A DNA stretch of 64,000 bases. Source: a virus. Taxonomy: Duplodnaviria > Heunggongvirae > Uroviricota > Caudoviricetes. This document shows, one piece after another, positions 1 through 64,000 of the stretch. Under the pieces are notes generated by a model that saw nothing but the letters and a program-made list of their open reading frames with translations, made no database searches and was not told the origin of the DNA. The stretch lies in IMG/VR virus record IMGVR_UViG_3300031555_003801, positions 1-64,000 of that record; one strand, 5' to 3'. Position 1 is the first letter of the stretch. Each line of letters begins with the position of its first letter. Made by a program: the position numbers and the translations under genes.

Positions 1-133
1 TTTTTAAAAACAGAAAATATTACTTTAGAAGAAATAGTAAATAAATATACTTTTAGTAAATATATTTATTATTTACCTTTAGATAATAATCAAAATAATG
101 ATTATAAAATTATAAAAAGGAAAATTAAAAAAT

Positions 134-943
134 ATGAATAATAAATATGCTTATGCAACAGCGATAACAAATGATAATTATATTCCTTGTATAATTTTAA
201 ATAAAAGAATAATGGATTATTTAAAATGTAAATATCCTTTTATTGTCTTAATAGCTGGAGAAGTTACAGAACAAGGAATTAAACAAATGAAAGATTTTGG
301 AATTATTGTTTAGAAAACTGAATTATTTTCTTTATATGATAGAAATTCAAATCATAAATATGCAAGTTTTCATTTTTCTCCGATATCTTTAATAGAATAT
401 GATTTATTAATGATATTTGAAGCTGATGTTGTTTTATTAAATAATATTGAAAATAAATTTGATTTTTATTATAATCAATTAACATTGGCATAGCATGATT
501 TTTTATTTCCTCCAAATAATTTATTAGAATATAATTGTAAAAAAAATAAAATATTTCAAGATTTTGAAACTTTTGTCTTTTTTTGCAAACCAAATATCAA
601 TAATTATAATAAAATTATACAATTACATAATTATAAAATAAATAATAAAACAAATATAATTTCAGATCATGATATTATGAGAGTTTTATTTTATCATAAT
701 ATAAATTATAAAATAAAAATTTTAAAAAGTTTACAATAGTTCCATTTTGTTGGCACTCCTAAAATTTGGAATTCTTTTAATCAAATAAAAATTATAAAAA
801 ATATTTTTTATAATTATAATTTGGAAATAGATTATATTTATAATTTTTTAATAAATAATATTACTAAAATAAAGCAATTATTTATTTATGATTATACCTC
901 TTTTATAAAAAATTTTTATTTATTGGGAGAAAAATATGAATAA
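134..943 (+). CDS. Glycosyltransferase family 8 (glycogenin/LPS glucosyltransferase-like) protein, read through 3 in-frame TAG codons (311, 491, 737)
   Basis: Manual translation: N-terminal AYATAITNDNYIPCIIL (GT8-like) and DxD-type motif IFEADVVLL. A continuous 269-codon frame exists only if TAG is sense. RBS-like AAGGAAA sits upstream. Confidence 0.55.
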
Positions 944-1712
944 TTATGCTTATTGTACTATAGTAACAGATAAAAAATATATTCCTTATATTATTAGAAC
1001 GTAGCAAAGATTAAAATATCTTCAATCAAAATATCCTTTTATTATTTTAATAACAGAAAATATTTATAATAAATATAAGAATATAATAGAAAAAAATAAT
1101 ATTATATATAAAATTATTGATTCTTTATCTTTTGAAATTGAAGATAAACATTATAAAGATACTTTAAATAAATTTCAGATTTTAAATTTAATAGAATATG
1201 AAATTGTTTTATTTCTAGATGCAGATATTATTATTTATAATAATATAGATAATGTTTTTAAAGAATATAATTTTTCAAAAAATAAACCTTTTTATTTATT
1301 TTGTAAAAATTTTAAACAAAAAATAATTCCAGGTGTTTATGGAGCTTATTTTTTCTGTCGACCCAATAAAGAACTTTATAATAAATATATATTAAACAAT
1401 AATATAATAAAAAATATAGAAAATGATTAGGCTTTTTTAAATATTTACTTTTATAACTGTTTATCAAATATAAAATCTGATGATACTATTATTCATAAAA
1501 ATTGTATTCATTTTGCAGGACAATTGAAATTAGCAGATTTATAGTTTTTTTCATTTTTTAAAAATTTTTTTATTGACTGGGAAGAAAAAACATTTAATTC
1601 TTTTTTAGATGATGAAAAAAATATTGATAATTTACAAAAATTAATAATTATTGCTGTACAAACTGAAAAAGAATTAAATAAAATAATAAAAAAAATAAAT
1701 TATAAATTTTAA
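936..1712 (+). CDS. GT8 glycosyltransferase paralog, 3 in-frame TAG codons (1002, 1428, 1542)
   Basis: Codon-by-codon translation from ATG 936 to TAA 1710-1712. Motifs AYCTIVTDKKYIPYII and LFLDADIIIY (DxD). It is a tandem paralog of 134..943 and overlaps its stop. Confidence 0.55.
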
Positions 1713-1837
1713 TTGATTTTTTAAAAAATATATGATATAATATATTATAATAAAAATTAAGAGAGGAAAATTTTAGAAGTTTTCCTCTCTTGGATATGTA
1801 TTTTTAATAAAAATTTTTATTTAAGAATTTTTATTAA

Positions 1838-1952
1838 AGGCACATACAGCAAATCCTCAATTGCGAGAATGGCTCAATGGTAGAGCATAAGTCTGATAAA
1901 CTTACGGTTATTGGTTCGAATCCAATTTTTTGCACAAAATTGAAAGGTGCCT
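1838..1952 (+). repeat. Hairpin-flanked element 'a': inverted repeat AGGCAC/GTGCCT with conserved ACAGCAAA just 3' of the left arm; encloses an intact tRNA-Ile
   Basis: ggcacat-ACAGCAAA at 1839-1853 and gtgcct at 1947-1952. Member of an 8-copy family (see findings). Confidence 0.5.
1863..1934 (+). tRNA. tRNA-Ile (anticodon GAT)
   Basis: Hand-folded cloverleaf. Acceptor gcgagaa/tttttgc (2 G-U). D arm gctc-aatggta-gagc. Anticodon arm taagt-ctGATaa-actta. T arm attgg-ttcgaat-ccaat. Confidence 0.65.
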
Positions 1953-1969
1953 AGAAAAAATATCATAAT

Positions 1970-1998
1970 TTGAAAAATTAAAAAAAATATGATATAAT
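1970..1998 (+). promoter_or_regulatory. sigma70-like promoter: TTGAAA-N17-TATAAT, extended -10 (TGaTATAAT)
   Basis: ttgaaa 1970-1975, 17-nt A-rich spacer ending atatga, tataat 1993-1998. Member of a recurrent promoter family. Confidence 0.6.
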
Positions 1999-2137
1999 AT
2001 TTATATAATAAAGGTTAAAAAACTTTTATTAAAAAATCCTATTTTATATAGGTTGGTGCGGTCGCATTTCCTTTCCGCCATAATGAACGGAAAACGCATA
2101 GGTTAAAAGGTTCCTATTCAAAAAAACCTATAAATAT

Positions 2138-2213
2138 GGGATTGTAGCTCTAGCGGGAGAGCGCCTGGCTTGCATCCAGGAGGTCGTGGGTTCAAATCCC
2201 ACCAGTTCCACCA
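2138..2213 (+). tRNA. tRNA-Ala (anticodon TGC), CCA encoded
   Basis: Acceptor gggattg/cagttcc. D arm gctc-tagcggga-gagc. Anticodon arm cctgg-ctTGCat-ccagg. T arm gtggg-ttcaaat-cccac. 3' acca. Confidence 0.75.
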
Positions 2214-2309
2214 GAAGCGTCGGTTAATGATATCTATGCCGAATAGCCAAAGAGAAGTTCTCAATACGGGTTGCAAACTGTTGCGATAAAATATTCTCCG
2301 CTTTGCCAT

Positions 2310-2384
2310 GTCTCCTTAGTTCAACGGACAGAATATTTGGCTACGAACCAGAAGATGAAGGTTCGATTCCTTTGGGGGATACCA
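2310..2384 (+). tRNA. tRNA-like, probable tRNA-Arg (anticodon ACG), irregular D arm
   Basis: Anticodon arm tttgg-ctACGaa-ccaga. T arm gaagg-ttcgatt-ccttt. CCA present. The acceptor needs 3 G-U pairs and the D arm is unclear. Confidence 0.35.
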
Positions 2385-2471
2385 CAATTATCTAAAAAAC
2401 TATATGAAGTCAAGTTTCAGTTTCTTCTTTCCTTTCTTATTTGGCTGTTTTAAAGACTTCTTAAAAATTTT

Positions 2472-2593
2472 GCTAGACACTTACAGCAAAACATATTGGG
2501 AACAATATATCGTGAGTTCGAGTCTCACTCCGTCCGCCATTAAATTGGACAGATCGCCTAGTTGGTAAGGCAATTATATTTTGAGTGTCTAGC
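2472..2593 (+). tRNA. Candidate circularly permuted tRNA-Pro (anticodon TGG): 3' half precedes 5' half, whole unit enclosed by 9-bp inverted repeat GCTAGACAC/GTGTCTAGC and preceded by ACAGCAAA
   Basis: 3' half: T arm gtgag-ttcgagt-ctcac (2512-2528), acceptor 3' strand tccgtcc + g + CCA (2529-2539). 7-nt linker ttaaatt. 5' half: acceptor 5' strand ggacaga (2547-2553, pairs with tccgtcc with 1 A-C), D arm gcct-agttggta-aggc, anticodon-stem strand attat. Both halves carry ATT at the junction; the joined loop would be aTTGGga. Confidence 0.45.
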
Positions 2594-2627
2594 AAAATTT
2601 TTAAGCAAAAGTAAAAAATCTTTTATT

Positions 2628-2655
2628 TGAAAATTTTATAAAAAAATGTTATAAT
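2628..2655 (+). promoter_or_regulatory. sigma70-like promoter TTGAAA-N17-TATAAT (extended -10 TGtTATAAT)
   Basis: ttgaaa 2627-2632, tataat 2650-2655. Confidence 0.6.
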
Positions 2656-2822
2656 ATATTATAATAAAAAATAAAAATTGGTAGTACCCAGAAAATTCCG
2701 GGCATTGGGAGATGGGTCTAAAGGAACAAGTGACCTTATGAAGCGTAGGAATTACCAATTTATATTAGGTGGGAACCAGCCTTGATCCTCTTAATTTAAG
2801 AGTCTAAAATGGTCTTTAATAT

Positions 2823-2894
2823 TGGGGCGTCGCCAAGTGGTAAGGCACAGGGTTTTGATCCCTGCATCCGTAGGTTCGAATCCTACCGCCTCAG
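2823..2894 (+). tRNA. tRNA-Gln (anticodon TTG)
   Basis: Acceptor tggggcg/cgcctca. D arm gcc-aagtggtaa-ggc. Anticodon arm caggg-ttTTGat-ccctg. T arm gtagg-ttcgaat-cctac. Confidence 0.7.
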
Positions 2895-2896
2895 CG

Positions 2897-2955
2897 GTAT
2901 CAAGAGATAAACCTTCACGTGGTGATACTGATTTCGACAGATTATCTCAAAAAAA
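2897..2955 (+). repeat. Copy 1 of a ~55-nt structured element (GAGATAA ... TTATCTC stem around ACCTTCACGTGGTGATACTGATTTCGACAGA), followed by an A-run
   Basis: Near-identical to 10812-10866 (1 substitution). A diverged third copy at 5044-5100 has compensatory stem changes. Each copy follows an RNA gene 3' end. Confidence 0.5.
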
Positions 2956-2979
2956 TAAATAAAAAGGAGCTATTTAATT

Positions 2980-3597
2980 ATGGCATACATTTATAAAATT
3001 ACTAATTAGATTAATCAAAAATCTTATATTGGAAAAACTTCTAAAATAAATCCACAAAGAAGATGGATGGAACATAAAGCAGATAGTAATAATCCTAATA
3101 GAAATCATAGAGCTTTATATAAAGCTATGAATAAATATGGAATAGATAATTTTATTTTTGAAATTATTGAAGAAACTAATTTGCCAGAAGAACGAGAAAT
3201 ATATTATATACAATATTATAATACTTATCATAATGGTTATAATGAAACTCTCGGCGGAGATGGTGGTAAATATTTAGATTTACCAGAACAAGAAATTTGT
3301 AAATTCTATTTAAAAAATAGAAATTTAAAAGATACCGCTGAGTTTTTTAATCATGATCAATTAACTATTAAACAAGTATTATATAAATATAATATAGAAA
3401 TTATTTCTTCTTATGAAGTTTTAAAAGAAAAAACTTCTAAACCAGTTGCGAAATTAGATAAAAATACAGAAGAAATAATTGAAATTTATCCATCAGTTAT
3501 TGAAGCAGAAAGACAAAATTCATGTCATTCACATATAAAAGATGTTTGTCATGGAAAAAGAAAAACTGCTGGCGGATTTAAATGGAAATTTATATAA
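2980..3597 (+). CDS. GIY-YIG homing endonuclease, 1 in-frame TAG (3007)
   Basis: MAYIYKITN*INQKSYIGKT...RRWMEH (GIY-YIG motifs) continuing into the ORF-track frame 3067..3597. RBS AAGGAG at 2965. Lies inside the tRNA array. Confidence 0.7.
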
Positions 3598-3598
3598 T

Positions 3599-3674
3599 GG
3601 GATTATAGCTCAAAAGTGAAGAGCGATGGTCGAAAGATTGGAGGTTGTGAGTTCAAATCTCACTAATCCCACCA
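3599..3674 (+). tRNA. tRNA-like gene with non-pairing anticodon stem (possible pseudo-tRNA)
   Basis: Acceptor gggatta/taatccc is perfect. D arm gctc-aaaagtgaa-gagc. T arm gtgag-ttcaaat-ctcac. CCA present. The region atggtcgaaagattgga does not form an anticodon stem. Confidence 0.35.
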
Positions 3675-3771
3675 ACGGGCAGAAGTGTAGCAAATATGTG
3701 GCTGCCAAGAGAAGAAAACAAACCACGATGTGCGGGCAGTTGGGGACCTAACCCTAGCTGTAATTTAATAA

Positions 3772-3836
3772 AAAGATGCTAACAGCGATCTTAATGCAAG
3801 CATGCAAATCCTTCCAAGATTTAATAATAGCATCTT
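3772..3836 (+). repeat. Hairpin-flanked element 'h': AAAGATGCTA / TAGCATCTT inverted repeat with ACAGCGA after the left arm
   Basis: Variant member of the ACAGCAAA hairpin family. Confidence 0.4.
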
Positions 3837-3864
3837 GTATTTTCTTCCAAAAGGAGGAAAAAAA

Positions 3865-4146
3865 ATGTAGAATGAGATTTTAAATTTCATTAAACGACGT
3901 TGGAGTATTGACGCAAATTGGACTAATGGAAATTGTTTATGGTTTGCCAAAATTCTTCAATTACGCTTTCCGCAAATTCAAATATATTACCTTCCAATTA
4001 TAGGTCATTTTATTGTTTCTGATGGAGAAAATTACTATGATTGGAATGGAATTTATCTTCCAGAAGAAGAACCAATTAATTGGGAGGAATTGCGGAAAAG
4101 CGATTTTTTATGGGCTGAACGATTGATAAGAGATTGTTGGCTCTGA
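3865..4146 (+). CDS. Small hypothetical protein (93 aa) whose second codon is TAG (ATG TAG AAT...)
   Basis: Strong RBS AAGGAGGA 3851-3858. Reading frame M*NEILNFIKRRWSIDANWTNGNCLWFAKILQ...RDCWL with stop TGA 4144-4146. Confidence 0.4.
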
Positions 4147-4149
4147 TAT

Positions 4150-4235
4150 AGGTGGGCGGCAGAGTTGGAGAGCTGCGCCGGACTGTAAATCCGGTGCCTC
4201 AGGCTGAGTGGGTTCGAATCCCACCCCACCTACCA
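4150..4235 (+). tRNA. tRNA-Tyr (anticodon GTA), class II (long variable arm)
   Basis: Acceptor aggtggg/cccacct. Anticodon arm ccgga-ctGTAaa-tccgg. Variable arm tgcctcaggctgag. T arm gtggg-ttcgaat-cccac. CCA present. Confidence 0.75.
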
Positions 4236-4374
4236 TATATGTCATTTGCGCAATGACCTCGTTGGGAGAAAGGTCCCTCACGTTCAATACGAGAAACATA
4301 GCGGCCTCTATACTTTTCGCTTATCCGTTCTCTTCGTATATGCAGAAAGGCTATAAAAAGTTGAACATAATATA

Positions 4375-4448
4375 CCCTTAGTAGTCTAGTGGTAGGACGA
4401 CAGATTGTGATTCTGTTTGCGGCAGTTCAATTCTGCCCTAGGGGACCA
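4375..4448 (+). tRNA. tRNA-His (anticodon GTG)
   Basis: Acceptor cccttag/ctagggg. D arm gtc-tagtggtag-gac. Anticodon arm acaga-ttGTGat-tctgt. T arm ggcag-ttcaatt-ctgcc. CCA present. Confidence 0.7.
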
Positions 4449-4453
4449 ATATG

Positions 4454-4533
4454 TAGGCACATGTACCAAGGCTGGCGACGGAGTCTCCAAAATTCCGTGT
4501 GGTGGGTTCGATTCCCAACTGTCTATGCCAAAA
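4454..4533 (+). tRNA. tRNA-like sequence (canonical T arm and 3' CCA, unresolved D/anticodon arms)
   Basis: T arm tggg-ttcgatt-ccca followed by tgtctat-g-cca. Possible acceptor partner gtaggca. The anticodon region cggagtctccaaaattccg has an over-long loop. Confidence 0.3.
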
Positions 4534-4549
4534 AATAAAAATCAAAAAT

Positions 4550-4578
4550 TTGATTTTTATAAAAAAATATTGTATAAT
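4550..4578 (+). promoter_or_regulatory. sigma70-like promoter TTGATT-N17-TATAAT
   Basis: ttgatt 4550-4555, tataat 4573-4578 (ttgTATAAT). Confidence 0.55.
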
Positions 4579-4725
4579 ATATATACAATAAAAAAATAAA
4601 TAAAAATACTGAAAAAACTTGGATCCCATAAGTTGATTTAGTAAAGTGAGGGAATGGGTATAGGCCTCCGCTTTTAAAATGGCATTGAAAAATATGTACT
4701 GCTAAATCTTAGGTATTTTTTATAT

Positions 4726-4800
4726 GGTTTATTAGTTCATCGGTTAGAATGCCGGTTTGTCAGGCCGGAGAGGCGGGTTCGATTCCCGCATAAACCGCCA
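4726..4800 (+). tRNA. tRNA-Asp (anticodon GTC)
   Basis: Acceptor ggtttat/ataaacc. Anticodon arm ccggt-ttGTCag-gccgg. T arm gcggg-ttcgatt-cccgc. CCA present. Confidence 0.75.
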
Positions 4801-5043
4801 ATTTGCCCAATTAAATCTTGTATGGAGATTATAGTGGCTTTGGTCGGCCTCGGACCTAAGTAATGGCGATGAGGATATTTTTGAGATTGATTGGTATGCT
4901 CTTCACAGGTTTAGAAGAAACTAAAGATTGCGTATTACCCCCGGACGGTTAAGATTTTCAGATAAGGGTTAAGTTAGGTAAGAAAATCAATTGCATGCAA
5001 GGGTTTCATCATTTCCCTCACTGCGGTGGAAAAATGATAAATG

Positions 5044-5100
5044 ACTCACTATGTAAAAGAACCTTCTCGTGGTGTGAGTTGATTTCGACAGATACTTTTA
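5044..5100 (+). repeat. Diverged copy 3 of the ~55-nt structured element: stem GTAAAAG/CTTTTAC around AACCTTCTCGTGGTGTGAGTTGATTTCGACAGATA
   Basis: Core conserved with copies at 2897 and 10812. The outer stem sequence is different but still complementary (covariation). Confidence 0.45.
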
Positions 5101-5706
5101 CAAAAAAATAAATGCTAAATAACTCAGTGCTAAACTGTATCTCGCAGATATGGCTGAGGTATGCGGAAAATGGTCGGCAGAAAACGAAGCAGGGATACCT
5201 GTTGATACTGGCCCGCTGGTTCTAAGGTGACGAAGTTCCAGAAGAGGAGAGAACTCCCAAACGAAACGCATAGCATTTCATATATCGCAAATAAAAGCAG
5301 TAAGCGAATGGGCGAGGCAATAGAAAGCTCTGTGAATAGCGGAGCCGAATCCAAGTTAGGGTTTAGCTGGTGACTGTATCAATCCTTGGAAATACCAACA
5401 ACTCGTTTGGCCGTGAAGCAGAGAAATCTGTGTATAACATTTGCGCGCAACGTCCGAGTAGGTCAAGGCTATATTGCAATTCAAATTTTTGAAAGTTCTT
5501 ATTTGTTGTAGAAGAATTAACAAGAAATTTACTGAATTGTGGCTGAAAGGTGTGGGTAATCAATCCCGCATAGGACATTGGCTTTTAAAGCTGGGTTAAA
5601 AAAGTCACTGGGGTAGCTCCCCTAGGCTCAGATTTAACTCCCTATTGGCTGAATATATTTGAAGATATGTGACGTAGAACGAAGGTTCATTTAGCATTTT
5701 TTTTAT

Positions 5707-5780
5707 GCGGTATTGGTGTAGAGGTAACATAAGAGCCTTCCAAGCTTGGGTCGCGGGTTCGATTCCCGCATACCGCTCCA
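5707..5780 (+). tRNA. tRNA-Gly (anticodon TCC)
   Basis: Acceptor gcggtat/ataccgc. Anticodon arm agagc-ctTCCaa-gcttg. T arm gcggg-ttcgatt-cccgc. CCA present. Confidence 0.65.
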
Positions 5781-5784
5781 TTAT

Positions 5785-5858
5785 GTGCTAGATTCTTTGC
5801 GGCGAGGAAGTGGTCTGCAAAACCATCAGAGTTGGTTCGACTCCAACCTAGCACTCCA
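5785..5858 (+). tRNA. tRNA-Cys (anticodon GCA)
   Basis: Acceptor gtgctag/ctagcac is perfect. Anticodon arm gtggt-ctGCAaa-accat. T arm gttgg-ttcgact-ccaac. CCA present. Confidence 0.7.
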
Positions 5859-5934
5859 AAAATAATTTGCCGGCATGGCGCAATGGTAGCGCAGGACATT
5901 TGTAATGTCAAGGCTGGGGGTTCAAGTCCCTCTG
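5859..5934 (+). tRNA. tRNA-Thr (anticodon TGT)
   Basis: Acceptor gccggca/tgccggc. D arm gcgc-aatggta-gcgc. Anticodon arm ggaca-ttTGTaa-tgtca. T arm ggggg-ttcaagt-ccctc. CCA present. Confidence 0.7.
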
Positions 5935-6087
5935 CCGGCTCCACTTCGCAGGATGATACTTGCGACAATAACTAATTAGATAACTTCTATCCTCTTTGGG
6001 AATGTTATTTGTGGATAGTCGTATAATAAACATTCCAATTATATAAAATGCCGAATTGGCCATCTGATTCGGCATTTATAAAAATGA

Positions 6088-6164
6088 TGCGGGGTAGACC
6101 AGTGGCTAAGTCGTTAGGCTCATAACCTAAAAATCGAGGGTTCGAGTCCCTCCCGCCGCAACCA
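6088..6164 (+). tRNA. tRNA-Met/fMet/Ile2-type (anticodon CAT)
   Basis: Anticodon arm ttagg-ctCATaa-cctaa is perfect. T arm gaggg-ttcgagt-ccctc. Acceptor tgcgggg/cgccgca has 1 mismatch. CCA present. Confidence 0.6.
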
Positions 6165-6180
6165 GTTAAAAAATCATAAT

Positions 6181-6209
6181 TTGAAAATTTAAAAAAATTA
6201 TGATATAAT
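6181..6209 (+). promoter_or_regulatory. sigma70-like promoter TTGAAA-N17-TATAAT
   Basis: ttgaaa 6181-6186, tataat 6204-6209 (tgaTATAAT). Lies upstream of hairpin element 'c'. Confidence 0.6.
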
Positions 6210-6263
6210 ATTTATATAATAAAAATTTTTAGGCATATACAGCAAATTGGTTTTTTCTTACAA

Positions 6264-6340
6264 ATAGTCTGCAAAACTAATGGTTGTTGGTTCGAGTCCA
6301 ACCTTGAGATTTTATCTCAAGTAGCTCAATTGGGAGAGCT
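6264..6340 (+). tRNA. Candidate circularly permuted tRNA-Cys (anticodon GCA): anticodon arm, T arm and acceptor 3' strand are followed by a 5-nt loop and then the acceptor 5' strand and D arm
   Basis: Anticodon arm atagt-ctGCAaa-actaa (6264-6280). T arm gttgg-ttcgagt-ccaac (6286-6302). Acceptor 3' cttgaga (6303-6309). Loop t+ttta. Acceptor 5' tctcaag (6315-6321) is the exact reverse complement. D arm gctc-aattggga-gagc (6324-6339). Leader ttctta (6255-6260) pairs with trailer taagaa (6344-6349), bringing positions 26/27 together. ACAGCAAA at 6239-6246. Confidence 0.5.
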
Positions 6341-6366
6341 TAATAAGAATATGTGTCTAGAATTAT

Positions 6367-6441
6367 TGGGGGGTGGCGCAATGGCGGCGCGGGTGGCTGT
6401 TAACCACAAGGCTGCGGGTTCGAGTCCCGCCCTCCCAGCCA
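6367..6441 (+). tRNA. tRNA-Asn (anticodon GTT)
   Basis: Acceptor tgggggg/cctccca (1 G-U). Anticodon loop ctGTTaa. T arm gcggg-ttcgagt-cccgc. CCA present. Confidence 0.7.
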
Positions 6442-6445
6442 TTAT

Positions 6446-6522
6446 GGTTCTATAGTGTAATAGGTAAACACATCAGGTTTTCAACCTGAAAAGTCTGGGT
6501 TCGATCCCCAGTAGAATCACCA
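6446..6522 (+). tRNA. tRNA-Glu (anticodon TTC)
   Basis: Acceptor ggttcta/tagaatc. D arm gtgt-aataggtaa-acac. Anticodon arm tcagg-ttTTCaa-cctga. T arm ctggg-ttcgatc-cccag. CCA present. Confidence 0.75.
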
Positions 6523-6789
6523 GGAAAACAATAATTAAAGAAATTGACAAAGGGAAGCCTTTTAAGAGAAAGTACCTGTACTATCTCGGATTAGCGGTTT
6601 ATTGTACCATAGTATACGGGTTTAGGTCGCCGCCATTGACGGGTCGCATAAGCGTCTATAAATAAAAGGTGTGCGTCTTGGTTTGGTAGTAAAATACGAT
6701 AGTCCATGTAGCGTAAGCGAAGTATAAACTACCACTATGAGTTGATAAATAATATGCTTGTTGTTTATCAGCTCTATTTTTTTCTCTTT

Positions 6790-6877
6790 GGAGGAGTACT
6801 CAAGTGGTTAAGAGGGCAGTTTGCTAAACTGTTAGGGTGTAACAGCCGCGTGGGTTCGAACCCCACCTCCTCCGCCA
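6790..6877 (+). tRNA. tRNA-Ser (anticodon GCT), class II
   Basis: Acceptor ggaggag/ctcctcc is perfect. Anticodon arm gcagt-ttGCTaa-actgt. Long variable arm. T arm gtggg-ttcgaac-cccac. CCA present. Confidence 0.75.
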
Positions 6878-6888
6878 AAAATCTTAAT

Positions 6889-6917
6889 TTGAAAAATTTA
6901 AAAAAATATGATATAAT
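6889..6917 (+). promoter_or_regulatory. sigma70-like promoter TTGAAA-N17-TATAAT
   Basis: ttgaaa 6889-6894, tataat 6912-6917. Immediately followed by hairpin element 'd'. Confidence 0.6.
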
Positions 6918-6926
6918 ATTTATATA

Positions 6927-7000
6927 AAGATGGTTACAGCAAATATTTTGATATAACACATTTAATTAGGGATTAAAAGCGTATTATAATAAACCATCTT
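6927..7000 (+). repeat. Hairpin-flanked element 'd': AAGATGGTT / AACCATCTT with ACAGCAAA (6936-6943)
   Basis: 9-bp inverted repeat. It starts about 10 nt downstream of the -10 element and ends 8 nt before the split tRNA. Confidence 0.5.
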
Positions 7001-7007
7001 GCATTAT

Positions 7008-7572
7008 GTCCCATTAGCTCAGTAGGCTAGAGCACGTGACTTTTTAGACTCATGTAGATTGACAATTACTCAAAGAGGTGAAAAAATATGTTGAGTAGTC
7101 ATTTTATAGGAGAAATTACAGAACAGCAAGTGGCAGTTGAATTCTTAAAATTAGGTATTTTAGTTTCGAAGCCATTAGTACAAAGTTCGAAGTATGATTT
7201 TATAGCGGATATAAATCATAAACTTTATAAAATTCAAGTAAAAACTGGAACTTATAAAGAAGATGCTTATTTAGAATTTGCTACAAGTACAAGTCATACA
7301 AATACTAAAGGAACATTAAATCTTTCTTATTCAGAAGATGATGTTGATTTCTTTGCTACAATGCATGAAGGACAATGTTATTTAGTTCCTTATCATCTTT
7401 GTGGTAAAAGAATCCAAAGAATAAGATTTGTTCCAACTAAAAATGGACAAACAAAAGGAATTTTGTTTGCGAAAGATTTTCATTTAGAGGATATAGTAAA
7501 AACTTTGTAATTGTCATTCTGAAGGACTAAAAAATCACGGTGTCCGCAGTTCGAGTCTGCGATGGGACACCA
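7008..7572 (+). tRNA. tRNA gene (probably tRNA-Lys TTT) split in the anticodon loop by a ~490-bp ORF-containing insertion (intron-like)
   Basis: 5' exon: acceptor gtcccat (7008-7014), D arm gctc-agtaggcta-gagc, anticodon-stem strand cgtga (7035-7039). 3' exon: tcacg (7535-7539, exact complement), variable gtgtc, T arm cgcag-ttcgagt-ctgcg, acceptor atgggac (exact complement) + a + CCA (7562-7572). The insertion's ends pair into an extended rod (tttttag/ctaaaaa and tgacaattac/gtaattgtca). Confidence 0.55.
7088..7510 (+). CDS. ORF inside the tRNA insertion: PD-(D/E)XK-like nuclease candidate (possible homing endonuclease)
   Basis: 140 aa. Motif YDFIADINHKLYKIQVKT resembles D...(E/Q)xK. RBS AAAGAGGTG upstream. 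A PD-(D/E)XK homing endonuclease in a tRNA-fMet group I intron (I-Ssp6803I) is a precedent. Confidence 0.45.
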   Translation: MLSSHFIGEITEQQVAVEFLKLGILVSKPLVQSSKYDFIADINHKLYKIQVKTGTYKEDAYLEFATSTSHTNTKGTLNLSYSEDDVDFFATMHEGQCYLVPYHLCGKRIQRIRFVPTKNGQTKGILFAKDFHLEDIVKTL

Positions 7573-7711
7573 TTTATTAGTCCACTATGTGGATCAACAG
7601 CGTTAACATGGATTTGTAAGTTAAACTACCACCGACGGAATTCTATGAATGAAGGTATGTGGCTTAGTGGCAAACGCTATATAAGAAGGCAAAGTAAACT
7701 TACTATAATAT

Positions 7712-7788
7712 GTCCCTGTAATCCAACAGGTAGAGATAGTGGACTTAAAATCCATCCAGTGTGAGTTCGAATCTCACCAGGGACACCA
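7712..7788 (+). tRNA. tRNA with anticodon TAA (Leu-type anticodon) but class I architecture (5-nt variable loop)
   Basis: Acceptor gtccctg/cagggac is perfect. Anticodon arm gtgga-ctTAAaa-tccat. T arm gtgag-ttcgaat-ctcac. Discriminator A. CCA present. Confidence 0.5.
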
Positions 7789-7793
7789 AATAT

Positions 7794-7870
7794 GTCCCAT
7801 TAGCCCAATTGGCAGAGGCGTCTGACTTAGGATCAGATCAGTGCAGGTTCGAATCCTGTGTGGGGCACCA
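7794..7870 (+). tRNA. tRNA with anticodon TAG (Leu CUN-type anticodon) but class I architecture
   Basis: Acceptor gtcccat/gtggggc (2 G-U). Anticodon arm tctga-ctTAGga-tcaga is perfect. T arm gcagg-ttcgaat-cctgt. CCA present. Confidence 0.55.
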
Positions 7871-7876
7871 TTTAAA

Positions 7877-7971
7877 AAGACGCTAGAATACAGCAATTAT
7901 TTTAGGTTAATAGAATTTTGTTGAAGAAGATTTTTAGATGGTTCGAATCCATCACAAGAACCTAGCGTCTT
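7877..7971 (+). repeat. Hairpin-flanked element 'g': AAGACGCTAG / CTAGCGTCTT (10 bp) with ACAGCAA; encloses an orphan tRNA 3' half (T arm gatgg-ttcgaat-ccatc + acaagaa)
   Basis: The inverted repeat, the motif and the T-arm-like segment are all visible in the sequence. No matching 5' half was found. Confidence 0.45.
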
Positions 7972-8098
7972 GTTTTGATTTATTCTGTTACTTAAATTGA
8001 GCGGATGTAGCCGAATTGGTATAGATACATGATTCTAGAGATTTGAATTATTTTACCTATAAATAATAATATTATTAGTTTAAAAGAATATAAATAAA

Positions 8099-8947
8099 AT
8101 GGAATTAATTGATTTTACAAAAGAGATAAATAATGCTTAGTTATTTGTAGGTTCTGGTAAAAAGAAAAAATTATTAATTAATTATAACAATGAATAGTAT
8201 ATAATTAAATTTGCTAAAAATATATGTACAAATAATCAAGGTATTATTACAAATTAGAGAGGCTTTTCAGAATATTTAGCTTGTCAAATTTATCAAAATG
8301 CAGAATTTTTTGTTTAGGAAACTTTATTAGGTTATTATAAAAATAAAAATAATATTTTAACTGCTTGTAAACTTGCAAATAATAAAATTACAGATTTTAG
8401 TTTTTTTATGGAAAAATATGATTATAAAGTAAGTAATAAATTAAATGATATTTTATTAGTTTGTAAATATATTAATATAGAAGAATACTTTTGGGATATG
8501 TTTATTATAGATGCTTTTATTGGTAATACAGATCGTAATACTGGTAATTGGGGATTATTTTATAATGAAAAATTAGATAAAATATTAAGCGTTCCTTTTA
8601 TTTTTGACTGTGAAAATAGTTTTTATCCCAATATGAATGATTATATTTTATAGAATTATTGTCAAAAAGAATTAAAAGAAATAGCTTATAATTATCCAGA
8701 ATCAAAAATAATTTATAATAATAAAAATATAAATTATTTTAATTTTATTTCTTCTTTAGAGAATGAAGATTGTAATGAAGCTTTAAAAAGAATTGTTCCT
8801 AAAATTGATATAGAAAAAATTATTTAGATTATAAATGATCTTCCACTTGAAAAAATATAGAAAAATTTTTTAATAACAATTCTTCAAAAAAGAAAAGAAT
8901 TATTAAATCTTGTTTTAATAAAACTTAATGAAAGAGAAAACCAATGA
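8099..8947 (+). CDS. HipA-like (HipA/CtkA kinase family, divergent catalytic motif) protein with 7 in-frame TAG codons
   Basis: VGSGKKKKL (P-loop-like) and FIIDAFIGNTDRNTGNWG (HipA C-terminal motif region, with D-R-N in place of D-x-H). Same frame as ORF-track fragment 8408..8653. Overlaps the E1 start (ATGA). Confidence 0.5.
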
Positions 8948-9675
8948 TTAGATATAAAGAAAATATTGATGAATTTAATTTAACAGAAAAAATTCAAAAT
9001 CAATTATTAACAAAAAATATTGCAGTAATTGGTTGTGGCGGACAAGGTGGATATACTTTAGAATTTCTTATTCGATTAGGAATTAAATCTATTATTTTTT
9101 GGGATGGAGATTATTTTGAAGAATCTAATCTTAATAGACAAATAGGCTGTTTAATTCCAACGTTACAAAAAAACAAAGCTTTATCTATGAAAGAAAGGCT
9201 TCAACAAATTAATCCAGAAGTAGAATTAATTTGTTGTGATTGGTATTTTGGAGATAAAGAAGATGATAAAGAGAAACTATCTAAAGTAGATTTTATTTTT
9301 GATGCTGCAGATTGTAATTATAATATTTTTAAATTAAGAACAATTTTAAGAGAAGTCATTATTGAATATAATATTCCTATTATTCGTTTCCCTATAAATA
9401 TATTAGGAGGTTATGTTCATATTGAAACTATGAAAGATTTAAGCCATTTTGATTTTATTACGCATAGATTAATTTATCAAAATAAAAATGAAAAAATTTT
9501 TCCAGAAGCAGTAAGTCAACCCGCTTATAAATGTGCAATTATTGCGGGCGAAGCTGTAAATCAAATGGTTCAATATTTTTCTAATTGTAGATATGCGGCT
9601 ATTGATACAACTTTAAATATTGATCTTTATCATCATAAATATGTTGAAGAAGATAGATTTGGAATTATTCCATAA
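8944..9675 (+). CDS. ThiF/MoeB/E1-like adenylyltransferase
   Basis: Rossmann motif IAVIGCGGQGGY. Signature FEESNLNRQ. 243 aa. Confidence 0.75.
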   Translation: MIRYKENIDEFNLTEKIQNQLLTKNIAVIGCGGQGGYTLEFLIRLGIKSIIFWDGDYFEESNLNRQIGCLIPTLQKNKALSMKERLQQINPEVELICCDWYFGDKEDDKEKLSKVDFIFDAADCNYNIFKLRTILREVIIEYNIPIIRFPINILGGYVHIETMKDLSHFDFITHRLIYQNKNEKIFPEAVSQPAYKCAIIAGEAVNQMVQYFSNCRYAAIDTTLNIDLYHHKYVEEDRFGIIP

Positions 9676-9678
9676 TTT

Positions 9679-9759
9679 GGGGACATAGCTCAGTTGGTGA
9701 GAGCGCAGAGCTTATACCTCTGGAATCTGTCGAAGGTTCAAGTCCTTCTGTCCCTACCA
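9679..9759 (+). tRNA. tRNA-Ile (anticodon TAT), 9-nt variable loop
   Basis: Acceptor ggggaca/tgtccct. D arm gctc-agttggtga-gagc. Anticodon arm cagag-ctTATac-ctctg. T arm gaagg-ttcaagt-ccttc. CCA present. Confidence 0.55.
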
Positions 9760-9766
9760 TTTTTAT

Positions 9767-9839
9767 TAGACACAAACAGCAAAATATTTTATGTCAAGCA
9801 AGGAACTTTTAATTCTTATAATAGCTAATAAAGTGTCTA
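9767..9839 (+). repeat. Hairpin-flanked element 'e': TAGACAC / GTGTCTA with ACAGCAAA (9776-9783)
   Basis: Inverted repeat enclosing ~57 nt with no tRNA. Lies between tRNA-Ile(TAT) and tRNA-Ile(GAT). Confidence 0.5.
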
Positions 9840-9846
9840 GAAAATA

Positions 9847-9923
9847 TTGAGAAGTAGCTCAGATGGTTAGAGCGCAGGTCTGATAAACCTGAGGTCGTGA
9901 GTTCAATTCTCACCTTCTCAACC
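9847..9923 (+). tRNA. tRNA-Ile (anticodon GAT), second copy
   Basis: Acceptor tgagaag/cttctca is perfect. D arm gctc-agatggtta-gagc. Anticodon arm caggt-ctGATaa-acctg. T arm gtgag-ttcaatt-ctcac. CCA present. Confidence 0.75.
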
Positions 9924-9932
9924 ATATTAATA

Positions 9933-10009
9933 TCTGGGTATAGCTCAGTTTGGCAGAGCGCCTGATTTGGGTTCAGGAGGCCGCAAGTTCGAATCTTGCT
10001 ACTCAGACC
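9933..10009 (+). tRNA. tRNA-Pro (anticodon TGG), canonical copy
   Basis: Acceptor ctgggta/tactcag. D arm gctc-agtttggca-gagc. Anticodon arm cctga-ttTGGgt-tcagg. T arm gcaag-ttcgaat-cttgc. CCA present. Confidence 0.75.
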
Positions 10010-10325
10010 AGTCCACCGTTTATGTTTTCCTTTCCTACTTTTGGAACATAAGAATAAGGTGGAGAAAGTAGGGCCGCTTAACCGGTTTATATTTATTAGT
10101 AGGCTGCAGAGCCATGTGTATATAGTATTTTTAAATCTCGCAAAAGTCTCACGATATGTTAAGATATCGCGCTGCTGTAATATGTGAATAATGTGAGTAC
10201 GCAATTTTATAAATGAGTATCGGCCTTGGTGTGGATGTTGATGGAGAGGCGACACGGAGCTCTACTTCGTATCTTTGGTGTCAGAGGTTAATTGTCTAAA
10301 ATCGAGAAAATTTATAAAATTATGT

Positions 10326-10420
10326 GGAGGCGTACCGAAGTGGCTATAACGGCGCAGACTTGAAATCTGTTGTGTCAGCTAGTACCTGACGCGGGGGTTC
10401 AAATCCTCCCGCCTCCGCCA
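10326..10420 (+). tRNA. tRNA-Ser (anticodon TGA), class II
   Basis: Acceptor ggaggcg/cgcctcc is perfect. Anticodon arm gcaga-ctTGAaa-tctgt. Long variable arm. T arm ggggg-ttcaaat-cctcc. CCA present. Confidence 0.75.
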
Positions 10421-10463
10421 ATAACAATGAAGAGTTAAAGGCCTGTAAGGACTTTAACTATTA

Positions 10464-10813
10464 CGGGGCTGAAAATGGTTTCGACAGGGTTGTGAAAAAT
10501 TTTAAATCCGCAGGTGTGATTTACCTTACAAATCAAACTTAAATATAAACGCAAAACCTTATAGATTAGCTGCCTAATTAATTGGTAGGCCTAAACGACA
10601 TGCTTGTTGTTCAGCTAAATGTCTGCGGCTCGAGGAATAGAACAATCACCCCAAAGTTTCTTAATTCTTTTTCAAAAATTAAGTGGTGGATACGATGTTT
10701 GTAAAGTGTCTTTACAAAACCCTGAGTTGGTTATCTCTAAAATAACCTATTGCGTAAGTATGATTTAAAATTAGTAACAGTTTTGGACGCGAGTTCGACT
10801 CTCGCCAGCTCCA
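10464..10813 (+). ncRNA. ssrA: tmRNA (ssrA-like transfer-messenger RNA)
   Basis: 5' end GGGGCTGAAAATGGTTTCGACAGGG (tmRNA tRNA-like domain). 3' end ggacgcgag-ttcgact-ctcgc-cagctcc-a (T arm + acceptor pairing with GGGGCTG). Internal tag-like reading frame GCA AAA CCT TAT AGA TTA GCT GCC TAA (…AKPYRLAA*) ending in the typical LAA + TAA. Confidence 0.65.
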
Positions 10814-10866
10814 GGCATCAAGAGATAAACCTTCACGTGGTGATGCTGATTTCGACAGATTATCTC
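10812..10866 (+). repeat. Copy 2 of the ~55-nt structured element (immediately 3' of the tmRNA)
   Basis: catcaagagataaaccttcacgtggtgatGctgatttcgacagattatctcaaaaa. One substitution relative to copy 1. Confidence 0.5.
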
Positions 10867-10898
10867 AAAAATTGTTCTCATTTTCTTTATTTCTATTA

Positions 10899-11052
10899 AG
10901 ACTCAATACAGCAAAATTATAAAACTTGTTTAGGCAATATATAAACTCTACAGAAAATGTGCTGGTGACACGCTTTCACTGTTGTTATTATTTGATAGTA
11001 AGAAAAACAGGGATAATAACGCTAATAAAAACTGTTAAATTCTTTTGAGTCT
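10899..11052 (+). repeat. Hairpin-flanked element 'f': AGACTCAA / TTGAGTCT enclosing ~140 nt, with ACAGCAAA at 10908-10915
   Basis: 8-bp inverted repeat. The insert has no ORF. The suppressor tRNA follows directly. Confidence 0.45.
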
Positions 11053-11061
11053 AGTATTAAA

Positions 11062-11151
11062 GCTCCGTAGTCTAATGGTAAAACGCCGGACTCTAAATCC
11101 GTTATACTCTCTGAAAGGGTAATCTGGGTTCGAATCCCAGCGGGGCCGCCA
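11062..11151 (+). tRNA. Amber suppressor tRNA (anticodon CTA, reads UAG), class II with long variable arm
   Basis: Anticodon arm (c)cgga-ctCTAaa-tccg(t) with U33 and A37. Variable stem tactct/agggta. T arm ctggg-ttcgaat-cccag. Acceptor agctccg/cggggcc (1 A-C at 1-72) + g + CCA. The D arm is irregular. Confidence 0.6.
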
Positions 11152-11160
11152 ATTTTTAAT

Positions 11161-11193
11161 AGCCAGTTTATATTTTTATAAACTGGCTTTTTG
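11161..11193 (+). terminator. Rho-independent terminator closing the tRNA array
   Basis: agccagtttata-ttttt-ataaactggct followed by tttt. Confidence 0.7.
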
Positions 11194-11201
11194 TTATTTA
11201 T

Positions 11202-11230
11202 TTGAAAAAAATTAAAAAATATGATATAAT
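11202..11230 (+). promoter_or_regulatory. sigma70-like promoter TTGAAA-N17-TATAAT
   Basis: ttgaaa 11202-11207, tataat 11225-11230 (tgaTATAAT). Confidence 0.6.
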
Positions 11231-11264
11231 AAACTATGATAAAAAATAAAAAAGGATAAAATAT

Positions 11265-12230
11265 ATGGAATTAATTGACTTTACGAAAGCAATAAATAAT
11301 GCTTAGTTATTTAAACCTACTGGTAACAATAAAAAAAAATTAAAAATTATTTATAATAATGAAGAATATATAATAAAAACTTCAAAATATACAATTGAAC
11401 AAGATAAAGAAAATAAATATAAAATGATTGAATTGTATAATACAATATCGGAATATTTAGGTTGTAAAATTTATGATAGTTTAAATATACCTGCACAAAA
11501 AACTTTATTAGGATATTATTAGTATAAAAATAAAAAACAAATGATAATTGCTTGTAAAAATTTTAATATTGATGATAGTTTTCTTCCTTTTGGTATATTC
11601 TTTAATAAAGAACGACAACAAGATAATAATAAATTGCAATCTTTAGAAATAAAAAATATTATAAAAAAAATTGAAGAACAAAATATTTATGATTCTCAAA
11701 AAATAAAAAAACGTTTTTGGGATATGTTTATTATTGATGCTTTTATTGATAATCCCGATAGAACTTCTGGAAACTGGGGTTTTATAAAAGATAAAAAAAC
11801 AAATACAATCATAAATTTTTGTCCAATTTTTGATTGTGAATAGAACATATTTTTAGAAATACTATTAAAAAATAAAAAACAATTATTAAATAATTAGAAT
11901 AAAATAAATTTTTTAGCTATATCGCCTTTTAAAAAATCTTATTTAATTTATGATAATAAAGTTATAAATTATTTTAATTTTATTTCCTCTTTAGAAAATG
12001 AAGATTGTAATGAAGCTTTAAAAAGAATTGTTCCTAAAATTGATATGGAAAAAATTATTTAGATTATAAATGATCTTCCACTTGAAGAATTCCAAAAAAA
12101 TAATTTAATAATAGTATTAAAAAAAAGAAAAGAATTATTATTAGATTTTCCTTTATTTCTCTTACAAAATATAGATAAAAGAGAAAAATACGAAAAAAAA
12201 ATAGAAAGGATAATATATGATAAATTATAA
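11265..12230 (+). CDS. HipA-like paralog with 5 in-frame TAG codons
   Basis: MELIDFTKAINNA*... FIIDAFIDNPDRTSGNWG. Same frame as ORF-track fragment 11541..11843. Its C-terminal ~125 bp is a near-exact direct repeat of the 3' end of 8099..8947. Stop TAA at 12228-12230 overlaps the ycaO start. Confidence 0.5.
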
Positions 12231-14007
12231 AAATCATTATAAAGAACGAAAACCAGAGGAAACAATAAAAATTATAGAAAACTTTTTTTTAAATCTCAAT
12301 ATGAAAATTAAAAGAAATGAAGTTATGATTAGTGAAATAAATACTTATTCAATACAAATAATATTATTTGATAAAAATGATTTTTTAATTTTATACGCTA
12401 ATGGTAAAGGTGAAACAGAAGAATTTGCAATTGCCTCTGCTTATGGCGAATTATATGAACGTTTCTGTAATATGAGATTTATTATGAAAGATGGTATTGC
12501 TCAAAATTTATTTTTACAAAAAAGAAAACAAAAATATAATTATTATTATCATCCAGAAGAAAAAGAATTTTCTTTAATAGAATTAATTAATGCCGATCAA
12601 AATTTTCATAATTTTTTCTTAGGAGATTTTTCTGAAAAAGATTCTGATATTATTAATTTTTATAATACACTTTTTAATAATAAATTTATTGCTGCGCCTT
12701 ATCAAGATTTATTAGATTCAAATAAACAATATTTTTATAACCCATATTTAATGACAGTGTTAAGAGGATCTGGCGGAATGGCTGCTGGAAATACATTAGA
12801 AGAAGCTTTAAATCAAGGCATTTCAGAACTTTACGAACATTATATTACAGATAAATTTCGTTATTTAAAAAAAGATTTTGATTTTCATTTTATAGATATT
12901 TCAACTATTAAAAACCAAAAATTAAAAGAAAAGATAAAATTATTAACAGATAATGAAAACTATGAATATTATTTAATTGATTTTTCTTATAATTTTAATG
13001 TACCTGTTTTATTATCTATTTTAATTGATAAAACTTTACAAAGATTTTTTATTAATTTTGGTTCTTTTCCTATTTTTGATATTGCTTTAGAAAGAACATT
13101 AACAGAATTATATCAAGGAGTTGTTTCTTTTAAAGAAGAAGAACAATCAAATAATATTATTGTTCCTTATAAAAGTGGAGTAACTATTATAGAAGCTTTA
13201 GACGCTACAGCAAATGTCACTAATTCTCTTTGTTTAAATGAAAGTTTTTTATTAAGTGAAAAAAAATTTTATTCCCCTAATTCAAAAATATTTTTATTTA
13301 ATCAGGATAAAAATTATTCAAATGAAGATATATTAAATTATTATAAAAAATTATCTTCTTATTTAAATATTAATTTTTGTTATTTAGATGTATCTCAATC
13401 TTCTGAAATGCATGCTATACAAATTTATAGTATAAATTTACCTCATTTCTCGTTACCTTTGGAAGCAAAAAAAATGCTTTACAAAAAACAACAATTAAAT
13501 GTTTATAAATTATTATCATATTTTATTCAGTTAGAAAATAAATGGCTAAATAATCATATATGGGATAATTTATTATGGGAAAAAATAATAATTTTATATA
13601 ATCAATTTACTATTGAAGATATTTTATTGTTTAATATTAGTGCCTCTATATTTTGTTTTAATTTTAGTAAAACTAATAATCTTTTATCATTAATTGAACA
13701 ATTTATAAAAATGGATTCAAATATTTATATGATTGAAGAACAAATTATTGCTATGTCTAATAAATCAATTCTTTCAGAAGATATTAAAAAATTCTTAACT
13801 CAATATAGGTATATTGTTAATAATGATTATCTTCCAAGTGAAAAAACTAAAATATTAAAAACTTTAATACCAGAATTTTCACAAGATGAAACATTATTTA
13901 AAAATATTATTACTCCAGAATATTTCTTACAAGTAATAATGGAAAAATTATATGAATATTATCATAGTGAAAAATATTCTGATTATCTTGATGCTTTAGT
14001 TGGATAA
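12217..14007 (+). CDS. YcaO-domain protein
   Basis: ANGKGETEEFAIASAYGELYERF matches the YcaO ATP-binding/cyclodehydratase signature. 596 aa. No TAG codons. Confidence 0.7.
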   Translation: MINYKNHYKERKPEETIKIIENFFLNLNMKIKRNEVMISEINTYSIQIILFDKNDFLILYANGKGETEEFAIASAYGELYERFCNMRFIMKDGIAQNLFLQKRKQKYNYYYHPEEKEFSLIELINADQNFHNFFLGDFSEKDSDIINFYNTLFNNKFIAAPYQDLLDSNKQYFYNPYLMTVLRGSGGMAAGNTLEEALNQGISELYEHYITDKFRYLKKDFDFHFIDISTIKNQKLKEKIKLLTDNENYEYYLIDFSYNFNVPVLLSILIDKTLQRFFINFGSFPIFDIALERTLTELYQGVVSFKEEEQSNNIIVPYKSGVTIIEALDATANVTNSLCLNESFLLSEKKFYSPNSKIFLFNQDKNYSNEDILNYYKKLSSYLNINFCYLDVSQSSEMHAIQIYSINLPHFSLPLEAKKMLYKKQQLNVYKLLSYFIQLENKWLNNHIWDNLLWEKIIILYNQFTIEDILLFNISASIFCFNFSKTNNLLSLIEQFIKMDSNIYMIEEQIIAMSNKSILSEDIKKFLTQYRYIVNNDYLPSEKTKILKTLIPEFSQDETLFKNIITPEYFLQVIMEKLYEYYHSEKYSDYLDALVG

Positions 14008-14017
14008 AATAAAATAA

Positions 14018-14047
14018 AAACGAGATTATTAAAAATAATCTCGTTTT
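14018..14047 (+). terminator. Rho-independent terminator
   Basis: aaacgagattatt-aaaaa-taatctcgttt + T-run. Confidence 0.7.
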
Positions 14048-14058
14048 ATATTTTTTAT

Positions 14059-14087
14059 TTGAAAATTTTCAAAAAAAATGTTATAAT
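14059..14087 (+). promoter_or_regulatory. sigma70-like promoter TTGAAA-N17-TATAAT
   Basis: ttgaaa 14059-14064, tataat 14082-14087 (tgtTATAAT). Confidence 0.6.
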
Positions 14088-14153
14088 ATATTATAAAGTT
14101 AAAAAATAATCCTCTTGTCCAAGAGGAAACAATGAGAAAAAGGAGTAAAGAGA

Positions 14154-15710
14154 ATGAATAAGTTTTTAAATGGATTAACTGATGCAACTAACTTCACTTA
14201 CACTGAAAATGGTGCTATTACCCATAAAACTACTAAGTCTGCTCTGTTAGATATGTTCGCACTTGGTGGAGCATATAGAACTAGAAGTGACGCAGAAGTA
14301 ATCACCTTATTTAAGAACGCATATGAGGAAAATCCTGTTTATGCGTTAAAGTGCCTGTTCTATCTGCGCGACGTGCGTGGCGGACAGGGTGAAAGAAGAT
14401 TTTTCAAAACTGCAATGAAGTGGTTTGCTAATGCTGATGTAGAAGCAGCAAGAAGAAATTTCAAGCATATTCCAGAGTTTGGTAGATGGGATGATTTATA
14501 TCTTTTCATTAATACGCCTCTTGAAAATGAAATGTTCCAGTTTATGAAGGAACAGTTAGCACTCGATATGCAGTGCAAAACACCTTCTCTGTTAGCAAAG
14601 TGGTTAAAGTCTGAAAATACATCTTCTATGGAATCCAGATATCTGGCTAAGAAGACTCGTCAGTATTTTGGCATGACCGCAAAGCAGTATAGAAAGACAT
14701 TATCTATCCTCCGTGAAAGAATTAATGTTCTTGAAAGATTAATGTCTGCAGGTAAGTGGGATGAAATCGAGTTCGATAAGATTCCTTCTAAGGCAGGTTT
14801 AATTTATAAGAATGCTTTTGCTAGACACGATATCGAAAGAATGAAGACTGAAAAGGCTGTAGTATCTTATGCGGATTTCGCTAAGGATGTAACTACAACT
14901 GTAAATGCTAAGGCATTATATCCATATGAAGTAGTAGCTAAGGCTATTGATTTAATGGGATATAATGGTGGTTGGTTCCGTAGCACTCATGATGTTCCAT
15001 TAGATAATACTGATAGACTTATGATTAATAAATATTGGAATAATCTCGCTGATTATATCCAGGGTGCTAATTTTAATGGAATTGCAGTGGTAGATACTTC
15101 TGGTTCTATGACTGGTTCTTTTGCTAGTGCACCAATTAATGTAGCTGTTTCTCTTGGCATGTATTGTGCTGAAAAAAATAATGGTCCATTCAAAGATCAC
15201 TTCATTACATTTGAATCTAATCCTCATTTAATTAAGGTTGAAGGCGTAGACTTTTGCGAAAAGGTTTATAATATTACTGGCGCAGACTGGGGTGGTTCTA
15301 CAAATATTGAAGCAGTGTTTGACTTATTATTAGATACTGCTATCAGAAATAATTGTTCTCAGGATGAAATTCCACAGAATGTAATTGTTATTTCTGATAT
15401 GGAGTTTAACTCTTGTGTAACTTTTAATAGCTTACTTGCAAGAAGATATTATAATGAACCTATGTTTAATACTGAAACTTTATTCGAAACCATGGAACGC
15501 AAATGGAATAGAGCAGGATATCAGATGCCTGCAATTACATTCTGGAATGTTCAGGCAAGACAGAATAATATTCCAATGAAGACTGAAGGTAGAGTAAATT
15601 ATGTATCTGGTATGTCTCCAGTAATCTATGAACAGGTTATGAAAGGTTTAAGTGCTTACGATCTGATGATGGATAAGTTAGATAATGAAAGATATAGCGT
15701 AATTTGCTAA
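14154..15710 (+). CDS. vWA (MIDAS) domain protein with large N-terminal helical domain (Ro60/TROVE-like architecture possible)
   Basis: MIDAS motif VVDTSGSMTG. 518 aa. Clearly higher GC and different codon usage than flanking phage genes. Confidence 0.55.
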   Translation: MNKFLNGLTDATNFTYTENGAITHKTTKSALLDMFALGGAYRTRSDAEVITLFKNAYEENPVYALKCLFYLRDVRGGQGERRFFKTAMKWFANADVEAARRNFKHIPEFGRWDDLYLFINTPLENEMFQFMKEQLALDMQCKTPSLLAKWLKSENTSSMESRYLAKKTRQYFGMTAKQYRKTLSILRERINVLERLMSAGKWDEIEFDKIPSKAGLIYKNAFARHDIERMKTEKAVVSYADFAKDVTTTVNAKALYPYEVVAKAIDLMGYNGGWFRSTHDVPLDNTDRLMINKYWNNLADYIQGANFNGIAVVDTSGSMTGSFASAPINVAVSLGMYCAEKNNGPFKDHFITFESNPHLIKVEGVDFCEKVYNITGADWGGSTNIEAVFDLLLDTAIRNNCSQDEIPQNVIVISDMEFNSCVTFNSLLARRYYNEPMFNTETLFETMERKWNRAGYQMPAITFWNVQARQNNIPMKTEGRVNYVSGMSPVIYEQVMKGLSAYDLMMDKLDNERYSVIC

Positions 15711-15723
15711 TTCAAAAAATAAA

Positions 15724-15756
15724 AGGCGGGGTAAAAATACTCCGCCTTTATTTTTT
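15724..15756 (+). terminator. Rho-independent terminator
   Basis: ggcggggtaaaaatactccgcc + ttta-ttttttt. Confidence 0.7.
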
Positions 15757-15947
15757 TCAAAAAATATGATATAATATTATATAATAAAAAATAAGGAGTG
15801 ATATCATGATTCATGTATTAGTGATAGCTTTCTTTTTAAGTTTCTTTATGGCTTGTGTTGTTGAAAATGATGAAATGCCAAAAGAAGAAAAATATCGCTG
15901 GTTCGCAGTTATAGTAGGATTAATAGTTTATGTTTATTTAACTGCAT

Positions 15948-16751
15948 TTGTTTTATAAGAAAGGATTTTTAATGAAATATTTTATTGATTTTGAAGCCAA
16001 TAGTCCGACGAATGAAATCATTGAAATAGGTTGCGTTTCTGAAAAAAATGATTGTTTTAAAATGTATGTTAAACCAACTACACCTATTGACCCATTTATT
16101 ACGGGATTAACGCATATTACAAATAAAATGGTAGAAGATTCTCCTTTAATTGATGAAGCAATTATGATTTTTTATAATTGGCTTATCAATACGCAGGAAC
16201 ATTTTTCTTGGAAAGATACTACTTTTTATTGCTATGGAAATGCGGATCATTCATTTATTCAGGCTTCAGCACAAACTTGCGAAACAACTGATTCTTATAT
16301 GATTCTTGCGGCTATGGCTATGTCTTTGAAAGATTTTACCAAGAAAGTAAATCATTTCTTTAAAGATAGTATTTCTTTAATCCAGGCATTAAATTATTTT
16401 AAAACCTCGGAAACAGCTTGGGAGCAGTGTCATGATGCTCTTGAGGATGCGCTAGCTTTAAAAGAATTATATAAAGTTTTACCAAAAAAATATTCATTAC
16501 CTTGTTCTCCATTTGTTATTAAAACAGAAATGGGTGTTAGAAGAAATAAAAAAGGTTATGGATATACTGATTATATTAGTTTAACAGAAGCTACTGAATG
16601 TGTTGTAAAAGAAATATTAACAACATCACCAAATTCTAATGTTAAATCTGAAAATATTAGAAAAAGAATTATTCATGCTATTAATAAGAAAAGTTCTTAT
16701 ATGGGATATAAATGGAAATATGTAAAGATTGAGAAAGGGGATGAAGAATAA
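15948..16751 (+). CDS. DEDDh-family 3'-5' exonuclease (DnaQ/RNase T-like)
   Basis: Exo I motif FIDFEANSP..EIIEIG. Exo III motif HDALEDALAL. The true start is probably the internal Met at MKYFIDFE. Confidence 0.65.
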   Translation: MFYKKGFLMKYFIDFEANSPTNEIIEIGCVSEKNDCFKMYVKPTTPIDPFITGLTHITNKMVEDSPLIDEAIMIFYNWLINTQEHFSWKDTTFYCYGNADHSFIQASAQTCETTDSYMILAAMAMSLKDFTKKVNHFFKDSISLIQALNYFKTSETAWEQCHDALEDALALKELYKVLPKKYSLPCSPFVIKTEMGVRRNKKGYGYTDYISLTEATECVVKEILTTSPNSNVKSENIRKRIIHAINKKSSYMGYKWKYVKIEKGDEE

Positions 16752-18169
16752 TGTATTAGGCATATGTAACTAAATTAAAAAATGTGCGGCCGCACCCTAA
16801 TGCTGATAGAATGCTTTTAGCAGACTGTTTCGGCAATACTGTTTGTGTAGGCCTTGACGCGCAAGAGGAAGATGTAATTCTCTATTTTCCAACAGATGGA
16901 CAATTATCTAAAGAATATGCGGAAATCAATAATCTTATAAGAATCAAGAATGAAGATGGAACATATTCCGGTGGATATTTAGACCCAGATAAAAGAAACA
17001 TCAAAGCAATTAAATTAAGAGGTGAAAAATCTGATGGTTTAGTAATGCCACTAGAATCCCTTTCTTCTTTTGGAGATATTTCTACTTTAAATATTGGAAA
17101 TACAATTAATGTCTTTAATGGACATGAAATTTGTAAAAAGTATATTCCAAGAGAAAATCCAATGAAGGTGCGCGCTGGCGGTAATAAGACCCGCAAGACC
17201 AAGCGCCTAATTGCTCCTTTATTCAAAGAACATGCTGATACTGAACAATTAGCATATAATCTTGATGCTTTCAAAGCGGGAGATGAAATTGAAATCACAT
17301 TAAAGATGCATGGAACTTCTCAAAGAACTGCTTACTTACCAAAATTAATTGGTTATAAAAGATCTATTTTAGATAGACTCTTAAAGAGAGAAGGAACTCC
17401 AATCTATGATTGGGGCTATGTGTCTGGAACTCGTAGAACTGTTGTAGATGATTTTGAAAATAGAACAACTTCTTTCTATGGTAGTGATGCATTTAGAGAA
17501 CCGCATGCAAAAATGTTTGAAGGAAAGCTTTATAAGGGTGAAACTGTTTATTATGAAGTTGTTGGTTTTACCGATAATGGAACTCCTATTATGGGTTCTT
17601 GTGATAATAGAAAAACTCAAGATAAAGAGTTTATTAAGAAATATGGTGAAGTGACTACTTTCTCTTATGGTTGTGACTGTGCGGAACAAGCATGGAGAGA
17701 AAATAGAGGACAAGATCCAGACAAACCTCAGTCTGACATTTATGTATATCGAATGACAATGACTAATGAAGATGGTTATGTAATGGAATTAACTCCTGAT
17801 TATATGAGATATAGATGCGAGCAGATGGGTGTAAAGACAGTGCCTGTTATGTGGAAAGGATACATTCCTTATACAGTAGATGACATTGATTCTACTATTC
17901 CTGGTCACAGAATTATACTTAGAGAAGGGGAAAATGCTGGAGACTGGGTTAAGAGTGTAGCAGAACAGTATTACGATGGACCTGACCCAATTGGTAGAAC
18001 CCATGTGCGGGAAGGTGTAGTTGTAAGAATTATAAATAGACCAAAATTTGCAGCATATAAGCATAAAAACTTTAGCTTCAAAGTTCTCGAAGGAATTGTC
18101 AAAGCGGATGCATTAATGCCAGATATGGAAGAAGCACAGGAGACTATTGATGAAAGTTCAGAGATTTGA
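16751..18169 (+). CDS. ATP-dependent RNA ligase (Rnl2/Rnl5-like, nucleotidyltransferase motif I KMHGTS) with N-terminal OB-like domain; codon 3 is TAG
   Basis: ATG TAT TAG at 16751-16759 joins onto ORF-track frame 16784..18169. LKMHGTSQR resembles the KxHG(T/S)N motif I of the Rnl2 family. GC-richer than the surroundings. Confidence 0.55.
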
Positions 18170-18554
18170 AAATGGTCGTAGCTTTCGGGAGGTTTATACT
18201 GAACCTTCCGAAGTTATAGAGTTTTTAGAATATAATATGAATTATCTTATTGATAAATGGAAAATAAAAAGTGAAAAACTTGAAGAAGAAAATCAATTAT
18301 TAAGAGATAATGAATATGTAAAAAAAGTGGAAGAAGAAAATGTAAAATTAAGAAAAAAGCTTAATACAGCATTTATAATTAGTTCCGCAAATAGAGAAAA
18401 AAATAAAAAATGGATTGATGAACACTTAAAACAAAAACATCCAGATAGAAAATGGCTTGATTATCATTATGAATTTTATCCCATTCCTCTTGGAGTTTTT
18501 GGAAGTTGTGTTTGTGATTATTGTAAAGAAAAAAATGATTTAGGCGAGGTATAA
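18147..18554 (+). CDS. Hypothetical protein
   Basis: ORF with coiled-coil-like middle. No recognisable motif. Confidence 0.35.
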   Translation: MMKVQRFENGRSFREVYTEPSEVIEFLEYNMNYLIDKWKIKSEKLEEENQLLRDNEYVKKVEEENVKLRKKLNTAFIISSANREKNKKWIDEHLKQKHPDRKWLDYHYEFYPIPLGVFGSCVCDYCKEKNDLGEV

Positions 18555-18768
18555 TTATTATGATGGGAATGACTAAGGAAAAAATTGTTGCTAGAATTGC
18601 AAAACTGAAGGCACAGGGTATTATTGAAAATGAAAGACTTATTAAGAAGTGGGAAAGAAAGCTGAGAAAGATCGATGGATAAGAAAGTTATTGTTGCCGG
18701 ATTGGTCGGTTCTGCGGTCGCATTAGCTGGGGCTGCAGTAATAATTAAATTATATTCTAATAAAGTAA

Positions 18769-19002
18769 ATGAGGTATTTGATGAAGTGTCCATTTAAAAA
18801 AGAAACACATACTTGTAGTTCTAATCCTATGTATCACGGCTATCCAGCAGATAAAGAAACATTTGAAGTTTTTACTGACTGTATTGGTGAAGAATGCGCG
18901 ATTTGGTCTGGCATAGATTGTAGTTTTAAACAAAAGAGAATTGATCCTTCACCCGAAAATATATTAGAAGCTTTGCAAATATTAAATCCTTATAATAGTT
19001 AG
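18769..19002 (+). CDS. Hypothetical small Cys-containing protein
   Basis: ORF track only. Confidence 0.3.
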   Translation: MRYLMKCPFKKETHTCSSNPMYHGYPADKETFEVFTDCIGEECAIWSGIDCSFKQKRIDPSPENILEALQILNPYNS

Positions 19003-19036
19003 GAAGATTGGCGTTTGCCGTGAAAAAATAATTTTT

Positions 19037-19063
19037 GATTTTTTTAAAAAAATATGTTATAAT
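19037..19063 (+). promoter_or_regulatory. sigma70-like promoter TTGATT-N17-TATAAT
   Basis: ttgatt 19035-19040, tataat 19058-19063 (tgtTATAAT). Confidence 0.55.
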
Positions 19064-19102
19064 TAAGTGTAAAATTAAATAAGAAAAAGGAGTTAAATTA
19101 TA

Positions 19103-20566
19103 ATGAAGAAATTTTTAACATTTGTTTTATGTTTCTGTATTATGTTTACATTCAGTGTCGGAGCTTCATTTGCGGCAGTGGTATCCACTACCTACAAGAG
19201 CGAAGTCGTTAAGAACGCTGTAGAAAGTGTATGCACTGTCGATTTAACAAAGTATTCCAAGAGTATGGAAGAAGTAATCGCAAATGAAATTGCGGAACTG
19301 CGCACTTTTGCTGCTGGTAAGGAATCTCTTGATGCAGAGGTTTTAAAAGCAATTGATGAATTAAAGGATTTTCTTGCTGATAATACTCTTGCGGCTCAGG
19401 AAGCTGAATTAAAGGAAATTAAGACTGATGCTATTATTAAGTTTGAAAATAAGGTTGATGCTTATGTAGCTTCTAAGGAATGGACAGAAGATCAGATTAA
19501 GCTTGGTGAAAAGACTGAATTTGAAGCTGATGTAAAGGCTTTTACTGATTGGTTTATTGGTAAGAGATTCTATCATCCTGGTAAGAATGTAATTAATAGT
19601 GGACATGAAACTGGTTCTACTGAATTAACATTTGCTTCTGCAAAGGCTGATATTGAATATTTAAATGGTAAAGTAATTGATGATGCTTGGTTCGCTCAGA
19701 TTGTTGGCATGCTTGATGAAGTAAAGAATGTTAAGTATGAAGCAGATAAGTATTATGCTGATCTTGCTCATTATAGTTCTGATACTTACTCTGCTGGAGC
19801 AATCGCAGCAGCTAAGGCTGAAACTTATGCTGGTATTGAACTTTTAGATATTACTGATGTTACAAAGTTTGTAGAACCAAAGACTATCGAACAGGAAAAG
19901 GCTGATAAGACAGAAGCTGATGCTAAGGCATTAGTAGATGCTAAGAAGGCTGCTATCTTCGCTATCACAGCTGGCGACTATTATGTAGGAAACTGGAGTG
20001 GTGAAGCTAAGGCATATGTTGCTGATATTCAGTCTAAATATACTGTATATATCAATGCTGCTACTACAATCGCAAAAGTTGATGCTTATAAGTATGAAGC
20101 AATGAGACTTATGGGCGGATATCAATCTGACGTACAGATTAAAGATGAAAACGATAAGTTAATTGGCGATTTAAACGATACTAAGGAAGAATTAGATAAG
20201 ACTAAAGAAGAATTAGAAGCTATTAAGAAAGAAATGGCTTTTGATAAAGCTATGGATAATTTATCTGTAAAGGCTAGAAGTGCAAAGACTTCTAAAGGTT
20301 ATATTAAAATAACTGCTGTGGCTGATACAGAAGAATTAGAAGAACTTGGTTATACTGTAAAGTATAAGTTCTATCGTGCTACTTCAAAGAATGGCGAATA
20401 TGTTGCTAAATTCACAAGCAAAGGAACATATACTAACACTGGCGGAACAAAAGGTAAGATGTATTACTACAGAGTAAAAGCTCTTGTTTATGATGCTGAT
20501 GGTCAGTTAGTAGCAGAAACAAAGATTAAAGATTGTAAGTATGCTTGCAGAAAGTTTGGTAAGTAA
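19103..20566 (+). CDS. Secreted protein with N-terminal signal peptide (hypothetical)
   Basis: MKKFLTFVLCFCIMFTFSVGASFAAV signal peptide. 487 aa. Markedly higher GC than the phage backbone. Strong RBS AAAGGAG. Confidence 0.5.
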   Translation: MKKFLTFVLCFCIMFTFSVGASFAAVVSTTYKSEVVKNAVESVCTVDLTKYSKSMEEVIANEIAELRTFAAGKESLDAEVLKAIDELKDFLADNTLAAQEAELKEIKTDAIIKFENKVDAYVASKEWTEDQIKLGEKTEFEADVKAFTDWFIGKRFYHPGKNVINSGHETGSTELTFASAKADIEYLNGKVIDDAWFAQIVGMLDEVKNVKYEADKYYADLAHYSSDTYSAGAIAAAKAETYAGIELLDITDVTKFVEPKTIEQEKADKTEADAKALVDAKKAAIFAITAGDYYVGNWSGEAKAYVADIQSKYTVYINAATTIAKVDAYKYEAMRLMGGYQSDVQIKDENDKLIGDLNDTKEELDKTKEELEAIKKEMAFDKAMDNLSVKARSAKTSKGYIKITAVADTEELEELGYTVKYKFYRATSKNGEYVAKFTSKGTYTNTGGTKGKMYYYRVKALVYDADGQLVAETKIKDCKYACRKFGK

Positions 20567-20577
20567 TTAATTTAGAA

Positions 20578-20610
20578 TGGGAGAGTTTAATTACTCTCCC
20601 TATTTTTTTT
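20578..20610 (+). terminator. Rho-independent terminator
   Basis: gggagagtttaattactctccc + tattttttttt. Confidence 0.7.
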
Positions 20611-20670
20611 AAGGAGAATTAATAGGCCAAATATATTTAATTTTGATAATTTCATTTTTATATAATAAAA

Positions 20671-20910
20671 ATGAAAGGAAAAATGATTATGGATATTTTT
20701 ACCTTAGCATATATGAAAAATATGATGAAAGGCTTACATACTGAAGATTGTGAAGGTATTCCTGGTAAATCTGCTTATGAAATTGCAGTTGAAAATGGAT
20801 TTGAAGGAACTGAACAAGATTGGTTAAATGCTATTTATATGAATCCTGAAGACCAATGGATTACATTAGATGATATATTGGCAGCTAAACAAAAAAGCGA
20901 GAACAATTAA
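20671..20910 (+). CDS. Hypothetical protein
   Basis: ORF with RBS AAAGGAAA. A terminator follows at 20896-20926. Confidence 0.35.
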   Translation: MKGKMIMDIFTLAYMKNMMKGLHTEDCEGIPGKSAYEIAVENGFEGTEQDWLNAIYMNPEDQWITLDDILAAKQKSENN

Positions 20911-20989
20911 GTTCTCGCTTTTTTGTTTTATATAAAAAAATATGATATAATATAATATAAAATAAAAATGAGTAAAAGGAGAAGAATAT

Positions 20990-22177
20990 ATGTCAAATTG
21001 TAATGAAAATAATTGTTCTTCTTTAAAAGAATTAATTACAAATTATAAATATAATAATTTATTACCAATTCATGGGATTTTATCTGTTACAAATAGATGT
21101 AATTTAAATTGTTCTTATTGTTTTCATAAACAAAATGAAATAGATATAAATTTTTATACTGCGGATATGGCTATAAAATATATTATTTCAAATGCGACTA
21201 TTCAAAAAGTAAAACCTAATATTAGCTTTTTTGGAGGAGAACCTTTATTATTATTTGATGAAATAATAAAACCATTAATTAATAAATATAAAGATTCTAT
21301 AAATTGGACTATTACAACAAATGGAACTTTATTAACAGAAAATATTATAGATTTTTTTACTGATAATAATGTTTCTATTTTATTATCTATGGATGGATGT
21401 AAAAAAGTTCAAGACAATCAAAGGCCTATGAAAAATGGAGAAAGTTGTTTTGATAAATTAAAAAATATCATTCCATATTTATTATTAAAGCAACCTAATA
21501 CTATTTTTAGGTCAACAATCTCAAGATATTCTTTAGATTTTTTAGAAGAAAATATTAATACGGCTAAAAATTTTGGTTTTAAATATATTACATTAGTGCC
21601 TAATTTATTTGAAGAATGGCAACCAGAAGATTTTTATAAGTGGGAACAATTTATAGATAATGAATCTATTAAAATTATGCAAAAAATTTCTTGGGAAGAA
21701 CCTTTTGATTACATATTAACAAATTTAAAAGATGGTATTCAAGGAATTTATAAATCTAATCAAAATAATTATTTAAAAAATCCTATTGATGCTTGTGGAA
21801 TGGGCTTTAAAGGTATTGGAATTTCTCCAAATGGAAAATTACATCCTTGTCAAGAAGAAAACGGTGTAGATGATATAAATATTATAGGTGATATTTATTA
21901 CGGAATTGATAAAAAATTACATGAACAATACTGTAAAGATATTTATAATAAATGGTTAGAATATATAGAAAAAATAGATAATATAATAGGAAGTTCTAAT
22001 TTTAAATTATTTTATGGAAATCATGTTTGTAATACAAGATTAAAAGATGGATTTGCTTTTAATAATACACAAACATATTATTTAAGAGCTTTACATAGAG
22101 CTTGTTCAAGATTATATTATAATTTTAATTTATCTTTAAATCCAAGAGCACAATATTTTTTAGGAGAAATTGAATGA
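20990..22177 (+). CDS. Radical SAM enzyme with C-terminal SPASM/twitch-like Cys cluster
   Basis: CNLNCSYC (CX3CX2C) near the N-terminus. C-terminal CGMGF...HPCQEENG cysteines. Confidence 0.8.
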   Translation: MSNCNENNCSSLKELITNYKYNNLLPIHGILSVTNRCNLNCSYCFHKQNEIDINFYTADMAIKYIISNATIQKVKPNISFFGGEPLLLFDEIIKPLINKYKDSINWTITTNGTLLTENIIDFFTDNNVSILLSMDGCKKVQDNQRPMKNGESCFDKLKNIIPYLLLKQPNTIFRSTISRYSLDFLEENINTAKNFGFKYITLVPNLFEEWQPEDFYKWEQFIDNESIKIMQKISWEEPFDYILTNLKDGIQGIYKSNQNNYLKNPIDACGMGFKGIGISPNGKLHPCQEENGVDDINIIGDIYYGIDKKLHEQYCKDIYNKWLEYIEKIDNIIGSSNFKLFYGNHVCNTRLKDGFAFNNTQTYYLRALHRACSRLYYNFNLSLNPRAQYFLGEIE

Positions 22178-23373
22178 TTACTTTAAACTTACATATAAAT
22201 TATAATTGTCCTTTATCTTGCCGATATTGTTGTCAAAGAAATGATATAGCTTTATTAGATTCTGAATTTACTGCTCAAGAAATGATTGATGTAGTACAAA
22301 ATTTTATGGATTCTAAAAATGTTGATAAATGTAAAATAAATATATCTGGAGGAGAACCTCTTTTAAAATATAAAGATATTCAACAATTAATGAAACATTT
22401 TCCAAATAATACTTATGAAATTTCTACTTCTGGATATTTATTAACTGCTGAAAAAGCTAAATTCTTTTCTTATTATGGAGTTAGTTATATTTTATCTGTT
22501 GATGGGGGAGAAAAAGTAACTAATTATTTAAGACCTCTAGCAAATGGAGAACAAGGATATTTTCAAAAATTAAAAGAAAATATACCACATATTTTATATT
22601 ATGCTCCAAGAACAAGAGCAAAATTAATTGTTCCTAAAAATTTAATTTCAGAAATTTTTAACACTTATTTAGAATTAGAAAGACTTGGTTTTCAAGAAAT
22701 TTTTATAACACCTAATGTATATGAAAATGAGGTTGATACACATCATCCAGAATTAGAGACAGGTCATTGGGAAGAAGAAGATTGGAATAAATTTAGAACT
22801 GAAATTTTTAAAATTATGAAAGAAATAGAATTAGGTATTTCTTTAAATCGAAAAAGATGTTTAATTACTAATATTATTACTATTTTAGTAAAAATGTTAA
22901 TTCCAGAAGAAGGAAAATTTAATAGTGCTAAATTAATTTGTGAAGTATTAGATTTTAAAGGCGGAACAAGTCCTGCTGGTGGGCAAGTTCCTATTTTAAA
23001 TACAGATATTTCTTTATGTATGAGAAATATAAATGAAGAAATTGATACTCAAGAAAAACTGTTAAATAAAATAAAACAAGATTATTTAGCTCTTAATGGC
23101 GTTTGCGAGCTAGATGAAAAATGTCCATATCAATCTACTTGTATGTATAGTGTTTGTTTATCTGAAAATTTAAAAAGTAAACATAAAAATATTTTTACTC
23201 CAACATTATTTCAGTGTAATACTCAAAAGATTTATCATGATGCAGCAATGTTATTTTTAAATCTTTTAAATGATAAAAATAATGAAGTTATAAAATATTA
23301 TTGGAATGAAATTTATTATAGAAAAGAGGTGTCTATGAATAATGCCTTATTATCCAGCTGGAACGGTGAATGA
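22174..23373 (+). CDS. Second radical SAM/SPASM-like enzyme
   Basis: CPLSCRYC (CX3CX2C). C-terminal CELDEKCPYQSTCMYSVC Cys cluster. Overlaps the upstream gene by 4 nt. Confidence 0.75.
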   Translation: MITLNLHINYNCPLSCRYCCQRNDIALLDSEFTAQEMIDVVQNFMDSKNVDKCKINISGGEPLLKYKDIQQLMKHFPNNTYEISTSGYLLTAEKAKFFSYYGVSYILSVDGGEKVTNYLRPLANGEQGYFQKLKENIPHILYYAPRTRAKLIVPKNLISEIFNTYLELERLGFQEIFITPNVYENEVDTHHPELETGHWEEEDWNKFRTEIFKIMKEIELGISLNRKRCLITNIITILVKMLIPEEGKFNSAKLICEVLDFKGGTSPAGGQVPILNTDISLCMRNINEEIDTQEKLLNKIKQDYLALNGVCELDEKCPYQSTCMYSVCLSENLKSKHKNIFTPTLFQCNTQKIYHDAAMLFLNLLNDKNNEVIKYYWNEIYYRKEVSMNNALLSSWNGE

Positions 23374-24028
23374 AGTTTGTGAAGCTTGTTATGCTTCTGA
23401 AAGTTCTTGCAAACCAGATTTTGGAAGTTCAACTGAATCCACCTACTGTGGAAATTGTAATGTTCAATGTAATACATCTCAAAGTTTTTGTTCTATTGGA
23501 ATTCAAAATATTTCTTCTCATGGAAATGTAGGTTCTTTTAGTGGCTTTGGTGCAACCAGTGATAATTTAATTTTTGAAAAATGGACAGCAAGTAAATGGA
23601 ATGAATTACAACAATTATATGAAATTGCTAATGGTTTAGGAATTAAACAAAATCAAGGAGCAAGTTTTTCATTTACAAGAGCCGCGGCAGATCCTTGTAA
23701 TAATACACATCCTGCGAATTCTTTAATTACTGCTGAAAAATATAATGAATTTTCTACTGCTGCAGAAAAATTTGGTTCTTATATTCCAACTGTTACTGGA
23801 GGACCTAGTGGTACAGTTATAACTGCTGGGCATTCTACAAATTTAGAAAATGGTTTTTCTAATGCTAAATTTAATACTTCTGTATGTGATATATGTAACG
23901 CAGGAACTGAACATAACTGTGGTTATAATTGTAGCTGTAATTATAATTGTGGTTATAACTGTAATTATAATTGCTGTAATCATAATTGTAATAAAAATGA
24001 AACAAGTGATGCTGGCGGTGCTAAATAA
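23342..24028 (+). CDS. Cysteine-rich protein with C-terminal tandem NCGYN/NCxYN repeats; candidate substrate of the adjacent rSAM enzymes
   Basis: N-terminal CEACYASESSCK...CGNCNVQCNTSQSFC. C-terminal NCGYNCSCNYNCGYNCNYNCCNHNCNKN, encoded by a ~15-bp tandem DNA repeat at 23917-23995. Overlaps the rSAM stop. A terminator follows at 24038. Confidence 0.55.
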   Translation: MPYYPAGTVNEVCEACYASESSCKPDFGSSTESTYCGNCNVQCNTSQSFCSIGIQNISSHGNVGSFSGFGATSDNLIFEKWTASKWNELQQLYEIANGLGIKQNQGASFSFTRAAADPCNNTHPANSLITAEKYNEFSTAAEKFGSYIPTVTGGPSGTVITAGHSTNLENGFSNAKFNTSVCDICNAGTEHNCGYNCSCNYNCGYNCNYNCCNHNCNKNETSDAGGAK

Positions 24029-24037
24029 AAATATTAA

Positions 24038-24070
24038 AGGTGAGATAAAAAATCTCACCTTTATTTTTTT
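24038..24070 (+). terminator. Rho-independent terminator
   Basis: aggtgagataaaaaatctcacct + ttatttttttt. Confidence 0.75.
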
Positions 24071-24130
24071 TAAAAAATATGTTATAATATATTATAATAA
24101 AAATTAAGAAATAAATAAGGAGTTGATACT

Positions 24131-24850
24131 ATGGCTACTTACATTTGCAGTGATTTACATGGCAATTATAATGTATGGTATGAAATCAAAAAATTCTTAA
24201 AAAAAGATGATAAATTAATTTGCCTTGGTGATGTAATTGATAGAGGTTCCGCAGGATATTCCATTTTAGTAGAAATGCTTGGAGATTCAAGAGTAGAATT
24301 ATTTATGGGTAATCATGAAGATATGATGATTCGTAGTTGTGATTTACATCTTAAAGGTGCTAATACAAATACTTCTTCCACTATGGCAAATTGGATTTAT
24401 GGCAATGGTGGAAATTGTACTTTTGAAGATTGGTGTCTCGATCCTGGTCGTATGGAAATATTAGAACAAATGCGCAATCTACCTTTAAAAAGATTACATA
24501 TTAATGAAAAAGGTTTAAAAATTATTTTATGTCATGCAGGTTGTTGTTCAGAAGATTTTTATAATGATAATATTGAAGATTTTGATTTGTTATGGGATCG
24601 AAATCATTTTCATTTTCCTTGGCCAAAAGATGAAGAATTTGAAGACTGGATGGTAGTTCATGGACATACTCCAATAGCAAAGATGATGAATTGGCCAGAT
24701 TATGTGCCGACCAAAGCTCTATGGTATGAAGGTGGGCATAAAATTGATATTGATTGTTTAACAGCATTTACCAATTTTACTATTCTTCTTAATATTGATA
24801 CTTTTGAAGAACATATTATTGGAGAACCTATTGAGGAGGTGCTTTGGTAA
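24131..24850 (+). CDS. Calcineurin-like metallophosphoesterase / Ser-Thr protein phosphatase (lambda PPase/ApaH-like)
   Basis: Motifs CSDLHGN, GDVIDRG, GNHE. Confidence 0.75.
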   Translation: MATYICSDLHGNYNVWYEIKKFLKKDDKLICLGDVIDRGSAGYSILVEMLGDSRVELFMGNHEDMMIRSCDLHLKGANTNTSSTMANWIYGNGGNCTFEDWCLDPGRMEILEQMRNLPLKRLHINEKGLKIILCHAGCCSEDFYNDNIEDFDLLWDRNHFHFPWPKDEEFEDWMVVHGHTPIAKMMNWPDYVPTKALWYEGGHKIDIDCLTAFTNFTILLNIDTFEEHIIGEPIEEVLW

Positions 24851-25140
24851 TGGCTGCTTATGAAATTCATGATTTTTATTGTATTAAATGCGGAAATAAA
24901 TCAATTCCATTATCTCGTAAAAGTGGGCATCAGCATGCAAGAGGTCATAGAAAGAAATTATATTGTCCGCATTGTAAATTAACTATTAACCATGTAGAAG
25001 TAAGGAATTATGATGAAAAAGAAGAATTTTTGGAAAAATTTAAAAATGGTGAATTCATTGCCGAAGTCGAAGAAAGCATTGAGAATTGTGAGAATTCATC
25101 CATGCGGGTATTGTTCGAATCCATATCTAGCAAGAGATAA
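24844..25140 (+). CDS. Hypothetical zinc-ribbon protein
   Basis: CIKCGN...CPHCK. Confidence 0.35.
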   Translation: MVMAAYEIHDFYCIKCGNKSIPLSRKSGHQHARGHRKKLYCPHCKLTINHVEVRNYDEKEEFLEKFKNGEFIAEVEESIENCENSSMRVLFESISSKR

Positions 25141-25164
25141 TTTTGCGAGTCAAAAATATGATGT

Positions 25165-25674
25165 TTGGTTTTGTCCAAAATGCGGAACGGGATGGGTGAT
25201 ATAATGGCAACAAGTTTAATTATGATGGTTGGCGCGCCTGGAAGTGGTAAAACTACTTGGATTAAAAATGCTAAAGAATTTAATTTAGAAGGAAATCATA
25301 TTTCTCGAGATGTAATTAGATTTTCTTTAGTAAAAGAAGACGAAGAATATTTTAGTCGAGAAAATGAAGTATTTGATAAATTTATTGAAGAAATTCAAAA
25401 GTCTATTGATGCGGGACAGCGCACTTATGTAGATGCTACTAATCTCAATGAAAGATCAAGAAATAAAGTTCTTGATAGATTAAATCTTGAAAATGTAGAT
25501 TTATATGCTTTAGTTTTTAATATTCCTCTTGAAGAATGTTTGCGACGCAATGCTCTGCGGACCGGACGTGAAGTAGTGCCAGAAAGCGCTCTGACGCGCA
25601 TGCATAAATCTATGACAAATCCGCGAGGAGACCAGAAATATAAATATAAGGAGGTATATGTAATTTATGCCTAA
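25165..25674 (+). CDS. Polynucleotide 5'-kinase (T4 Pnk kinase-domain-like P-loop kinase)
   Basis: MMVGAPGSGKTTW (Walker A), ISRDVIR, DATNLNERSR, FNIPLEECLRRNALR, all similar to the T4 Pnk kinase domain. The start is probably the ATG at 25204. Confidence 0.65.
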   Translation: MVLSKMRNGMGDIMATSLIMMVGAPGSGKTTWIKNAKEFNLEGNHISRDVIRFSLVKEDEEYFSRENEVFDKFIEEIQKSIDAGQRTYVDATNLNERSRNKVLDRLNLENVDLYALVFNIPLEECLRRNALRTGREVVPESALTRMHKSMTNPRGDQKYKYKEVYVIYA

Positions 25675-25909
25675 ATATTGCAAATATTGCGGAAAAGAAT
25701 TAGAGTTAGATTTTAATTTTGATCTTGGTTTTTCTTCTCCTAATAATACTTCCTATAAAGAATGTAATTGTGAAACTAAACAAAAAATTAAAAAATTAAA
25801 AGAAAAAATTCATGAACTTGAAATAAAAAAGAAAGCTTTGCATGAAGAACAATATCATTTAAAATGCGATTTAAATGATTTAGAATATAATGCTACAAAA
25901 TATATTTAA
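25667..25909 (+). CDS. Hypothetical protein (Cys pair + coiled coil)
   Basis: ORF track only. Confidence 0.3.
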   Translation: MPKYCKYCGKELELDFNFDLGFSSPNNTSYKECNCETKQKIKKLKEKIHELEIKKKALHEEQYHLKCDLNDLEYNATKYI

Positions 25910-25912
25910 GGA

Positions 25913-26536
25913 GTGATACTAATGGGGAAAATTTTCCTTACTAGTGACTGTCATTTCAACCATGTTAATATTATTAAATATGAGTCTGAAACACGCGGCA
26001 TGTTTGCTAGTCCCGCAGAAATGAATGAAAAAATTATTGAAAATTGGAATAGTGTAGTTAGTCCAGAAGACACAGTATATGTTTTAGGGGATTTATGTAT
26101 GGGAAAGCTAGATGATATTCCCTTAATTATTGAAAGACTAAATGGCACTATTGTTCTCGTTCGCGGTAACCACGATACAGAGAACAGATTACGTCTTTAT
26201 CGTTCTCTTGGAATTGAAGTAAAAGATATTGCTTACCTTGAATATAAAGGCAGATTTTTTGTAATGTGTCATTTCCCTATGACTAATCCAGAATTTATTA
26301 AATTAGTTACAAAAGATAATAGTGAAGTAGTTATGCTTTATGGACATATTCACTCTAATGCGCCAAAGGGTTATGTAGATGGAACTTATCATGTAGGTAT
26401 GGATACAAATGATTTAACCCCAATTTCAATTCATCAAATTTGGAAAGAATGTTGGCCAGAAAATATGAATGAACAAAATAAAGCATATAAAGCAAAGTAT
26501 GAATGTGGAGGTTGTCCAGAAGAAGATAATTGTTAG
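25913..26536 (+). CDS. Metallophosphoesterase (calcineurin-like; candidate 2',3'-cyclic phosphodiesterase/3'-phosphatase partner of the kinase)
   Basis: TSDCHFNH, GDLCMG, GNHD, GHIH motifs. Confidence 0.7.
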   Translation: MILMGKIFLTSDCHFNHVNIIKYESETRGMFASPAEMNEKIIENWNSVVSPEDTVYVLGDLCMGKLDDIPLIIERLNGTIVLVRGNHDTENRLRLYRSLGIEVKDIAYLEYKGRFFVMCHFPMTNPEFIKLVTKDNSEVVMLYGHIHSNAPKGYVDGTYHVGMDTNDLTPISIHQIWKECWPENMNEQNKAYKAKYECGGCPEEDNC

Positions 26537-26602
26537 TTCTTTTTTGATAAAGAACATTGTGGAGTTTTTAATTAAAATTTAATATATAAAAGGAGTTTTT
26601 TA

Positions 26603-27994
26603 ATGGAAAAAATTATTGGTATTCTTGCGGCCGGCGTTCCGGTATTAGCAGTTATCGTCCTCGTAGCTCTTGTAGTAGTCTTTGGTTATGTAAAGGCACC
26701 GCCTGATGTTGCCTACATTATTTCCGGAGTAAGAAAAAATCAACGAATCCTCGTTGGTAAGGCTGGCATTAAGATTCCATTCTTTGAAAGACTTGATAAG
26801 TTAGCTCTTGGCGCAATTCAGATTGATGTAAAGACTGGTTCTTCTGTTCCAACAGCAGAATATATCAATGTTAGAATTGACTCTACTGTATCTGTAAGAG
26901 TAAGCCAGGATCCAGCGCTGATGAAGATTGCAGCTCAGAACTTCTTGAATGTGCCACGTGAAGAAATTGCGCGTAAGGTAAATGATTTACTGGAAGGTAA
27001 TATCCGTGAAATCGCAGGTTCTATGAAGCTTACTGAAATGGTTAGCGATAGAAAGAAATTTAGCGAACAGGTTCAGGAAAATGCTGTTCCAGACTTACAG
27101 AGATTTGGTCTTGAATTAGTTTCTTTCAATGTTCAGAACTTCGTCGATGACAATGATGTGATTACTAACTTAGGTATTGACAATGTAGAACAGATTAGAA
27201 AGGCAGCTATGATTGCTAAGTCTAATGCACAGAGAGAAGTTGCTATCGCAGAAGCAGAAAATGCTAAGCAGGCAAATGATGCTAAGGTTAAGGCAGCCGA
27301 AGAAATTGCTGTAAGAAATAATGACCTGGCTATTAAGAAAGCTCAGCTTCAGAAGATTTCTGATACTGAACAGGCTCAGGCAGATGCAGCAGCTGGTATC
27401 GAAGCAGAAAATCAGCGTAAAGTAATGGAAGTTGCGGCAGCAAATGCTAACATTGCTAAGGCTGAAAGAGAAACTGAATTAAAGAGACAGCAGATTGAAT
27501 TAAAAGAAAGAGAACTGGATGCTCTGGTTCGTAAGCAGGCAGATGCTGAAAAGTATGCCGCTGAAAAGAAAGCAGAAGCAGAATTAATTACTCGTCAGAA
27601 GAAAGCAGAAGCTGAACGCTATGAAAAGGAACAGGAAGCAGAAGCTATGAAGGCTCAGGCTGATGCAGCTAAATATGCGGCAATGGCTGAAGCAGAAGGT
27701 ATTGCGGCCAAAGGTCGTGCGGAAGCAGAAGCTATTGAAAAGAAGGCAGAAGCTCAGAAGTTAATGGGTGAAGCATCTGTAGTAGATATGATTCTTCAGA
27801 CATTACCAGAAATGACTGCCGCAGCTGCTGCTCCACTTGCCAATGTAGATACTATGAACCTCTATGGTGAAGGTAATGGAGGTAAAGTTGTTGGCGATGT
27901 AATGAAGATTACTAATCAGGTAATGGAAGGTCTCGCTGCTAATGGTATCAATGTAATTGATATTATTAATAAAGCAATGGAACGCAATAGATAA
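26603..27994 (+). CDS. Flotillin/SPFH (band 7) family protein
   Basis: N-terminal TM segment, SPFH domain, long Ala/Glu/Lys-rich coiled coil (KAEAE repeats). GC-richer than the backbone. Confidence 0.8.
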   Translation: MEKIIGILAAGVPVLAVIVLVALVVVFGYVKAPPDVAYIISGVRKNQRILVGKAGIKIPFFERLDKLALGAIQIDVKTGSSVPTAEYINVRIDSTVSVRVSQDPALMKIAAQNFLNVPREEIARKVNDLLEGNIREIAGSMKLTEMVSDRKKFSEQVQENAVPDLQRFGLELVSFNVQNFVDDNDVITNLGIDNVEQIRKAAMIAKSNAQREVAIAEAENAKQANDAKVKAAEEIAVRNNDLAIKKAQLQKISDTEQAQADAAAGIEAENQRKVMEVAAANANIAKAERETELKRQQIELKERELDALVRKQADAEKYAAEKKAEAELITRQKKAEAERYEKEQEAEAMKAQADAAKYAAMAEAEGIAAKGRAEAEAIEKKAEAQKLMGEASVVDMILQTLPEMTAAAAAPLANVDTMNLYGEGNGGKVVGDVMKITNQVMEGLAANGINVIDIINKAMERNR

Positions 27995-28011
27995 TTAAAT
28001 CCTTTTGGACA

Positions 28012-28040
28012 AAACCGAGATATTATTATCTCGGTTTTTT
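28012..28040 (+). terminator. Rho-independent terminator
   Basis: aaaccgagata-ttatt-atctcggttt + tttt. Confidence 0.7.
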
Positions 28041-28083
28041 CGTATTTTTATGGAAATAAAAAAATTTTTAAAGGAGGAATATT

Positions 28084-28584
28084 ATGGGTCCTTTTATTTA
28101 TTCTAATAGCGGACATACCGCTTATGGAGTAAAAGAATATATTTGTGATACTAATGCAGATGTAGATTTACTTCCATTAGATGACACCCCAGGTAGTTCC
28201 GCACTTGTAATTGATTCCGGCGATTTATATATATTAAATAGTAAACATGAATGGAAATAGCAAGGTGGAGGATCTTCCTCTGGTGGCGGTGGAGATACAA
28301 CCGCACTCGAAAATAAAATAAAAGAACTTGAAAAGACTGTAGAAAGTCTCACACAACAAGTTTCTGAATTAACTACAATTAATTAGGAATTAACTCAAAA
28401 AGTGCAAGAGTTAGAAGATCAAATAGCTGAACTTGAAAAAGAAGAAGTTGTAGTTAATAAAGAGTCTGGTTCTATGGTTATTCCAGAAGAAGCAGCAGTT
28501 ATTAGTAGTGAAACAGGCACAGTAATTTTCGATGAAGAAGTTGCTGAAGTTAGAAAAGAAACAGGAACTTTAGTTCTTAAATAA
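28084..28584 (+). CDS. Tail-fibre-like protein (N-terminal globular segment, Gly/Ser linker, coiled coil), 2 in-frame TAG codons (28258, 28384)
   Basis: Codon-by-codon translation from ATG 28084 is continuous to the ORF-track frame 28402..28584 if TAG is sense. Confidence 0.5.
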
Positions 28585-28595
28585 GGAGGATAAAA

Positions 28596-29606
28596 ATGGT
28601 TAAATTATATAATGCTGAAATTGGAAATGAAATTTTCCCAATTAAAGACTATAATTTATATGAATTAGAATAGGCTGTAAATGCTGGAAAAGTAATTGGT
28701 ATTGCTGATGATGGTAGTTTAGTAGCTATTAATTTAGATAAATCTCCAATTGAAGTAGAAGGTAATGGCGTTGCTACTTTAGCAGAAGCTTTTGAATTAG
28801 GTGGAGAAGTTAAATTATTAGAAGATATAGTTATTACTGAACAAGTACATTGCGCAAAAGTTGTAGTATTAAATCTTAATGGTCATAATATTATTGCTGA
28901 TTTTGAATTAGCTAGTGGCGCACTTAATGTTGCTCATGGTGGAGAATTAACTATTAAAGGTATTGGTCATATTCATGCTCCTAAATGCTATGGCGCAGTT
29001 ACTATGACTCAAAAAGGTGATACTAATGATAGTCAAGTAGCTAAATTAGTAGTAGAAGATGGTTGCTTAAAAGGTCAATATTATGCTATTTGCGGAAATG
29101 GTAATCCTGGTAGAGGAAATACTAGTATTACTATTAATGGTGGTAAATTAGGTACTTTTGAAGAAACTGGTACTGCAATCTTTAATCCGCAAGAAAATAG
29201 TGAAGTTATTATCAATGGCGGAAAAATCATTGGTTCTACTGGAATTGAAATGCGTTCTGGTGATTTAGAAGTAAATGGTGGAGAAATTGTAGGTATTGGT
29301 GTTCCTTCTTCTTCCACTCCTAATGGTAGCGGTACTACTTCTGATGGTTGCGGAATTGCTGTTGCACAACATACTACAAATCATCCTATTAATGTAGTTG
29401 TAAATAAAGGTTTTATTAGAGGTTATAGTGCTTTATATCAAAGCAATCCTCAAAACACTGACCATACAATTGTTAATATGGTTGTAAATGGAGGAGTATT
29501 TAACACTATTAATAATGGTACTGTTTCTGTTTATAGTGAAAATAAAACTGGATTTATTAATGGCGGAGTATTTGCTCCTGCGGCTGATGAAGTTTACATG
29601 GCTTAA
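28596..29606 (+). CDS. Right-handed beta-helix (pectate-lyase-like) fibre/depolymerase-like protein, 1 in-frame TAG (28671)
   Basis: Repetitive GxNGGxI / NGGKI beta-helix repeats. Joins ORF-track frame 29004..29606. RBS AAGGAGGA. Confidence 0.55.
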
Positions 29607-29617
29607 TTTTATTTTTC

Positions 29618-29648
29618 GGGACTAACTTTTGTTAGTCCCAATTTTTTG
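29618..29648 (+). terminator. Rho-independent terminator
   Basis: gggactaac-ttttg-ttagtccc + aattttttg. Confidence 0.7.
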
Positions 29649-29767
29649 TTTCCCTGAACGGTCGAAGTTTGGACCAAAAATCGCATAGCAAATTTTTTCC
29701 ATAAAAACCTCCATATTTGTTTTTATATATTTTTTATGATATAATAAAAATAAAAAAGGAGTTTCCA

Positions 29768-30220
29768 ATGAAGAGAGAGCCTGAATTTATTTGGAATGAA
29801 CAAGCAGGTATTGCTACTTGCGTAATTGAAGACGCAAAGGGAAGAAATCATGTAGGTGTTGCTGCTTGTCATCCAAAAGACAGAGATATGATGACAGATA
29901 AAGTTGGTTGCGAAATTGCGCTCAGACGTGCGGAAATTGAAGCTCTTCGCTCATATATTAGAGATGAATTAAAACCAGGTCTTGACGCTTTAAATCAGCT
30001 TTATTTTTCTATTAAACATAGTAAGAAGTTTAGTCCTAAAGGATATGAGACTATTATGTTATATAGACAAATTAGACAAAAAGAAGAAGATATTGCTCTT
30101 GTAAAAAGTATTATTAGAGAAAGAAAATCTGATTTAAAAGCTTATATTGATGCAAAAGAACATTTTTATCAGATTACTCGCAAGGGTAGAGAACTTGCAG
30201 CTGAGGGCAATAATATTTAA
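29768..30220 (+). CDS. Hypothetical protein
   Basis: Start chosen at ATG 29768, which has RBS AAAGGAG and an upstream -10 TGATATAAT. The ORF-track start at 29717 would include the promoter. Confidence 0.4.
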   Translation: MKREPEFIWNEQAGIATCVIEDAKGRNHVGVAACHPKDRDMMTDKVGCEIALRRAEIEALRSYIRDELKPGLDALNQLYFSIKHSKKFSPKGYETIMLYRQIRQKEEDIALVKSIIRERKSDLKAYIDAKEHFYQITRKGRELAAEGNNI

Positions 30221-30300
30221 TTTTATTAAAAACATTTTTAATAAAATTAAGGAATATACAAATATATTCCAAAACTATTAGCAAAGAGGGAAGATACAGA

Positions 30301-31560
30301 ATGAAGATATACAAATTTTATGATACTTGCAGTCTATTAATCAAGGCAGATGCTTTATTTAAAGATGAACAAGATACCATAGTTATTTCTTCAATAAGCT
30401 TAGAAGAGTTAGAAAACATTAAAACCTCTGGCTCTAAGGATGAAGATACTAAGATGCGTGCTAGACATTTATTGCGCGTTCTTGATGAAAATCCTGACAA
30501 GTATGAAATTTGGATCTTTAAAGAACCAATGTTGAAGCCTATTGAGGAAAAGGGTTTTAGCATCTCAAATGATATGAGAATCCTTGCTAGCGCAATTGAT
30601 TATGATAATACTTGCCATCCAGATGAAACAGTATTTATAACCAATGATTTATTATTAAAACATATTGCTAATTTATTTTTTGGTGAAGATTCTGTTGGTA
30701 GTATAGAAGAAAATATTGATGATGGATATACTGGCTTCAAGGAAGTATATTTATCTAATGAAGAAATGGCCTAGTTTTATTAGAATATAAACTAGAATAT
30801 TTTTAATTTGCATATAAATTAGTATTTATTTATTTATAATCAATAGAAATAGCATGTAGATACTGTCTGCTGGGATGGTGAAACACATCGTAGTGTAATA
30901 TATCATTCATTTAAATCTGAATGGTTTGGTGAAGTCAAACCATATAAACATGATATTTATCAAGTCATTTTGGCAGATAGTTTATGTAATAATCAAATAA
31001 CCATGGTAAAGGGGCCTGCGGGCACAGGTAAAACATTCCTTTCTCTTGGTTATTTAATGCATTTATTAGAAAAAGGTAAAATTGATAAGATTATTGTTTT
31101 TTGTAATACCGTAGCTACCAAAAATTCTGCTAAGCTGGGGTATTATCCAGGAACTAGAAATGAAAAGCTTCTGGATTCACAAATTGGTAATCTACTAATT
31201 AGTAAGTTAGGAGACAGATATGCGGTTGAAGATTTAATTGAAACCGGAAAATTAGTTTTATTACCTTTATCTGATATTAGAGGCTATGATACTTCTGGAA
31301 TGAATGCAGGTATTTATATCTCAGAAGCGCAAAATATGGATATTTCATTAATGAAATTAACATTACAGAGAATCGGAGAAGATAGTGTTTGTATCATTGA
31401 TGGTGATTGTAAAACTTAGGTAGATGATATGAGTTTTGCGGGTCGCAATAATGGTATGCGTAGAGTTTCAAAAGTATTTAGAGGACAAGATGTGTATGGA
31501 GAAGTTGAACTTCAAATTATACATCGTTCAAAAATAGCACAAATTGCGGAGCAGTTATAA
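30301..31560 (+). CDS. PhoH-like protein (N-terminal PIN domain + PhoH P-loop ATPase) read through 8 in-frame TAG codons, 7 of them clustered in the interdomain linker
   Basis: PIN-like FYDTCSLL, SLEEL, ITNDLLL. ATPase motifs GPAGTGKT and IIDGDCKT*VDD...GEVELQIIHRSKIAQIAEQL. ORF-track pieces 30301..30774 and 30970..31419 are in the same frame and are joined by TAG-containing sequence. Confidence 0.65.
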
Positions 31561-31577
31561 AAACTGCTCCTTTTTTA
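31546..31577 (+). terminator. Rho-independent terminator
   Basis: gcggagcagtt-ataaaa-actgctcc + tttttt. Confidence 0.65.
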
Positions 31578-32342
31578 TTGAAAAGAAAGGGGTTGAATAT
31601 TTTGGCATCTAAAACTACAGCTAAGCAAGTCCTTGCCGCAGCAAAAGGTGAAATTAGAGAAAAGAAATATGGAAAGCCTAATAAGTATAGCAGATGGTAT
31701 TATGGGAATGAAACCAAAGCTGCTTGGTGCGGGATTTTTGTTAAATATGTAATTGAAAAATTATGTGGGGATAAAGAACTTCTTGCCGGATGTTCTAATT
31801 TCGCATATGTTCCTACCATTCATGAATGGGCAAAGAAAAAAGGTTATGTAAAATATTCTCCAGAACCAGGAGATTTAGTAATCTTTGACTGGAAATGCGG
31901 AAATGGTATTCCTGAAAGAGACCATGTAGGTTTCTGTGTAAAAGATAATAAAAATGGAACTATTACTACATATGAAGGAAATACTTCTTCTGTCTCTAAT
32001 GGTAATGGAGATTGCGTTCAATAGAGAATAAGAGATAAAAAATTTGTTCTTTGCTACATAAGACTTCCATATAAAAAATCTAAAACTACAGCAAAAAAGA
32101 AAACAAAATATACTGGTGAATTTCCTACTGCATTAGTAAGTGTTGAAAAAGGAACTAAAACTAATATTAAAAGATGGTAGAAATTCCTTAACTGGGCACT
32201 TGACGCGGGACTTACTGTTGATGGTATTTTCGGCACAATGTCTATGAAAGCTACAAAAGAGTTCCAAAGAACTGTTGGAATTGCGGACGATGGTATCGCT
32301 GGAACTAATACTATAACAAAGGCGAAAAAATATGAAAAATAA
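31578..32342 (+). CDS. Endolysin: CHAP-domain peptidase + C-terminal peptidoglycan-binding (PG_binding_1-like) domain, 2 in-frame TAG codons (32022, 32178)
   Basis: CHAP Cys/His motifs (AWCGIFV, HVGF). C-terminal LNWALDAGLTVDGIFGTMSMKATKEFQRTVGIADDGIAG reached only through the TAGs. Confidence 0.7.
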
Positions 32343-32415
32343 AAAAAAGCATCCTAAATTATAGCTTTTAAAAAATAGTTCTTGGAAGCAGTGGCCTGTA
32401 AGAAAATTTTCATTT

Positions 32416-32634
32416 ATGTATTGTTTAATTGCTAGTACAATTTTAATTGCTTGGACTGGTTTTTTAGCATATACAACAGATCATATTGATACCGCAATTT
32501 GGATTCAAGAATCTTTAAAACAATTTAGATTTATTATAGGAACAGGAACTCTTATTGTTCTTCTTCCTTTTGATGAATTAAAAAAAGTATTACTTTCTAA
32601 ATTTGCTGAAAATTTGGAAGAAGATTTAGAGTAA
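32416..32634 (+). CDS. Small membrane protein, holin candidate
   Basis: 72 aa, two hydrophobic segments, immediately downstream of the endolysin. A terminator follows at 32630-32659. Confidence 0.35.
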   Translation: MYCLIASTILIAWTGFLAYTTDHIDTAIWIQESLKQFRFIIGTGTLIVLLPFDELKKVLLSKFAENLEEDLE

Positions 32635-32723
32635 GGCTAGTCCTTACTCTTTTTTTTTGCCTTTTTTAAAAAAATATGTTATAATTATTATAGAATAAAA
32701 AGAATGATAAAAAGGAGGTTTCA

Positions 32724-34634
32724 ATGTCTAATACAGTTGATTATGGTGTAAAAGATATAAGAACCCTTGAAGGGATAGAAGCCATTAGACTTCGTCCGGG
32801 AATGTATATTGGTAGCACCGGTCCAGAGGGCGTGAAACATATTACATTAGAAATTATTTCTAATGCGATTGATGAATATCTTAATGGTCATTGTACTGAA
32901 TGTTATATTGAAGTATCAAAAGATGATGTAATTAAGATTTCTGATAATGGTCGAGGAGTTCCTTTTGGTCCAGCAGAAGATGGAACTGAAACATTGGAAA
33001 ATATTTTTACAAAATTACATACTGGTGCGAAGTTCGATAGTTCTGGTAAAACTGGATATAATACGTCTGGTGGTATGAATGGTGTTGGGGCCAAAGCAAC
33101 AAATGCTCTTTCAGAATTTTTTATTGTTTCTTCCAAAAGAGAAGATGTTTGCGCAACTATGTATTTTGAAGAAGGTATTAGAGTATCTTTTGATAAAAAG
33201 CCAGATCCGTTTGGTAATGGTAATACAGGTACAACAATAACATTTAAACCTGACGCAAAAATCTTTAAAGAAGGAATTACTTTAGATTATAACATATTAA
33301 AAAAGCAAATTCAAGAACTGGCATATTTATCCCCAGGTTTAACATTCCACTTATCTTACAAAGATAAAGGAGAAGAAATAATCTTATCTCAAAATGGTAT
33401 TAAAGATTATATGAATAATTTATGTAAAGAAAGAGAAACTATTACAGGAATTTTTTATACTGAATCCATTGAAGATAAGATTGGTGTTAAAATTGCGATG
33501 CAGTATAATAGTTTATATACTGATACATATAAATTATTTACTAACTCAATTCCAAATACTGGCGGAACACACTTAACTGGTTTTAGAACAGCCTTAACTC
33601 AAGCAGTAAATGAATATGCAAGAGATAATAAACTTTTAAAAGAAAAAGATACAAATATTACTGGCGAAGAATTAAAAGAAGGTTTAACTTTAATTTTATC
33701 TTTCATTATGCCAGATCCAGTATTCTCCGGACAAACAAAAGAAGTTTTAAGTTCAAGTGAAGCAAGAACTGCGGTTCAGAGATTAGTATCTAAGGAATTA
33801 AAAGTTTGGTTTAATAATAATCCAAAAGACATTAAGGCTATCATTGATAAGGCTATGCTTGCGCGCGCAGCTCGTGAAAAGGCAAAAAAGGCAAAGGAAA
33901 CTGTTCGTAAGCAAGATAAGGCAAAGAGAGCAGTATTACCTGGTACATTATCTGATGCGAACTCAAAGAATCGTAAAGAATGTGAAGTATTTATTGTAGA
34001 AGGTAAGTCCGCAAGTGGTACAGCAAAAGATGCAAGAGATCGAGGAACCCAGGCAATTCTTCCAGTAAGAGGTAAGATTTTAAATGTTCTTAAAGCAGAT
34101 CTTCATAAAGCGATGCAGAATCAAGAAATTAATGCGATGATTGATGCTTTTGGATTAGAAGTAAAAGATAATAAAATTATTGTTAATGAAGATAAATTAA
34201 GATATGGTAAAATTATTATTACAGCCGATGCGGATGTCGATGGTAGCCATATTAGAATCTTATTCTTAACTTTCATCTGGAAATTCTGTCCAGAATTACT
34301 AGAAAAAGGATATATTTATGCGGCAGTTCCTCCATTATATAAAGCAACAATGGGAACTAAAATTCAATATATTAAAGATGATGCTGCTTTAGAAGTATTT
34401 AGAGCGCAGACAAAGAAATCTTTTGAGTTAGGTCGTATGAAAGGTCTTGGTGAAATGGATGCTGATGAACTTGCTGAAACAGTTATGAATCCAGAATCAA
34501 GAACTTTAAAGCGTATTACAATGGAAGATGCTGCGGAAGTAGCAAAAACCTTTATGAACTTAATGGGTGAATCAGTAACACCAAGAAAGAAGTTTATTGA
34601 AGAAAATGCTTGGAGGGCAAATATTGATGTTTAA
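32724..34634 (+). CDS. Type IIA DNA topoisomerase, ATPase (GyrB/ParE-like) subunit
   Basis: GHKL ATPase and TOPRIM motifs (EGKSA, IITADADVDGSHI). 636 aa. Confidence 0.9.
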   Translation: MSNTVDYGVKDIRTLEGIEAIRLRPGMYIGSTGPEGVKHITLEIISNAIDEYLNGHCTECYIEVSKDDVIKISDNGRGVPFGPAEDGTETLENIFTKLHTGAKFDSSGKTGYNTSGGMNGVGAKATNALSEFFIVSSKREDVCATMYFEEGIRVSFDKKPDPFGNGNTGTTITFKPDAKIFKEGITLDYNILKKQIQELAYLSPGLTFHLSYKDKGEEIILSQNGIKDYMNNLCKERETITGIFYTESIEDKIGVKIAMQYNSLYTDTYKLFTNSIPNTGGTHLTGFRTALTQAVNEYARDNKLLKEKDTNITGEELKEGLTLILSFIMPDPVFSGQTKEVLSSSEARTAVQRLVSKELKVWFNNNPKDIKAIIDKAMLARAAREKAKKAKETVRKQDKAKRAVLPGTLSDANSKNRKECEVFIVEGKSASGTAKDARDRGTQAILPVRGKILNVLKADLHKAMQNQEINAMIDAFGLEVKDNKIIVNEDKLRYGKIIITADADVDGSHIRILFLTFIWKFCPELLEKGYIYAAVPPLYKATMGTKIQYIKDDAALEVFRAQTKKSFELGRMKGLGEMDADELAETVMNPESRTLKRITMEDAAEVAKTFMNLMGESVTPRKKFIEENAWRANIDV

Positions 34635-35211
34635 AAATTATTGGAAACACTTTAAATTAATTACTAAACATAAATATTATGTTTTTAAGAATTGTTGTTA
34701 TGCAGGTATTCTTTTACAGGGAATACTGCATGATTTATCTAAATATTCTCCAACTGAATTTTTAGAATCTGTAAAAAATTATTCTGGTAATCGTTCTCCA
34801 ATAGACAATTTAAAAGATAAAGGTGAAATTAGTATGGCATGGCTTCATCATAGAGGCCGCAATAAACATCATTGGGAATATTGGATTGATAATTTAGCTG
34901 ATGGTCCAGATGCTCTTCTCATGCCAGAAAAATATGCTATTGAAATGCTTTGCGATTTTTTAGGTGCTGGACAGGCATACATGGGAAAAAACTGGACTAT
35001 GAGTTCTCCTTATGAATGGTGGCAGACTAAAAAAGACCATTGCCTTATGCATCCAGCAACTAAAATGTTTATTGATAATATTTTCATTCTTATGAAAGAG
35101 AATGAATTTAAATATAAAAACTATTTAAATCCAAAAATTTTAAGAGATTCTTATAAGAGATGTATTAGTTATGCTGAACAAGCAGAAATTGGAAAATATT
35201 GGAGGGAATAA
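34597..35211 (+). CDS. Hypothetical protein with His-rich (HD-like) motifs
   Basis: GILHDLSKY...AWLHHRGRNKHHWEYW. Confidence 0.3.
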   Translation: MKKMLGGQILMFKNYWKHFKLITKHKYYVFKNCCYAGILLQGILHDLSKYSPTEFLESVKNYSGNRSPIDNLKDKGEISMAWLHHRGRNKHHWEYWIDNLADGPDALLMPEKYAIEMLCDFLGAGQAYMGKNWTMSSPYEWWQTKKDHCLMHPATKMFIDNIFILMKENEFKYKNYLNPKILRDSYKRCISYAEQAEIGKYWRE

Positions 35212-35883
35212 ATGATAACAATATATACTGATGGAGCATGTAGCGGAAATGGTAAAGAAAATTCTAAGGGCGGTTTTGGAGTAGTAGTTATCAAAGATGA
35301 TAAAATAATTGATGCTTATCAAGAATTTTCAGAAAATACAACCAATAATAGAGAAGAAATTAAAGCTATTCTTTGGGCTTTAAAAAATTATGGTTATCCA
35401 AAAGATGAATTTCAATATCCTCTCGTTTATTCTGACTCAATGTATTGTGTAAATACTTTTAATGAATGGATGTATAATTGGGCACGCAATGGCTGGATTA
35501 AATCAGATAAAAAGCCACCGGAAAACCTTGATTTAATTGAAGAATATTTTAATTCTGATAAAAAAATTGAATTGAAATATGTAAGAGGTCATGCAGGAAA
35601 TAAATACAATGAAATTGCTGATGGTTTAGCTACTGGAAGATATAAAATAAAAGATTTTGTCATAGAAGCTGAAACTACTGAAAAAAATGAAATATTAAAA
35701 CCTTTTGATATTTCAACATTTAAAGTAGAAGAAAATGATAATATTTTAGTTAAAATAGATCCAGATTTAGTAAAACTTGATGATACATCTTATATCCATA
35801 AATATCTATCTGAAGCTTTTCCAAATAATAATGTAATCACTATACTTAAAGGAATTGAAATTGAAATAGAAAAAAATATATGA
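35212..35883 (+). CDS. rnhA: Ribonuclease HI
   Basis: YTDGACSGNG, REEIKAILWAL, YSDSMY, HAGNKYNEIADGLA (DEDD catalytic motif set). Confidence 0.85.
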   Translation: MITIYTDGACSGNGKENSKGGFGVVVIKDDKIIDAYQEFSENTTNNREEIKAILWALKNYGYPKDEFQYPLVYSDSMYCVNTFNEWMYNWARNGWIKSDKKPPENLDLIEEYFNSDKKIELKYVRGHAGNKYNEIADGLATGRYKIKDFVIEAETTEKNEILKPFDISTFKVEENDNILVKIDPDLVKLDDTSYIHKYLSEAFPNNNVITILKGIEIEIEKNI

Positions 35884-35906
35884 TATAATAATAGGAGAAG
35901 ATAAAA

Positions 35907-36134
35907 ATGAGTGGTGTAATTGAAGTTGGAAGATGTAAAATTTGTGGTTCAGAAGATGTTCCTTTAACTAGAAAATATTATTATTATAGTATTCAATGTG
36001 AGTGTTGTGGTTGCAAACATGAAGGTAAAGATGTTCATTTTGAATATGTAGCACATTGTAAAGATTGCGAACCGCATCCTCCAAGAGAAATTAAAGTTTT
36101 ATTAAATGGAAGGAAATATTTAATTAATGAGTAA
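35907..36134 (+). CDS. Hypothetical zinc-ribbon protein
   Basis: CKICGS...CECCGC...CKDC. Confidence 0.35.
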   Translation: MSGVIEVGRCKICGSEDVPLTRKYYYYSIQCECCGCKHEGKDVHFEYVAHCKDCEPHPPREIKVLLNGRKYLINE

Positions 36135-38505
36135 TATTATAGAAACGCCTATTATTGCGGAAGTAGAACAAAGTTTTTTAGATTATGGTTTAAGTGTAAT
36201 TACAGATAGAGCACTTCCTTCCACAGAAGATGGTTTAAAGCCAGTAGCAAGAAGAATCCTTTGGGATATGTTCGATAAAGGTTGGAAGAATGATAAAAAG
36301 TTTGTAAAATGCGCGCAGCCGGTCGGTGATACCATGGGTCGTTTCCATCCGCATGGAGATAGTTCTATCTATGGAGCATTAGTATGGTTATCGCAACCTT
36401 GGAATATGAGATATCCATTAATTTCATTCCATGGAAATAACGGTAGTAGAGATGGTGATGAACCTGCGTCAATGCGTTATACAGAATGTAAATTATCTAA
36501 AATTGGAGAAGAAATGTTAGCTGATATCAAGAAAGATACTATTGATTGGCAGTTAGCATATACAGACGATGAAGAAGAACCAGTTTATCTTCCAGCATAT
36601 TTTCCAAATCTTTTAGTTAATGGTACTTCTGGAATCGCGGTAGCAATGGCTTGCTCATTTGCTCCACATAACTTAAATGAAATTATGGAAGCAGCAAAGC
36701 ATATTTTACAGAATCCAGATTGTAAAGTCAATGATTTATTAGAATATGTAAAAGGTCCAGATTTTCCAACAGGTGGAACAATTATCAATAAAGATGAACT
36801 TCCAACTGCGTATTTGACAGGTAAGGGGCGCGCACGAATTAGAGGTGAATATACTATTGAAACCAAAGCCGGCAAAGATAGTATTGTATTTACATCTATT
36901 CCATATAAAGTATCAAAAGAAAAGTTAATTGTTGAAATTGATAAATTATGTGAAGAAGGAAAAATTGATGGTGTAGTTTCAATTAGAGACGAAAGTAATC
37001 ATCAAGGTGTGCGTTTTGTAATTGAATTAGCAAAAGGCGTAAGTTCTGAACCAATAATTGCGAAAATCTTTAAAAATACTGATTTAGAAACTACTTATAG
37101 CATTAATCAAGTAGCATTGGTTAATAAGAAACCAAGATTACTTAATTTAAAGCAATTAATTGAAATATATAATGAACATCAGAAAGATGTTTTAATTAGA
37201 AAAACTAATTTTGAATTAAAGAAAGCAAAAGCAAGACTTCATATTTTAGATGGTTTATTAATAGCATTAAATAATATTGATGATGTTATTGTGATGATTA
37301 AGAGTAGCGGAAGTGCGGCTGAAGCTAAGGAAAGATTAATGGCAGCATATAATCTTACTGAAATGCAAGCTAAAGCTATTCTTGATATGAAATTAAGTAA
37401 ATTAGCAAAATTAGAAAAAAAAGAAATTGAAAATGAAAAGAATAGTTTAGAAAATGAAATTAAGAAATTAAATACTATTCTTGAAAATCCAATTCCAGAA
37501 TTAATTAATATTTATAATAATTTAGTAAATAAATATGGTGATGAAAGACGTTCTACAATTATTCAGGTTGCGGCAGCAACAAAGGAAGAAAAAGAAATTG
37601 AATTTGTAGAACCAGAAAAATGTGTTGTAGTAATGACTGAAAGTGGTCTTATTAAGAGAATTCCATCAAGTAGTTTCCGCACTCAGCGTAGAAATACAAA
37701 GGGTGTAAAAACGCAGGACGATATTACTAGTATGGTAATTAGAACAAACACAATTGATAATTTAATGATTTTCACTAACAAAGGTCGCATGTATCGTTTA
37801 TTAGTAAATGATATTCCTATTGGAACAAATGTTTCACAGGGTCAGTCTATTAAGTCATTAATTGCAATGGAAACTGATGAAGAACCTACAACAATGTATT
37901 CTATTTATAGAGATACTGATGCTAAATATGTTTTATTTATTACAAAGAATGGTGTAGTAAAGAAAACAACATTAGAAGAATATACTAAAACTAAAAAGAA
38001 AACAGGTATTGCCGCAATCAATATCAAAGAAGGCGATGAATTAATATCTGTATGTTTAGTAAAAGATGAAGAATTAGTATTATTAACTCAAAATGGTATG
38101 GGTATTAGATTTAATTCTACAGAAGTTTCTGCGAGTGGTAGAACTACTGCGGGAGTAAAAGGTATTACATTAAAAGAAAATGATTATGTAGTTGCCGGAA
38201 TGCCTATTAGAAATAGTTCTGATGATATAGCAATTTTTGCGGAAAATGGTTTAGCAAAAAAGATTTTAATTAATGAACTTCCTCTCCAAAAGAGAGCAGG
38301 TAAAGGATTAATTTGTTATAAACCAACTGAAATAACTGGTAATGTTGTTTGTGGAGCATTAGTATCTGCAGAAGATGATATACTTATTTGCGGAAATAAT
38401 ACAAATTTATGTATTTCGGCAAGTGAGATACCTGAACTTAATAGAGGTTCTGTTGGAAATCAAATGATTAAAGGTAGTAAAATTATTAATGTTAGTAAGG
38501 TATAA
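36127..38505 (+). CDS. Type IIA DNA topoisomerase, breakage-reunion (GyrA/ParC-like) subunit
   Basis: GyrA N-terminal motifs (ITDRALP, RRILWDM, active-site region RYTEC). 792 aa. Confidence 0.9.
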   Translation: MSNIIETPIIAEVEQSFLDYGLSVITDRALPSTEDGLKPVARRILWDMFDKGWKNDKKFVKCAQPVGDTMGRFHPHGDSSIYGALVWLSQPWNMRYPLISFHGNNGSRDGDEPASMRYTECKLSKIGEEMLADIKKDTIDWQLAYTDDEEEPVYLPAYFPNLLVNGTSGIAVAMACSFAPHNLNEIMEAAKHILQNPDCKVNDLLEYVKGPDFPTGGTIINKDELPTAYLTGKGRARIRGEYTIETKAGKDSIVFTSIPYKVSKEKLIVEIDKLCEEGKIDGVVSIRDESNHQGVRFVIELAKGVSSEPIIAKIFKNTDLETTYSINQVALVNKKPRLLNLKQLIEIYNEHQKDVLIRKTNFELKKAKARLHILDGLLIALNNIDDVIVMIKSSGSAAEAKERLMAAYNLTEMQAKAILDMKLSKLAKLEKKEIENEKNSLENEIKKLNTILENPIPELINIYNNLVNKYGDERRSTIIQVAAATKEEKEIEFVEPEKCVVVMTESGLIKRIPSSSFRTQRRNTKGVKTQDDITSMVIRTNTIDNLMIFTNKGRMYRLLVNDIPIGTNVSQGQSIKSLIAMETDEEPTTMYSIYRDTDAKYVLFITKNGVVKKTTLEEYTKTKKKTGIAAINIKEGDELISVCLVKDEELVLLTQNGMGIRFNSTEVSASGRTTAGVKGITLKENDYVVAGMPIRNSSDDIAIFAENGLAKKILINELPLQKRAGKGLICYKPTEITGNVVCGALVSAEDDILICGNNTNLCISASEIPELNRGSVGNQMIKGSKIINVSKV

Positions 38506-38510
38506 TAAAT

Positions 38511-38547
38511 GGGGAGATTAATAAATCTCCCCTTTGTTTTTTTATAA
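38511..38547 (+). terminator. Rho-independent terminator
   Basis: ggggagatt-aataa-atctcccc + tttgttttttt. Confidence 0.75.
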
Positions 38548-38793
38548 AAATTATGATATAATAAATTATAATAATATACAAAAGAGGAGAAATGATAAAT
38601 ATGATTACAAAAGATATGAAAATTGAAGATATCATTGAAATTAATTCTAATGCTCCTGCTATTCTTATGTCAGAAGGAATGCATTGTCTTGGTTGTGTGA
38701 TGGCACATACTGAAAATCTAGCAGAAGCCGCAGAAGTACATGGAATTGATATTGATGAATTAGTAAATAAATTAAATGAAATGGAGTAATTAA

Positions 38794-39417
38794 ATGAAAG
38801 ATATTAAAATTACTGATTTAGTAAAAAGTTTAATTGAATCTGATAAAGACCAGTATGATTTTGGTGATATTACTGATTTAAGTAATGCTCTTAATAGACA
38901 ATTAAATGTTGGAGAAATTGATGGTAATGTTGGTGATGCCATTGATAGTTATATTAGGTTTTTCAATAGACAAGATGAACAAGATGGTATTCCAGTAGAA
39001 GAAAGAGTGCCTATCAAGATTTATATTGATTCCCCAGGGGGAGATTTAATTGCGACATTTACAATGATTAATTCAATTAGAATGTCTAAGACTCCTGTTT
39101 GGACTATTAATATTGGAGCAGCATATTCTGGTGGTTTCTTTACATTTATTGCGGGACATAAGAGATTTGCATATCCTTTATCATCTTTTCTTTTCCATGA
39201 AGGTTCTACTGGAACTTCTGGTGATGCTGGTAAGTTTAGAAACTTCGCTGATTTCTATAAAAAGGAATTAGATAATTTAAAGAAAGTTGTTTTAGAATAT
39301 ACTGATATTACCGAAGAAGATTACGAAAAACATATTAATGATGACTGGTGGTTTACTGCCAAAGAAGCATTAGAATATGGTATTTGTGATGAAATTACGA
39401 AGGAACTGATTTATTAA
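38794..39417 (+). CDS. ClpP-family serine protease (possibly prohead/scaffold protease)
   Basis: IDSPGGDL...YSGGFFTFIAGHKR...FHEG Ser/His catalytic motifs. Confidence 0.65.
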   Translation: MKDIKITDLVKSLIESDKDQYDFGDITDLSNALNRQLNVGEIDGNVGDAIDSYIRFFNRQDEQDGIPVEERVPIKIYIDSPGGDLIATFTMINSIRMSKTPVWTINIGAAYSGGFFTFIAGHKRFAYPLSSFLFHEGSTGTSGDAGKFRNFADFYKKELDNLKKVVLEYTDITEEDYEKHINDDWWFTAKEALEYGICDEITKELIY

Positions 39418-39594
39418 TGTATATTAGTAGAGAAAGATTAAAAGAATTATTAGTATCTGATTTAAAAATTAAAGCTTTATCAGAATTTTTAAGAGAACAT
39501 AGTCCTGAAACTTTTTTAGCTGTAAGTGTAGCTCATTATAATATAAAAAATAAAACAAAATTTAAAAATTTTGAAGAATTAGCAGAATATTTAA

Positions 39595-41553
39595 TTGATA
39601 ATGATAAATACCATGGATAAATTAGAATTATTAAACATAGCAACAGATGCATATAATAAAGGACAACCATTTATGTCCGATAAAGAATGGGATGACTTAT
39701 ATTTTGAGCTTGGTGAACAGGCTCAAAATATAAGATATGAAGTAGTTAGTGAGCTTCAGAAAGTTGAGCATGAATATCCGATGTTATCTCTTGATAAGAC
39801 TAAAAATGAAGATGATATTTTTAGTTTTATTAAACAGAGAGATATTGTTATTATGGGTAAAATGGATGGTTTAACTTGCGCGTTGACCTATCTCGATGGA
39901 GAATTAGTGCGAGCTGAAACTCGCGGCAATGGAATGATTGGTGAAGATATTACTCATAATGCAATGGTTATTCCATCTATTCCAAAGAAAATTGAATATA
40001 AGGATAAATTAACTGTATTTGGTGAAATTATTTGTAAATATGATGATTTTGAAATATTTAATAATTCTTATAAAAACCCTCGTAATTTTGCGGCAGGTAG
40101 TATTAGATTATTAGATGCTAATGAATGTGCTAAAAGAAAATTAACTTTTATTGCTTGGGATGCTATTGCACCAGCAGATGAATGTAATAGTTTAGCAGAT
40201 TTATTTTATATTTTACATAAAAATTCATTTATAATTGTTCCATATTCTTATATTCCTTATAATCCTCCAAAAGGTCCTTTTGAGGAAGAATTAGAATATC
40301 CTGCTTTTATTAGATGGAATTTAAATGGTGTTCAAGAATTATGTCAAGAATTATCATATCCAATAGATGGATTAGTCATTAAATATGATAATATTATGTT
40401 AGGTCAAACACTTGGCCGCACAGAACATCATTTTAATAATGCATTAGCTTTTAAATTTTATGATGAAACATATGAAACTGAATTATTAGATATTGAATGG
40501 TCTATGGGCCGCACAGGAGTTCTTACCCCAATCGCAATATTTAAACCAGTTGAAATTGATGGTTCAACAGTAGAAAGAGCAAGTCTTCATAATTTAAGCA
40601 TTATGGATGAAATCTTTGGTTCTCCTGGACCTTTTGAATATCAAAAAATTTCAGTATTTAAAGCGAATATGATAATTCCGCAAATTGAAAAAGCATTTGA
40701 TACAGACAGAGGCACTCTATTTTATATGGCTCAAAGATTTATTGATCCGCCTGAAATTTGTCCTATTTGTGGAGGTCCAACAGAAGAAGTTCAATCAAAT
40801 GATACAAAACAATTAGTTTGCACAAATCCTACTTGTCAAGGTAAATTAATTAATAGAATTGACCATTTTGCAAGTAAGAAAGGTCTTGATATTAAAGGTC
40901 TTTCAAAGAAAACTATTGAAAAATTAATTGATGAATGCGATGTATCTTCTATTACTGATTTATATAATATTGAAAAGTGGTCTAAAAAATTATATAAATT
41001 AAACGGTTTTGGTGAAAAATCAGTAAACAATTTAATTGAATCTATTAATCAATCCAGACTTTGTAATTTACAAGCATTTATTTGTTCTCTTGGTATTCCA
41101 TTAGTAGGCTCAACTGTAAGTAAATTATTATCTGAAAAATTCAATGATTATCATGATTTTAGAATGGCTGTTATGAATAATTATAAATTCTTTAATATTC
41201 CTACTATTGGGCCAGAAATTCATAATGCTATTATGAAATTTGATTATTCAGAAGCGGATAAATTAGCAGAAGAAATTTTTATTATAACTAATCCAAAAGA
41301 AGAGAAAAAAGAAGATATATTTGCGGGAAAGACATTTGTTATTACCGGCAAATTAAAAACATATAAAAATAGAGCTGAGTTAGAATCAATTATTAAACAA
41401 TATGGTGGTAAAGTTTCTTCATCAGTAAGTAAAAATACTTCATATTTAATTAATAATGATATAAATAGTACATCATCAAAGAATGAAAGTGCGAAAAAAC
41501 TCGGTATAGAGATTATCACAGAAGAAAATTTTAAAAATTTTCTTGACTTATAA
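39595..41553 (+). CDS. ligA: NAD-dependent DNA ligase
   Basis: KMDGL (KxDG), Zn-finger CPICGG...CTNPTC, HhH and C-terminal BRCT-like region. 652 aa. Confidence 0.9.
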   Translation: MIMINTMDKLELLNIATDAYNKGQPFMSDKEWDDLYFELGEQAQNIRYEVVSELQKVEHEYPMLSLDKTKNEDDIFSFIKQRDIVIMGKMDGLTCALTYLDGELVRAETRGNGMIGEDITHNAMVIPSIPKKIEYKDKLTVFGEIICKYDDFEIFNNSYKNPRNFAAGSIRLLDANECAKRKLTFIAWDAIAPADECNSLADLFYILHKNSFIIVPYSYIPYNPPKGPFEEELEYPAFIRWNLNGVQELCQELSYPIDGLVIKYDNIMLGQTLGRTEHHFNNALAFKFYDETYETELLDIEWSMGRTGVLTPIAIFKPVEIDGSTVERASLHNLSIMDEIFGSPGPFEYQKISVFKANMIIPQIEKAFDTDRGTLFYMAQRFIDPPEICPICGGPTEEVQSNDTKQLVCTNPTCQGKLINRIDHFASKKGLDIKGLSKKTIEKLIDECDVSSITDLYNIEKWSKKLYKLNGFGEKSVNNLIESINQSRLCNLQAFICSLGIPLVGSTVSKLLSEKFNDYHDFRMAVMNNYKFFNIPTIGPEIHNAIMKFDYSEADKLAEEIFIITNPKEEKKEDIFAGKTFVITGKLKTYKNRAELESIIKQYGGKVSSSVSKNTSYLINNDINSTSSKNESAKKLGIEIITEENFKNFLDL

Positions 41554-41878
41554 AAAAAAATTTAGTATAATATATGTGTAAAATAAATAAAGGAAAAATT
41601 TATGGATAGAAAAAATCGTAGAGAAATCGCTCGTGAAATCGCGAAGTGCGAACTTATCATTCAAAAGAGTAATAATGATTTAAATAAGAATAAAGCAATG
41701 AATAGAATTGAAACACTGACTATGAGAATTACAAATTTAGAAGATATGCTTGCGATCGACGACATGGTACAGAAGATTTTAGAACAAAAAATTTTGACTT
41801 AAAAAAATTTTTCTGATATAATATTTACATAAAATAAAAAAATAAAAAAAAATATAATTTTAAAGGAGAAAAATACAA

Positions 41879-42148
41879 ATGGCAATGAAAGAAAATTCCA
41901 AGAAAGTTTTAAATTATTTAAAGGGTATCAATGGCGCTCAGGTTACAGCTGCTGATGTAGCAGAAGCACTTGGTTTAGAAAAGAGAAGCGTAGACGGTAT
42001 CTTTACATCCGCTATCCAGAGAAAGGGTCTTGGCGTAAGAACTCCTGCTGAAATCGAACTTGAAGATGGTTCCCACAAGGCTGTTAAGTTCTTATCTTTA
42101 ACTGATGCTGGTATGGCATTTGATCCAGACGCAGAAGACGCTGAATAA
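41879..42148 (+). CDS. Hypothetical protein (GC-rich, possibly DNA-binding)
   Basis: ORF with bacterial-like codon usage. Confidence 0.35.
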   Translation: MAMKENSKKVLNYLKGINGAQVTAADVAEALGLEKRSVDGIFTSAIQRKGLGVRTPAEIELEDGSHKAVKFLSLTDAGMAFDPDAEDAE

Positions 42149-42169
42149 TTATTGAATTAAATAGAATAT

Positions 42170-42201
42170 GGGGTAGATAAAAATTCTACCCCAATTTTTT
42201 T
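42170..42201 (+). terminator. Rho-independent terminator
   Basis: ggggtagat-aaaaat-tctacccc + aattttttt. Confidence 0.7.
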
Positions 42202-42209
42202 AAGTAATT

Positions 42210-43160
42210 ATGGATATAATAATATATAGTTTAATTGGTGTCTTAACTGGTGGTATTATAATTTATTTTATAATGCGATCAAAAGTAAAACAAAGAGTTT
42301 TTTTAGATACCGAATTAGAAAAAGAAAATAGTAAATTAAGACAAGAATATGAATTTCTACGTGATGAATATGTCAGAATAAAAGCATAGAGAGAATCTAT
42401 TATAGAAAATTTAGGCATGTTAGAAAAGTAGGCAAGGCAATCTGCTGAAGTTTTTTATCAAAAGAATATGGAGATTGCATAGCAAAATCTTGAAGCATCA
42501 TTAGAAAAGTTTAGTCAAGAAATCCAATAGTCAAAAGATTAGTATGAAGCAGAATATTTAGCAATTATAAAAGATTTAGCAGATAAAGCATAGCTAAAAA
42601 CAGAAGAAGTTAATAAACTTATATCTGATTTAGATAATGAACTAAATGAAAAACAATCTATTGTTAATGCAGCTGTTGAAGCAAGTAAACGAGCAAAAGA
42701 AATGGAAGAATCTAAAGATTTTTATCGTTTATAGCTATCAGATACTGATGTTGATGAAATTGCGCGACTTCGCTCAGTAGTTCCTTATTTGCGAAATGCT
42801 GAACCAATTAATAAAGTTATTTGGAAAGTTTATTATGAAAAACCATATACTGATTTAATTGGTAGAGTTATTGGTTCTGGCGTTCACACCGGCATTTATA
42901 AAATTACTAATATGGAAAATAATATGTGCTATGTTGGTCAAGCCGCTAACTTATCAGAGCGTTGGAGACAACATATTAAGCGTGGTGTCGGCGCAGAAGC
43001 TCCAACCCGCAATAAACTCTACCCAGCTATGGAAGAATTTGGGGTAGAGAATTTTACATTTGAAGTAATTGAAGAGTGCGATAGAGCTAAACTTGATGCG
43101 CAAGAAGATTATTGGCAAGAATATTTTAAAGCAAAAGAATTTGGTTATAGTATAAAATAA
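42210..43160 (+). CDS. Membrane-anchored coiled-coil protein with C-terminal GIY-YIG nuclease domain, 7 in-frame TAG codons
   Basis: N-terminal hydrophobic segment. Coiled coil KA*RESIIENL...EIA*QNLEASLEKFSQEIQ*SKD*YEAEY. C-terminal GIYKITNMENNMCYVGQAANLSERWRQH. The ORF track shows only the last 123 codons (42789..43160). Confidence 0.6.
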
Positions 43161-43170
43161 GGAGAAATAA

Positions 43171-43845
43171 ATGGGTAGAGTAATTATTCAGCCTCATACT
43201 ACAAAAAATCCAATTACTTTAATTGGTGAAGAAGCAGGTATTTGCTATGGCACAGATACAACAGATCCAGTGAAGAATTATAAACGTGGTAAAAGATGTA
43301 TTGAAGATGGTCATGGCAGAGTATTAGAATTTCCGCAAGTATACATGATTCTTGATGGTTATTCTGCAAGAGTAATGAGAGAATATTATACACATATTGG
43401 AGGCGCTCCTACAAGACTTCAAGCCTCTACAAGATATATTGGATATAGTGATTTTGATTATATCATCCCTCCAAATATTGAAAAAGACCCAATAGCAAAA
43501 GAAATTTATGATGATTGTATGCATCATATTGCTATTGCAAGAGTACGTTTAGCAACTGAATGTGGCATTGATAAGGAAGATTCCGCAAATCTTCTTCCTC
43601 TTGGAATGGAGAGTAAAGTAGTTGTAAGGACTAATGCTCGTCAATTAATTGATATGGATGGTACAAGAGAATGCACTCGTGCTTATTGGGAAATTAGAAA
43701 TATTATGAAAGATATTAAAGCAGCACTTTCTGAATATTCAGAAGAGTGGAAATATCTAATTGATACTCAATTTAAAGTAAAATGTGATATTGTTGGTTAT
43801 TGTTTAGAAACAGAGTGTTGTGGAAGACATGAAAAGAAAAATTAA
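43171..43845 (+). CDS. thyX: Flavin-dependent thymidylate synthase ThyX-like
   Basis: TH...QASTRY and RxxRExxTH-type motifs. 224 aa. Confidence 0.55.
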   Translation: MGRVIIQPHTTKNPITLIGEEAGICYGTDTTDPVKNYKRGKRCIEDGHGRVLEFPQVYMILDGYSARVMREYYTHIGGAPTRLQASTRYIGYSDFDYIIPPNIEKDPIAKEIYDDCMHHIAIARVRLATECGIDKEDSANLLPLGMESKVVVRTNARQLIDMDGTRECTRAYWEIRNIMKDIKAALSEYSEEWKYLIDTQFKVKCDIVGYCLETECCGRHEKKN

Positions 43846-44233
43846 AATATTTACTCCAAATGAAAATGGAAAATTTGAATTTACAAAACAAGAATTAGAA
43901 GAACTAATAAATGAAGCATATGAAGAAGGTTGTTCCGATGGGTAGGGAACATCACTATATTGGCCTCCTGGAACAAGACATATTGAAAAAGATATAACTT
44001 GGGATTGGCATGATGGTCCTACTTGTACAAATGAATTATGGCCTGCAGAAAAATCTATCTCTATTTCTTATGAAGGAGAAGTACCAAAAGGACAATTATA
44101 TGGATGCGATGATAATCGTGCGGAATTAATTAATTCTAATTGTATAGATAATTGTATAAAAGATTATACTACATTGTGTGATAATTTAGAAAAATCTGTT
44201 TCATCAAATAGAATGATTTATGCTCATTTATAA
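43829..44233 (+). CDS. Hypothetical Cys-rich protein, 1 in-frame TAG (43943)
   Basis: MKRKIKIFTPNENGKFEFTKQ...CSDG*GTSLYWPPG...; the frame is continuous only with TAG as sense. Confidence 0.35.
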
Positions 44234-44242
44234 TTTACAAAT

Positions 44243-44270
44243 TGACTTTTTTAATAAAAAATGTTATAAT
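44243..44270 (+). promoter_or_regulatory. sigma70-like promoter TTGACT-N16-TATAAT
   Basis: ttgact 44243-44248, tataat 44265-44270 (tgtTATAAT). Confidence 0.6.
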
Positions 44271-44305
44271 ATTTATATAAAATTAAAAAAGGAGTTTGTA
44301 AAAGG

Positions 44306-44653
44306 ATGTCAAAAAAGCAAGAATTTATTAATTATGTTGAAGATTTAATGAATGGTGAAAAGCCGGAAATGACAGAAAATGTAAAGTTGTATTGGGAAGC
44401 GTTTAAAGGAAAAGAAGAAGTTGATAAGCCTCTTTTTACAGACAACGGAAAGCTGATTCTTCAGTGCATGAAGGACCACACTGAAACGCCAATGTGGAAG
44501 TCAAGAGATATCGCAGAAGTGTTATTTATTTCTTCCAGAGCAGTATCCGGAGCTATGAGAAAGTTAGTTTCTGATGGATATGTTGAAAAGGTTGGTCAGG
44601 ACCCAACTATATACACTTTAACAGACAAAGGCACAAAAATTGAAATTGTTTAA
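44306..44653 (+). CDS. Hypothetical winged-helix (MarR-like) DNA-binding protein
   Basis: DIAEVLFISSRAVSGAMRKLVSDGYVEKV helix-turn-helix. Confidence 0.4.
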   Translation: MSKKQEFINYVEDLMNGEKPEMTENVKLYWEAFKGKEEVDKPLFTDNGKLILQCMKDHTETPMWKSRDIAEVLFISSRAVSGAMRKLVSDGYVEKVGQDPTIYTLTDKGTKIEIV

Positions 44654-44674
44654 TTTTAAGGAGAATTATAATTT

Positions 44675-45619
44675 ATGAAAAAGATGACAAATGAAACTCA
44701 TATTGAAGGTAGAATTTATGAACATGACCTTGCGTTAAAGGTATCTGGTCCAAATTCTCAGACACCAGGAACACAATTTATTGGTGGTTCTGTGAGCATT
44801 GCAACAGATGAAGAATGTTTAAATGTAGTTCAGGTTTATTTTACATATGTAACAGCAACTACAAAGAAAGGTTCTACTAATGCTACTTTCACTACTTTAA
44901 AGAACATCATTGATGGTGTATTTAAGACAGTAATGAAGGACGGTAAAGATAATGCTACAAAGGTAAGAATTGATTCTGCTGTTGGTTTAAATGATTTCTA
45001 TGTAGAAGATAGAAATAATCCAGGCCAGTTAGAATTAGTTAGTGCAAAGAGAAATATTGGTGGTTTTGTTCACGTAGCAGATGCATTAGCAGAAGATGAA
45101 AATATTAGAAACACTTTTAAGTGTGATATGTTAATTACAAATGTAACAAGAAAAGAAGCTGATGAAGAACGTAATCTTCCAGAAAAGGCAATTATAAAGG
45201 GTTATGTATTTGATTTCGCTGGTTCTTTACTTCCAATTGAATTTAGTGCTACAAATCCAAATGCAATTAATTATTTTGAAGGACTTGAAGCAAGTCCATC
45301 TAACCCTATTTTCACAAAGGTTTGGGGTCGTCAGATTTCTGAAACTATTATTCGTGAAATTAGAGAAGAATCTGCATTTGGTGATGCAAGTGTAAGAGAA
45401 GTTAAGAGCACTCGTAAGGACTTTGTAATTACTGGCGCACAAACAGAACCATATATTTGGGATGATGAATCCACAATGACTGTTGCTGAATTAAAGGAAA
45501 AGATTGCAGCTCGTGAAACACATCTAGCGACTGTAAAACAGAAATATCTTGAATATAAGGCATCTCAAAAGGCTCCTGTAGCAGCAGCAGCTCCTGCAAC
45601 TGGCGGTTTCAGTTTCTAA
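44675..45619 (+). CDS. Hypothetical protein (possible ssDNA-binding/recombination partner of the downstream AAA_24 ATPase)
   Basis: 314 aa, GC-richer, Ala-rich C-terminal tail. Confidence 0.4.
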   Translation: MKKMTNETHIEGRIYEHDLALKVSGPNSQTPGTQFIGGSVSIATDEECLNVVQVYFTYVTATTKKGSTNATFTTLKNIIDGVFKTVMKDGKDNATKVRIDSAVGLNDFYVEDRNNPGQLELVSAKRNIGGFVHVADALAEDENIRNTFKCDMLITNVTRKEADEERNLPEKAIIKGYVFDFAGSLLPIEFSATNPNAINYFEGLEASPSNPIFTKVWGRQISETIIREIREESAFGDASVREVKSTRKDFVITGAQTEPYIWDDESTMTVAELKEKIAARETHLATVKQKYLEYKASQKAPVAAAAPATGGFSF

Positions 45620-45671
45620 TTGAAACCCCAGTTCATAGATATATTTTAAAAAATAAGGAGAATAAAAAATA

Positions 45672-46652
45672 ATGGCAATTGATTTATTAGCAATTAAACC
45701 TCATAAAGTAAGTAAAGATTTAAGTGGATATATTACATATATCTATGGAGCACCAAAGACAGGAAAAACTACATTAGCATCTTAGATGGAAGGTGCTCTG
45801 CTTCTCGCATTTGAACCAGGTTATCATGCTCTTCCAGGTGTAATGGCACAGGATATTACATCTTGGACTGAAATGAAGCAGGTTTATAGAGAATTAAAGA
45901 AGCCAGAAGTAAAAGCGAACTTTAAGTCAATTATTATTGATACCATTGATATCGCAGCTGATTTTTGCAAGAAATATATTTGTAGTCAAAATGATATTGA
46001 AGATCTTGGAGATATGGGTTATGGTAAAGGTTGGACTAAATTTAAAGATGAATTTAATAATATCTTTAGAGGATTAACTCAACTTGGTTATGCTGTATTC
46101 TTTATCGGTCATGATAAGACAGAAAGCATTGATAATCCAGATGGAACTAAAACATATAAGATTAGACCTGCTTTAAGTAATTCTACAAAAACAGTAATTG
46201 CAGGTATGGCTGATATTTATGGCTATGCACATCAGAAGTATGCTGGTGAAATGTCTGTTTTAACTTTAAGAGATCCTTCTAATTTAATTGAATGTGGTGG
46301 AAGATTTAAGTATCTTGCAAATGAAATTCCTATGAATTATAAGAATTTAGTAAATGCTCTTCATGAAGCAATCGAAAAAGAAGCTGCTGAAAATGGCGGA
46401 AAGTTTGTAACAGAAGAAAGAATTGTTGCTCCTGTTGAAAAGACTTATGATTTTGATGCTTTAAAGGCTGAATTTGAAGGTCTTGTAGGTCAGTTAATGA
46501 ATAAGAATCAAACTTACTATGCTCCAAAGATTATGGAAATCGTAGAAAAGTATCTTGGTAAGGGCAAAAAAGTAGCAGATGCTACACCTTCCCATGCTGA
46601 ATTCTTACATTTAATTGTAACTGATATTAAAGAAGATTTAATGACTGAATAA
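45672..46652 (+). CDS. AAA_24/Sak4-like RecA-fold ATPase, 1 in-frame TAG (45783) directly after the Walker A motif
   Basis: YIYGAPKTGKTTLAS*MEGALLLAFEPG. Joins ORF-track frame 45786..46652. RBS AAGGAGAA. Confidence 0.65.
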
Positions 46653-46658
46653 TATAAA

Positions 46659-46697
46659 CAACTCTGGATGAAATATTCCAGAGTTGATTTTTTTTTG
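46659..46697 (+). terminator. Rho-independent terminator
   Basis: caactctggat-gaaat-attccagagttg + atttttttttg. Confidence 0.75.
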
Positions 46698-46726
46698 AAA
46701 ATATGATATAATATTTATATAAACTA

Positions 46727-47266
46727 TTGAAAGGAGTATTTATTTATATGGCACATAATGTAAAGTGTCCGATTTGTGGAAAAACATTTGACCGAGATAA
46801 AGTACCTTTTGTTCAGGTTTCTCCTCGCAGATATGCCCATAAAGAATGCTCTATGTCTGAGGATGAACGCAAAACACAAGAAATAAAAGATAAAGAAGAA
46901 TTAGATAATTATATAATGTCTTTATTTAAAATGACTTATGTAGATGCGAGAATCCAAAAGCAAATCAAAAAGTATGTAGATGAAAATAATTATACATATT
47001 CTGGCATAAAAAAAGCTTTGGTTTATTTTTTTGAAATAAAAGGCAATTCTGTTGAAAAAGCAAATGGTGGAATAGGTATAGTTCCTTATGTTTATCAGCA
47101 AGCATATAATTATTATTATTCATTGTGGTTGGCTCAACAAAAAAATGAAGATAAAGTAGTTGAGGAATATGTTCCAATAGTAAAAGAAATAATTATTCCA
47201 GTGCCTGAACGTAAAGTACGGAAAAGGCCATTATTTTCATTTTTAGACGAGGAAGGTGAAATATGA
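46727..47266 (+). CDS. Hypothetical zinc-ribbon protein (possible helicase loader)
   Basis: CPICGKTF...HKEC. Directly upstream of and overlapping dnaB. Confidence 0.4.
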   Translation: MKGVFIYMAHNVKCPICGKTFDRDKVPFVQVSPRRYAHKECSMSEDERKTQEIKDKEELDNYIMSLFKMTYVDARIQKQIKKYVDENNYTYSGIKKALVYFFEIKGNSVEKANGGIGIVPYVYQQAYNYYYSLWLAQQKNEDKVVEEYVPIVKEIIIPVPERKVRKRPLFSFLDEEGEI

Positions 47267-48792
47267 GTTCTAAATATGTCGATGTTGCGGCAACAATGCA
47301 AGTTGTAGGTTGTGTATTTAATAATCCACAATTATTAGATATTTCAGATAGATATATTATAACAGATGAAGATTTCGCAAATGAGTTTCATAAAATTGTT
47401 TTTGGTGCAATTTATAAATTACATGAATTAGGTGCGCAAGAAATTACATTAGAAAGTATTTCAGATTTTCTTGCGGCTCGACCAAAAAGTGAAGCGGTTT
47501 TTAAAACTCAAAAAGGTGAAGAATGGCTAATTAAAGTTGCAGAAAATAGTATTCCTTCTGCATTTGATTATTATTATCAAAGATTAAAAAAGTTTTCATT
47601 ATTGAGGGCTTATGATAATTGCGGAATGGATGTTTCTGATATATATGATCCAGATAATTTTCTTGATATGAAGAAAAAACAACTTCAAGAAGAAATATTG
47701 GATAATTCAACCTTAGAACAAATTGCAGATAAGATTGATGAAAAAATTGATGCAATTAGAATGCAGTATGTTGATGATTCTTTTGGAGAGGCTTTTCAAG
47801 CTGGTGAAGGAATTGAAGATTTAATTGATAGATTTAAAGAGCATCCGGAAGTTGGTGTTCCATTATATGGACCATTAATTAATACAGTTACAAGAGGAGC
47901 GAGATTGAAAAAGTTTTATCTGCGGTCTGCAGCCACAGGTATTGGAAAAACTCGTTCTATGATTGCGGATGCTTGTTATATCGCTTGTGAAAAACTTTAC
48001 GATGAAACATTCGGATGGATTGGAACTGGACTTGCTCAGCCAGTATTATTTATTACAACTGAGCAGGAATTAGAAGAAATCCAAACAATGATGTTGGCAT
48101 TTTTATCGGGTGTAAATGAAGACCATATTCTTAATGGTGAATATGAACCAGGTGAAGAAGACCGCGTACGTCAAGCCGCAGTTTTAATTAAAAACGCACC
48201 TTTATATGTAGAAGAACTTCCAGATTTTTCATTAAAAGATGTTGAAGATAAAATTAAGAAGAATATTAGAGAACATGATGTAAAATATGTGTTCCATGAT
48301 TATATACATACAAGTTTAAAAATATTAGAAGAAATCACTCGTAGAAGTGGTGGTGTAAAATTAAGAGAAGATAATATTTTATTTATGTTATCAACTCGAT
48401 TAAAAGATATTTGTAATAAGTATGGAATTTTTATTATGTCTGCGACACAGTTAAATGGCGATTATAAAGACGCAAAAGTTCCTGACCAGAATTTACTTCG
48501 TGGCGCAAAAGCGATTGCGGATAAAATTGACTATGGCGCAATTTTAATGGGTGTTACTGATGAAGATTTAGTAGCATTAGATAAAATACTTTGTGCAAAT
48601 ATTTTTGAAAGACCAACAATTAAAATGTCAGTCTATAAAAATCGTAGAGGAAGATATAAAGGAGTTTATCTCTGGTGTAAAGCAGATTTAGGTTCTTGTA
48701 GAATTAAACCGATGTTTTGCACAGGTTATGATTATGAAATGATTAATATAGATGATATTAGAATTAAAATAGAGGAGCCATCAGCGTTTTGA
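47263..48792 (+). CDS. dnaB: DnaB-like replicative DNA helicase
   Basis: N-terminal DnaB domain. RecA-fold with Walker A SAATGIGKTRS. 509 aa. Confidence 0.8.
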   Translation: MSSKYVDVAATMQVVGCVFNNPQLLDISDRYIITDEDFANEFHKIVFGAIYKLHELGAQEITLESISDFLAARPKSEAVFKTQKGEEWLIKVAENSIPSAFDYYYQRLKKFSLLRAYDNCGMDVSDIYDPDNFLDMKKKQLQEEILDNSTLEQIADKIDEKIDAIRMQYVDDSFGEAFQAGEGIEDLIDRFKEHPEVGVPLYGPLINTVTRGARLKKFYLRSAATGIGKTRSMIADACYIACEKLYDETFGWIGTGLAQPVLFITTEQELEEIQTMMLAFLSGVNEDHILNGEYEPGEEDRVRQAAVLIKNAPLYVEELPDFSLKDVEDKIKKNIREHDVKYVFHDYIHTSLKILEEITRRSGGVKLREDNILFMLSTRLKDICNKYGIFIMSATQLNGDYKDAKVPDQNLLRGAKAIADKIDYGAILMGVTDEDLVALDKILCANIFERPTIKMSVYKNRRGRYKGVYLWCKADLGSCRIKPMFCTGYDYEMINIDDIRIKIEEPSAF

Positions 48793-49901
48793 TAGTTTAT
48801 AATAAAAGTGAAATTAGAGAAAACTTAACAATAGATAATATATTTGATTTATTAGAAGAGTTCGGTGGAGAACCAGAACATGTTTCCACTGGTTTAGTTT
48901 CACGAACAATTTGTCATAATAATATAAATGATGATGCTTCTCGAAAATTATATTATTATGAAAATACTGGTTTATTTAGATGTTATACTGGCGGATGCGA
49001 AGAGCCAATCTTTGATATATTTGAATTAGTTATTAAAGTAATGTCAATTCAAAAAAATGAAGATTTTGATTTAAATGACGCAGTCCGTTGGGTAGCATCA
49101 AAGTTTCATATTTCTGGTCGTGAAGAAGATGCTCCAGAAGATGAAGGATTAGATGATTGGAAATATTTAGCAAACTATAATCGTATTCAAGATATAGAAG
49201 TTAAAACTAATAATATTATTTTAAAAGAATATGATGATAGTATTTTAAAGAATTTTAATTATAAAGTGCGGATTGAGCCTTGGTTAAAAGAAGATATAAC
49301 TCAAGAAGCACTCACTAATTCTACTATTGGATTTTATCCTGGTGGAGACCAAATTACAATTCCTCATTTTGACCAAAACGGCAGATTTATTGGTTTGCGT
49401 GGTAGAGCATTATGTAAAGATGAAGCAGAAAAATATGGAAAATATAGACCATTAAAAATAAATAATATTTTATACAATCATCCTCTTGGAATGAATTTAT
49501 ATAATTTAAATAATTCCAAAAAAGCCATTTCGATCCTCGAAAAAGCGATTGTGTTTGAGGGCGAGAAATCAGTCCTCAAATATCAATCGTATTTCGGATT
49601 AGAGAATGATATATCAGTTGCTTGTTGCGGAAGTAATTTATCTGCTTATCAAGTTCAACTATTAATTGAAGCTGGAGCAAAAGAAATTATTGTTGCTTTT
49701 GATAGACAGTTTCAAGAAATTGGAGATAAAGAATTTTATCATTTAAAAAAGAATTTGATGAAATTACATAATAAGTATCACAGCGAAGTGATAATTAGTT
49801 TTATTTTTGATAAGAATATTATCACAGATTATAAAGCAAGTCCAATTGATGAAAGCAAAGAAAAGTTTATACAATTATTTAAGGAAAGGATAGTATTATA
49901 A
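48789..49901 (+). CDS. DNA primase (zinc-binding + TOPRIM)
   Basis: Zn-ribbon CHNN...CYTGGC. TOPRIM-like IVFEGEKSVL. Overlaps dnaB and the next gene. Confidence 0.65.
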   Translation: MIVYNKSEIRENLTIDNIFDLLEEFGGEPEHVSTGLVSRTICHNNINDDASRKLYYYENTGLFRCYTGGCEEPIFDIFELVIKVMSIQKNEDFDLNDAVRWVASKFHISGREEDAPEDEGLDDWKYLANYNRIQDIEVKTNNIILKEYDDSILKNFNYKVRIEPWLKEDITQEALTNSTIGFYPGGDQITIPHFDQNGRFIGLRGRALCKDEAEKYGKYRPLKINNILYNHPLGMNLYNLNNSKKAISILEKAIVFEGEKSVLKYQSYFGLENDISVACCGSNLSAYQVQLLIEAGAKEIIVAFDRQFQEIGDKEFYHLKKNLMKLHNKYHSEVIISFIFDKNIITDYKASPIDESKEKFIQLFKERIVL

Positions 49902-50692
49902 TGTTTGAAAAAGTAAATCCATCACATCCAGATAAAGTAGCAGATAGAATTGCGGGCGCATTAGTAGATTTAGCATATAGTGAGCAAGAAAATCCAAAAG
50001 TAGCAATTGAAGTATTAATCGGACATAATGAATGTTATATTACAGGTGAATCTAGTTATTTGTTTGCAATAACAGAAGTCAATGAAATTGTTAAAAGAAT
50101 TGATCCATCAATTCAATCTCTTACATTAACAGTTGCGCCACAGGATGTGCATTTAGCAAAGAACCAAGAAGAGGCTATTAGATGTGGTGATAATGGTATT
50201 TTTAAAGGAATGCCAGTAACATCAGAGCAGGCTACATTAGCGACAATCGCAAGAGATATCTATAGTAATTTCCCAACAGATGGAAAGTATATCCTTGATG
50301 AAAAGCATGATAAATTAATTATTTGTCAAAGCAATGCAAATACAGAAAATCTACGTGTAATGTATGAAAATGCAATCATCAATCCACTTGGTGATTGGAC
50401 TGGTGGAACTGGGGTTGATGCTGGTGCTACCAATAGAAAATTAGGCTCTGATATGGCGGATAGTGTAACTGGTGGAGGACTTCATGGTAAAGACCTTTCA
50501 AAAGCTGATGTATCTGTTAATATTTATGCTTGGTTAAAAGCTCAGCAGACCGGCGAACCGCAAGCATTTTGTTGCGCAATTGGTGATGAAGAAATTGATG
50601 GAGTTCCATATTCTGAAATTGTTGAAATCGCAAGAGAATATATTAATTCTTGTGGCGGTTTTGAAAAGTTTGCTGAATGGGGTTTAATTTAA
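49901..50692 (+). CDS. S-adenosylmethionine synthetase (MetK)-like protein, short form
   Basis: N-terminal SHPDKVADRIAGALVD ~ MetK GHPDKxCDQISDAVLD. GGGLHGKDLSKADVS ~ MetK GGGAFSGKDPTKVDRS. Only 263 aa. Confidence 0.5.
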   Translation: MFEKVNPSHPDKVADRIAGALVDLAYSEQENPKVAIEVLIGHNECYITGESSYLFAITEVNEIVKRIDPSIQSLTLTVAPQDVHLAKNQEEAIRCGDNGIFKGMPVTSEQATLATIARDIYSNFPTDGKYILDEKHDKLIICQSNANTENLRVMYENAIINPLGDWTGGTGVDAGATNRKLGSDMADSVTGGGLHGKDLSKADVSVNIYAWLKAQQTGEPQAFCCAIGDEEIDGVPYSEIVEIAREYINSCGGFEKFAEWGLI

Positions 50693-51058
50693 AATGTATG
50701 GATTAGTAATAGGTAAAAATTTTACTGTGGCAGAAAAAATATTAAAAAGTATTATTCTGCACTATGAACAAAATCATGTATTTACTTCTTTTATAAGAAA
50801 AGATCAAGTTCGTTTTGAAAATAATCAATTGTGGGTGGCTGTTGGTGAAAGCCACCCTGCCAAAATTAGAGGATATAAACCAAAAGTTATTTATCTTGAT
50901 TCTAGGGTTAAGGATGCTGAAATATTAAATAATATTCAGTATTTAAAAATGACAATTCCTAATTTAAAGATAGTAGTATGGTGAAAGGTGGTTAATTTAT
51001 TTGAAACGAAAATTAAATAAATAGATGGTGATTGATATGAAAGGAGGTTAACATTCTT

Positions 51059-52813
51059 ATGGAGTATCAATTAATTAAATCCCCTCTTAAATATGGTTCA
51101 TAGCTGTCCATAATTGAAGAGTTATTGACAAACAGAGGAATAAACCTAGAAAATATTAATCACTATTTAAACACTACTGATGGAGATATTTTAAACCCAT
51201 CAATAATTGCTAATGTGCGGGAAGGCGCTAAAATGCTAATTTCGCACATTCACAAAGGAGACAAAGTTCTCATTCAAATAGACTCTGATGCTGATGGTTT
51301 TACATCTTCCGCATTATTAATTAACTATTTGAATTGTCTATTTCCTGCCTTTGTGAGAAATAATATATCTTATAGATTACATACAGGAAAACAGCACGGC
51401 ATTGTCCTGGACACAATTCCCGATGATGTTAAATTAGTTATTGCTCCAGATTCATCTAGTAATGACTACGAAGTTCATGAGGCGCTTGCGCTTCGTGGAG
51501 TTGATGTGCTGGTAATAGACCACCATGACGCAGAGAAAGTATCAGAATATGCTTGTGTCATAAACAACCAATTATGTGATTACCCTACTAAATCTTTATC
51601 TGGTGTAGGTATGGTATATAAATTCTGTGCTTACTTAGACCAACTTTTAAAGGATAATAAAGCAGAGCAATTCCTTGATTTGGTTGCTGTTGGCATGGTG
51701 GCTGACATGATGGATTTACGAGATTTTGAAACAAGACATTTGGTCGTAAGTGGCTTAAATAAAATTCGCAATCCTTACCTAAAAGGTATGATTAACACAA
51801 ATGAATATTCTATTTCAAGAGGTGGAGGTCTAAATCCTTTTACGGTAGCTTTTTATATTGCGCCATATATTAACGCAACCATTCGCGTCGGCACACAAGA
51901 TGAAAAGCTCATGCTATTCGAATCTATGCTTGACTATCGGGGATATGAACAAATCCCTTCGACCAAACGAGGATGTAAGGGTCAAGTAGAGACAAGAGTA
52001 GAACAGGCTTGTCGCAATTGCACTAACATCAAGAAGAGACAAACAAACGCAAGAGATTCAAGTCTGAATATAATTGAACAAACAATAAAAGAAAGAAATC
52101 TATTAGACCATAAATTATTAGTTATTCAAGTTCAAGATGTAGATACTAATTTAACAGGTTTAATTGCTAATGAATTAGCTTCAAAATATCAAAGACCTAC
52201 TTTATTATTAAATAAAAAAGTAAATGAAGAAGGCGTGATATCTTGGGAAGGCTCTGGCAGAAATTATAGTAATTCTCCAATAGAAAGTTTTAGAGAATTA
52301 CTATTAGAAACTGGTTTTGCTATGTATAGTGAAGGACATGCTTCTGCTTTTGGCTTCGGAGTTTTAGATTCTAATTTTGATGAATTTATATCATATACAG
52401 ATAATTTATTAGCAGATTTCGACTTTTCCCCATGTTATACAGTAGATAAGATTTATCATTATGGTAATTTTAATCCTAATGATATTTTAAAAGTTGCTGA
52501 ATTAAAACCAATATGGGGCCAAGGGTTGGAAGAACCTCTCATTGTATTAGAACAATTAGATTTAAAAAATTGTAAAATTGATTTAATGTCAAGAGATAAA
52601 AATCCAACCTTAAAGATAACCTTGCCGCAAGGCTTGAGTTTGATTAAGTTCGGGTCGTCTGAAGAAGAATATGATAATATCATTAATTCTGATTTTAATT
52701 GTGTAAATATGAACATCGTTGGTAAATGCGATAAAAACGAATGGGGGGGCAGAATAACGCCTCAAATTAGTATAGAAGATTACGAAATTGTAGCAAAAAA
52801 ATATATCTTCTAA
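51059..52813 (+). CDS. recJ: RecJ-like DHH/DHHA1 phosphoesterase (ssDNA exonuclease), 1 in-frame TAG (51101)
   Basis: DSDADGFTS and DHH motifs. N-terminus MEYQLIKSPLKYGS*LSIIEELLTNRGI from ATG 51059 (RBS AAGGAGG) is in frame with ORF-track 51125..52813. Confidence 0.75.
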
Positions 52814-52858
52814 ATATTGCACAGTCGGCCTAATATAAAATATTAGGAGGATTTAAAT

Positions 52859-53683
52859 ATGAAAAAGATTATTGCTATTTTTATGGTTTTAGTATTTATG
52901 TTTAGCGTTATTGGAGTAGCATATGCCGCTGAATCCATAGAAATAGAAGAACCAACTACAACTTCGGAAGATAACATCCCTTCTGAAACTCTTATGACTG
53001 TTAATTCTTTAATTTCTTCCATAGAAAGAGATAAAACTAAGGATATGGATGAATTAGAAGAATTAATTGATGAATGCGCGGCTCGCATGGATGCCGCAAA
53101 ACAAATGAAAGAATCTGCTGAGGATCTTGGATATCATGATGAACATGCAGTAATATTACTTGCTGAACAAGAATATGAAAATGCAAAAGCAGATAAGAAA
53201 TTTTATAAAGATACTTTAAAGAAACAAGAAGAAAAGTATTGGAATAAAAAAAGAAATCAATATCCTGTGGCAACAGAAATCTGGCTATATCTTAAAGATG
53301 AAGGTTATAATGATTATGTGTGCGCTGGCATTTTAGGAAATTTAATGGCAGAAGTAGGAGGACAAACTCTTAACATTAATCCGTTGAGAAATAGTGGCAA
53401 TGGATATTATGGAATGTGCCAATGGAGCAAAAAATATTATCCAAAAGTCGTAGGGGAAGACTTAAATGGCCAACTAGAATTTTTAAATAGTAATATTAAA
53501 ACTATTATTAATAAATATGGAAAAAATTATAAATCAGATTTTAATTATTCCAAATTTAAAAAATTAAAAAATGAAAAAGAAGCTGCGAAAGCATTTGCGG
53601 CTTGCTATGAACGTTGCGCAAGCTATACTTATTCTCAAAGAATGAAGAACGCAACAGTTGCTTATGAATATTTCGTAAGATAA
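52859..53683 (+). CDS. Secreted lysozyme-like (SLT/GH23-like) protein
   Basis: Signal peptide MKKIIAIFMVLVFMFSVIGVAYA. CAGILGNLMAEVGG...GMCQW resembles transglycosylase catalytic motifs. RBS AGGAGG. Confidence 0.45.
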   Translation: MKKIIAIFMVLVFMFSVIGVAYAAESIEIEEPTTTSEDNIPSETLMTVNSLISSIERDKTKDMDELEELIDECAARMDAAKQMKESAEDLGYHDEHAVILLAEQEYENAKADKKFYKDTLKKQEEKYWNKKRNQYPVATEIWLYLKDEGYNDYVCAGILGNLMAEVGGQTLNINPLRNSGNGYYGMCQWSKKYYPKVVGEDLNGQLEFLNSNIKTIINKYGKNYKSDFNYSKFKKLKNEKEAAKAFAACYERCASYTYSQRMKNATVAYEYFVR

Positions 53684-53690
53684 TTTTAAA

Positions 53691-53722
53691 GGGTTATGTA
53701 GAAATACATAACCCTATTTTTT
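53691..53722 (+). terminator. Rho-independent terminator
   Basis: gggttatgta-gaaa-tacataaccc + tattttttg. Confidence 0.75.
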
Positions 53723-53820
53723 GTTTCTATAAACTAGTTGCTTGCGCCGGCCTCAATCACAAAATCCGCAAACCCAAATTAAAACCACTCTTCAAAATTT
53801 TTAGACCAAATATTCAAAAC

Positions 53821-53849
53821 TTGATTTTTAATATAAAATATGATATAAT
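53821..53849 (+). promoter_or_regulatory. sigma70-like promoter TTGATT-N17-TATAAT
   Basis: ttgatt 53821-53826, tataat 53844-53849 (tgaTATAAT). Confidence 0.6.
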
Positions 53850-54172
53850 ATTATATATAAGTAAAAGAGGAGGAATTAAATGAAAGATAATTGGTGTCAA
53901 TATTTAGGAAAAGAAGGAAAAGATTGTATTGAGTTATTTGATAAATTAGATTTTTCTAAATTTTTGCAAGATGATGATGTTGCAGATATAAAAGATATAA
54001 TTGATGATATTGAGATATATTACGGAACTGATTTTGAAGATATTACTGGTGGTTTATTATTTAATCTATTTAATACATTAGAAATTATAGAATATTTAGA
54101 AGATAGATATGAAATTCGTTTTATTGAACATGTAACATATTTAAAAGTTGGAACAGGAGAAAAGAAAAATAA

Positions 54173-55333
54173 ATGATTCTTACTTATAAACAAGAAGAAG
54201 GATTAAAAATAGCAATTCAAAGATATAAAGATAGAGAACGATATACTGTAATTAGTGGATATGCTGGAAGTGGTAAATCAACCCTTGTAAAATTTATTAT
54301 CTCTGCTCTTGGCCTTTATAATGAAGATGTGGCATATATAGCATATACGGGTAAAGCAGCACTTGTTCTTAAAGAAAAAGGTTGTCCTAATGCTACAACT
54401 GCACATAAATTATTATATCAATCTTTCCCAAGAAAAGATGGCACATTTTATCATAAGCCTCGTCGCCCACTAGAATATCCTTATAAATTAATTATAGTGG
54501 ATGAAGTATCAATGCTTCCAAAAGAAATGTGGGATTTATTATTATCTCATAGAGTTCATGTAATAGCACTTGGAGATCCTGGACAGCTTCCTCCAATAGG
54601 AGAAGATAATGAAATTTTGGCTCAACCTCATATTTTTCTTGATGAAATCATGAGACAAGCACAAGAAAGTGAAATTATTAGATTAACTATGGATGTGCGG
54701 GCCGGCAAGTCTTTAAGTCTCTATAAGGGTAATGAAGTTCAAATTATTGATAAAAAAGAATTAGTAAGTGGAATGTTTACATGGGCAGATCAAATTTTAG
54801 TAGCAAAGAATGATACTCGCTTTAAAATAAATCAATTGATGAGAAGTTATTTGCATAATGTTTGGGATAGCACATATCCCGTTGAAGGAGACAAAGTAAT
54901 TTGTTTGCGCAATTATTGGGAAGAACCGAATATATCTGGTGATGTACTAGTTAATGGTACTATTGGATATATAACTAATTTAGAAAAACCAAATAGAGTT
55001 CATCCCCTTTTTATTGGTCATGTAGTAAATGCAAAATTTACACCAGATTATGGTGAATCATCTTTTGAAAATACTTTGATAGATAATAAATTATTAACAA
55101 CTGGTAATTCAATTATTAATAATAATAATTTTAATATATTTAAAAATGTTCCTAATAAGCCTAAGCATTTTGATTATGGTTATGCGATTACTTGTCATAA
55201 GGCACAAGGTAGTGAATATAATAAAGTATTAGTATTAGAAGAATGGTTAAAAGGTGGCGATCATGCTCGTTGGCTTTATACAGCGGCAACTCGCGCAAAA
55301 GAAAAATTAGTAATAGTAAAGGATTATAAATAA
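54173..55333 (+). CDS. SF1 DNA helicase (Dda/RecD-like)
   Basis: Walker A GYAGSGKST. Motif II IIVDEVSML. 386 aa. Confidence 0.8.
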   Translation: MILTYKQEEGLKIAIQRYKDRERYTVISGYAGSGKSTLVKFIISALGLYNEDVAYIAYTGKAALVLKEKGCPNATTAHKLLYQSFPRKDGTFYHKPRRPLEYPYKLIIVDEVSMLPKEMWDLLLSHRVHVIALGDPGQLPPIGEDNEILAQPHIFLDEIMRQAQESEIIRLTMDVRAGKSLSLYKGNEVQIIDKKELVSGMFTWADQILVAKNDTRFKINQLMRSYLHNVWDSTYPVEGDKVICLRNYWEEPNISGDVLVNGTIGYITNLEKPNRVHPLFIGHVVNAKFTPDYGESSFENTLIDNKLLTTGNSIINNNNFNIFKNVPNKPKHFDYGYAITCHKAQGSEYNKVLVLEEWLKGGDHARWLYTAATRAKEKLVIVKDYK

Positions 55334-55962
55334 TGGGACAATATACAACAAAAGGTTTATATAATGGATATGATAAAAAGCATAAAGAAAGAGATAAAAC
55401 TGACTATTATGCTACTCCAACTGTAGAAGTAAAAAATATTTTAGAAACATTAGGAATTAATTTTGATGGTTTAACAATTCTTGAACCATGTGCTGGCGGA
55501 GGACATATGTTAAAAGGCATTAAAGAATATGCTCCAAATGCTACTATTTATGCTACTGATTTTACAAAACATCCAAGAATTGAAGATTTTGAAATTTTAA
55601 CTGGTGAAGAATATGATTTTCTTGCTGATAATTATAATTTACCAGATGAAAATATTGATTGGATAATTATGAATCCTCCGTATTCTACAATTGAACCATT
55701 TACTATTAGAGCATTAGAAATTGCCGAAAAAGGCATAATTATGTTAGCAAGATTACAATTCCTTGAAGGTTCTGGTAGATATGAAACAATTTTAAAAGAC
55801 AATCCTCCAACTGATGTATATGTATATGTTGATAGAATTCAATGTTGGAAGAATGGAGATAAACCAGATGGCTCTTCTGCACAAGCATATGCTTGGTTTG
55901 TTTGGAATAAAACATTAGATAAAAAAGAAACAAAAGTAAATTGGATTAGGAGAGCTAAATGA
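55333..55962 (+). CDS. N6-adenine DNA methyltransferase
   Basis: Motif I LEPCAGGGHM. Motif IV IIMNPPYS. Confidence 0.7.
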   Translation: MGQYTTKGLYNGYDKKHKERDKTDYYATPTVEVKNILETLGINFDGLTILEPCAGGGHMLKGIKEYAPNATIYATDFTKHPRIEDFEILTGEEYDFLADNYNLPDENIDWIIMNPPYSTIEPFTIRALEIAEKGIIMLARLQFLEGSGRYETILKDNPPTDVYVYVDRIQCWKNGDKPDGSSAQAYAWFVWNKTLDKKETKVNWIRRAK

Positions 55963-56561
55963 AAAATATAGTAACTATTGATTTTGATATTATAATGGCT
56001 CCTTGTATTGATTTATATAATCATTTGGTCCCAAGAGTTCCATGGTTTGAATTACGACATATTCCACAATTAAATTTATTAACAGCAGATATGTTTTATT
56101 ATCAACGTTTAACAGAATATTTAATTTCTTTATTACCACATTTAAGATTTGATCAGATTCATTTTGTTTATGAACATCAAACAGCAACTTTTAAAATGCC
56201 TGGTGATGAAAAATTAACTATTTATAATATAGATCATCATCATGATTGTGGATATCATGATGAACAAGAGCCTATTTCAGAACAAGATTTAACATGTGCA
56301 AATTGGGTTAGAAAAATTAAAGATTTTGATTTATTAGAAAGGTATATTTGGATCAAAAATGTTAATTCTGATTTAAAACCAGAAGATTTTGATATGGAAG
56401 AAAATTTTATGGGAAGTTATAATTTAGAACAAATTCCTATTCCAGACCAATTAATTTTAGTTTTATCTCCTCAATGGGTTCCGGAAGATTTTTATCCATT
56501 ATTTAAATTATGGCAATCAATTGTAACAGATTATTATAAGCAACCTGCAATTATAGAATAA
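55959..56561 (+). CDS. Hypothetical protein
   Basis: ORF overlapping the MTase stop. His-rich DHHHDCGYHD segment. Confidence 0.35.
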   Translation: MKNIVTIDFDIIMAPCIDLYNHLVPRVPWFELRHIPQLNLLTADMFYYQRLTEYLISLLPHLRFDQIHFVYEHQTATFKMPGDEKLTIYNIDHHHDCGYHDEQEPISEQDLTCANWVRKIKDFDLLERYIWIKNVNSDLKPEDFDMEENFMGSYNLEQIPIPDQLILVLSPQWVPEDFYPLFKLWQSIVTDYYKQPAIIE

Positions 56562-56821
56562 GGAGAAAATAGTTATGAATATGGATATGACAGTAAATCT
56601 TAAAAATGTAAAAGAATTTATAGAATCTCAAAAATTTACTCAATTTTTATTAAGTAATACAACTGATTTTTCAACAGCAGCTTTTATTCTTCAAACACTT
56701 TTAGATAAAGTGAAAGAACTTGACGCTGAATAAAAAATATGGTATAATAATATAAATATATAAAAGATGAAAGGAATAAGTTCAATGCGAAAGTATTTCG
56801 GGATTCATAAAAAGGTGTCAA

Positions 56822-59800
56822 ATGAGAAAATATTTTAATTGTCATAATCATACTGAATATTCTAATATTAGATTATTAGATTCGATTAATCGACCAAAAG
56901 ATTTAATCAAAAAAGCAATTGAATTAGGTTTAAGCGGTATTGCTATTACAGACCACGAATGTCTTGCTGCACATCCAATAGTGAACAGATTAGCAGAAGA
57001 TTATCCAGATTTTAAAATTGCGTTAGGCAATGAAATTTATTTAACAAATACAAGAGAATCTGGACAAAAATATTATCACTTTATTCTTATTGCAAAAGAT
57101 GAAATTGGTTATCGCGCAATAAAAGAATTAAGTTCGATAGCTTGGTATAACTCTTATTCTGATAGAGGTATGGAAAGAGTTCCATTATTAAAATCAGAAT
57201 TAAAAGAAGTTATGTCCAAGTATAAGGGTCATGTTATAGCGACTACCGCTTGTTTAGGTGGAGAACTTTCTACAAATGCTCTAGGTATGAGCATGTCAGA
57301 GGAAGTTAATGATATGACTTCAGCAAAAATATTTTATGACAATATTCTTAAATTTATGGAATATTGTTTAGATGTTTTTGGTGAAGATTTTTATATTGAG
57401 TGCGCACCATCGACAGATAAAGACCAAATTCAAGTTAATAAAAAACTTTATCGAATTGCGCAAGTATATAATGTAAAAATGGTAGTTGGTACAGATGCGC
57501 ATTATCTCACAGCCGCAGATAGACCAGTTCATAAAGCATACCTTAATTCAAAAAATGGAGATAGAGAAGTAGATAGTTTCTATGAATTTTCTCGTCTCAT
57601 GGATAGTGATGAAATAAATAAATTATTATCTCTTTGTTTTTCAGAAGAAACAATAGATTGGATTTTAGATAATACATTAGAAATTGAAAATAAAATTCAA
57701 AAATATTCTTTATTTCATAAACAAAATATTCCAACAGTAGAAGTTAAGAATTATCCTCCTTTAGAAGTAGAATCTGATTTTACTGGCAGATATAAGCCTG
57801 AATGGAATTTTCCTCATTTAGATGAAATGTTAAGTTCAGATGATATTCAGAATAGATATTGGGTAAATCAATGTCTTGAAAAATTATCTAAATTAAATAA
57901 ATATAACACACAATATTTATCTCAATTAGAAGAAGAAGCAAGAGTAAAATCTATTATTTCTGAAAAGTTAGAAACTAATATGTTTAGATATCCAAACACT
58001 CTTCAGCATTATATTGATATGATTTGGGAGTGCGGATCAATGGTAGGTGCAGGACGTGGTTCATCTTGTGCAGCACTTAATCATTATTTAATGGGTATTA
58101 CACAATTAGACCCGATTGAATGGAATCTTCCATTCTTCAGATATTTAAATGAAGAACGTATTGAACTTGGTGATATTGATATAGATATTTGTCCATCAAA
58201 AAGACCTCTTATTCTTCAAAAGATTAAAGAAGAAAGAAGTCAAATGTTTGATAAGAATATTGATGAATGGGCAAAGAGTAATCTTGGATGTACATTAATT
58301 GCGACTTTTGGAACTGAAAAAACAAAGTCCGCAATTCAAACAGCATGTCGAGGTTATAGAAGTGAAGATTATCCAGATGGTATTGATGTTGATGAAGCAT
58401 TATATATGTCATCATTGATTCCAGAAGAAAGAGGATTTTTATGGTCTATTAAAGAAGTTGTTTATGGTGATGAAGAAAAAGGAAGAAAACCAGTAACATC
58501 ATTTTTAAGAGAAGTAAATAATTATCCTGGACTTTTGGATATTATCATGGCGATTGAAGGTCTTGTCAACCATAGAGGAAGTCATGCATCTGGTGTAATT
58601 TTATTTGAAGGAGATCCATTTGAGCATTGTGCTTTTATGAAAACTCCAAAAGGTGAAATAACTACACAGTTTGACTTACATGATTGCGAATATATGGGAT
58701 TAACAAAATATGACTTTCTGGTAACAGAAGTTCAAGATAAGTTAGTTCAAGCGATTAAATTAATGCAAGAAGATGAAGTTATTGAATCTGAATTAAGTTT
58801 AAGAGAAGTTTATGATAAATATTTTCATCCAAATGTTTTGCCATTAAATGATAATAGAATTTGGAAAGCATTAAGTGATGTATCAGTTATTAATACATTC
58901 CAGTTTGACTCATTAGAAGGATCAAAGACAGCAAAGAAAATTCAACCAAAAAATATTTTGGAAATGACTGCGGCCAATGGCCTAATGCGATTAATGGGTG
59001 AAGAAGGTGAAGAACGTCCAATTGATAAATATATTCGTCAGAAAAATAATATTCAATTATGGTATGATGAAATGACAAAATATGGTTTATCAGAAGAAGA
59101 ACAGAGTTGGCTTGAACCATATTTTAAAGCAGACTATGGAGTTCCACCTGACCAAGAAAGTTTAATGTTAATGTTAATGGATAAAAATCTTTGCGGATTT
59201 ACCTTAGGTGAAGCGAATGCTGCAAGAAAAATTGTAGGTAAAAAGCAAATGTCAAAGATTCCAGAACTTCGAGAAAAAGTATTAACTAATGCAACTTCAA
59301 AAGCATTAGGTAGATATATCTGGAAGTATGGCGCTGGTCCGCAGATGGGTTATTCATTCTCTCGAATTCATGCATTAGCTTATTCATTTATTGGTGTTCA
59401 AACATTATTTATTGCAACTAATTGGAATCCTATCTATTGGAATACAGCTTGTTTAATTGTAAACAGTGGTTCATTAGAAGATAATAGCGAAGAAGAATTA
59501 GTTGATATTTATGAACCAGAAGCTTCTGATTTAGCTGATGGAATTACATTTGTAGATTTACCAGATAAAAGCGCCAAGATTCGCAAAACCGCCTCTACTG
59601 ATTATGGTAAGATGGCTAAGGCAATGGGCGATATTATGAGTGCTGGTATTAAATTAAGTTTAGTAGATATTAATAAATCTGACTTTGGATTTAAACCAGA
59701 TGTAGAAAATAATCAAATTCTTTTTGGAATGAAAGGTTTATTGAATGTAAGTGATGATACTGTTAGAGCTATTATAGCAAATAGACCTTATGAATCTCCT

Positions 59801-60796
59801 AGAGATTTCTTAAATAAAGTAAAACCAAATAAACAAGCAATGATTTCACTTATTAAAGGCGGAGCATTTGATTCTATGATGGATAGAAAAAGATGTATGG
59901 TTTGGTACATTTGGGAAACTTGTGACAAAAAGAAAAGAATAACACTACAAAATATGGGAGGATTAATTAAACATAATTTACTTCCAAAAGATACAGAAGA
60001 AAGAATTTTTGCATTTAAGATTTATGAATTTAATCGTTATTTAAAAGCAATGTGCGCGAAAGACGCAACTCATTATACGTTAGATGAACGCGCAATTGAT
60101 TTCTTAATTTCTTCTGGATATGAAGCATTAATTGAAGAAGATTTTAAATTAAATCTTAAAAACTGGGAAAAGAAATATCAAGCTTGGATGGATGTTTTTA
60201 GAGATTGGATCGCTAAAGATAAAGAGAAGATTTTAAATGATTTAAATAATTCTATCTTTAAAGAAGATTGGGATAAATATGCTAGTGGAACTATCTCTGC
60301 ATGGGAAATGGAAGTATTATGCTTCTATTATCATGAACATGAATTAGCTCACGTAGATAAAGAAAGATATGGTTTTGTTGATTTCTTTGAATTACCAACT
60401 GAACCAGTTGTTGAAAAAACATATCCTCGTGGTGGTAAAACAATTAATATTTTTAAATTAGATAAAATTTGCGGAACTTGTATCGCAAAGAATAAAACAA
60501 AGAGTACAGTTACATTATTAACTACAACAGGTGTAGTTAATGTTAAATTTAGAAAAGAATATTTCACATTATTTGATAAACAGATTTCAGAAAAAGGTGC
60601 AGATGGTGTGAAACATGTAGTTGAGAAATCTTGGTTTAATAGAGGAAATATGATTGTTGTTCAAGGAATAAGACAGGGCGATGATTTTATTACGAAAAAA
60701 TATGCAACCTCTAATGGACATCAGCTTTATAAAATTGACTCAATTACAGCTAACAACGAATTAGTTCTAAAAACAGAAAGGTACATGGGAGAATAA
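56822..60796 (+). CDS. dnaE: DNA polymerase III alpha subunit (DnaE-type, PHP + polymerase core + OB)
   Basis: PHP domain motifs (CHNHTEYS, ITDHE). 1324 aa. No in-frame TAG. Confidence 0.9.
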   Translation: MRKYFNCHNHTEYSNIRLLDSINRPKDLIKKAIELGLSGIAITDHECLAAHPIVNRLAEDYPDFKIALGNEIYLTNTRESGQKYYHFILIAKDEIGYRAIKELSSIAWYNSYSDRGMERVPLLKSELKEVMSKYKGHVIATTACLGGELSTNALGMSMSEEVNDMTSAKIFYDNILKFMEYCLDVFGEDFYIECAPSTDKDQIQVNKKLYRIAQVYNVKMVVGTDAHYLTAADRPVHKAYLNSKNGDREVDSFYEFSRLMDSDEINKLLSLCFSEETIDWILDNTLEIENKIQKYSLFHKQNIPTVEVKNYPPLEVESDFTGRYKPEWNFPHLDEMLSSDDIQNRYWVNQCLEKLSKLNKYNTQYLSQLEEEARVKSIISEKLETNMFRYPNTLQHYIDMIWECGSMVGAGRGSSCAALNHYLMGITQLDPIEWNLPFFRYLNEERIELGDIDIDICPSKRPLILQKIKEERSQMFDKNIDEWAKSNLGCTLIATFGTEKTKSAIQTACRGYRSEDYPDGIDVDEALYMSSLIPEERGFLWSIKEVVYGDEEKGRKPVTSFLREVNNYPGLLDIIMAIEGLVNHRGSHASGVILFEGDPFEHCAFMKTPKGEITTQFDLHDCEYMGLTKYDFLVTEVQDKLVQAIKLMQEDEVIESELSLREVYDKYFHPNVLPLNDNRIWKALSDVSVINTFQFDSLEGSKTAKKIQPKNILEMTAANGLMRLMGEEGEERPIDKYIRQKNNIQLWYDEMTKYGLSEEEQSWLEPYFKADYGVPPDQESLMLMLMDKNLCGFTLGEANAARKIVGKKQMSKIPELREKVLTNATSKALGRYIWKYGAGPQMGYSFSRIHALAYSFIGVQTLFIATNWNPIYWNTACLIVNSGSLEDNSEEELVDIYEPEASDLADGITFVDLPDKSAKIRKTASTDYGKMAKAMGDIMSAGIKLSLVDINKSDFGFKPDVENNQILFGMKGLLNVSDDTVRAIIANRPYESPRDFLNKVKPNKQAMISLIKGGAFDSMMDRKRCMVWYIWETCDKKKRITLQNMGGLIKHNLLPKDTEERIFAFKIYEFNRYLKAMCAKDATHYTLDERAIDFLISSGYEALIEEDFKLNLKNWEKKYQAWMDVFRDWIAKDKEKILNDLNNSIFKEDWDKYASGTISAWEMEVLCFYYHEHELAHVDKERYGFVDFFELPTEPVVEKTYPRGGKTINIFKLDKICGTCIAKNKTKSTVTLLTTTGVVNVKFRKEYFTLFDKQISEKGADGVKHVVEKSWFNRGNMIVVQGIRQGDDFITKKYATSNGHQLYKIDSITANNELVLKTERYMGE

Positions 60797-61350
60797 TGTA
60801 CAATATTATTGCTATTATGGGTAAAGCAGGTAGTGGTAAGGATACTATTTTAAAATAGGTCCTTGCCGCAAGACCTCTTGAATTAAATGAAATTATTCAA
60901 TCAACAACACGACCAATGCGAGAGGGAGAGACAGAGGGCGTTAATTATTATTTTTTAACAGAAGAACAATTTGCTTATAAAGTATTAAGTTATGAAATGC
61001 TTGAAGCAAGTCTTCATAATTGGTATTATGGTACAACCTATGAGGCATTGAGAAGTGATGTTACTAATGTTGGGGTTTTTAATCCTGAAGCATTGAATTA
61101 TATTTATAATAATAAAAATATAAATTTAAGAGTATTTTATATTCATACAGATGATAAAATAAGATTATTAAGACAATTAAATAGAGAACAAAATCCAGAT
61201 GTAAATGAAATTGTTCGCCGATATGGAACAGATGCAAGAGATTTTAATCCGGGTGATTTTGATTTTAAATATACTTTATTAATAAATAATGAAGAAGAAG
61301 ACTTACAAAAATGTGTAGATCGTATTATAGAAGCTATTGGGCAATTTTAA
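60796..61350 (+). CDS. Guanylate kinase-like nucleoside monophosphate kinase, 1 in-frame TAG (60856)
   Basis: MYNIIAIMGKAGSGKDTILK*VLAARPLELNEIIQSTTRPMREGE (P-loop + S-TTR-R-GE motif) from ATG 60796, in frame with ORF-track 60916..61350. Confidence 0.6.
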
Positions 61351-61415
61351 TTAATTTTGTAGCCGCAACACACAAATAAATATACGACTACAAAATATAG
61401 AAGGAGGTTATAATC

Positions 61416-62672
61416 TTGATCAATATAAGAAAACGAAATGGAGAATTAGTTCCTTTTAATAAACAAAAAATTGTCGATGCTATCAACGGCGCACTTGTTG
61501 AAGTTGATGGTCTTCTTTATGAAGAAGATACTGCTAATAGTATTGCAGAAGATGTATATCGTGAAGCAATTAAAAGAGAATTAACAGTAGAAGACATTCA
61601 AGATTTAGTAGAACATTATTTAATGACTTCGGAGCGTAAAGATGTTGCGAAGGCATATATTAGATTTAGATATAAAAAAGAAGTTGCTAGAAATTATAGC
61701 AATGATTTTATTGAAGCAATTAAAGAAAAACTTCGTGCAGAAGATGTTCAAAATCAAAATGCAAATGTTGATGAACATTCATTTGGTGGTAGAACAGGAG
61801 AAGCATCTGGGGTTGTTACTAAAAGACTTGCTTTAGATTTTTTAATCTCTCCAAAAGCAAGAGCAAATCATGAGAATAATATGATTTATATTCATGATTT
61901 AGACAGTTATTTTGTAGGTTCTCATAATTGTTTATCTGTTCCTTTTGACCATTTATTAGCAAATGGTTTTAATACAAGACAAACTGATGTGCGGCCAGCA
62001 GGTTCTGTAAATACAGCATTCCAGTTAGTTGCTGTAATTTTCCAATTACAATCATTACAGCAATTTGGTGGTGTATCTGCAACTCATTTAGACTGGACAA
62101 TGGTTCCTTATGTTAGAAAGAGCTTTGCAAAACATTATAAAGATGGATTAAAATATCTTGCTGATTGGGAAGGTATTGATTATTCCATTGAAAATATGTT
62201 AAAAAACGCAGTAGATTATTCTATTGATGAATTAGATTATAGTGCTTATTGTGATAAAGCATATGAATATGCTATTGATCAAACAAGAAAAGAAGTTCAT
62301 CAAGCAGTAGAGGGTTTATATCATAATTTAAATACATTACAATCTCGTTCTGGTAATCAATTACCATTTACAAGTATTAATTATGGAACTTGTACTCTTT
62401 CAGAAGGAAGAATGGTAATTGAAGAATTATTAAAGGTATCTATTGAAGGCTTAGGTGCTTTACATAAAACATCTATTTTCCCTTGTGGAATTTTCCAATT
62501 AGGAAAAGGTATTAATAGAGAACCTGGTGATCCTAACTATGATTTATATCAGTTAGCATTAGAATCTACTTCAAAAAGATTATATCCTAATTATGCTAAT
62601 ATTGATTGGTCTGGTAATGCAGGATATGACCCTAATGATCCTAAGACTTATTTCTCAACGATGGGTAAGTGA
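61416..62672 (+). CDS. nrdD: Anaerobic ribonucleoside-triphosphate reductase NrdD, exon 1
   Basis: ATP-cone INIRKRNGELVPFNKQKIVDAI and class III RNR core. The ORF stops at 62672 but NrdD sequence resumes about 0.9 kb downstream. Confidence 0.75.
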   Translation: MINIRKRNGELVPFNKQKIVDAINGALVEVDGLLYEEDTANSIAEDVYREAIKRELTVEDIQDLVEHYLMTSERKDVAKAYIRFRYKKEVARNYSNDFIEAIKEKLRAEDVQNQNANVDEHSFGGRTGEASGVVTKRLALDFLISPKARANHENNMIYIHDLDSYFVGSHNCLSVPFDHLLANGFNTRQTDVRPAGSVNTAFQLVAVIFQLQSLQQFGGVSATHLDWTMVPYVRKSFAKHYKDGLKYLADWEGIDYSIENMLKNAVDYSIDELDYSAYCDKAYEYAIDQTRKEVHQAVEGLYHNLNTLQSRSGNQLPFTSINYGTCTLSEGRMVIEELLKVSIEGLGALHKTSIFPCGIFQLGKGINREPGDPNYDLYQLALESTSKRLYPNYANIDWSGNAGYDPNDPKTYFSTMGK

Positions 62673-63557
62673 AAATGCAGCTCATCTAAAATCTTTTGAA
62701 CCTCGCCCGAGGGTGTTTCTTAAAGAGGCTAACGGTTAGGTCTTATTAAAAATAGTTCATTTAATAAGATGAGACCGTGCTAAGATTCATCATAATATTC
62801 ATCATAAGGTGGTGAATATAATGGAAATATATAAAATTACAAATAAAATAAATGGTAAAGTTTATATAGGCCAAACAATTCGTCCTGTTTAGTATCGTTT
62901 TCATAGACACATAAATGATGCAATGCGAAATATTATTGATACACATTTCGCAAGAGCAATTAGAAAATATGGTCCAGATCAATGGCTTCTTGAAGTTATT
63001 GATAACGCGGAAACACAGGAAGAATTAAATCAAAAAGAACAATATTGGATTCAATATTATAATTCTGTTGAAGAAGGATATAATGAAACCGACGCAATCA
63101 ATAAATGTGGCGGAAATACATATCGTTCTAAAACAGAAGAAGAAATGGAAGTTATTAAAGAAAAAATTCGTCAAACAAAAATAGGTAATAAAAATCCTAT
63201 GGCTAAAAAAATTAAACGAATTAATATTCAAACTAGTGAAATTGACATCTTTGAAACGATTATTAATTGTGCTAAGGCTTGTGGAATTAATAATGGAAAA
63301 ACTTCTATTACAACAAGATTAAATGGACAAATTAAAAGTCCATTTAAAGGAAAATGGCTATTTGAATATTATGATGAATAAAGTGTATCGACTATCCCTG
63401 ATGAATGTAAGGGAGTAGGATGTGAGATAGGCGCACATTCGAAGCGGAAGACAACCTCACTTTTGTGAGATGAAGATATAGTCAGCGCCAATGGTGACAT
63501 TGGATAAACGTGTGTAGAACCGCAAATGGCTGGGATATTAATGGACTCGGCCAACAG
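62673..63557 (+). mobile_element. Group I intron in nrdD carrying a GIY-YIG homing endonuclease ORF (boundaries approximate)
   Basis: Intron-like 5' segment contains ACCGTGCTAAGAT (P7-like CCGTGCTAA element of phage group IA introns). It interrupts a conserved gene, as in the T4 nrdD intron. Confidence 0.55.
62821..63381 (+). CDS. Intron-encoded GIY-YIG homing endonuclease, 1 in-frame TAG (62890)
   Basis: MEIYKITNKINGKVYIGQTIRPV*YRFHRH...YNETD (GIY-YIG). Joins ORF-track 62923..63381. Confidence 0.7.
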
Positions 63558-64000
63558 AAAGATGGAAGAGGAAATATTTGTCCTGTTACAATTATTTTAC
63601 CAACACTAGCAATGGAAGCTGTAGAACTAGCAGATAATTTTAGCGAAGATAGTTGGAGCACTGAATTAGAATTAAATATTTTCTTTGATATGCTTGAAGC
63701 AAAGATTGATGAAGCAAAGGATATGTTAATCGAAAGATTTGAATGGATTGCTTCACAGTCACCTAAAGCTGCAAAGTTTATGTATGAAAATGGTTTAATG
63801 GCAGGATATGTTCCAGAAGAAGGAATTAGAAGTGCCCTTAAACATGGTACACTAGCAATCGGTCAATTAGGTCTTGCGGAAACACTTCAAATCTTAATCG
63901 GCACAGACCATACAACTGAAAAAGGTATGGCGTTAGCAAAAAGAATTGAACAAATGTTCAAAGATAAATGTGCGAAATTCAAGGAAGAATATAAATTAAA
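63558..64000 (+). CDS. nrdD: NrdD exon 2 (partial, runs off the window; 5' boundary approximate)
   Basis: ...KDGRGNICPVTIILPTLAMEA... matches the conserved GRxNxGVVTxNLP region of class III RNR, followed by further NrdD-like sequence to position 64000. Confidence 0.6.

Follow-up and report, generated by a model that had tools for sequence, protein, structure and literature searches.

Layout of the operon

Analysis of the window (the whole 64,000-nucleotide stretch of the IMG/VR virus record IMGVR_UViG_3300031555_003801) showed five genes on the + strand at 24131-26575, in the order MPE1 (a lambda-phosphatase-type metallophosphoesterase), a 96-aa Zn-ribbon protein, a 156-aa kinase, an 80-aa ORF, and MPE2 (a second metallophosphoesterase). 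With the flotillin-like gene downstream, they make up a single translationally coupled operon that has a terminator on either side (Table 1). The source is a large gut phage that is TAG-recoded (code 15), with TAG read as Gln. A first-pass annotation had placed a kinase flanked by two phosphoesterases on this strand; the three enzymes were borne out by Pfam, PHROG, and PDB matches and their order was correct, but they do not adjoin directly, the Zn-ribbon gene and the 80-aa ORF lying between them. That annotation had included neither the Zn-ribbon partner nor the flotillin gene and had not recognised the TAG recoding.

Table 1 Features of the operon and of the upstream RNA ligase unit in the window
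Feature	Position	Strand	Description
DUF2828/DUF7788 protein	14154..15710	+	PHROG 850 'RNA-binding protein'
DEDD (RNase T/DnaQ-like) 3'-5' exonuclease	15948..16751	+	First gene of ligase unit; stop overlaps ligase start
ATP-dependent RNA ligase, 472 aa	16751..18169	+	Rnl5-type N-domain; diverged, insertion-bearing NTase domain
Intrinsic terminator	24035..24063	+	12-bp stem and T run; closes upstream radical-SAM/Cys-rich unit; operon 5' boundary
Promoter-like site	24069..24098	+	TTTAAA-18-TATAAT, then RBS AAGGAG and MPE1 ATG; tentative
MPE1, 239 aa	24131..24850	+	Lambda-phosphatase-clade binuclear metallophosphoesterase
Zn-ribbon protein, 96 aa	24850..25140	+	CxxC...CxxC, basic loop, two C-terminal helices; bL33-like fold
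Kinase, 156 aa	25204..25674	+	Predicted Pnk/Pnkp-type polynucleotide 5'-kinase; standalone, without phosphatase domain
80-aa ORF	25667..25909	+	CxxC...CxC and coiled coil; overlaps kinase stop by 8 nt
MPE2, 217 aa	25922..26575	+	YfcE/aq_1665-type metallophosphoesterase (Metallophos_2, PHROG 547); Cys-rich C-terminal tail
SPFH/Band-7 flotillin-like protein, 463 aa	26603..27994	+	N-terminal membrane helix; last gene of operon
Intrinsic terminator	28011..28038	+	Operon 3' boundary

Two gene boundaries were revised. The kinase end given earlier was kept, while its start moved from 25165 to what is most likely ATG 25204, because homologues are ~155 aa long and an RBS-like GGGTGAT lies just before it. 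The MPE2 gene was present as annotated and starts at ATG 25922, but it does not end at 26536, because the phage reads the TAG at 26534-26536 as Gln; the tail past this codon is kept in two related lineages (L014 and L016). Terminator-like sites numbered 12 against 4.7 expected from shuffling. Promoter-like matches in the region numbered 73 against 75.7 in shuffles, so it is position alone that speaks for a promoter before MPE1. Gene junctions comprised a TAATG overlap of the MPE1 stop and the Zn-ribbon start, indicating translational coupling, the 8-nt overlap after the kinase, and strong RBSs. The 80-aa ORF is lineage-specific (43% identical in L014, absent from L016 and more distant relatives) and is probably not core to the operon.

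Values of dN/dS across the operon genes (0.09-0.23) indicated purifying selection, with 0.23 for MPE1, 0.19 for the kinase, 0.11 for MPE2, and 0.085 for the flotillin-like protein. The latter, which matched Band_7 (1.3e-15) and FloT (3.4e-65), is a possible scaffold; its gene adjoins MPE2 in the window group and in L022, L028, and L034, and adjoins the ligase in L027. SPFH/Band-7 scaffolds are reportedly among the accessory factors in the comparative genomics of RNA repair by Burroughs and Aravind in 2016. The sequence beside the operon yielded no Y-RNA-like or tRNA-like cofactor, a point against RNA repair.

Kinase, phosphoesterases and Zn-ribbon protein

The kinase carries the T4 Pnk-like motifs GAPGSGKTTW (P-loop G10-x4-G15-K16-T17) and DATNLNERSR, and no HAD (DxDxT) domain was found in Pfam, NCBIfam, or PHROGs, both as first annotated; all 156 aa are kinase domain. 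Matches were obtained to AAA_33 (1e-20) and PHROG 505 'polynucleotide kinase' (1.7e-24). Among solved structures, a single-sequence search placed it nearest to the bacterial Pnkp of Clostridium thermocellum (CthPnkp; kinase domain 4gp7, 1e-13), with which all catalytic residues are common, and T4 Pnk (1ly1/1ltq) matched at 3.6e-8 with the single sequence and 4.5e-18 with the family profile. D36 corresponds to the general base Asp38 of CthPnkp, R39 to Arg41, D77 to Asp78, and R115/R119/R122 to Arg116/120/123, all of them invariant or nearly so across the family, as is K16; a P-loop kinase domain with an Asp general base and phosphate-binding Arg residues is a feature of T4-type Pnkp. The best NCBIfam match was the kinase part of bacterial Pnkp (TIGR04075 positions 8-155, 1.6e-17), scoring 63 bits where the family cut-off is 750. 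PDB matches of the family profile were to T4 Pnk, PSTK, CthPnkp, and Pnkp1 only, and PSTK and KTI12 are among the closest relatives. Homology thus supports a place in the polynucleotide/RNA-end kinase clade and not among the NMP kinases, which speaks against the dNMP/adenylate kinase alternative. Sealing of DNA and phosphorylation of NMPs are provided for elsewhere in the window, by an NAD-dependent DNA ligase and a guanylate-kinase-like protein.

MPE1 matched Pfam Metallophos (7e-15), PHROG 246 'NinI-like Ser/Thr phosphatase' (1e-29), lambda phosphatase (1g5b; 7.6e-8 with the single sequence, 6.5e-21 with the family profile), and the CthPnkp phosphatase (4j6o, 4.2e-6). All motifs of the lambda phosphatase/PPP type (DxH, GDxxDRG, GNHE, H, GH) are present as D8-x-H10, G33-D34-x-x-D37-R38-G, G60-N61-H62-E63, H135, and H177-G-H179, and D8, H10, D34, R38, N61, H62, H135, and H177/H179 are invariant in 27 sequences. 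Its closest characterised relatives, lambda phosphatase/NinI and PrpA/PrpB, have the same five motifs; lambda phosphatase is regarded as a protein phosphatase without kinase or ligase link, whereas the MPE1 gene lies within an operon that includes a kinase. Equivalents of the whole Pnkp phosphatase residue set (Asp187, His189, Asp233, Arg237, Asn263, His264, His323, and His376; PMC2190708) occur in MPE1, encoded as a separate gene. By the rule of Keppetipola & Shuman, monoesterase and 2',3'-cyclic phosphodiesterase activity depend on one Arg and one His, and lambda phosphatase itself hydrolyses 2',3'-cNMPs (PMC2190708). Both residues are present in MPE1 (R38 and H62), and the enzyme is predicted to be a 3'/2'-phosphomonoesterase with the additional capacity for 2',3'-cyclic phosphodiesterase activity.

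MPE2 matched Metallophos_2 (1.9e-8), PHROG 547 (7.5e-48), aq_1665 (1xm7, 2.9e-11), and, under the family cut-off, YfcE TIGR00040 (3.8e-5). Its motifs are SDCHFNH, GDLCMG (motif II), GNHD (motif III), CHFP, and GHIH, of which GDLCMG and GNHD are also conserved in homologues. The Arg of the GDxxDR position is absent from MPE2 and 7 homologues, while the motif III His is kept in MPE2 and all aligned homologues, with no replacement by the Asn or Cys that is linked to inability to cleave cyclic nucleotides (PMC2190708). By this His, MPE2 resembles Rv0805, a cyclic-nucleotide phosphodiesterase, and it is predicted to be a diesterase-only enzyme, a candidate 2',3'-cyclic phosphodiesterase. Against a role in RNA repair, its relatives MJ0936 and YfcE do not cleave cyclic nucleotides (PMC2190708).

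The Zn-ribbon protein shows the bL33 Zn-ribbon fold; Pfam Ribosomal_L33 was not matched even at E <= 10, and its profile reached PDB bL33 sequences at a non-significant E of 0.06-0.6. It differs from ribosomal protein bL33, which contacts E-site tRNA (PMC6375957), by an extra two-helix tail and by being encoded beside the kinase, or fused to it, without ribosomal context. One protein (P0400) is a seamless natural fusion of Zn-ribbon and kinase, and in Listeria phages the Zn-ribbon homologue lies at the tRNA array end. The protein is predicted to be an RNA-binding partner of the kinase.

RNA ligase unit and synteny in related phages

The ligase start first annotated at ATG 16751 requires the in-frame TAG at 16757-16759 to be translated as Gln, and the ligase is not Rnl1-like, its N-domain being, by sequence comparison, of the Rnl5 (DraRnl/NgrRnl) type. 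This domain matched TIGR02306 at positions 12-177 (1.3e-13), the overall score being 50.5 bits against a curated cut-off of 151. Alignment to sister-phage Rnl5 ligases in hhalign gave a probability of 95% (E 3.9e-8, 85 columns); those ligases matched NgrRnl (5cot) at 1.2e-42, and the window ligase profile did not find NgrRnl by sequence. The AF2 model was poor (pLDDT 50.6), and its top six Foldseek hits were NgrRnl (E 1.7e-6 to 6.9e-5) at TM of only 0.28-0.37. The motifs are LKMHGTS (I), EGVVVR (IV), and YKHKN (V). In common with DraRnl and NgrRnl are the signature N-terminal domain, the NTase motifs, and the lack of a C-terminal appendage, the protein ending ~35 aa after motif V; it is, however, ~130 aa longer, with insertions in the diverged NTase domain, and its motif I is KMHG (Rnl2-like) instead of KxDG. 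Rnl5 ligases, whose physiological role is uncharted, seal nicks in duplexes and favour these over anticodon loops (PMC4408790, PMC5397189), which argues against RNA repair. The T4 Pnk/Rnl1 anticodon-loop paradigm invoked at first is therefore an analogy and not a match; tRNA would be a possible substrate and host anticodon nucleases a possible cause of the breaks.

The DEDD exonuclease of the ligase unit matched RNase_T (1.7e-15) and DEDDh (2.4e-16); it stands before the ligase in L022 and before MPE1 in L026, and in L020 it is close to the ligase. The DUF2828/DUF7788 protein is possibly a further member of an RNA-repair neighbourhood; its homologue adjoins the Zn-ribbon homologue and RtcB/RNA ligase in Listeria phage LP-083-2, and in L028 lies near cREC/RlaP/ligase. 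In keeping with RNA repair, the genome devotes much of its coding to RNAs of translation, with 22 tRNAs and a tmRNA; it also has a ROOL RNA. No Hen1/methyltransferase match was found among the window ORFs scanned, the window being part of the genome and TAG-split ORFs possibly being missed.

Synteny was compared in 7 phage lineages with kinase identities of 41-88%. MPE2 lies directly downstream of the kinase in 7/7, the stop codon of one often overlapping the start of the other, and the Zn-ribbon gene precedes the kinase in 6/7, the Zn-ribbon-kinase-MPE2 core thus recurring in 6-7/7. MPE1 lies within 3 kb in six of the seven, and an Rnl5-type ligase lies <=8 kb upstream, again in six. Gene order is kept across lineages with kinases only 41-51% identical. 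The link to an RNA ligase drawn in the first-pass annotation was seen in two sister phages, L033 (MPE1-Rnl5-DUF7695-Znf-kinase-MPE2) and L027 (Rnl5-ZnR-Band7-...-MPE1-Znf-kinase-MPE2), which have the ligase inside one contiguous cluster; in the window the ligase lies ~6 kb upstream in a separate transcription unit with the radical-SAM/Cys-rich insertion between, a point against RNA repair. Among relatives, one neighbourhood hosts two different Rnl5 subtypes, and RlaP, cREC, Thg1, a tRNA_anti OB-fold protein, and the DUF2828 'RNA-binding protein' occur; cREC and RlaP, both additionally present in L028, are RNA-repair-associated families (PMC7824862). Co-localisation partly reflects general backbone synteny, with PIN-PhoH, RNase H, and gyrase kept too, and to that extent counts against RNA repair. 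The E-values, catalytic residues invariant in 27-sequence family alignments, dN/dS range, and kept gene order together indicate that the enzyme set is not due to chance.

Proposed role and relation to known systems

Heal-and-seal RNA repair is the best explanation in view of the intact catalytic residues, the recurring core, and the Rnl5 ligase inside the sister-phage cluster, and we consider it fairly probable that the operon is an RNA end-healing set doing the job of Pnkp with separate proteins. A metal-independent host RNase (defence system or toxin) would leave 2',3'-cyclic phosphate and 5'-OH RNA ends. The cyclic phosphate would be opened by MPE2, which lacks the monoesterase Arg and has the cyclic-diesterase His, and/or by MPE1, and MPE1, with both residues, would take off the resulting 2'/3'-phosphate to give a 3'-OH. 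The kinase would move a phosphate from NTP onto the 5'-OH, and the Rnl5-type ligase would join the 3'-OH/5'-PO4 break. Trimming of ends is a possible role of the DEDD exonuclease. By binding the RNA substrate (tRNA or rRNA/ribosome), the Zn-ribbon protein would bring the kinase to it or position the kinase there, and the flotillin may hold the set together.

It is unlikely, though worth weighing, that the neighbours serve no single pathway and only the kinase (with the Zn-ribbon protein) handles RNA ends, MPE1 being a NinI/PrpA-like protein Ser/Thr/Tyr phosphatase used to reset host signalling or kinase-based defence and MPE2 a phosphodiesterase that breaks down second messengers of nucleotide type or other diesters. 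MPE1 is far nearer to lambda protein phosphatase and PrpA/PrpB, and then ApaH, than to the Pnkp phosphatase domain and had no match to the TIGR04075 model; its best 120 homologues are all standalone, and standalone lambda-like phosphatases were found in many kinase-less phages. MPE2-type genes occur in about 1,480 GenBank phage records, mostly of genera whose phages have no match to this kinase. In Herelleviridae and in an Oscillospirales phage, clusters of MPE1-like (lambda-like) and MPE2-like genes have neither kinase nor ligase; in Enterococcus phage 113, such a cluster holds two MPE2 paralogues and a lambda-like phosphatase next to genes for an SPFH protein and an exoribonuclease. Calcineurin-like phosphodiesterases are proposed as counter-signalling enzymes by Iyer et al. 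(PMC7824862). Against separate roles stand the constant kinase-MPE2 adjacency, the translational coupling of MPE1 to the Zn-ribbon gene, and the place of MPE1 directly upstream of the RNA ligase in L033; moreover, fused kinase-lambda-like-phosphatase(-ligase) proteins are known in phages (PHROG 246 and 8238), and the kinase fits the N-terminal and MPE1 the C-terminal part of these profiles.

Rather less probably, the operon processes ends for DNA replication or repair, cleaning 3'-phosphate/5'-OH DNA ends or RNA-DNA junctions, with Rnl5 joining RNA-OH to pDNA at nicks (e.g. RNA patches, primers). T4-type Pnk kinases act on DNA too, the region around the operon is one of replication and nucleotide metabolism (RNase H, gyrase, RecJ, DnaB, Pol III alpha), and MPE2 weakly matches PdeM, a ligase-associated DNA-damage endonuclease (1.3e-3). 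Nick sealing by Rnl5 needs RNA only on the 3'-OH strand, and DraRnl loss sensitises D. radiodurans to ionising radiation (PMC4408790, PMC5397189). However, a dedicated DNA ligase is encoded, the neighbourhoods of relatives carry the tRNA/RNA-specific factors named above, the fold of the kinase partner is otherwise known from an rRNA/tRNA-contacting ribosomal protein, and the kinase is most closely related to enzymes of RNA repair or tRNA.

Maturation or modification of the phage's own RNAs (the ends of the 22-tRNA/tmRNA/ROOL array), or a PSTK/KTI12-like tRNA-directed reaction, is improbable: the kinship with PSTK and KTI12, the very large array with its tmRNA and ROOL RNA, the Listeria phage Zn-ribbon homologues, and the E-site tRNA contact of bL33 fit it, but the kinase, at only 156 aa, lacks the C-terminal tRNA-binding domain of PSTK, bacterial tRNA maturation (RNase P, RNase Z, exonucleases) needs no kinase/phosphatase end-healing, and the combination of phosphoesterases and ligase suits repair better.

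Heal-and-seal RNA repair by the operon would share with bacterial Pnkp the logic of a 5'-kinase, a 2',3'-cyclic phosphodiesterase/phosphatase, and an ATP-dependent ligase, and the 3' end-healing enzyme is likewise a lambda-phosphatase-clade binuclear metallophosphoesterase with the same metal/phosphate ligands. The split bacterial Pnkp arrangement recognised earlier agrees with the TIGR04075 match of the kinase and the clade of MPE1. Bacterial Pnkp, however, has kinase, phosphatase, and ligase-like domains in one ~850-aa polypeptide, here separate genes (phosphatase 239, kinase 156, and ligase 472 aa); the phage order differs (phosphatase, Zn-ribbon, kinase, second phosphoesterase); the C-terminal ligase domain of Pnkp is of Rnl4 type and the phage ligase of Rnl5 type; Pnkp has Hen1 as partner, to which no match was found among the window ORFs scanned; and the phage extras are the bL33-like Zn-ribbon, the second metallophosphoesterase, and the flotillin. 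T4 Pnkp with Rnl1, which counters PrrC, is likewise a phage-encoded heal-and-seal strategy with a homologous kinase domain, but its phosphatase is HAD/DxDxT and fused to the kinase, here neither, and T4 Rnl1 is tailored to anticodon stem-loops.

The jumbo-phage 'RNA repair syntax' (Iyer et al. 2021, PMC7824862) likewise combines an ATP-grasp RNA ligase, polynucleotide kinase, and phosphoesterases with many phage tRNAs; calcineurin-like phosphatases are an occasional HAD alternative and ROT/TROVE-like RNA-binding proteins are accessory factors there, and its RlaP and cREC appear in relatives here. A gut, code 15 clade (roughly 120-260 kb) with a fixed Zn-ribbon-kinase-MPE2 core and two metallophosphoesterases is not described in the available part of that text. 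The general heal-and-seal logic is already known from comparative genomics, and notable here are a kinase partner that resembles bL33 and the division between two phosphoesterases. Most likely, the operon heals broken RNA ends for the nearby RNA ligase and would be a variant of a known phage counter-defence.

Gene organisation and reading of TAG

The window showed a GC content of about 30%, carried its coding on a single strand and came from a large phage. A block of six genes encoded a lambda-phosphatase-type metallophosphoesterase of 239 aa (MPE1), a 96-aa Zn-ribbon protein, a P-loop kinase, an 80-aa ORF, a YfcE/aq_1665-type metallophosphoesterase (MPE2) and an SPFH/flotillin (Band-7) protein. 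The six were regarded as one operon because terminators flank the block, genes overlap within it (MPE1 stop and Zn-ribbon start as TAATG; kinase and 80-aa ORF by 8 nt) and an AGGAG-type ribosome-binding site precedes each gene. Terminator-like sites were enriched (12 against 4.7 in shuffles), and promoter-like sites were not. The end-healing enzyme set that the first-pass annotation had placed at 24131-26536 was recovered, with corrected coordinates for the kinase and MPE2. A DEDD exonuclease and an RNA ligase formed a separate upstream unit with its own terminators. The positions are listed in the table.

Features of the window discussed in the text
Feature	Position	Strand	Remark
ROOL RNA	5099-5707	+	full-length; Rfam RF03087, 337 bits, E 4.5e-77
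PD-(D/E)XK endonuclease	7088-7510	+	PDDEXK_5, 9.6e-26; in tRNA array
ThiF-family E1-like enzyme	8944-9675	+	6.3e-29; in tRNA array, immediately 5' of tRNA-Ile(TAT)
tmRNA	10465-10814	+	Rfam 102.6 bits; short tag peptide AKPYRLAA; end of tRNA array
tRNA(CTA) suppressor	11061-11151	+	91 nt, long variable arm (type II)
YcaO protein	in 12217-14007	+
DUF2828/DUF7788 protein	14154-15710	+	PHROG 850 'RNA-binding protein', 3.9e-132
Terminator	15722-15749		ligase unit
DEDD exonuclease	15948-16751	+	translationally coupled to ligase
RNA ligase	16751-18169	+	472 aa
Terminator	20579-20600		ligase unit
Radical-SAM enzyme	20990-22177	+	adjacent to the next
Radical-SAM enzyme	22174-23373	+
Cys-rich ORF	23342-24028	+	228 aa; CxxC and NYNC-type repeats
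Terminator, strong	24035-24063		5' of six-gene block
MPE1	24131-24850	+
Zn-ribbon protein	24850-25140	+
P-loop kinase	25204-25674	+
80-aa ORF	25667-25909	+
MPE2	25922-26575	+
SPFH/flotillin protein	26603-27994	+
Terminator	28011-28038		3' of six-gene block
ORF resembling the partial gene 3' of P0400	29717-30220
PIN and PhoH fragments	30301-31560
ClpP-like protease	38794-39417	+	replication module
S-adenosylmethionine synthetase-like protein	49901-50692	+	N-terminal domain only; replication module

The region from 1.8 to 11.2 kb contained 22 tRNA genes together with a tmRNA and a tRNA whose anticodon is CTA, and the ROOL RNA in this array directly abutted tRNA-Gly at 5707. Megablast of 12 kb found no DNA-level relative among GenBank phages. 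Scans of IMG/VR returned no relative of the kinase and only distant MPE1 relatives lacking a kinase alongside, and no identical protein sequence was on record for the kinase. PADLOC identified no known defence component among the module proteins, except that the exonuclease drew a generic DEDDh match.

Alignments with relatives indicated that the early and middle genes of the phage use TAG as a sense codon for Gln (code 15). The PIN and PhoH fragments fused through seven in-frame TAGs into 419 aa, the exact length of their homologues, and TAG faced Gln in relatives and vice versa (CKT-TAG-VDD against CKTQVDD; LTLQRIG against LTL-TAG-RIG). Across seven protein families, TAG stood opposite Gln far more often than any other residue (40 against 16 for the next), and Gln occupied 4/4 of the well-conserved columns. 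MPE2, whose closest annotated relative belongs to gut phage Phass-1 of the 'Caudoviricetes code 15 clade', reads through the TAG at 26534-26536 and ends at 26575 instead of 26536, giving 217 aa; its Cys-rich tail was kept in two relatives (L014 and L016). The ligase start at ATG 16751, as first annotated, was upheld, and its third codon is TAG (16757-16759). Code 15 is needed to annotate such phages; the standard code truncates MPE2, removes the ligase start and breaks PIN-PhoH into three. The tRNA(CTA) has an anticodon stem-loop nearly identical to that of the phage tRNA-Tyr(GTA) save G34 to C, an A1-C72 mismatch and G73. These features are odd for a Gln-inserting suppressor, although the residues opposite TAG are mainly Gln.

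Kinase, Zn-ribbon protein and phosphoesterases

The kinase (156 aa, without a phosphatase domain) matched AAA_33 (1e-20) and PHROG 505 'polynucleotide kinase' (1.7e-24), its best NCBIfam model was bacterial Pnkp (1.6e-17), and its more than 200 homologues were all standalone. In a single-sequence search the nearest solved structure was the Clostridium thermocellum Pnkp kinase domain (4gp7, 1e-13), followed by PSTK and then T4 Pnk. Alignment with 4gp7 showed that the P-loop Lys/Thr and the equivalents of CthPnkp Asp38, Arg41, Asp78, Arg116, Arg120 and Arg123 were all kept, and most were invariant among 27 aligned family sequences. Strong E-values of the family profile were confined to T4 Pnk (4.5e-18), PSTK, CthPnkp and Pnkp1. 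Identity as a dNMP or adenylate kinase, which the first pass had named as the competing possibility, was rejected since no NMP kinase appeared among the PDB profile matches; an archaeal CMP-kinase match was weak (1.5e-3 against 1.6e-17 for Pnkp). A separate guanylate-kinase-like gene is encoded elsewhere in the window.

The Zn-ribbon family comprised 283 representative clusters, and nearly all of its members were standalone proteins of 55-150 aa. A confident AF2 model (pLDDT 91.8) of the window protein showed a beta-ribbon with four Cys and, after it, two helices; the protein's sequence similarity to bL33 was not significant. Ribosomal bL33 is reported to contact the E-site tRNA and to be exchangeable on ribosomes (PMC6375957). 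It is proposed that the Zn-ribbon serves the kinase as a subunit for RNA binding or targeting; its place as a kinase subunit is supported by a seamless natural fusion of Zn-ribbon and Pnk-type kinase, the 246-aa protein P0400 (L031 3-743, JGI 3300053673), which was 42% identical to each of the window Zn-ribbon (5e-23) and kinase (1e-36). The partial gene 3' of P0400 was not MPE2 and by eye (CHPxDRD motif) resembled the window ORF at 29717-30220; MPE2 and Band-7 were absent at that position of the contig. In Listeria P100-like phages a Zn-ribbon homologue has the tRNA array on one side and, on the other, clustered genes for DUF2828 'RNA-binding protein', HD phosphohydrolase, RtcB, NADAR and RNA ligase, and the context of a homologue in a Staphylococcus phage was uninformative.

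The MPE1 profile matched lambda-Pase (1g5b, 6.5e-21), ApaH (about 1e-7), PP1 (about 1e-6) and the CthPnkp phosphatase domain (4j6o, 4.2e-6), and every metal and phosphate ligand was invariant in the family alignment. A close orthology to Pnkp phosphatase was not supported, with lambda-Pase nearer and no match to TIGR04075. The kinase and MPE1 matched the N-terminal and C-terminal parts, respectively, of two PHROG profiles of fused proteins (246 and 8238); no kinase-fused MPE1 homologue occurred among the best 120, and the homologue H81 was standalone. MPE2 matched Metallophos_2, PHROG 547 (7.5e-48) and aq_1665 (2.9e-11), and YfcE and PdeM weakly.

Pnkp phosphatase is a lambda-Pase family member, and lambda-Pase itself hydrolyses 2',3'-cyclic nucleotides (Keppetipola & Shuman, PMC2190708). 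According to the same study, monoesterase activity needs the Arg of GDxxDRG, which is absent from MJ0936, Mre11 and Rv0805 and has no exact counterpart in YfcE, and the His of GNH determines cyclic phosphodiesterase activity. MPE1 carries both residues (GDVIDRG, GNHE), whereas MPE2 and all its aligned homologues lack the Arg (GDLCMG) and keep the His (GNHD). Because these residues differ, a division of labour was inferred in which MPE2, acting only as a diesterase, would be capable of opening 2',3'-cyclic phosphates, with MPE1 as a monoesterase and possibly also a diesterase.

The ligase and comparison across relatives

The window ligase contained motif I LKMHGTS, motif IV EGVVVR and motif V YKHKN and lacked a C-terminal appendage. 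Its N-terminal 185 residues matched the DRB0094/DraRnl model (1.3e-13), under the cut-off. Sister phages encode at the same place a shorter, unambiguous Rnl5 (NgrRnl 5cot, 1.2e-42, both domains), and the signature N-domain is common to long and short forms (hhalign 95%, E 3.9e-8). NgrRnl still ranked first in the fold search, a result that is only suggestive because the AF2 model was poor (pLDDT 50.6). Judged by the criteria that Unciuleac & Shuman set out (PMC4408790), the ligase is of Rnl5 type, with an NTase domain that is diverged and has insertions. The short canonical form (KxDG, about 385-420 aa, NgrRnl 1e-42) was found at L020 6261-7457, L026 4355-5623, L027 6576-7733 and L033 6092-7354, and the long diverged form (KMHG, about 460-495 aa) in the window, L022 709-2196 and L028 7833-9209. 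The long form was very abundant and conserved (at least 8,000 relatives; the best 120 listed were 63-100% identical).

Homologues were located by exact-protein look-up on metagenomic contigs of 120-260 kb, human gut samples included. Seven lineages were counted (the window group, L020, L022, L027, L028, L033 and L034), with kinases 41-88% identical to that of the window. MPE2 directly followed the kinase in all seven; the Zn-ribbon gene directly before the kinase, MPE1 within 3 kb and an Rnl5-type ligase within 8 kb upstream were each found in six of the seven. The contiguous order in L033 was MPE1-Rnl5-DUF7695-Znf-kinase-MPE2, and in L027 Rnl5-Zn ribbon-Band-7-three small ORFs-MPE1-Znf-kinase-MPE2. 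L028 added cREC, RlaP and a DUF2828/DUF7788 protein, and Thg1 was nearby in L026; cREC and RlaP are families that Iyer et al. (PMC7824862) tie to RNA ligases. In related phages one Rnl5 subtype takes the other's place at an unchanged genomic position, and the healing genes are retained. These genes were under purifying selection (dN/dS 0.09-0.23) and evolved faster than the ligase (36-52% against 63% identity between L022 and the window). On these data, coincidence is a much less likely explanation than a functional link that joins the kinase, the Zn-ribbon, both MPEs and the ligase, although the synteny of the phage backbone in general (PIN-PhoH, RNase H, gyrase) accounts for part of the co-localisation.

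DUF2828/DUF7788 also recurred beside RNA-repair genes in L025 (7578-9101) and L028 (509-3105, interrupted by a GIY-YIG homing endonuclease); in Listeria phage LP-083-2 it adjoins a Zn-ribbon homologue, RtcB and an RNA ligase. As a suspected Ro60/TROVE relative it had no PDB sequence match, and no significant Rfam match was obtained for a Y-RNA-like or tRNA-like cofactor near Band-7. The YcaO, radical-SAM and Cys-rich genes look like an insertion that parts the ligase unit from the healing operon, a RiPP-like cassette for peptide modification; it was absent from the relatives examined.

Probable RNA repair, alternative roles and meaning

Heal-and-seal RNA repair was the best explanation of the gene set and is judged somewhat more probable than the other readings together. 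The first-pass annotation had proposed a tRNA repair pathway of the T4 Pnk/Rnl1 kind, and this was supported in part; the split Pnkp-like set and the ligase stood, and the match to T4 did not, the ligase being of Rnl5 type. Rnl5 seals duplex nicks with an RNA 3'-OH strand, and breaks in stem-loops are the province of Rnl1 and Rnl4 (PMC4408790); thus the T4 anticodon-loop paradigm is an analogy and not an identity.

The MPEs may act independently of a kinase, for instance in dephosphorylating proteins or degrading nucleotide signals, because Enterococcus phage 113 (L029, MZ147816, Herelleviridae) carries at 4777-10181 an HflC/SPFH-like protein, a 3'-5' exoribonuclease, two tandem MPE2-like proteins, a small ORF and a lambda-like phosphatase with neither kinase nor ligase. 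This cluster suggests an older SPFH-exonuclease-MPE module, and lambda-like and MPE2-like phosphoesterases were common in phages without a Pnk-like kinase. Rnl5 biochemistry and the replication genes around the operon allow repair of DNA or RNA-DNA junctions, but the window encodes its own NAD-dependent DNA ligase. The set may also mature the phage's own tRNA, tmRNA and ROOL transcripts.

RNA repair could take a more specific form, in which the bL33-like Zn-ribbon would dock the standalone 5'-kinase onto tRNA or the ribosome itself, the cyclic-diesterase and monoesterase steps, both carried out by one active site in Pnkp, would be divided between the two MPEs, and the Rnl5 ligase would then seal the break. 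Such a dedicated machine is, in all its parts together, an unlikely though specific proposal.

Experimental knowledge of phage RNA repair comes mainly from T4 (Pnkp/Rnl1 against PrrC). Structures are solved and the chemistry is known for bacterial Pnkp/Hen1 and Rnl5 ligases, and we know of no established biological targets for them. The physiological role of Rnl5 has been called 'uncharted' (PMC5397189). The general scheme of kinase, phosphoesterase, ATP-grasp ligase and many tRNAs, occasionally with calcineurin-like phosphatases, has already been described by comparative genomics (PMC7824862). New here are an invariant core of Zn-ribbon (bL33-like), kinase and MPE2, the putative two-MPE split with its predictions for single residues, and the repeated pairing with Rnl5 in an abundant clade of code-15 gut phages.

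The clade is abundant in gut metagenomes, as the ligase count (at least 8,000) alone indicates, and its putative pathway is naturally dissected with one predicted activity per small protein, so that each step is separately testable. MPE2 is predicted to show diesterase activity only and MPE1 both activities, as the Keppetipola & Shuman rules on Arg and His imply; the predicted role of the bL33-like Zn-ribbon is that of a kinase subunit, and the Rnl5 ligase is predicted to partner Pnkp-type healing enzymes. If the docked machine is real, the widespread Rnl5 ligases would gain their first physiological pathway, and polynucleotide kinases a new class of subunit that directs them to their substrates.

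Follow-up and report, generated by a model that had tools for sequence, protein, structure and literature searches.

In-frame amber codons crowded in one domain of a phage PhoH2 gene and their probable reading as glutamine

Reassignment of the amber codon TAG to glutamine (genetic code 15) is known from gut phages, namely the crAss-like, Lak, Garnet, Amethyst, Jade, Sapphire and Topaz clades (10.1101/2021.08.26.457843; PMC9523058; PMC10607447), with proteomic proof of this reading being confined to the crAss-like phages (PMC9523058). The account of phAss-1 includes a PhoH family ribonuclease among the ORFs whose recoding pattern differs across three related genomes (PMC10607447). Proteins in which a PIN domain is fused to a PhoH domain are known as PhoH2 from both bacteria and phages (PMC5499597), and the mycobacterial PhoH2 has been ascribed ATP-dependent RNA unwinding coupled to RNA cleavage (Andrews & Arcus 2015, as cited in PMC5499597).

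We analysed a stretch of phage DNA of 64,000 nucleotides (the window), which carries a PhoH2-type gene with in-frame TAGs. Like the code-15 gut phages, the window has a low GC content, TAGs that align with glutamine in a subset of its genes, and a phage-borne tRNA(CUA); its endolysin and neighbouring genes are recoded, and TAG content varies between close relatives. TAG is present in about a third of the window genes, as in the recoded clades that infect standard-code hosts. Unlike the named code-15 phages, the window has its nearest cultured PhoH2 homologues in Bacillus and Geobacillus phages, encodes a lysin with CHAP and PG_binding_1 domains, and specifies a suppressor tRNA bearing an extra arm. 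Such recoding is established; what sets the window lineage apart is only the local density of its TAGs, and we found no published description of six TAGs packed into 27 codons within a single domain.

The encoded protein resembles the PhoH2 proteins of COG1875 from mycobacteria and Tsamsa-like Bacillus phages in its PIN-middle-PhoH order, its similar length, and its retention of the acidic residues of the PIN domain and the Walker A motif. It differs from them in its Walker B motif, which reads S-E (ISEAQN) instead of D-E throughout the family of the window protein. As a member of the PhoH2 family, it is assumed to have RNA helicase/RNase activity.

Programmed read-through of a stop codon, as in the Q-beta A1 protein at UGA and in MuLV gag-pol at UAG, gives two functional isoforms. 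The gene in the window is comparable in that a stop of the host code divides a shorter from a longer product. It departs from these cases in having seven such codons instead of one, in the lack of a conserved stop position or context across relatives, in its presumed decoding by a dedicated cognate tRNA and not by near-cognate read-through, and in the absence of any sign that the short product is functional.

Reading frame, domains and homologues of the gene

With TAG taken as a sense codon, 419 sense codons extend from 30301 to a TAA stop at 31558; no TAA or TGA precedes this stop in frame, and TAG is the sole interruption. The features of the locus are as follows:

30301..31560, plus strand: entire PhoH2-type gene encoding PIN, middle beta and PhoH ATPase domains, delimited by its frame, Pfam matches and full-length homologues
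30322..30669, plus strand: PIN_4 nuclease domain, residues 8-123 (Pfam PF13638, E=3.4e-13 with TAG masked)
30691..30735, plus strand: likely flexible interdomain linker with low pLDDT, residues ~131-145, GEDSVGSIEENIDDG, free of TAG
30736..30936, plus strand: predicted middle domain, residues 146-212, comprising a strand, a helix (153-161) and five short strands
30772..30852, plus strand: TAG cluster, six TAGs in 27 codons, 12.3% GC
30961..31533, plus strand: PhoH P-loop ATPase domain, residues 221-411 (PF02562, E=6.7e-27; match to PDB 3b85)
31012-31035, plus strand: Walker A motif, GPAGTGKT
31417..31419, plus strand: seventh TAG, codon 373, occupying the Gln position of the PhoH GDxxQxD motif
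31548..31580, plus strand: terminator-like hairpin GGAGCAG...CTGCTCC with a T run, overlapping the TAA stop (pattern match only)

The initial annotation had placed two ORF fragments, 30301..30774 and 30970..31419, in one frame separated only by TAG stops. This is borne out by their offset of 669 nt, or 223 codons, and by the identity of the intervening stops, which are TAG in every case. Its figure of seven TAGs in the linker needs correction: the cluster holds six, at codons 158, 161, 165, 174, 182 and 184 (nt 30772, 30781, 30793, 30820, 30844 and 30850), with only five lying within 30775-30969 and the sixth ending the first fragment. The count was off by one because a CAA had been taken as a stop in the string Y-N-stop-stop-K-stop-H, the true reading of which is Y-N-Q(CAA)-TAG-K-TAG-H (N-CAA-TAG-AAA-TAG-CAT). 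Similarly, the TAG described as an eighth one before the final 47 codons does exist at 31417, followed by 46 sense codons and the stop, but it is the seventh in the gene.

The AT-rich stretch of 198 nt is free of in-frame TAA and TGA, which is reached in only 0.4% of shuffles, and is therefore coding; 3 and 8 TAA/TGA codons occur in its two remaining frames. The grouping of six of the seven TAGs within 27 codons departs from random placement over all codons (p=4e-5) and over the 18 Gln-coding sites (p=0.0025). A scan of the AT-rich stretch for sigma-70-type promoters returned 14 sites against 16.2 expected, that is, no signal, and a TTGCAT/TATAAT pair considered as an internal promoter was rejected on account of its 21-nt spacer.

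Over 4,600 homologues were recovered in a protein search; the 120 top-ranking ones are single proteins of ~377-437 aa, nearly all full length, with 65-91% identity and 89-100% coverage. Proteins of cultured phages using the standard code, namely Alicyclobacillus KKP_3916, Geobacillus E3 and Tsamsa-like Bacillus phages, align in one piece over 98-99% of the length at 33-42% identity. A nucleotide search of the phage collection gave only weak PhoH matches in Geobacillus and Alicyclobacillus phages, so that a close annotated relative is absent from that collection. When TAG is sense, both domains fall in a single reading frame colinear with the single-chain homologues, including those from standard-code phages.

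The acidic PIN residues D8, E36, E38, D91 and D116 show no variation among 54 homologues. The PhoH domain matches 3b85 both by sequence (E=2.3e-17) and by fold (TM 0.81 relative to the target). At the Walker B position the protein reads YISEAQN, with Ser where the canonical hhhhDE has Asp, and neither S341 nor E342 varies within the family; the GDxxQxD motif takes the form GDCKT-TAG-VD, in which TAG stands in place of a Gln codon. The structure in its entirety is matched by a BFVD model of 411 aa (TM 0.77 over 427 columns). Sequence and fold searches of the PDB for a solved full-length PhoH2 matched the ATPase domain (3b85) only, and the middle domain is consequently left with no match to a solved fold.

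The proposal that one protein comprises both PIN and PhoH, and that its synthesis needs TAG decoding, is upheld by the single relatives of ~417 aa found throughout. With TAG translated, the gene is uninterrupted in all 86 related loci, where the number of TAGs ranges from 0 to 8 and their positions differ; none (0 of 86) encodes the two domains as separate genes, the arrangement that the initial annotation had named as evidence against its reading. An intron, an intein, a frameshift and an assembly error were likewise ruled out, the protein being colinear without indels with the relative P0002 and its frame unbroken.

A predicted folded domain between PIN and PhoH

P0002 is 86% identical to the window protein and has the same numbering, and it was used for an AlphaFold2 run with 54 aligned sequences (mean pLDDT 82.6). 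In this model, residues 146-212 form a confident beta unit with pLDDT of 86-95. Between the domains, confidence is low only at residues 138-141 (pLDDT below 50), and the block 131-140 averages 69. Within the middle region, Y160, N166, N173, Y175 and W191 are invariant across the 54-protein alignment, and the mean majority fraction (0.57, versus 0.59 for the PIN domain) indicates that the two are about equally conserved. The region is also structurally matched and colinear in standard-code phage PhoH2 proteins. The invariant residues and the high pLDDT speak against the earlier description of a low-complexity linker; judged from the model and the alignment together, the middle region appears to be a folded, conserved domain of an ordinary PhoH2 protein. 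With Gln at the TAG sites, the peptides predicted from residues 148-183 include EVYLSNEEMAQFYQNINQNIFNLHINQYLFIYNQQK. On the model the TAG sites fall in the helix 153-161, in the loop that follows it, just before the strand 175-179, and in the turn 180-184, and the clustered TAGs occupy polar, mostly variable positions.

The AT-richness noted for this stretch is real: GC is 12.3% at 30772-30852 and 24% at 30775-30970, versus 31-33% in the rest of the gene. In other lineages the mean GC of these columns is 26%, as compared with 33% over the remainder of the gene, and it goes down to 11-12% in relatives with 0-1 TAG. The base composition is a property of a sequence rich in N, Y, F, I, K, Q and E, and is common to relatives without TAGs.

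Amber codons as glutamine, the suppressor tRNA and the genome

To establish which residue TAG represents, the codons of 84 genes, grouped into 43 lineages at 90% identity, were surveyed. TAG373 aligns with the Q of GDITQVD in PDB 3b85, and its column is occupied by TAG in 6 lineages and by Q in each of the other 37. Invariant-Gln columns 221, 294, 344, 356 and 373 each have TAG in 3-6 of the 43 lineages, and the column of TAG174 otherwise contains Q or E only. Among the close relatives L001, L002 and L003, TAG is exchanged with CAA/CAG at codons 221, 373 and 418, codon 373 being CAA/CAG in all three. When the window TAGs were compared across all genes syntenic with these relatives, the counterpart was TAG in 20 instances, CAG/CAA in 7 and other codons in 7; thus, CAG/CAA is the commonest counterpart where the relative lacks TAG (7/14). 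The earlier view of TAG as a leaky stop gives way to that of a sense codon: the invariant-Gln columns and the exchanges with CAA/CAG point to TAG encoding Gln (code 15) in the window phage.

The following gene is presumed to decode TAG as Gln:

11061..11151, plus strand: tRNA with anticodon CUA, 91 nt (ARAGORN; Rfam tRNA, 51.2 bits)

This tRNA has an extra arm of ~18 nt in its variable region, G73 and an A1xC72 mismatch, together with a D arm of the short type-I, Gln-like form. The GlnRS identity rules are fitted by a weak 1-72 pair and G73. Of 39 related tRNA(CUA) genes from phages, 11 likewise have the extra arm, and two of the long phage tRNA(CUA) genes elsewhere have class-II-like long D loops as well. 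Several of the long-armed relatives share a UGGGG...CCCCA acceptor stem, which we take to resemble that of E. coli tRNA-Gln. The region of the gene also contains twenty-one other tRNA genes and a tmRNA.

The window phage is AT-rich (30% GC), with 45 TAGs in about 17 of 54 plus-strand genes (about a third), amounting to 8% of Gln codons. The TAG-bearing genes include the CHAP/PG_binding_1 endolysin, a scaffold-like gene, PhoH2 and a GIY-YIG gene, and the TAG-free ones include gyrase A and B and the homologues of DNA ligase and Clp protease, the last two being named by synteny with L001. Pfam searches with the TAG-rich genes 116-943, 909-1712, 8084-8947 and 11250-12230 gave no matches; our impression is that the paralogue pair 8084-8947 and 11250-12230 presumably resembles HipA-type kinases. 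The endolysin gene (CHAP and PG_binding_1), with two TAGs, lies just downstream of the PhoH2 gene, and this order of PhoH2 followed by lysin is conserved in L001, L002, L003 and L086. The relatives are IMG/VR contigs, most of them 60-200 kb and one 402 kb. The window lineage resembles the large phages of gut metagenomes, and its host is probably Gram-positive.

The amber cluster among relatives and the explanations for it

The middle-domain TAGs of the close relatives, with protein identity to the window, are as follows:

L086 (70%): no TAG; readable with the standard code
L084 (68%): codons 154 and 174
L003 and L085 (74-75%; L003 75%): codons 161, 174, 182 and 184
The window, and L001 (91%): codons 158, 161, 165, 174, 182 and 184
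L002 (86%): codons 158, 161, 165, 168, 174 and 182; codon 184 is GAG

TAG at 161, 174 and 182 is shared by five genomes (the window, L001, L002, L003 and L085). Relatives with no TAG comprise L086 and many IMG/VR loci, and some relatives hold TAGs inside the PIN domain (codons 25-104). By these distributions the cluster is lineage-specific and was assembled stepwise along the window lineage. In the clade that carries it, the 90%-identity clusters of the homologues P0001 and P0003 comprise 47 and 154 sequences. Across the family there is no significant excess of TAG in the region: its share is 13 of 77 Gln codons in the middle region against 47 of 418 in the rest of the gene (p=0.18; 40 other lineages). 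Preferential retention of TAG was likewise not significant, with codon switches at 0 of 3 conserved Gln columns in the cluster versus 5 of 8 outside it (p=0.18). The cluster carriers have diverged synonymously by a mere 16-24% at their twofold sites, and in conserved Gln columns CAA is equally kept; retention of the TAGs is hence expected from shared ancestry, with no need for special selection.

In light of these comparisons the notion of TAG as a tunable element finds no backing, in that TAG positions are kept among close relatives only, zero-TAG relatives exist, and the family-wide share shows no excess. The graded read-through isoforms proposed with it are implausible because stops at codons 161-184 would cut within the folded domain. 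An isoform switch would call for a leaky stop fixed in position; the genes instead have 0-8 TAGs, many having none and some having them inside PIN. A dedicated tunable or isoform function of the cluster is accordingly unsupported.

Base composition may account for part of the crowding. Over the whole window, 24% of the Gln codons in segments with local GC under 20% are TAG, as opposed to 4-8% in other segments, a trend that holds with the PhoH2 gene excluded (p=0.006). As a sense codon, TAG could arise in one step from GAG, CAG, AAG or TAT. Its synonymous exit would be by T>C only, against the AT bias, G>A giving a lethal TAA; TAGs would therefore persist and gather at sites that allow Gln in the segments poorest in GC, and a mutational ratchet under AT pressure may thus accumulate them. 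In the cluster region, 6 of 7 Gln codons are TAG here, and 22 of 26 across four close genomes. By our own arithmetic, a binomial with p=0.24 gives a probability of ~0.001 for at least 6 of 7, and therefore the neutral ratchet falls short of explaining the full TAG density and leaves a residual excess. The weight of this excess is lessened by the fact that the cluster was picked as the most striking one in 64 kb.

We consider it quite probable that the TAGs are ordinary code-15 Gln codons, with full-length PhoH2 depending on tRNA(CUA) and no function specific to the cluster being required. Besides the residual excess, two observations sit less easily with this plain code-15 reading, namely the position of the first TAG just after a complete PIN domain, as a PIN-only early product would need, and the unusual extra arm and A1xC72 mismatch of the tRNA(CUA). 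The former of these bears on the idea that the cluster is a selected translational gate, whereby yield would scale with about the seventh power of suppression efficiency, and a 157-aa PIN-only RNase would be made first, with the full enzyme following sharply later. The clustering is statistically real and above the AT-related trend; TAG 161, 174 and 182 are kept in five genomes, whereas 5 of 8 conserved Gln columns outside have switched codon; the first TAG comes after both the PIN domain and the flexible linker; and the adjoining endolysin gene has two TAGs of its own, in an order conserved in four relatives. Borges et al. further reported that some gene families near lysis cassettes prefer TAG over CAA/CAG (10.1101/2021.08.26.457843). 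We nevertheless hold such a gate to be unlikely: the retention contrast (0/3 vs 5/8) is not significant, the low synonymous divergence of the carriers allows shared ancestry to suffice, and TAG is not preferred in the region family-wide. Many relatives have no TAGs at all, or have TAGs within PIN (25-104) that would destroy any PIN-only product, and truncations at 161-184 would fall inside the folded domain. Its more specific form, an ultrasensitive gate releasing a free 157-aa PIN RNase and then, in switch-like fashion, the PIN-PhoH enzyme in time with the recoded endolysin, strikes us as slightly less likely still.

Less probable again is the decoding of TAG as an amino acid other than Gln. 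The 91-nt length of the tRNA(CUA), the ~18-nt arm in its variable region, its G73, and the class-II-like D loops in two of the long phage tRNA(CUA) genes elsewhere recall the class II tRNAs (Ser, Leu and Tyr). Against this stand the short type-I, Gln-like D arm of the same tRNA, the fit of its weak 1-72 pair and G73 to the GlnRS rules, the acceptor stem of several long-armed relatives, the location of TAG373 in an invariant-Gln column and of TAG174 in a Q/E-only column, and the mostly CAA/CAG counterparts of the TAGs in close relatives. We give the least credence of all to a non-coding or decayed region, either as two genes (PIN up to the TAG at 30772 and PhoH from near 30970) or as a pseudogene with nonsense mutations. 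A standard-code ORF list does give separate fragments of 157 and 149 aa, but all seven stops are TAG, with no TAA or TGA in 419 codons of DNA with 31% GC; the translation is conserved, and its alignment with P0002 and with more remote homologues is colinear and free of indels; and no relative has a split gene. These observations refute the split-gene or pseudogene reading.

If the TAGs are ordinary Gln codons, full-length PhoH2 would be possible only with an active suppressor tRNA. In a standard-code host the complete protein would then be made later in infection, matching the general late-gene model for recoded phages. For annotation, translation table 11 fragments the PhoH2 gene along with about a third of the window genes, and table 15 is required. 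With this locus, the known recoded genes gain a PhoH2 from a large phage whose host is probably Gram-positive. By itself this would not surprise a specialist, and the crowding of six TAGs in 27 codons together with the stepwise series is a modest curiosity. The within-family series of 0, 2, 4 and 6 TAGs in a single domain illustrates how amber sense codons may build up after recoding, and might be used to distinguish neutral accumulation from selected expression gates, a question left open by the literature.

Walker B motif and 3' flank of the PhoH2 gene

31321-31338, + strand: Walker B position of the PhoH domain, residues 341-346 (I-S-E-A-Q-N)
31548-31580, + strand: terminator-like hairpin spanning the PhoH2 stop codon
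31578-32342, + strand: endolysin gene (CHAP and PG_binding_1) with two in-frame TAGs, next after PhoH2

The Walker B position of the PhoH ATPase domain in the window carries a serine in place of the usual aspartate, the corresponding segment of the PhoH domain structure (PDB: 3b85) being LDEAQN, and this serine is retained in all 54 of the aligned PhoH2 relatives. The order PhoH2-lysin is preserved in four loci with related PhoH2 genes (L001, L002, L003 and L086), and the type of lysin found downstream varies between CHAP, Peptidase_C39_2 with SH3, and Amidase_2 with SH3.

Patchy TAG and glutamine codon usage

8084-8947 and 11250-12230, + strand: paralogous gene pair, direct repeats, 72-89% identical
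116-943 and 909-1712, + strand: adjacent paralogous genes, 15-17% GC
42204-43160, + strand: gene encoding a GIY-YIG nuclease domain at its C terminus
14154-15710 and 26603-27994, + strand: genes with glutamine codons that are nearly all CAG, from codon counts

The first of these pairs is very AT-rich (18% GC), with seven in-frame TAGs in 8084-8947 and five in 11250-12230, a single position being common to both. Pfam searches with the two genes returned no match; a FIIDAFIGNTDRNxGNWG motif is one that we take to be reminiscent of HipA-type kinases. The adjacent pair, with three TAGs in each gene, has the highest AT content of any coding sequence in the window and was likewise without a match in Pfam.

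The GIY-YIG gene is a further case of patchy TAG use, as every one of its seven TAGs lies in the N-terminal coiled-coil half (codons 61-176). A homing endonuclease of an Agate phage has been described as strongly recoded (Borges et al., 10.1101/2021.08.26.457843). Against the genome-wide bias towards CAA, glutamine is encoded by 0 CAA and 13 CAG codons in 14154-15710, and by 1 CAA and 24 CAG in 26603-27994, which synteny with L001 and L002 identifies as a Band_7/flotillin-like protein. Both genes show a raised GC content (35-41%) and may represent cases of high expression or recent acquisition.

The suppressor tRNA and its neighborhood

11061-11151, + strand: suppressor tRNA(CUA), 91 nt
10465-10813, + strand: phage-encoded tmRNA (Rfam, 102.6 bits)
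9679-9759, + strand: tRNA-Ile, anticodon TAT, 81 nt (ARAGORN)

The suppressor tRNA combines a short, type-I, Gln-like D arm with an A1xC72 mismatch, G73, a gene-encoded CCA and an additional stem-loop of about 18 nt in the variable region; such a class-II-like arm on a Gln-type tRNA is unusual. Among 39 phage tRNA(CUA) genes from IMG/VR that share its anticodon stem-loop, 11 are 88-95 nt long with a comparably positioned arm. These long-armed versions occur at loci L094, L096, L100, L110, L119, L126, L129, L135, L136, L141 and L142, and the stem sequences of the arm seem to covary in an alignment judged by eye. L126 shares its contig with L005, one of the PhoH2 relatives.

Besides the tmRNA and the suppressor tRNA, the 3.2-kb segment separating the paralogs 8084-8947 and 11250-12230 contains one ORF and four tRNA genes. 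Isoleucine tRNAs with a UAU anticodon are uncommon; the one encoded here, which adjoins a second tRNA-Ile (GAT), fits the ATA-heavy codon usage of this AT-rich genome. The tmRNA encodes the tag peptide AKPYRLAA. Situated some 250 nt upstream of the suppressor tRNA, it may, speculatively, rescue ribosomes that run past host TAG stops to the ends of mRNAs.

Follow-up and report, generated by a model that had tools for sequence, protein, structure and literature searches.

A gene for NrdD close to the end of the analysed DNA (the window, that is, the whole 64,000-nt stretch of the Caudoviricetes virus record IMGVR_UViG_3300031555_003801) is interrupted by an 846-nt insert (62667..63512, + strand), which raises the questions of what the insert is, whether a complete NrdD can be rebuilt across it, and how the endonuclease ORF inside it, broken by an in-frame TAG, could be translated. 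The evidence presented here makes it highly probable that the nrdD of this TAG-recoded phage carries a mobile group I intron with a TAG-dependent GIY-YIG endonuclease. The biology of such an intron is already precedented, given that group I introns, GIY-YIG endonucleases and stop-codon recoding are all established.

The interrupted nrdD gene and its exon junction

61416..62666, + strand: nrdD exon 1, 417 codons; Pfam ATP-cone and N-terminal part of the NRDD domain
62667..63512, + strand: predicted group I intron, 846 nt; covariation, homology to the T4 sunY intron and a weak RF00028 match
63513..64000, + strand: nrdD exon 2; first codon TGT = Cys418, then AGA; runs off the window

The ORF encoding the N-terminal part of NrdD spans 61416..62672, and its last position was taken in the initial annotation as the end of exon 1. 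The tail of this ORF, an intron-encoded Lys codon followed by TGA, lies beyond the true end of the exon at 62666, where the sequence reads ...ACG ATG GGT. Similarly, NrdD resumes at 63513 rather than near 63558, and the exons, which had been thought to lie in different registers, share the frame of 61416 (846 = 3 × 282 nt), only the endonuclease ORF being in another frame. With U62666 as the last nucleotide before the 5' splice site, 62666/63513 is the only junction that restores ...ATGGGT/TGTAGA... (STMG/CRT; here and below the slash in such strings marks the junction), and the predicted spliced read is …ACGAUGGGU/UGUAGAACC…. The comparison with intron-less NrdD that had been proposed as a check bears this out, as ATGGGN/TGYMGN is contiguous in 58 distinct intron-less nrdD relatives, and the intron-less L014-type sequence reads …TTCTCAACGATGGGTTGTAGGACCGCC….

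For the joined NrdD, 746 codons long, the alignment with PDB 8p23 runs uninterrupted through the junction (…ATMGCRT…), and the protein matches Pfam NRDD with 309 bits in addition to the ATP-cone; the junction cysteine, the catalytic Cys418, is aligned with Cys290 of T4 NrdD. In the overlapping contig L061, exon 2 is 329 codons long, and this continuation of nrdD contains the CxxC…CxxC zinc site and, at its end, the RVTGY glycyl-radical motif. The exon junction is established by these alignments, and the nrdD transcript is predicted to be spliced at it. An intein was also considered and was rejected, since the exon frame is closed by stops within the insert (TGA at 62670), which also has no intein domains. 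The exact splice sites give the correct 746-aa NrdD in place of the two or three CDSs into which automatic annotation breaks the gene, and the identical correction applies to cultured relatives, Thomasclavelia phage TR-TP2 and Lactococcus phage 949 among them.

Intron presence is sporadic among close nrdD relatives, and the exon flanks of intron-bearing alleles differ from those of intron-less alleles at this site, both of which are indirect signs of homing. The Gly codon at the junction, for example, is GGT in all 34 intron-bearing alleles versus 13 of the 58 intron-less ones.

Structure and covariation of the ribozyme

The group I intron that the initial annotation placed in nrdD is well supported by homology and by covariation on 34 family members, and the presence of P7.1 and P7.2 assigns it to subgroup IA2, the type of T4 td and sunY. 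The elements of the structure model are as follows.

62660-62666, + strand: exon strand of P1, GAUGGGU, the last 7 nt of nrdD exon 1; U.G wobble at the splice site
62676-62679, + strand: P10 strand of the intron structure model
62680-62686, + strand: internal guide sequence (IGS), GCUCAUC; pairs with GAUGGGU 62660-62666 (P1)
62692-62697 / 63446-63451, + strand: P3, UCUUUU/GGAAGA
62701..62728, + strand: hairpins A (62701-62712) and B (62716-62728), between the P3 5' strand and J3/4
62732-62736 / 62774-62778, + strand: P4, covariation model
62741-62769, + strand: P5, covariation model
62780-81 / 63382-83, + strand: P6, covariation model
62785-62800 / 63364-63379, + strand: P6a, 16-bp stem with the endonuclease ORF looped out
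63390-63395 / 63478-63483, + strand: P7, GACTAT / ATAGTC, covariation model
63396-63413, + strand: P7.1, between the P7 5' strand and the P3 3' strand
63420-63438, + strand: P7.2, between the P7 5' strand and the P3 3' strand
63452-63472, + strand: P8, covariation model
63488-63503, + strand: P9, covariation model
63512, + strand: omega-G, intron 3' terminus; column invariant in 34/34 aligned introns

The P1–P10 structure (65 pairs in 16 helices) was scored on an alignment of 34 distinct members of the intron family. On these homologues it is 95.2% paired, compared with 80.1% in shuffles, and its covariation score is 0.397 against 0.122, with none of 500 shuffles equalling the observed values; controls in which the structure was slid along the alignment are 36-47% paired. 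Double changes occur at 37 of the 65 pairs and are seen in P3, P4, P5, P6, P6a, P8 and P9. Across the 34 introns, pairing reaches 100% in P3, P4 and P8, 97-100% in P6/P6a and 99.5% in P7, while P7.1 is 92.6% paired, with double changes at each of its four pairs. Covariation is also seen in the P7.2 stem, whose lower value of 76.5% paired arises from 11 sequences with an extra hairpin that are misaligned. The U.G at the splice site is present in 33 of 34 introns, and the distal P1 pair varies together with the third position of the Thr codon, where changes are synonymous (CG 15, GC 11, AU 3, UA 2). By homology and covariation together, the ribozyme structure is established.

Two assignments had to be revised. 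The element ACCGTGCTAAGAT (62774-62786), initially regarded as P7-like, consists of the P4 3' strand and the start of P6/P6a. For P3, CUCAUC was considered by analogy with Thomasclavelia phage TR-TP2 and rejected, because CUCAUC belongs to the IGS and covariation gives UCUUUU/GGAAGA instead.

Relative to T4 sunY, hairpins A and B represent a 32-nt insertion. The loop of hairpin A (GCCC, 62705-62708) forms a kissing interaction with the loop of P7.2 (AGGC, 63429-63432), and the kissing pairs covary among the 34 introns (CG:17/UA:16 and GC:28/AU:2/UA:2), with GCCAA/UUGGC, UCUUA/UAAGA and UACUA/UAGUA as examples from single family members.

An intron family that escapes the standard model

At the gathering threshold, Rfam reports no group I intron in the whole window or in 13 related loci. 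The permissive RF00028 scan, suggested initially as the means of setting exact splice sites, reaches 24.7 bits (E = 7e-4; gathering score 50) in the 3' half only, with the core of the phage intron broken up by the ORF in P6a and by insertions; the sites were set by junction alignment instead. The T4 nrdD intron, used as a positive control for RF00028, scores 105.3 bits, and the ORF-less relative L058 yields no RF00028 match at all. Because Rfam finds no above-threshold intron, homology and covariation were used for identification.

The family is nevertheless large, with at least 119 IMG/VR matches at the same nrdD site, and this site is also occupied by ORF-less introns, for example in L058 and Lactococcus phage 949. 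Thus, a large nrdD-specific intron family escapes the standard Rfam model, and counts of introns made with this model in phage metagenomes will be too low. More speculatively, and with considerable doubt on our part, the family may constitute an undescribed IA2 variant, defined by hairpins A and B, the L7.2 kissing loop, invisibility to RF00028 and an almost exclusive association with the Gly/Cys site at the NrdD radical cysteine; its endonuclease lineage might have been rewritten in three codes (standard, TAG = Gln and TGA = Trp), in which case the resident code could time endonuclease production and also hinder the spread of the intron between phages with different codes.

The GIY-YIG endonuclease

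62790..62824, + strand: local hairpin, -12.5 kcal/mol, covering the endonuclease Shine-Dalgarno sequence (AAGGUGGUGA) and AUG
62821..63381, + strand: GIY-YIG homing endonuclease ORF, 186 codons plus TAA; frame +1 relative to the exons
62890-62892, + strand: in-frame TAG, endonuclease codon 24; the sole in-frame TAG, two residues before the catalytic Arg

The intervening DNA, about 0.85 kb, does contain the free-standing GIY-YIG ORF that the initial annotation described. It starts with ATG at 62821 and stops with TAA at 63379-63381, and its last codons (…GAA TAT TAT GAT GAA T) constitute the P6a 3' strand. The product matches Pfam GIY-YIG PF01541 with 33.2 bits (cut-off 22.6), is matched over its full length by PHROG 314 and 7168 ('homing endonuclease'), and aligns to the catalytic domain of I-TevI (1MK0/1LN0, E = 8e-6). 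The equivalents of the I-TevI catalytic elements are all kept, namely IY, VYIG, R(27), E(75) and GYN(90), with Arg27, Glu75 and Asn90. Residues 95-186 contain no Pfam domain; this C-terminal part is conserved among the 186-aa orthologues, a form that is kept in at least seven other loci. The dN/dS of 0.12-0.17 against these orthologues indicates purifying selection on the endonuclease, so that both integrity of and selection on the ORF are established by comparative analysis. Activity of the enzyme, as well as its target, is predicted.

The hairpin at 62790..62824 has a z-score of -5.15 against shuffles and may limit translation of the endonuclease; of 26 related introns, only some 10 have a comparable Shine-Dalgarno hairpin. 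Scans of 61200-64000 for sigma-70 promoters and terminators returned nothing above shuffled expectation, so that a promoter specific to the endonuclease is not supported.

TAG as a sense codon

11061..11151, + strand: suppressor tRNA, anticodon CUA, 91 nt; ARAGORN; Rfam tRNA 51.2 bits

The initial annotation noted the TAG at 62890 as unusual and made homing activity dependent on suppressor expression. It is indeed a single in-frame TAG, and full-length translation needs read-through; its presence is, however, not unusual in a phage where TAG is read as sense throughout, most likely as Gln judging from the residues aligned with it. Across the window, approximately 50-52 in-frame TAGs fall in called ORFs, including seven in PhoH, two in the CHAP endolysin and one each in the guanylate-kinase-like protein and NrdG, and TAGs break the conserved domains of these four proteins and of a RuvC-like protein. 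The tRNA(CUA) is required to read the endonuclease TAG and the other ~50 in-frame TAGs. Among the Gln-type codons of the endonuclease, TAG accounts for 1 of 10, with no sign of specific enrichment.

At conserved positions, Q is the commonest residue opposite TAG, and both genome-wide read-through and alignment of TAG with Gln are established at this level of comparison. In PhoH, a TAG falls opposite the glutamine in the TGDxTQxD motif of PDB 3B85, and the counts opposite TAG are Q 21 and S 0 in the RuvC-like protein, Q 7 in ORF 42204, Q 10, E 9 and S 2 in the guanylate-kinase-like protein, and Q 51 and S 47 in relatives of NrdG. Columns of the endonuclease family give Q 24/25 (YIGQT) and Q 22/25. 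At the TAG column of the endonuclease itself, orthologues have E (14) or Q (8), and in the nearest ones codon 24 is GAA or CAA.

A long variable arm (6 bp) and an A1xC72 mismatch, both atypical for tRNA-Gln, are found in the tRNA(CUA), as is G73. Because of the long variable arm, serine was considered as the meaning of TAG, and the alignments favour glutamine. The arm and G73 are features used by the anticodon-blind seryl-tRNA synthetase, and relatives have S about as often as Q at the position of the NrdG TAG. On the other side, Q and not S prevails at the TQxD motif of PhoH, and Q likewise prevails at the RuvC-like, guanylate-kinase-like and ORF 42204 positions and in the endonuclease-family columns. 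The related long-arm Sup tRNAs have the acceptor stem UGGGGUA/UACCCCA, that of E. coli tRNA-Gln. A residue other than glutamine, such as serine, is hence regarded as improbable.

Competing explanations for the split gene and the interrupted ORF

Homing endonuclease genes of introns degenerate often, and it is conceivable that the one in nrdD is a decaying pseudogene, with the TAG at 62890 as a true stop, a 23-aa peptide as the product, and an intron as immobile as that of T4 nrdB. Such decay would fit the length of the ORF (186 aa, against 250-300 aa in some homologues) and the sense codons (GAA or CAA) found at codon 24 of the orthologues. We consider it very improbable, given that many other genes of the window, although clearly functional, have TAG within conserved domains and that a tRNA(CUA) is encoded. 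Moreover, the 186-aa form is conserved at the other loci, the low dN/dS was obtained with 87% of the ORF lying downstream of the TAG, and no catalytic residue has been lost.

Even harder to credit is the proposal that no RNA splicing takes place and that NrdD is made as two polypeptides which then associate, as for nrdA, split by mobE, in Aeromonas phage Aeh1, the intervening DNA being no more than a free-standing endonuclease cassette. The sub-threshold score of the Rfam group I model, a GTG codon immediately 5' of exon 2 (63510-63512) and the presence of two CDSs in public annotations of relatives could all be cited in its favour. The flanks of the ORF are, however, conserved as RNA structure, with compensatory changes and with pairing to both exons (P1, P10); ORF-less versions of the element are found at the same site; a Shine-Dalgarno sequence is absent before exon 2; the break separates adjacent residues of the MGCR active-site motif; and the T4 sunY intron, whose self-splicing is known from experiment, is a homologue of the element. 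Separate subunit genes in the absence of a group I core had been named initially as the outcome that would speak against an intron, but homology and covariation do reveal a core, even though RF00028 stays below its threshold.

Proposed mechanism of splicing and homing

With the spliced intron and the intact endonuclease as the preferred reading, a course of events can be proposed. Once transcribed, the intron would fold into a sunY/td-like IA2 ribozyme, in which the guide GCUCAUC would pair with the last seven bases of exon 1, so that the 5' splice site is marked by a U.G wobble. Exogenous guanosine would attack after U62666, and exon 1 would then be ligated to exon 2, which follows omega-G 63512, yielding the 746-codon NrdD and restoring the catalytic Cys418 as the opening codon of exon 2. 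The I-TevI-type endonuclease presumably cuts the intron-less nrdD of co-infecting relatives near ...ATGGGN/TGYMGN..., and repair of the cut allele would copy the intron in. For this, the TAG at codon 24 would have to be read as sense, most likely as glutamine, by the phage tRNA(CUA), such that full-length endonuclease would be produced only while the suppressor is active, and the hairpin over the Shine-Dalgarno sequence and AUG might constitute a second brake. Both the TAG and the hairpin may contribute to the timing of endonuclease synthesis.

Relation to known introns

The T4 nrdD (sunY) intron self-splices. The echo of this IA2 intron, which carries I-TevII, that was perceived initially holds for the host gene, also nrdD, and for the core: a 31-nt block is shared exactly, the P7-P7.1 block (CGACTATCCCTGATGAATGTAAGGGAGTAGG) is identical, and identity across the 201 core columns that could be aligned is 66%, with a similar IGS and J1/3-P3; both introns encode endonucleases of the GIY-YIG family (that of T4 by annotation). 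It does not hold for the nrdD site or the position of the ORF. The T4 site is a Tyr codon in …AYE/YEVNTL…, approximately 114 codons upstream, whereas the phage site is Gly417/Cys418, and the T4 ORF is located in the P9 region rather than in P6a. In addition, neither hairpins A and B nor the kissing loop with L7.2 are present in T4 sunY, which scores 105 bits with RF00028 compared with 24.7 bits and belongs to a phage that uses the standard code.

The T4 td intron with I-TevI resembles the phage intron in having the ORF looped out of P6a and a catalytic domain of the I-TevI type. Translation of I-TevI is controlled at its ribosome-binding site, and the hairpin at the ribosome-binding site of the phage endonuclease resembles that control. 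The host gene of td is, in contrast, that for thymidylate synthase, and the phage endonuclease is 186 aa rather than 245 aa in length, has a putative C-terminal DNA-binding region without a recognised domain, and contains a TAG.

The nrdD intron of Lactococcus phages 949, AM and LW81 belongs to the same family, occupies exactly the same site (…CCAATGGGT/…/TGCAGA) and also has hairpins A and B with a covarying kissing loop (UCUUA/UAAGA). It differs in being ORF-less (~0.3 kb) and in residing in standard-code phages, with two CDSs in the public record, and has been termed a 'non-coding intron' (PMC3653736).

In the Agate phages, a group I intron endonuclease in an early gene contains recoded stops, which were proposed to delay the enzyme until late infection (Borges et al., bioRxiv 10.1101/2021.08.26.457843). 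Agate reads TGA as Trp, and its endonuclease shows a significant enrichment of TGA, whereas in the present phage TAG is recoded to Gln and the endonuclease has one TAG, without enrichment. The TAG-to-Gln case joins the one published case of a code-dependent intron homing endonuclease, that of the TGA-recoded Agate phages. As a separate observation, the endonuclease family described here also includes a TGA-recoded member (L155).

Among cultured phages, the closest nrdD is that of Thomasclavelia phages TR-TP1/TR-TP2, with ~71% nucleotide identity. It is also split by a td/sunY-like intron beside the same Cys codon; this intron has its insertion point 4 nt further upstream, following …ACC AT, encodes an HNH endonuclease rather than a GIY-YIG one, and has P2 and no hairpins A and B.

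The nrdD exons and their junction

An open reading frame from 61416 encodes the ATP-cone and the N-terminal two thirds of anaerobic ribonucleotide reductase and ends at a TGA stop (62670-62672), downstream of which further NrdD sequence is found. Joining 61416..62666 to 63513 onward gives a single reading frame, …DPKTYFSTMG|CRTANGWDINGLGQQKDGRGNICPVTIILPTLA…, whose product carries the Pfam NRDD (309 bits) and ATP-cone domains. Alignment of the exon junction, a check suggested in the initial annotation, bears out the split: the solved NrdD 8p23 aligns across it without a break (…ATMGCRT…, E = 2e-86), and …ATGGGN|TGYMGN… is uninterrupted in 58 distinct intron-less relatives, ATGGGT|TGTAGA being obtained only with the junction 62666|63513. 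Exon 1 had been thought to end at 62672 and NrdD to resume near 63558 in a different register, whereas the 5′ splice site lies after 62666, exon 2 starts at 63513, and both exons share a frame, since the intron is 846 = 3 × 282 nt long. The first codon of exon 2 is Cys418, whose aligned counterpart in T4 NrdD is Cys290, the radical cysteine of that enzyme. An IMG/VR contig (L061) identical to the window over 1323 nt extends past the window's end; its exon 2 comprises 329 codons, terminates in the RVTGY glycyl-radical motif and zinc-site cysteines, and is followed by nrdG.

Identity and architecture of the intron

Rfam returned nothing in group I at its gathering score. The RF00028 search proposed earlier gave at best, in a permissive scan, 24.7 bits (E = 7e-4) in the 3′ half of the intron only, and one ORF-less relative gave no match at all; the model is able to see such introns, since it gives 105 bits for that of T4 nrdD. 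Despite Rfam, three independent lines of comparative sequence evidence, namely homology, family and covariation, establish a group I intron in nrdD, as first proposed. With the ORF-excised core as query, blastn retrieved the T4 nrdD (sunY) intron by way of 31 consecutive identical nucleotides, CGACTATCCCTGATGAATGTAAGGGAGTAGG; in a global alignment spanning the internal guide sequence through P9, 66% of 201 columns are identical, which upholds the suspected kinship. At least 119 IMG/VR stretches match AAAAYCTTKTGAAC(N8-16)GGTGT, a motif of the intron's 5′ portion, and nearly all matches that could be parsed sit in nrdD at NATGGGT|…|TGYAGA; among the family are copies 0.2-0.35 kb long that lack the ORF, as well as the group of Lactococcus phages 949/AM/LW81.

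Covariation was scored on 34 distinct cores, aligned with MAFFT after removal of the P6a loop, counting P1, P10, P3, hairpin A, P4-P6, P6a, P7, P7.1, P7.2, P8, P9 and the loop-loop pairing. Of all cells, 95.2% are paired (shuffles: 80.1%), both sides change in 37 of the 65 pairs, and the covariation score of 0.397 (0.122 in shuffles) is equalled by none of 500 shuffles; sliding the 3′ partners lowers pairing to 36-47%. The distal pair of P1 tracks the synonymous third base of Thr (ACG/ACC/ACA/ACT with guide C/G/U/A), U·G stands at the splice site in 33 of 34 cores, the terminal G is invariant, and P2 is absent.

Elements of the intron
62692-62697, P3 5′ strand, after P1 and J1/3
62701-62728, hairpins A and B, between the P3 5′ strand and J3/4-P4
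62821..63381, GIY-YIG endonuclease ORF, 186 aa
63390-63395 / 63478-63483, P7

The element ACCGTGCTAAGAT, initially read as P7-like, is instead the P4 3′ strand followed by P6/P6a. A 16-bp P6a stem carries the ORF in its loop, and the final codons of the ORF supply the stem's 3′ strand. Hairpin A pairs through its loop with the conserved P7.2 loop (AGAUAGGCR, paired at 63429-63432), with many independent compensatory changes (GCC/GGC, GCU/AGC, GCCAA/UUGGC, UCUUA/UAAGA, UACUA/UAGUA, UGCUCG/UGAGCA). T4 sunY has neither hairpins A and B, a 32-nt insertion in the present intron, nor this kissing interaction; no description of the arrangement was found in literature other than the specialised group I classifications. 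The insertion and the kissing loop are probably why RF00028 fails on this family; the unusual peripheral architecture, together with the failure of RF00028 to see it, is the most original part of the analysis. In two relatives (L088 and L161), hairpin B bears an extra insertion of ~200 nt encoding a small ORF (MFSYIQYFP…); L161 also has a GIY-YIG ORF in P6a, and the scan of L088 recovered none.

Intron insertion in nrdD among relatives

The Gly codon at the site is GGT in 34 of 34 intron-bearing alleles versus 13 of 58 intron-less ones, and the Arg codon is AGA/AGG in 33 of 34 versus 24 of 58, differences consistent with P1/P10 constraints or with co-conversion during homing. In a tblastn search of 80 related IMG/VR loci with the spliced NrdD, interruptions at residue 417/418 were found in L039-L042, L045 and L058/L059. 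The nrdD gene is a hot spot for introns among these phages: further insertions in relatives (L044, L053-L056, L047/L048 and L075 are among the loci concerned) occur at residue 218/219, at ~306 (where T4 has its intron), at 314/315 and at 397-409, and in Thomasclavelia phage TR-TP2 (L001 4000-4877) an intron with an HNH endonuclease lies 4 nt upstream of the present site. Public records list the intron-split nrdD parts of these relatives as separate CDSs. Group I introns have also been reported to fragment nrdD frequently in Jug phages, where metatranscriptomes support splicing (PMC12880540).

The endonuclease and TAG recoding

That the intron encodes a GIY-YIG homing endonuclease, as initially annotated, is confirmed by its Pfam domain, by matches to PHROG homing-endonuclease families, and by alignment with the I-TevI catalytic domain, in which the equivalents of Arg27, Glu75 and Asn90 are all intact. 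Its in-frame TAG (62890-62892, codon 24) lies two residues ahead of the catalytic Arg equivalent, and the full-length product depends on read-through, as had been noted. At least seven further loci have the 186-aa form. Comparison with four of them gives a dN/dS of 0.12-0.17, so purifying selection acts on the part downstream of the TAG. The Shine-Dalgarno sequence and AUG are enclosed in a hairpin (62790-62824; -12.5 kcal/mol, z = -5.2), and ~10 of 26 relatives have a similar one.

TAG is a sense codon throughout the phage, which also encodes a tRNA with anticodon CUA. Plus-strand ORFs add up to 15,746 codons when TAG is taken as a stop and to 18,181 when it is read through, and read-through fuses fragments of conserved proteins.

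Genes with in-frame TAG codons
PhoH, 7
CHAP + PG_binding_1 endolysin (31617-32342), 2
Guanylate-kinase-like gene, 1, after the P-loop
NrdG, 1, in FTxGC
RuvC-like gene, 1
Second GIY-YIG gene, 1

Q is the residue most often opposite TAG at conserved positions; in PhoH, for instance, TAG aligns with the Q of the conserved TQxD motif of PDB 3B85. In other phages' members of the endonuclease family, TAG occupies columns in which 24/25 and 22/25 sequences have Q, and the column of the window's own TAG holds E (14) or Q (8) in orthologues. In the family member of a TGA-recoded phage (L155), three TGAs are in frame; two of them occupy Trp columns and the third a Phe column, so the intron/endonuclease lineage is spread over phages with the standard code, with TAG=Gln and with TGA=Trp. 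The TAG share of Gln-type codons is very uneven between genes (0 to 30-54%): DNA polymerase III alpha, the gyrase genes, ligase, helicase and both nrdD exons have none, and the endonuclease has one in ten. The two TAGs of the endolysin match reports of recoded stops used in lysis genes of recoded phages.

At the sequence level, the junction, the ribozyme fold, and an intact, selected endonuclease gene dependent on TAG read-through are documented. The intron would be expected to self-splice and to home into nrdD alleles without it, and endonuclease production may be delayed, since nrdD contains no TAG, whereas translation of the endonuclease requires the suppressor and starts from an occluded ribosome-binding site. 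The very same proposal has been published for the TGA-recoded Agate phages, in which the endonuclease of an early-gene group I intron prefers the recoded stop (bioRxiv 10.1101/2021.08.26.457843). Given the Agate and Jug precedents, this is a well-supported new example, not a new kind of system.

tRNAs and other genes of the window

This phage fragment has a low GC content (30%); close to the left end of the window lie 21 tRNA genes, together with a tmRNA and a ROOL RNA.

RNA genes
5099-5707, full-length ROOL RNA (Rfam RF03087, 337 bits), within the tRNA array and abutting tRNA-Gly
10465-10814, tmRNA, tag peptide AKPYRLAA*, ~250 nt upstream of the suppressor tRNA
11061-11151, suppressor tRNA, anticodon CUA, 91 nt, with a 6-bp long variable arm, an A1×C72 mismatch and G73

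Long-arm tRNA(CUA) genes of 82-92 nt occur in nine more IMG/VR contigs (L203-L211), several with the acceptor stem UGGGGUA/UACCCCA, that of E. coli tRNA-Gln; a tRNA-Gln-like suppressor with an acquired extra arm is suggested. Two putative tRNA-Leu genes, with the Leu anticodons UAA and UAG (7712-7788, 7794-7870), are only 77 nt long and lack the long variable arm of normal bacterial tRNA-Leu.

Two further GIY-YIG genes are present: one at 2980-3597, free-standing in the tRNA array with a TAG within the GIY motif region, and one at 42210-43160, in which a transmembrane and coiled-coil N-terminal part (7 TAGs) precedes the GIY-YIG domain. Paralogous TAG-rich genes without a Pfam match (8099-8947, 7 TAGs; 11265-12230, 5 TAGs), near-identical in their C-terminal ~60 residues, flank the tmRNA and suppressor tRNA region. 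ThiF-like, YcaO and two radical-SAM genes (Pfam; 8944-14007 and 20990-23373) suggest a RiPP-like peptide-modification set, and the window also encodes a DUF2828/DUF7788 protein (14154-15710) and an RNA ligase-like protein (16751-18169).
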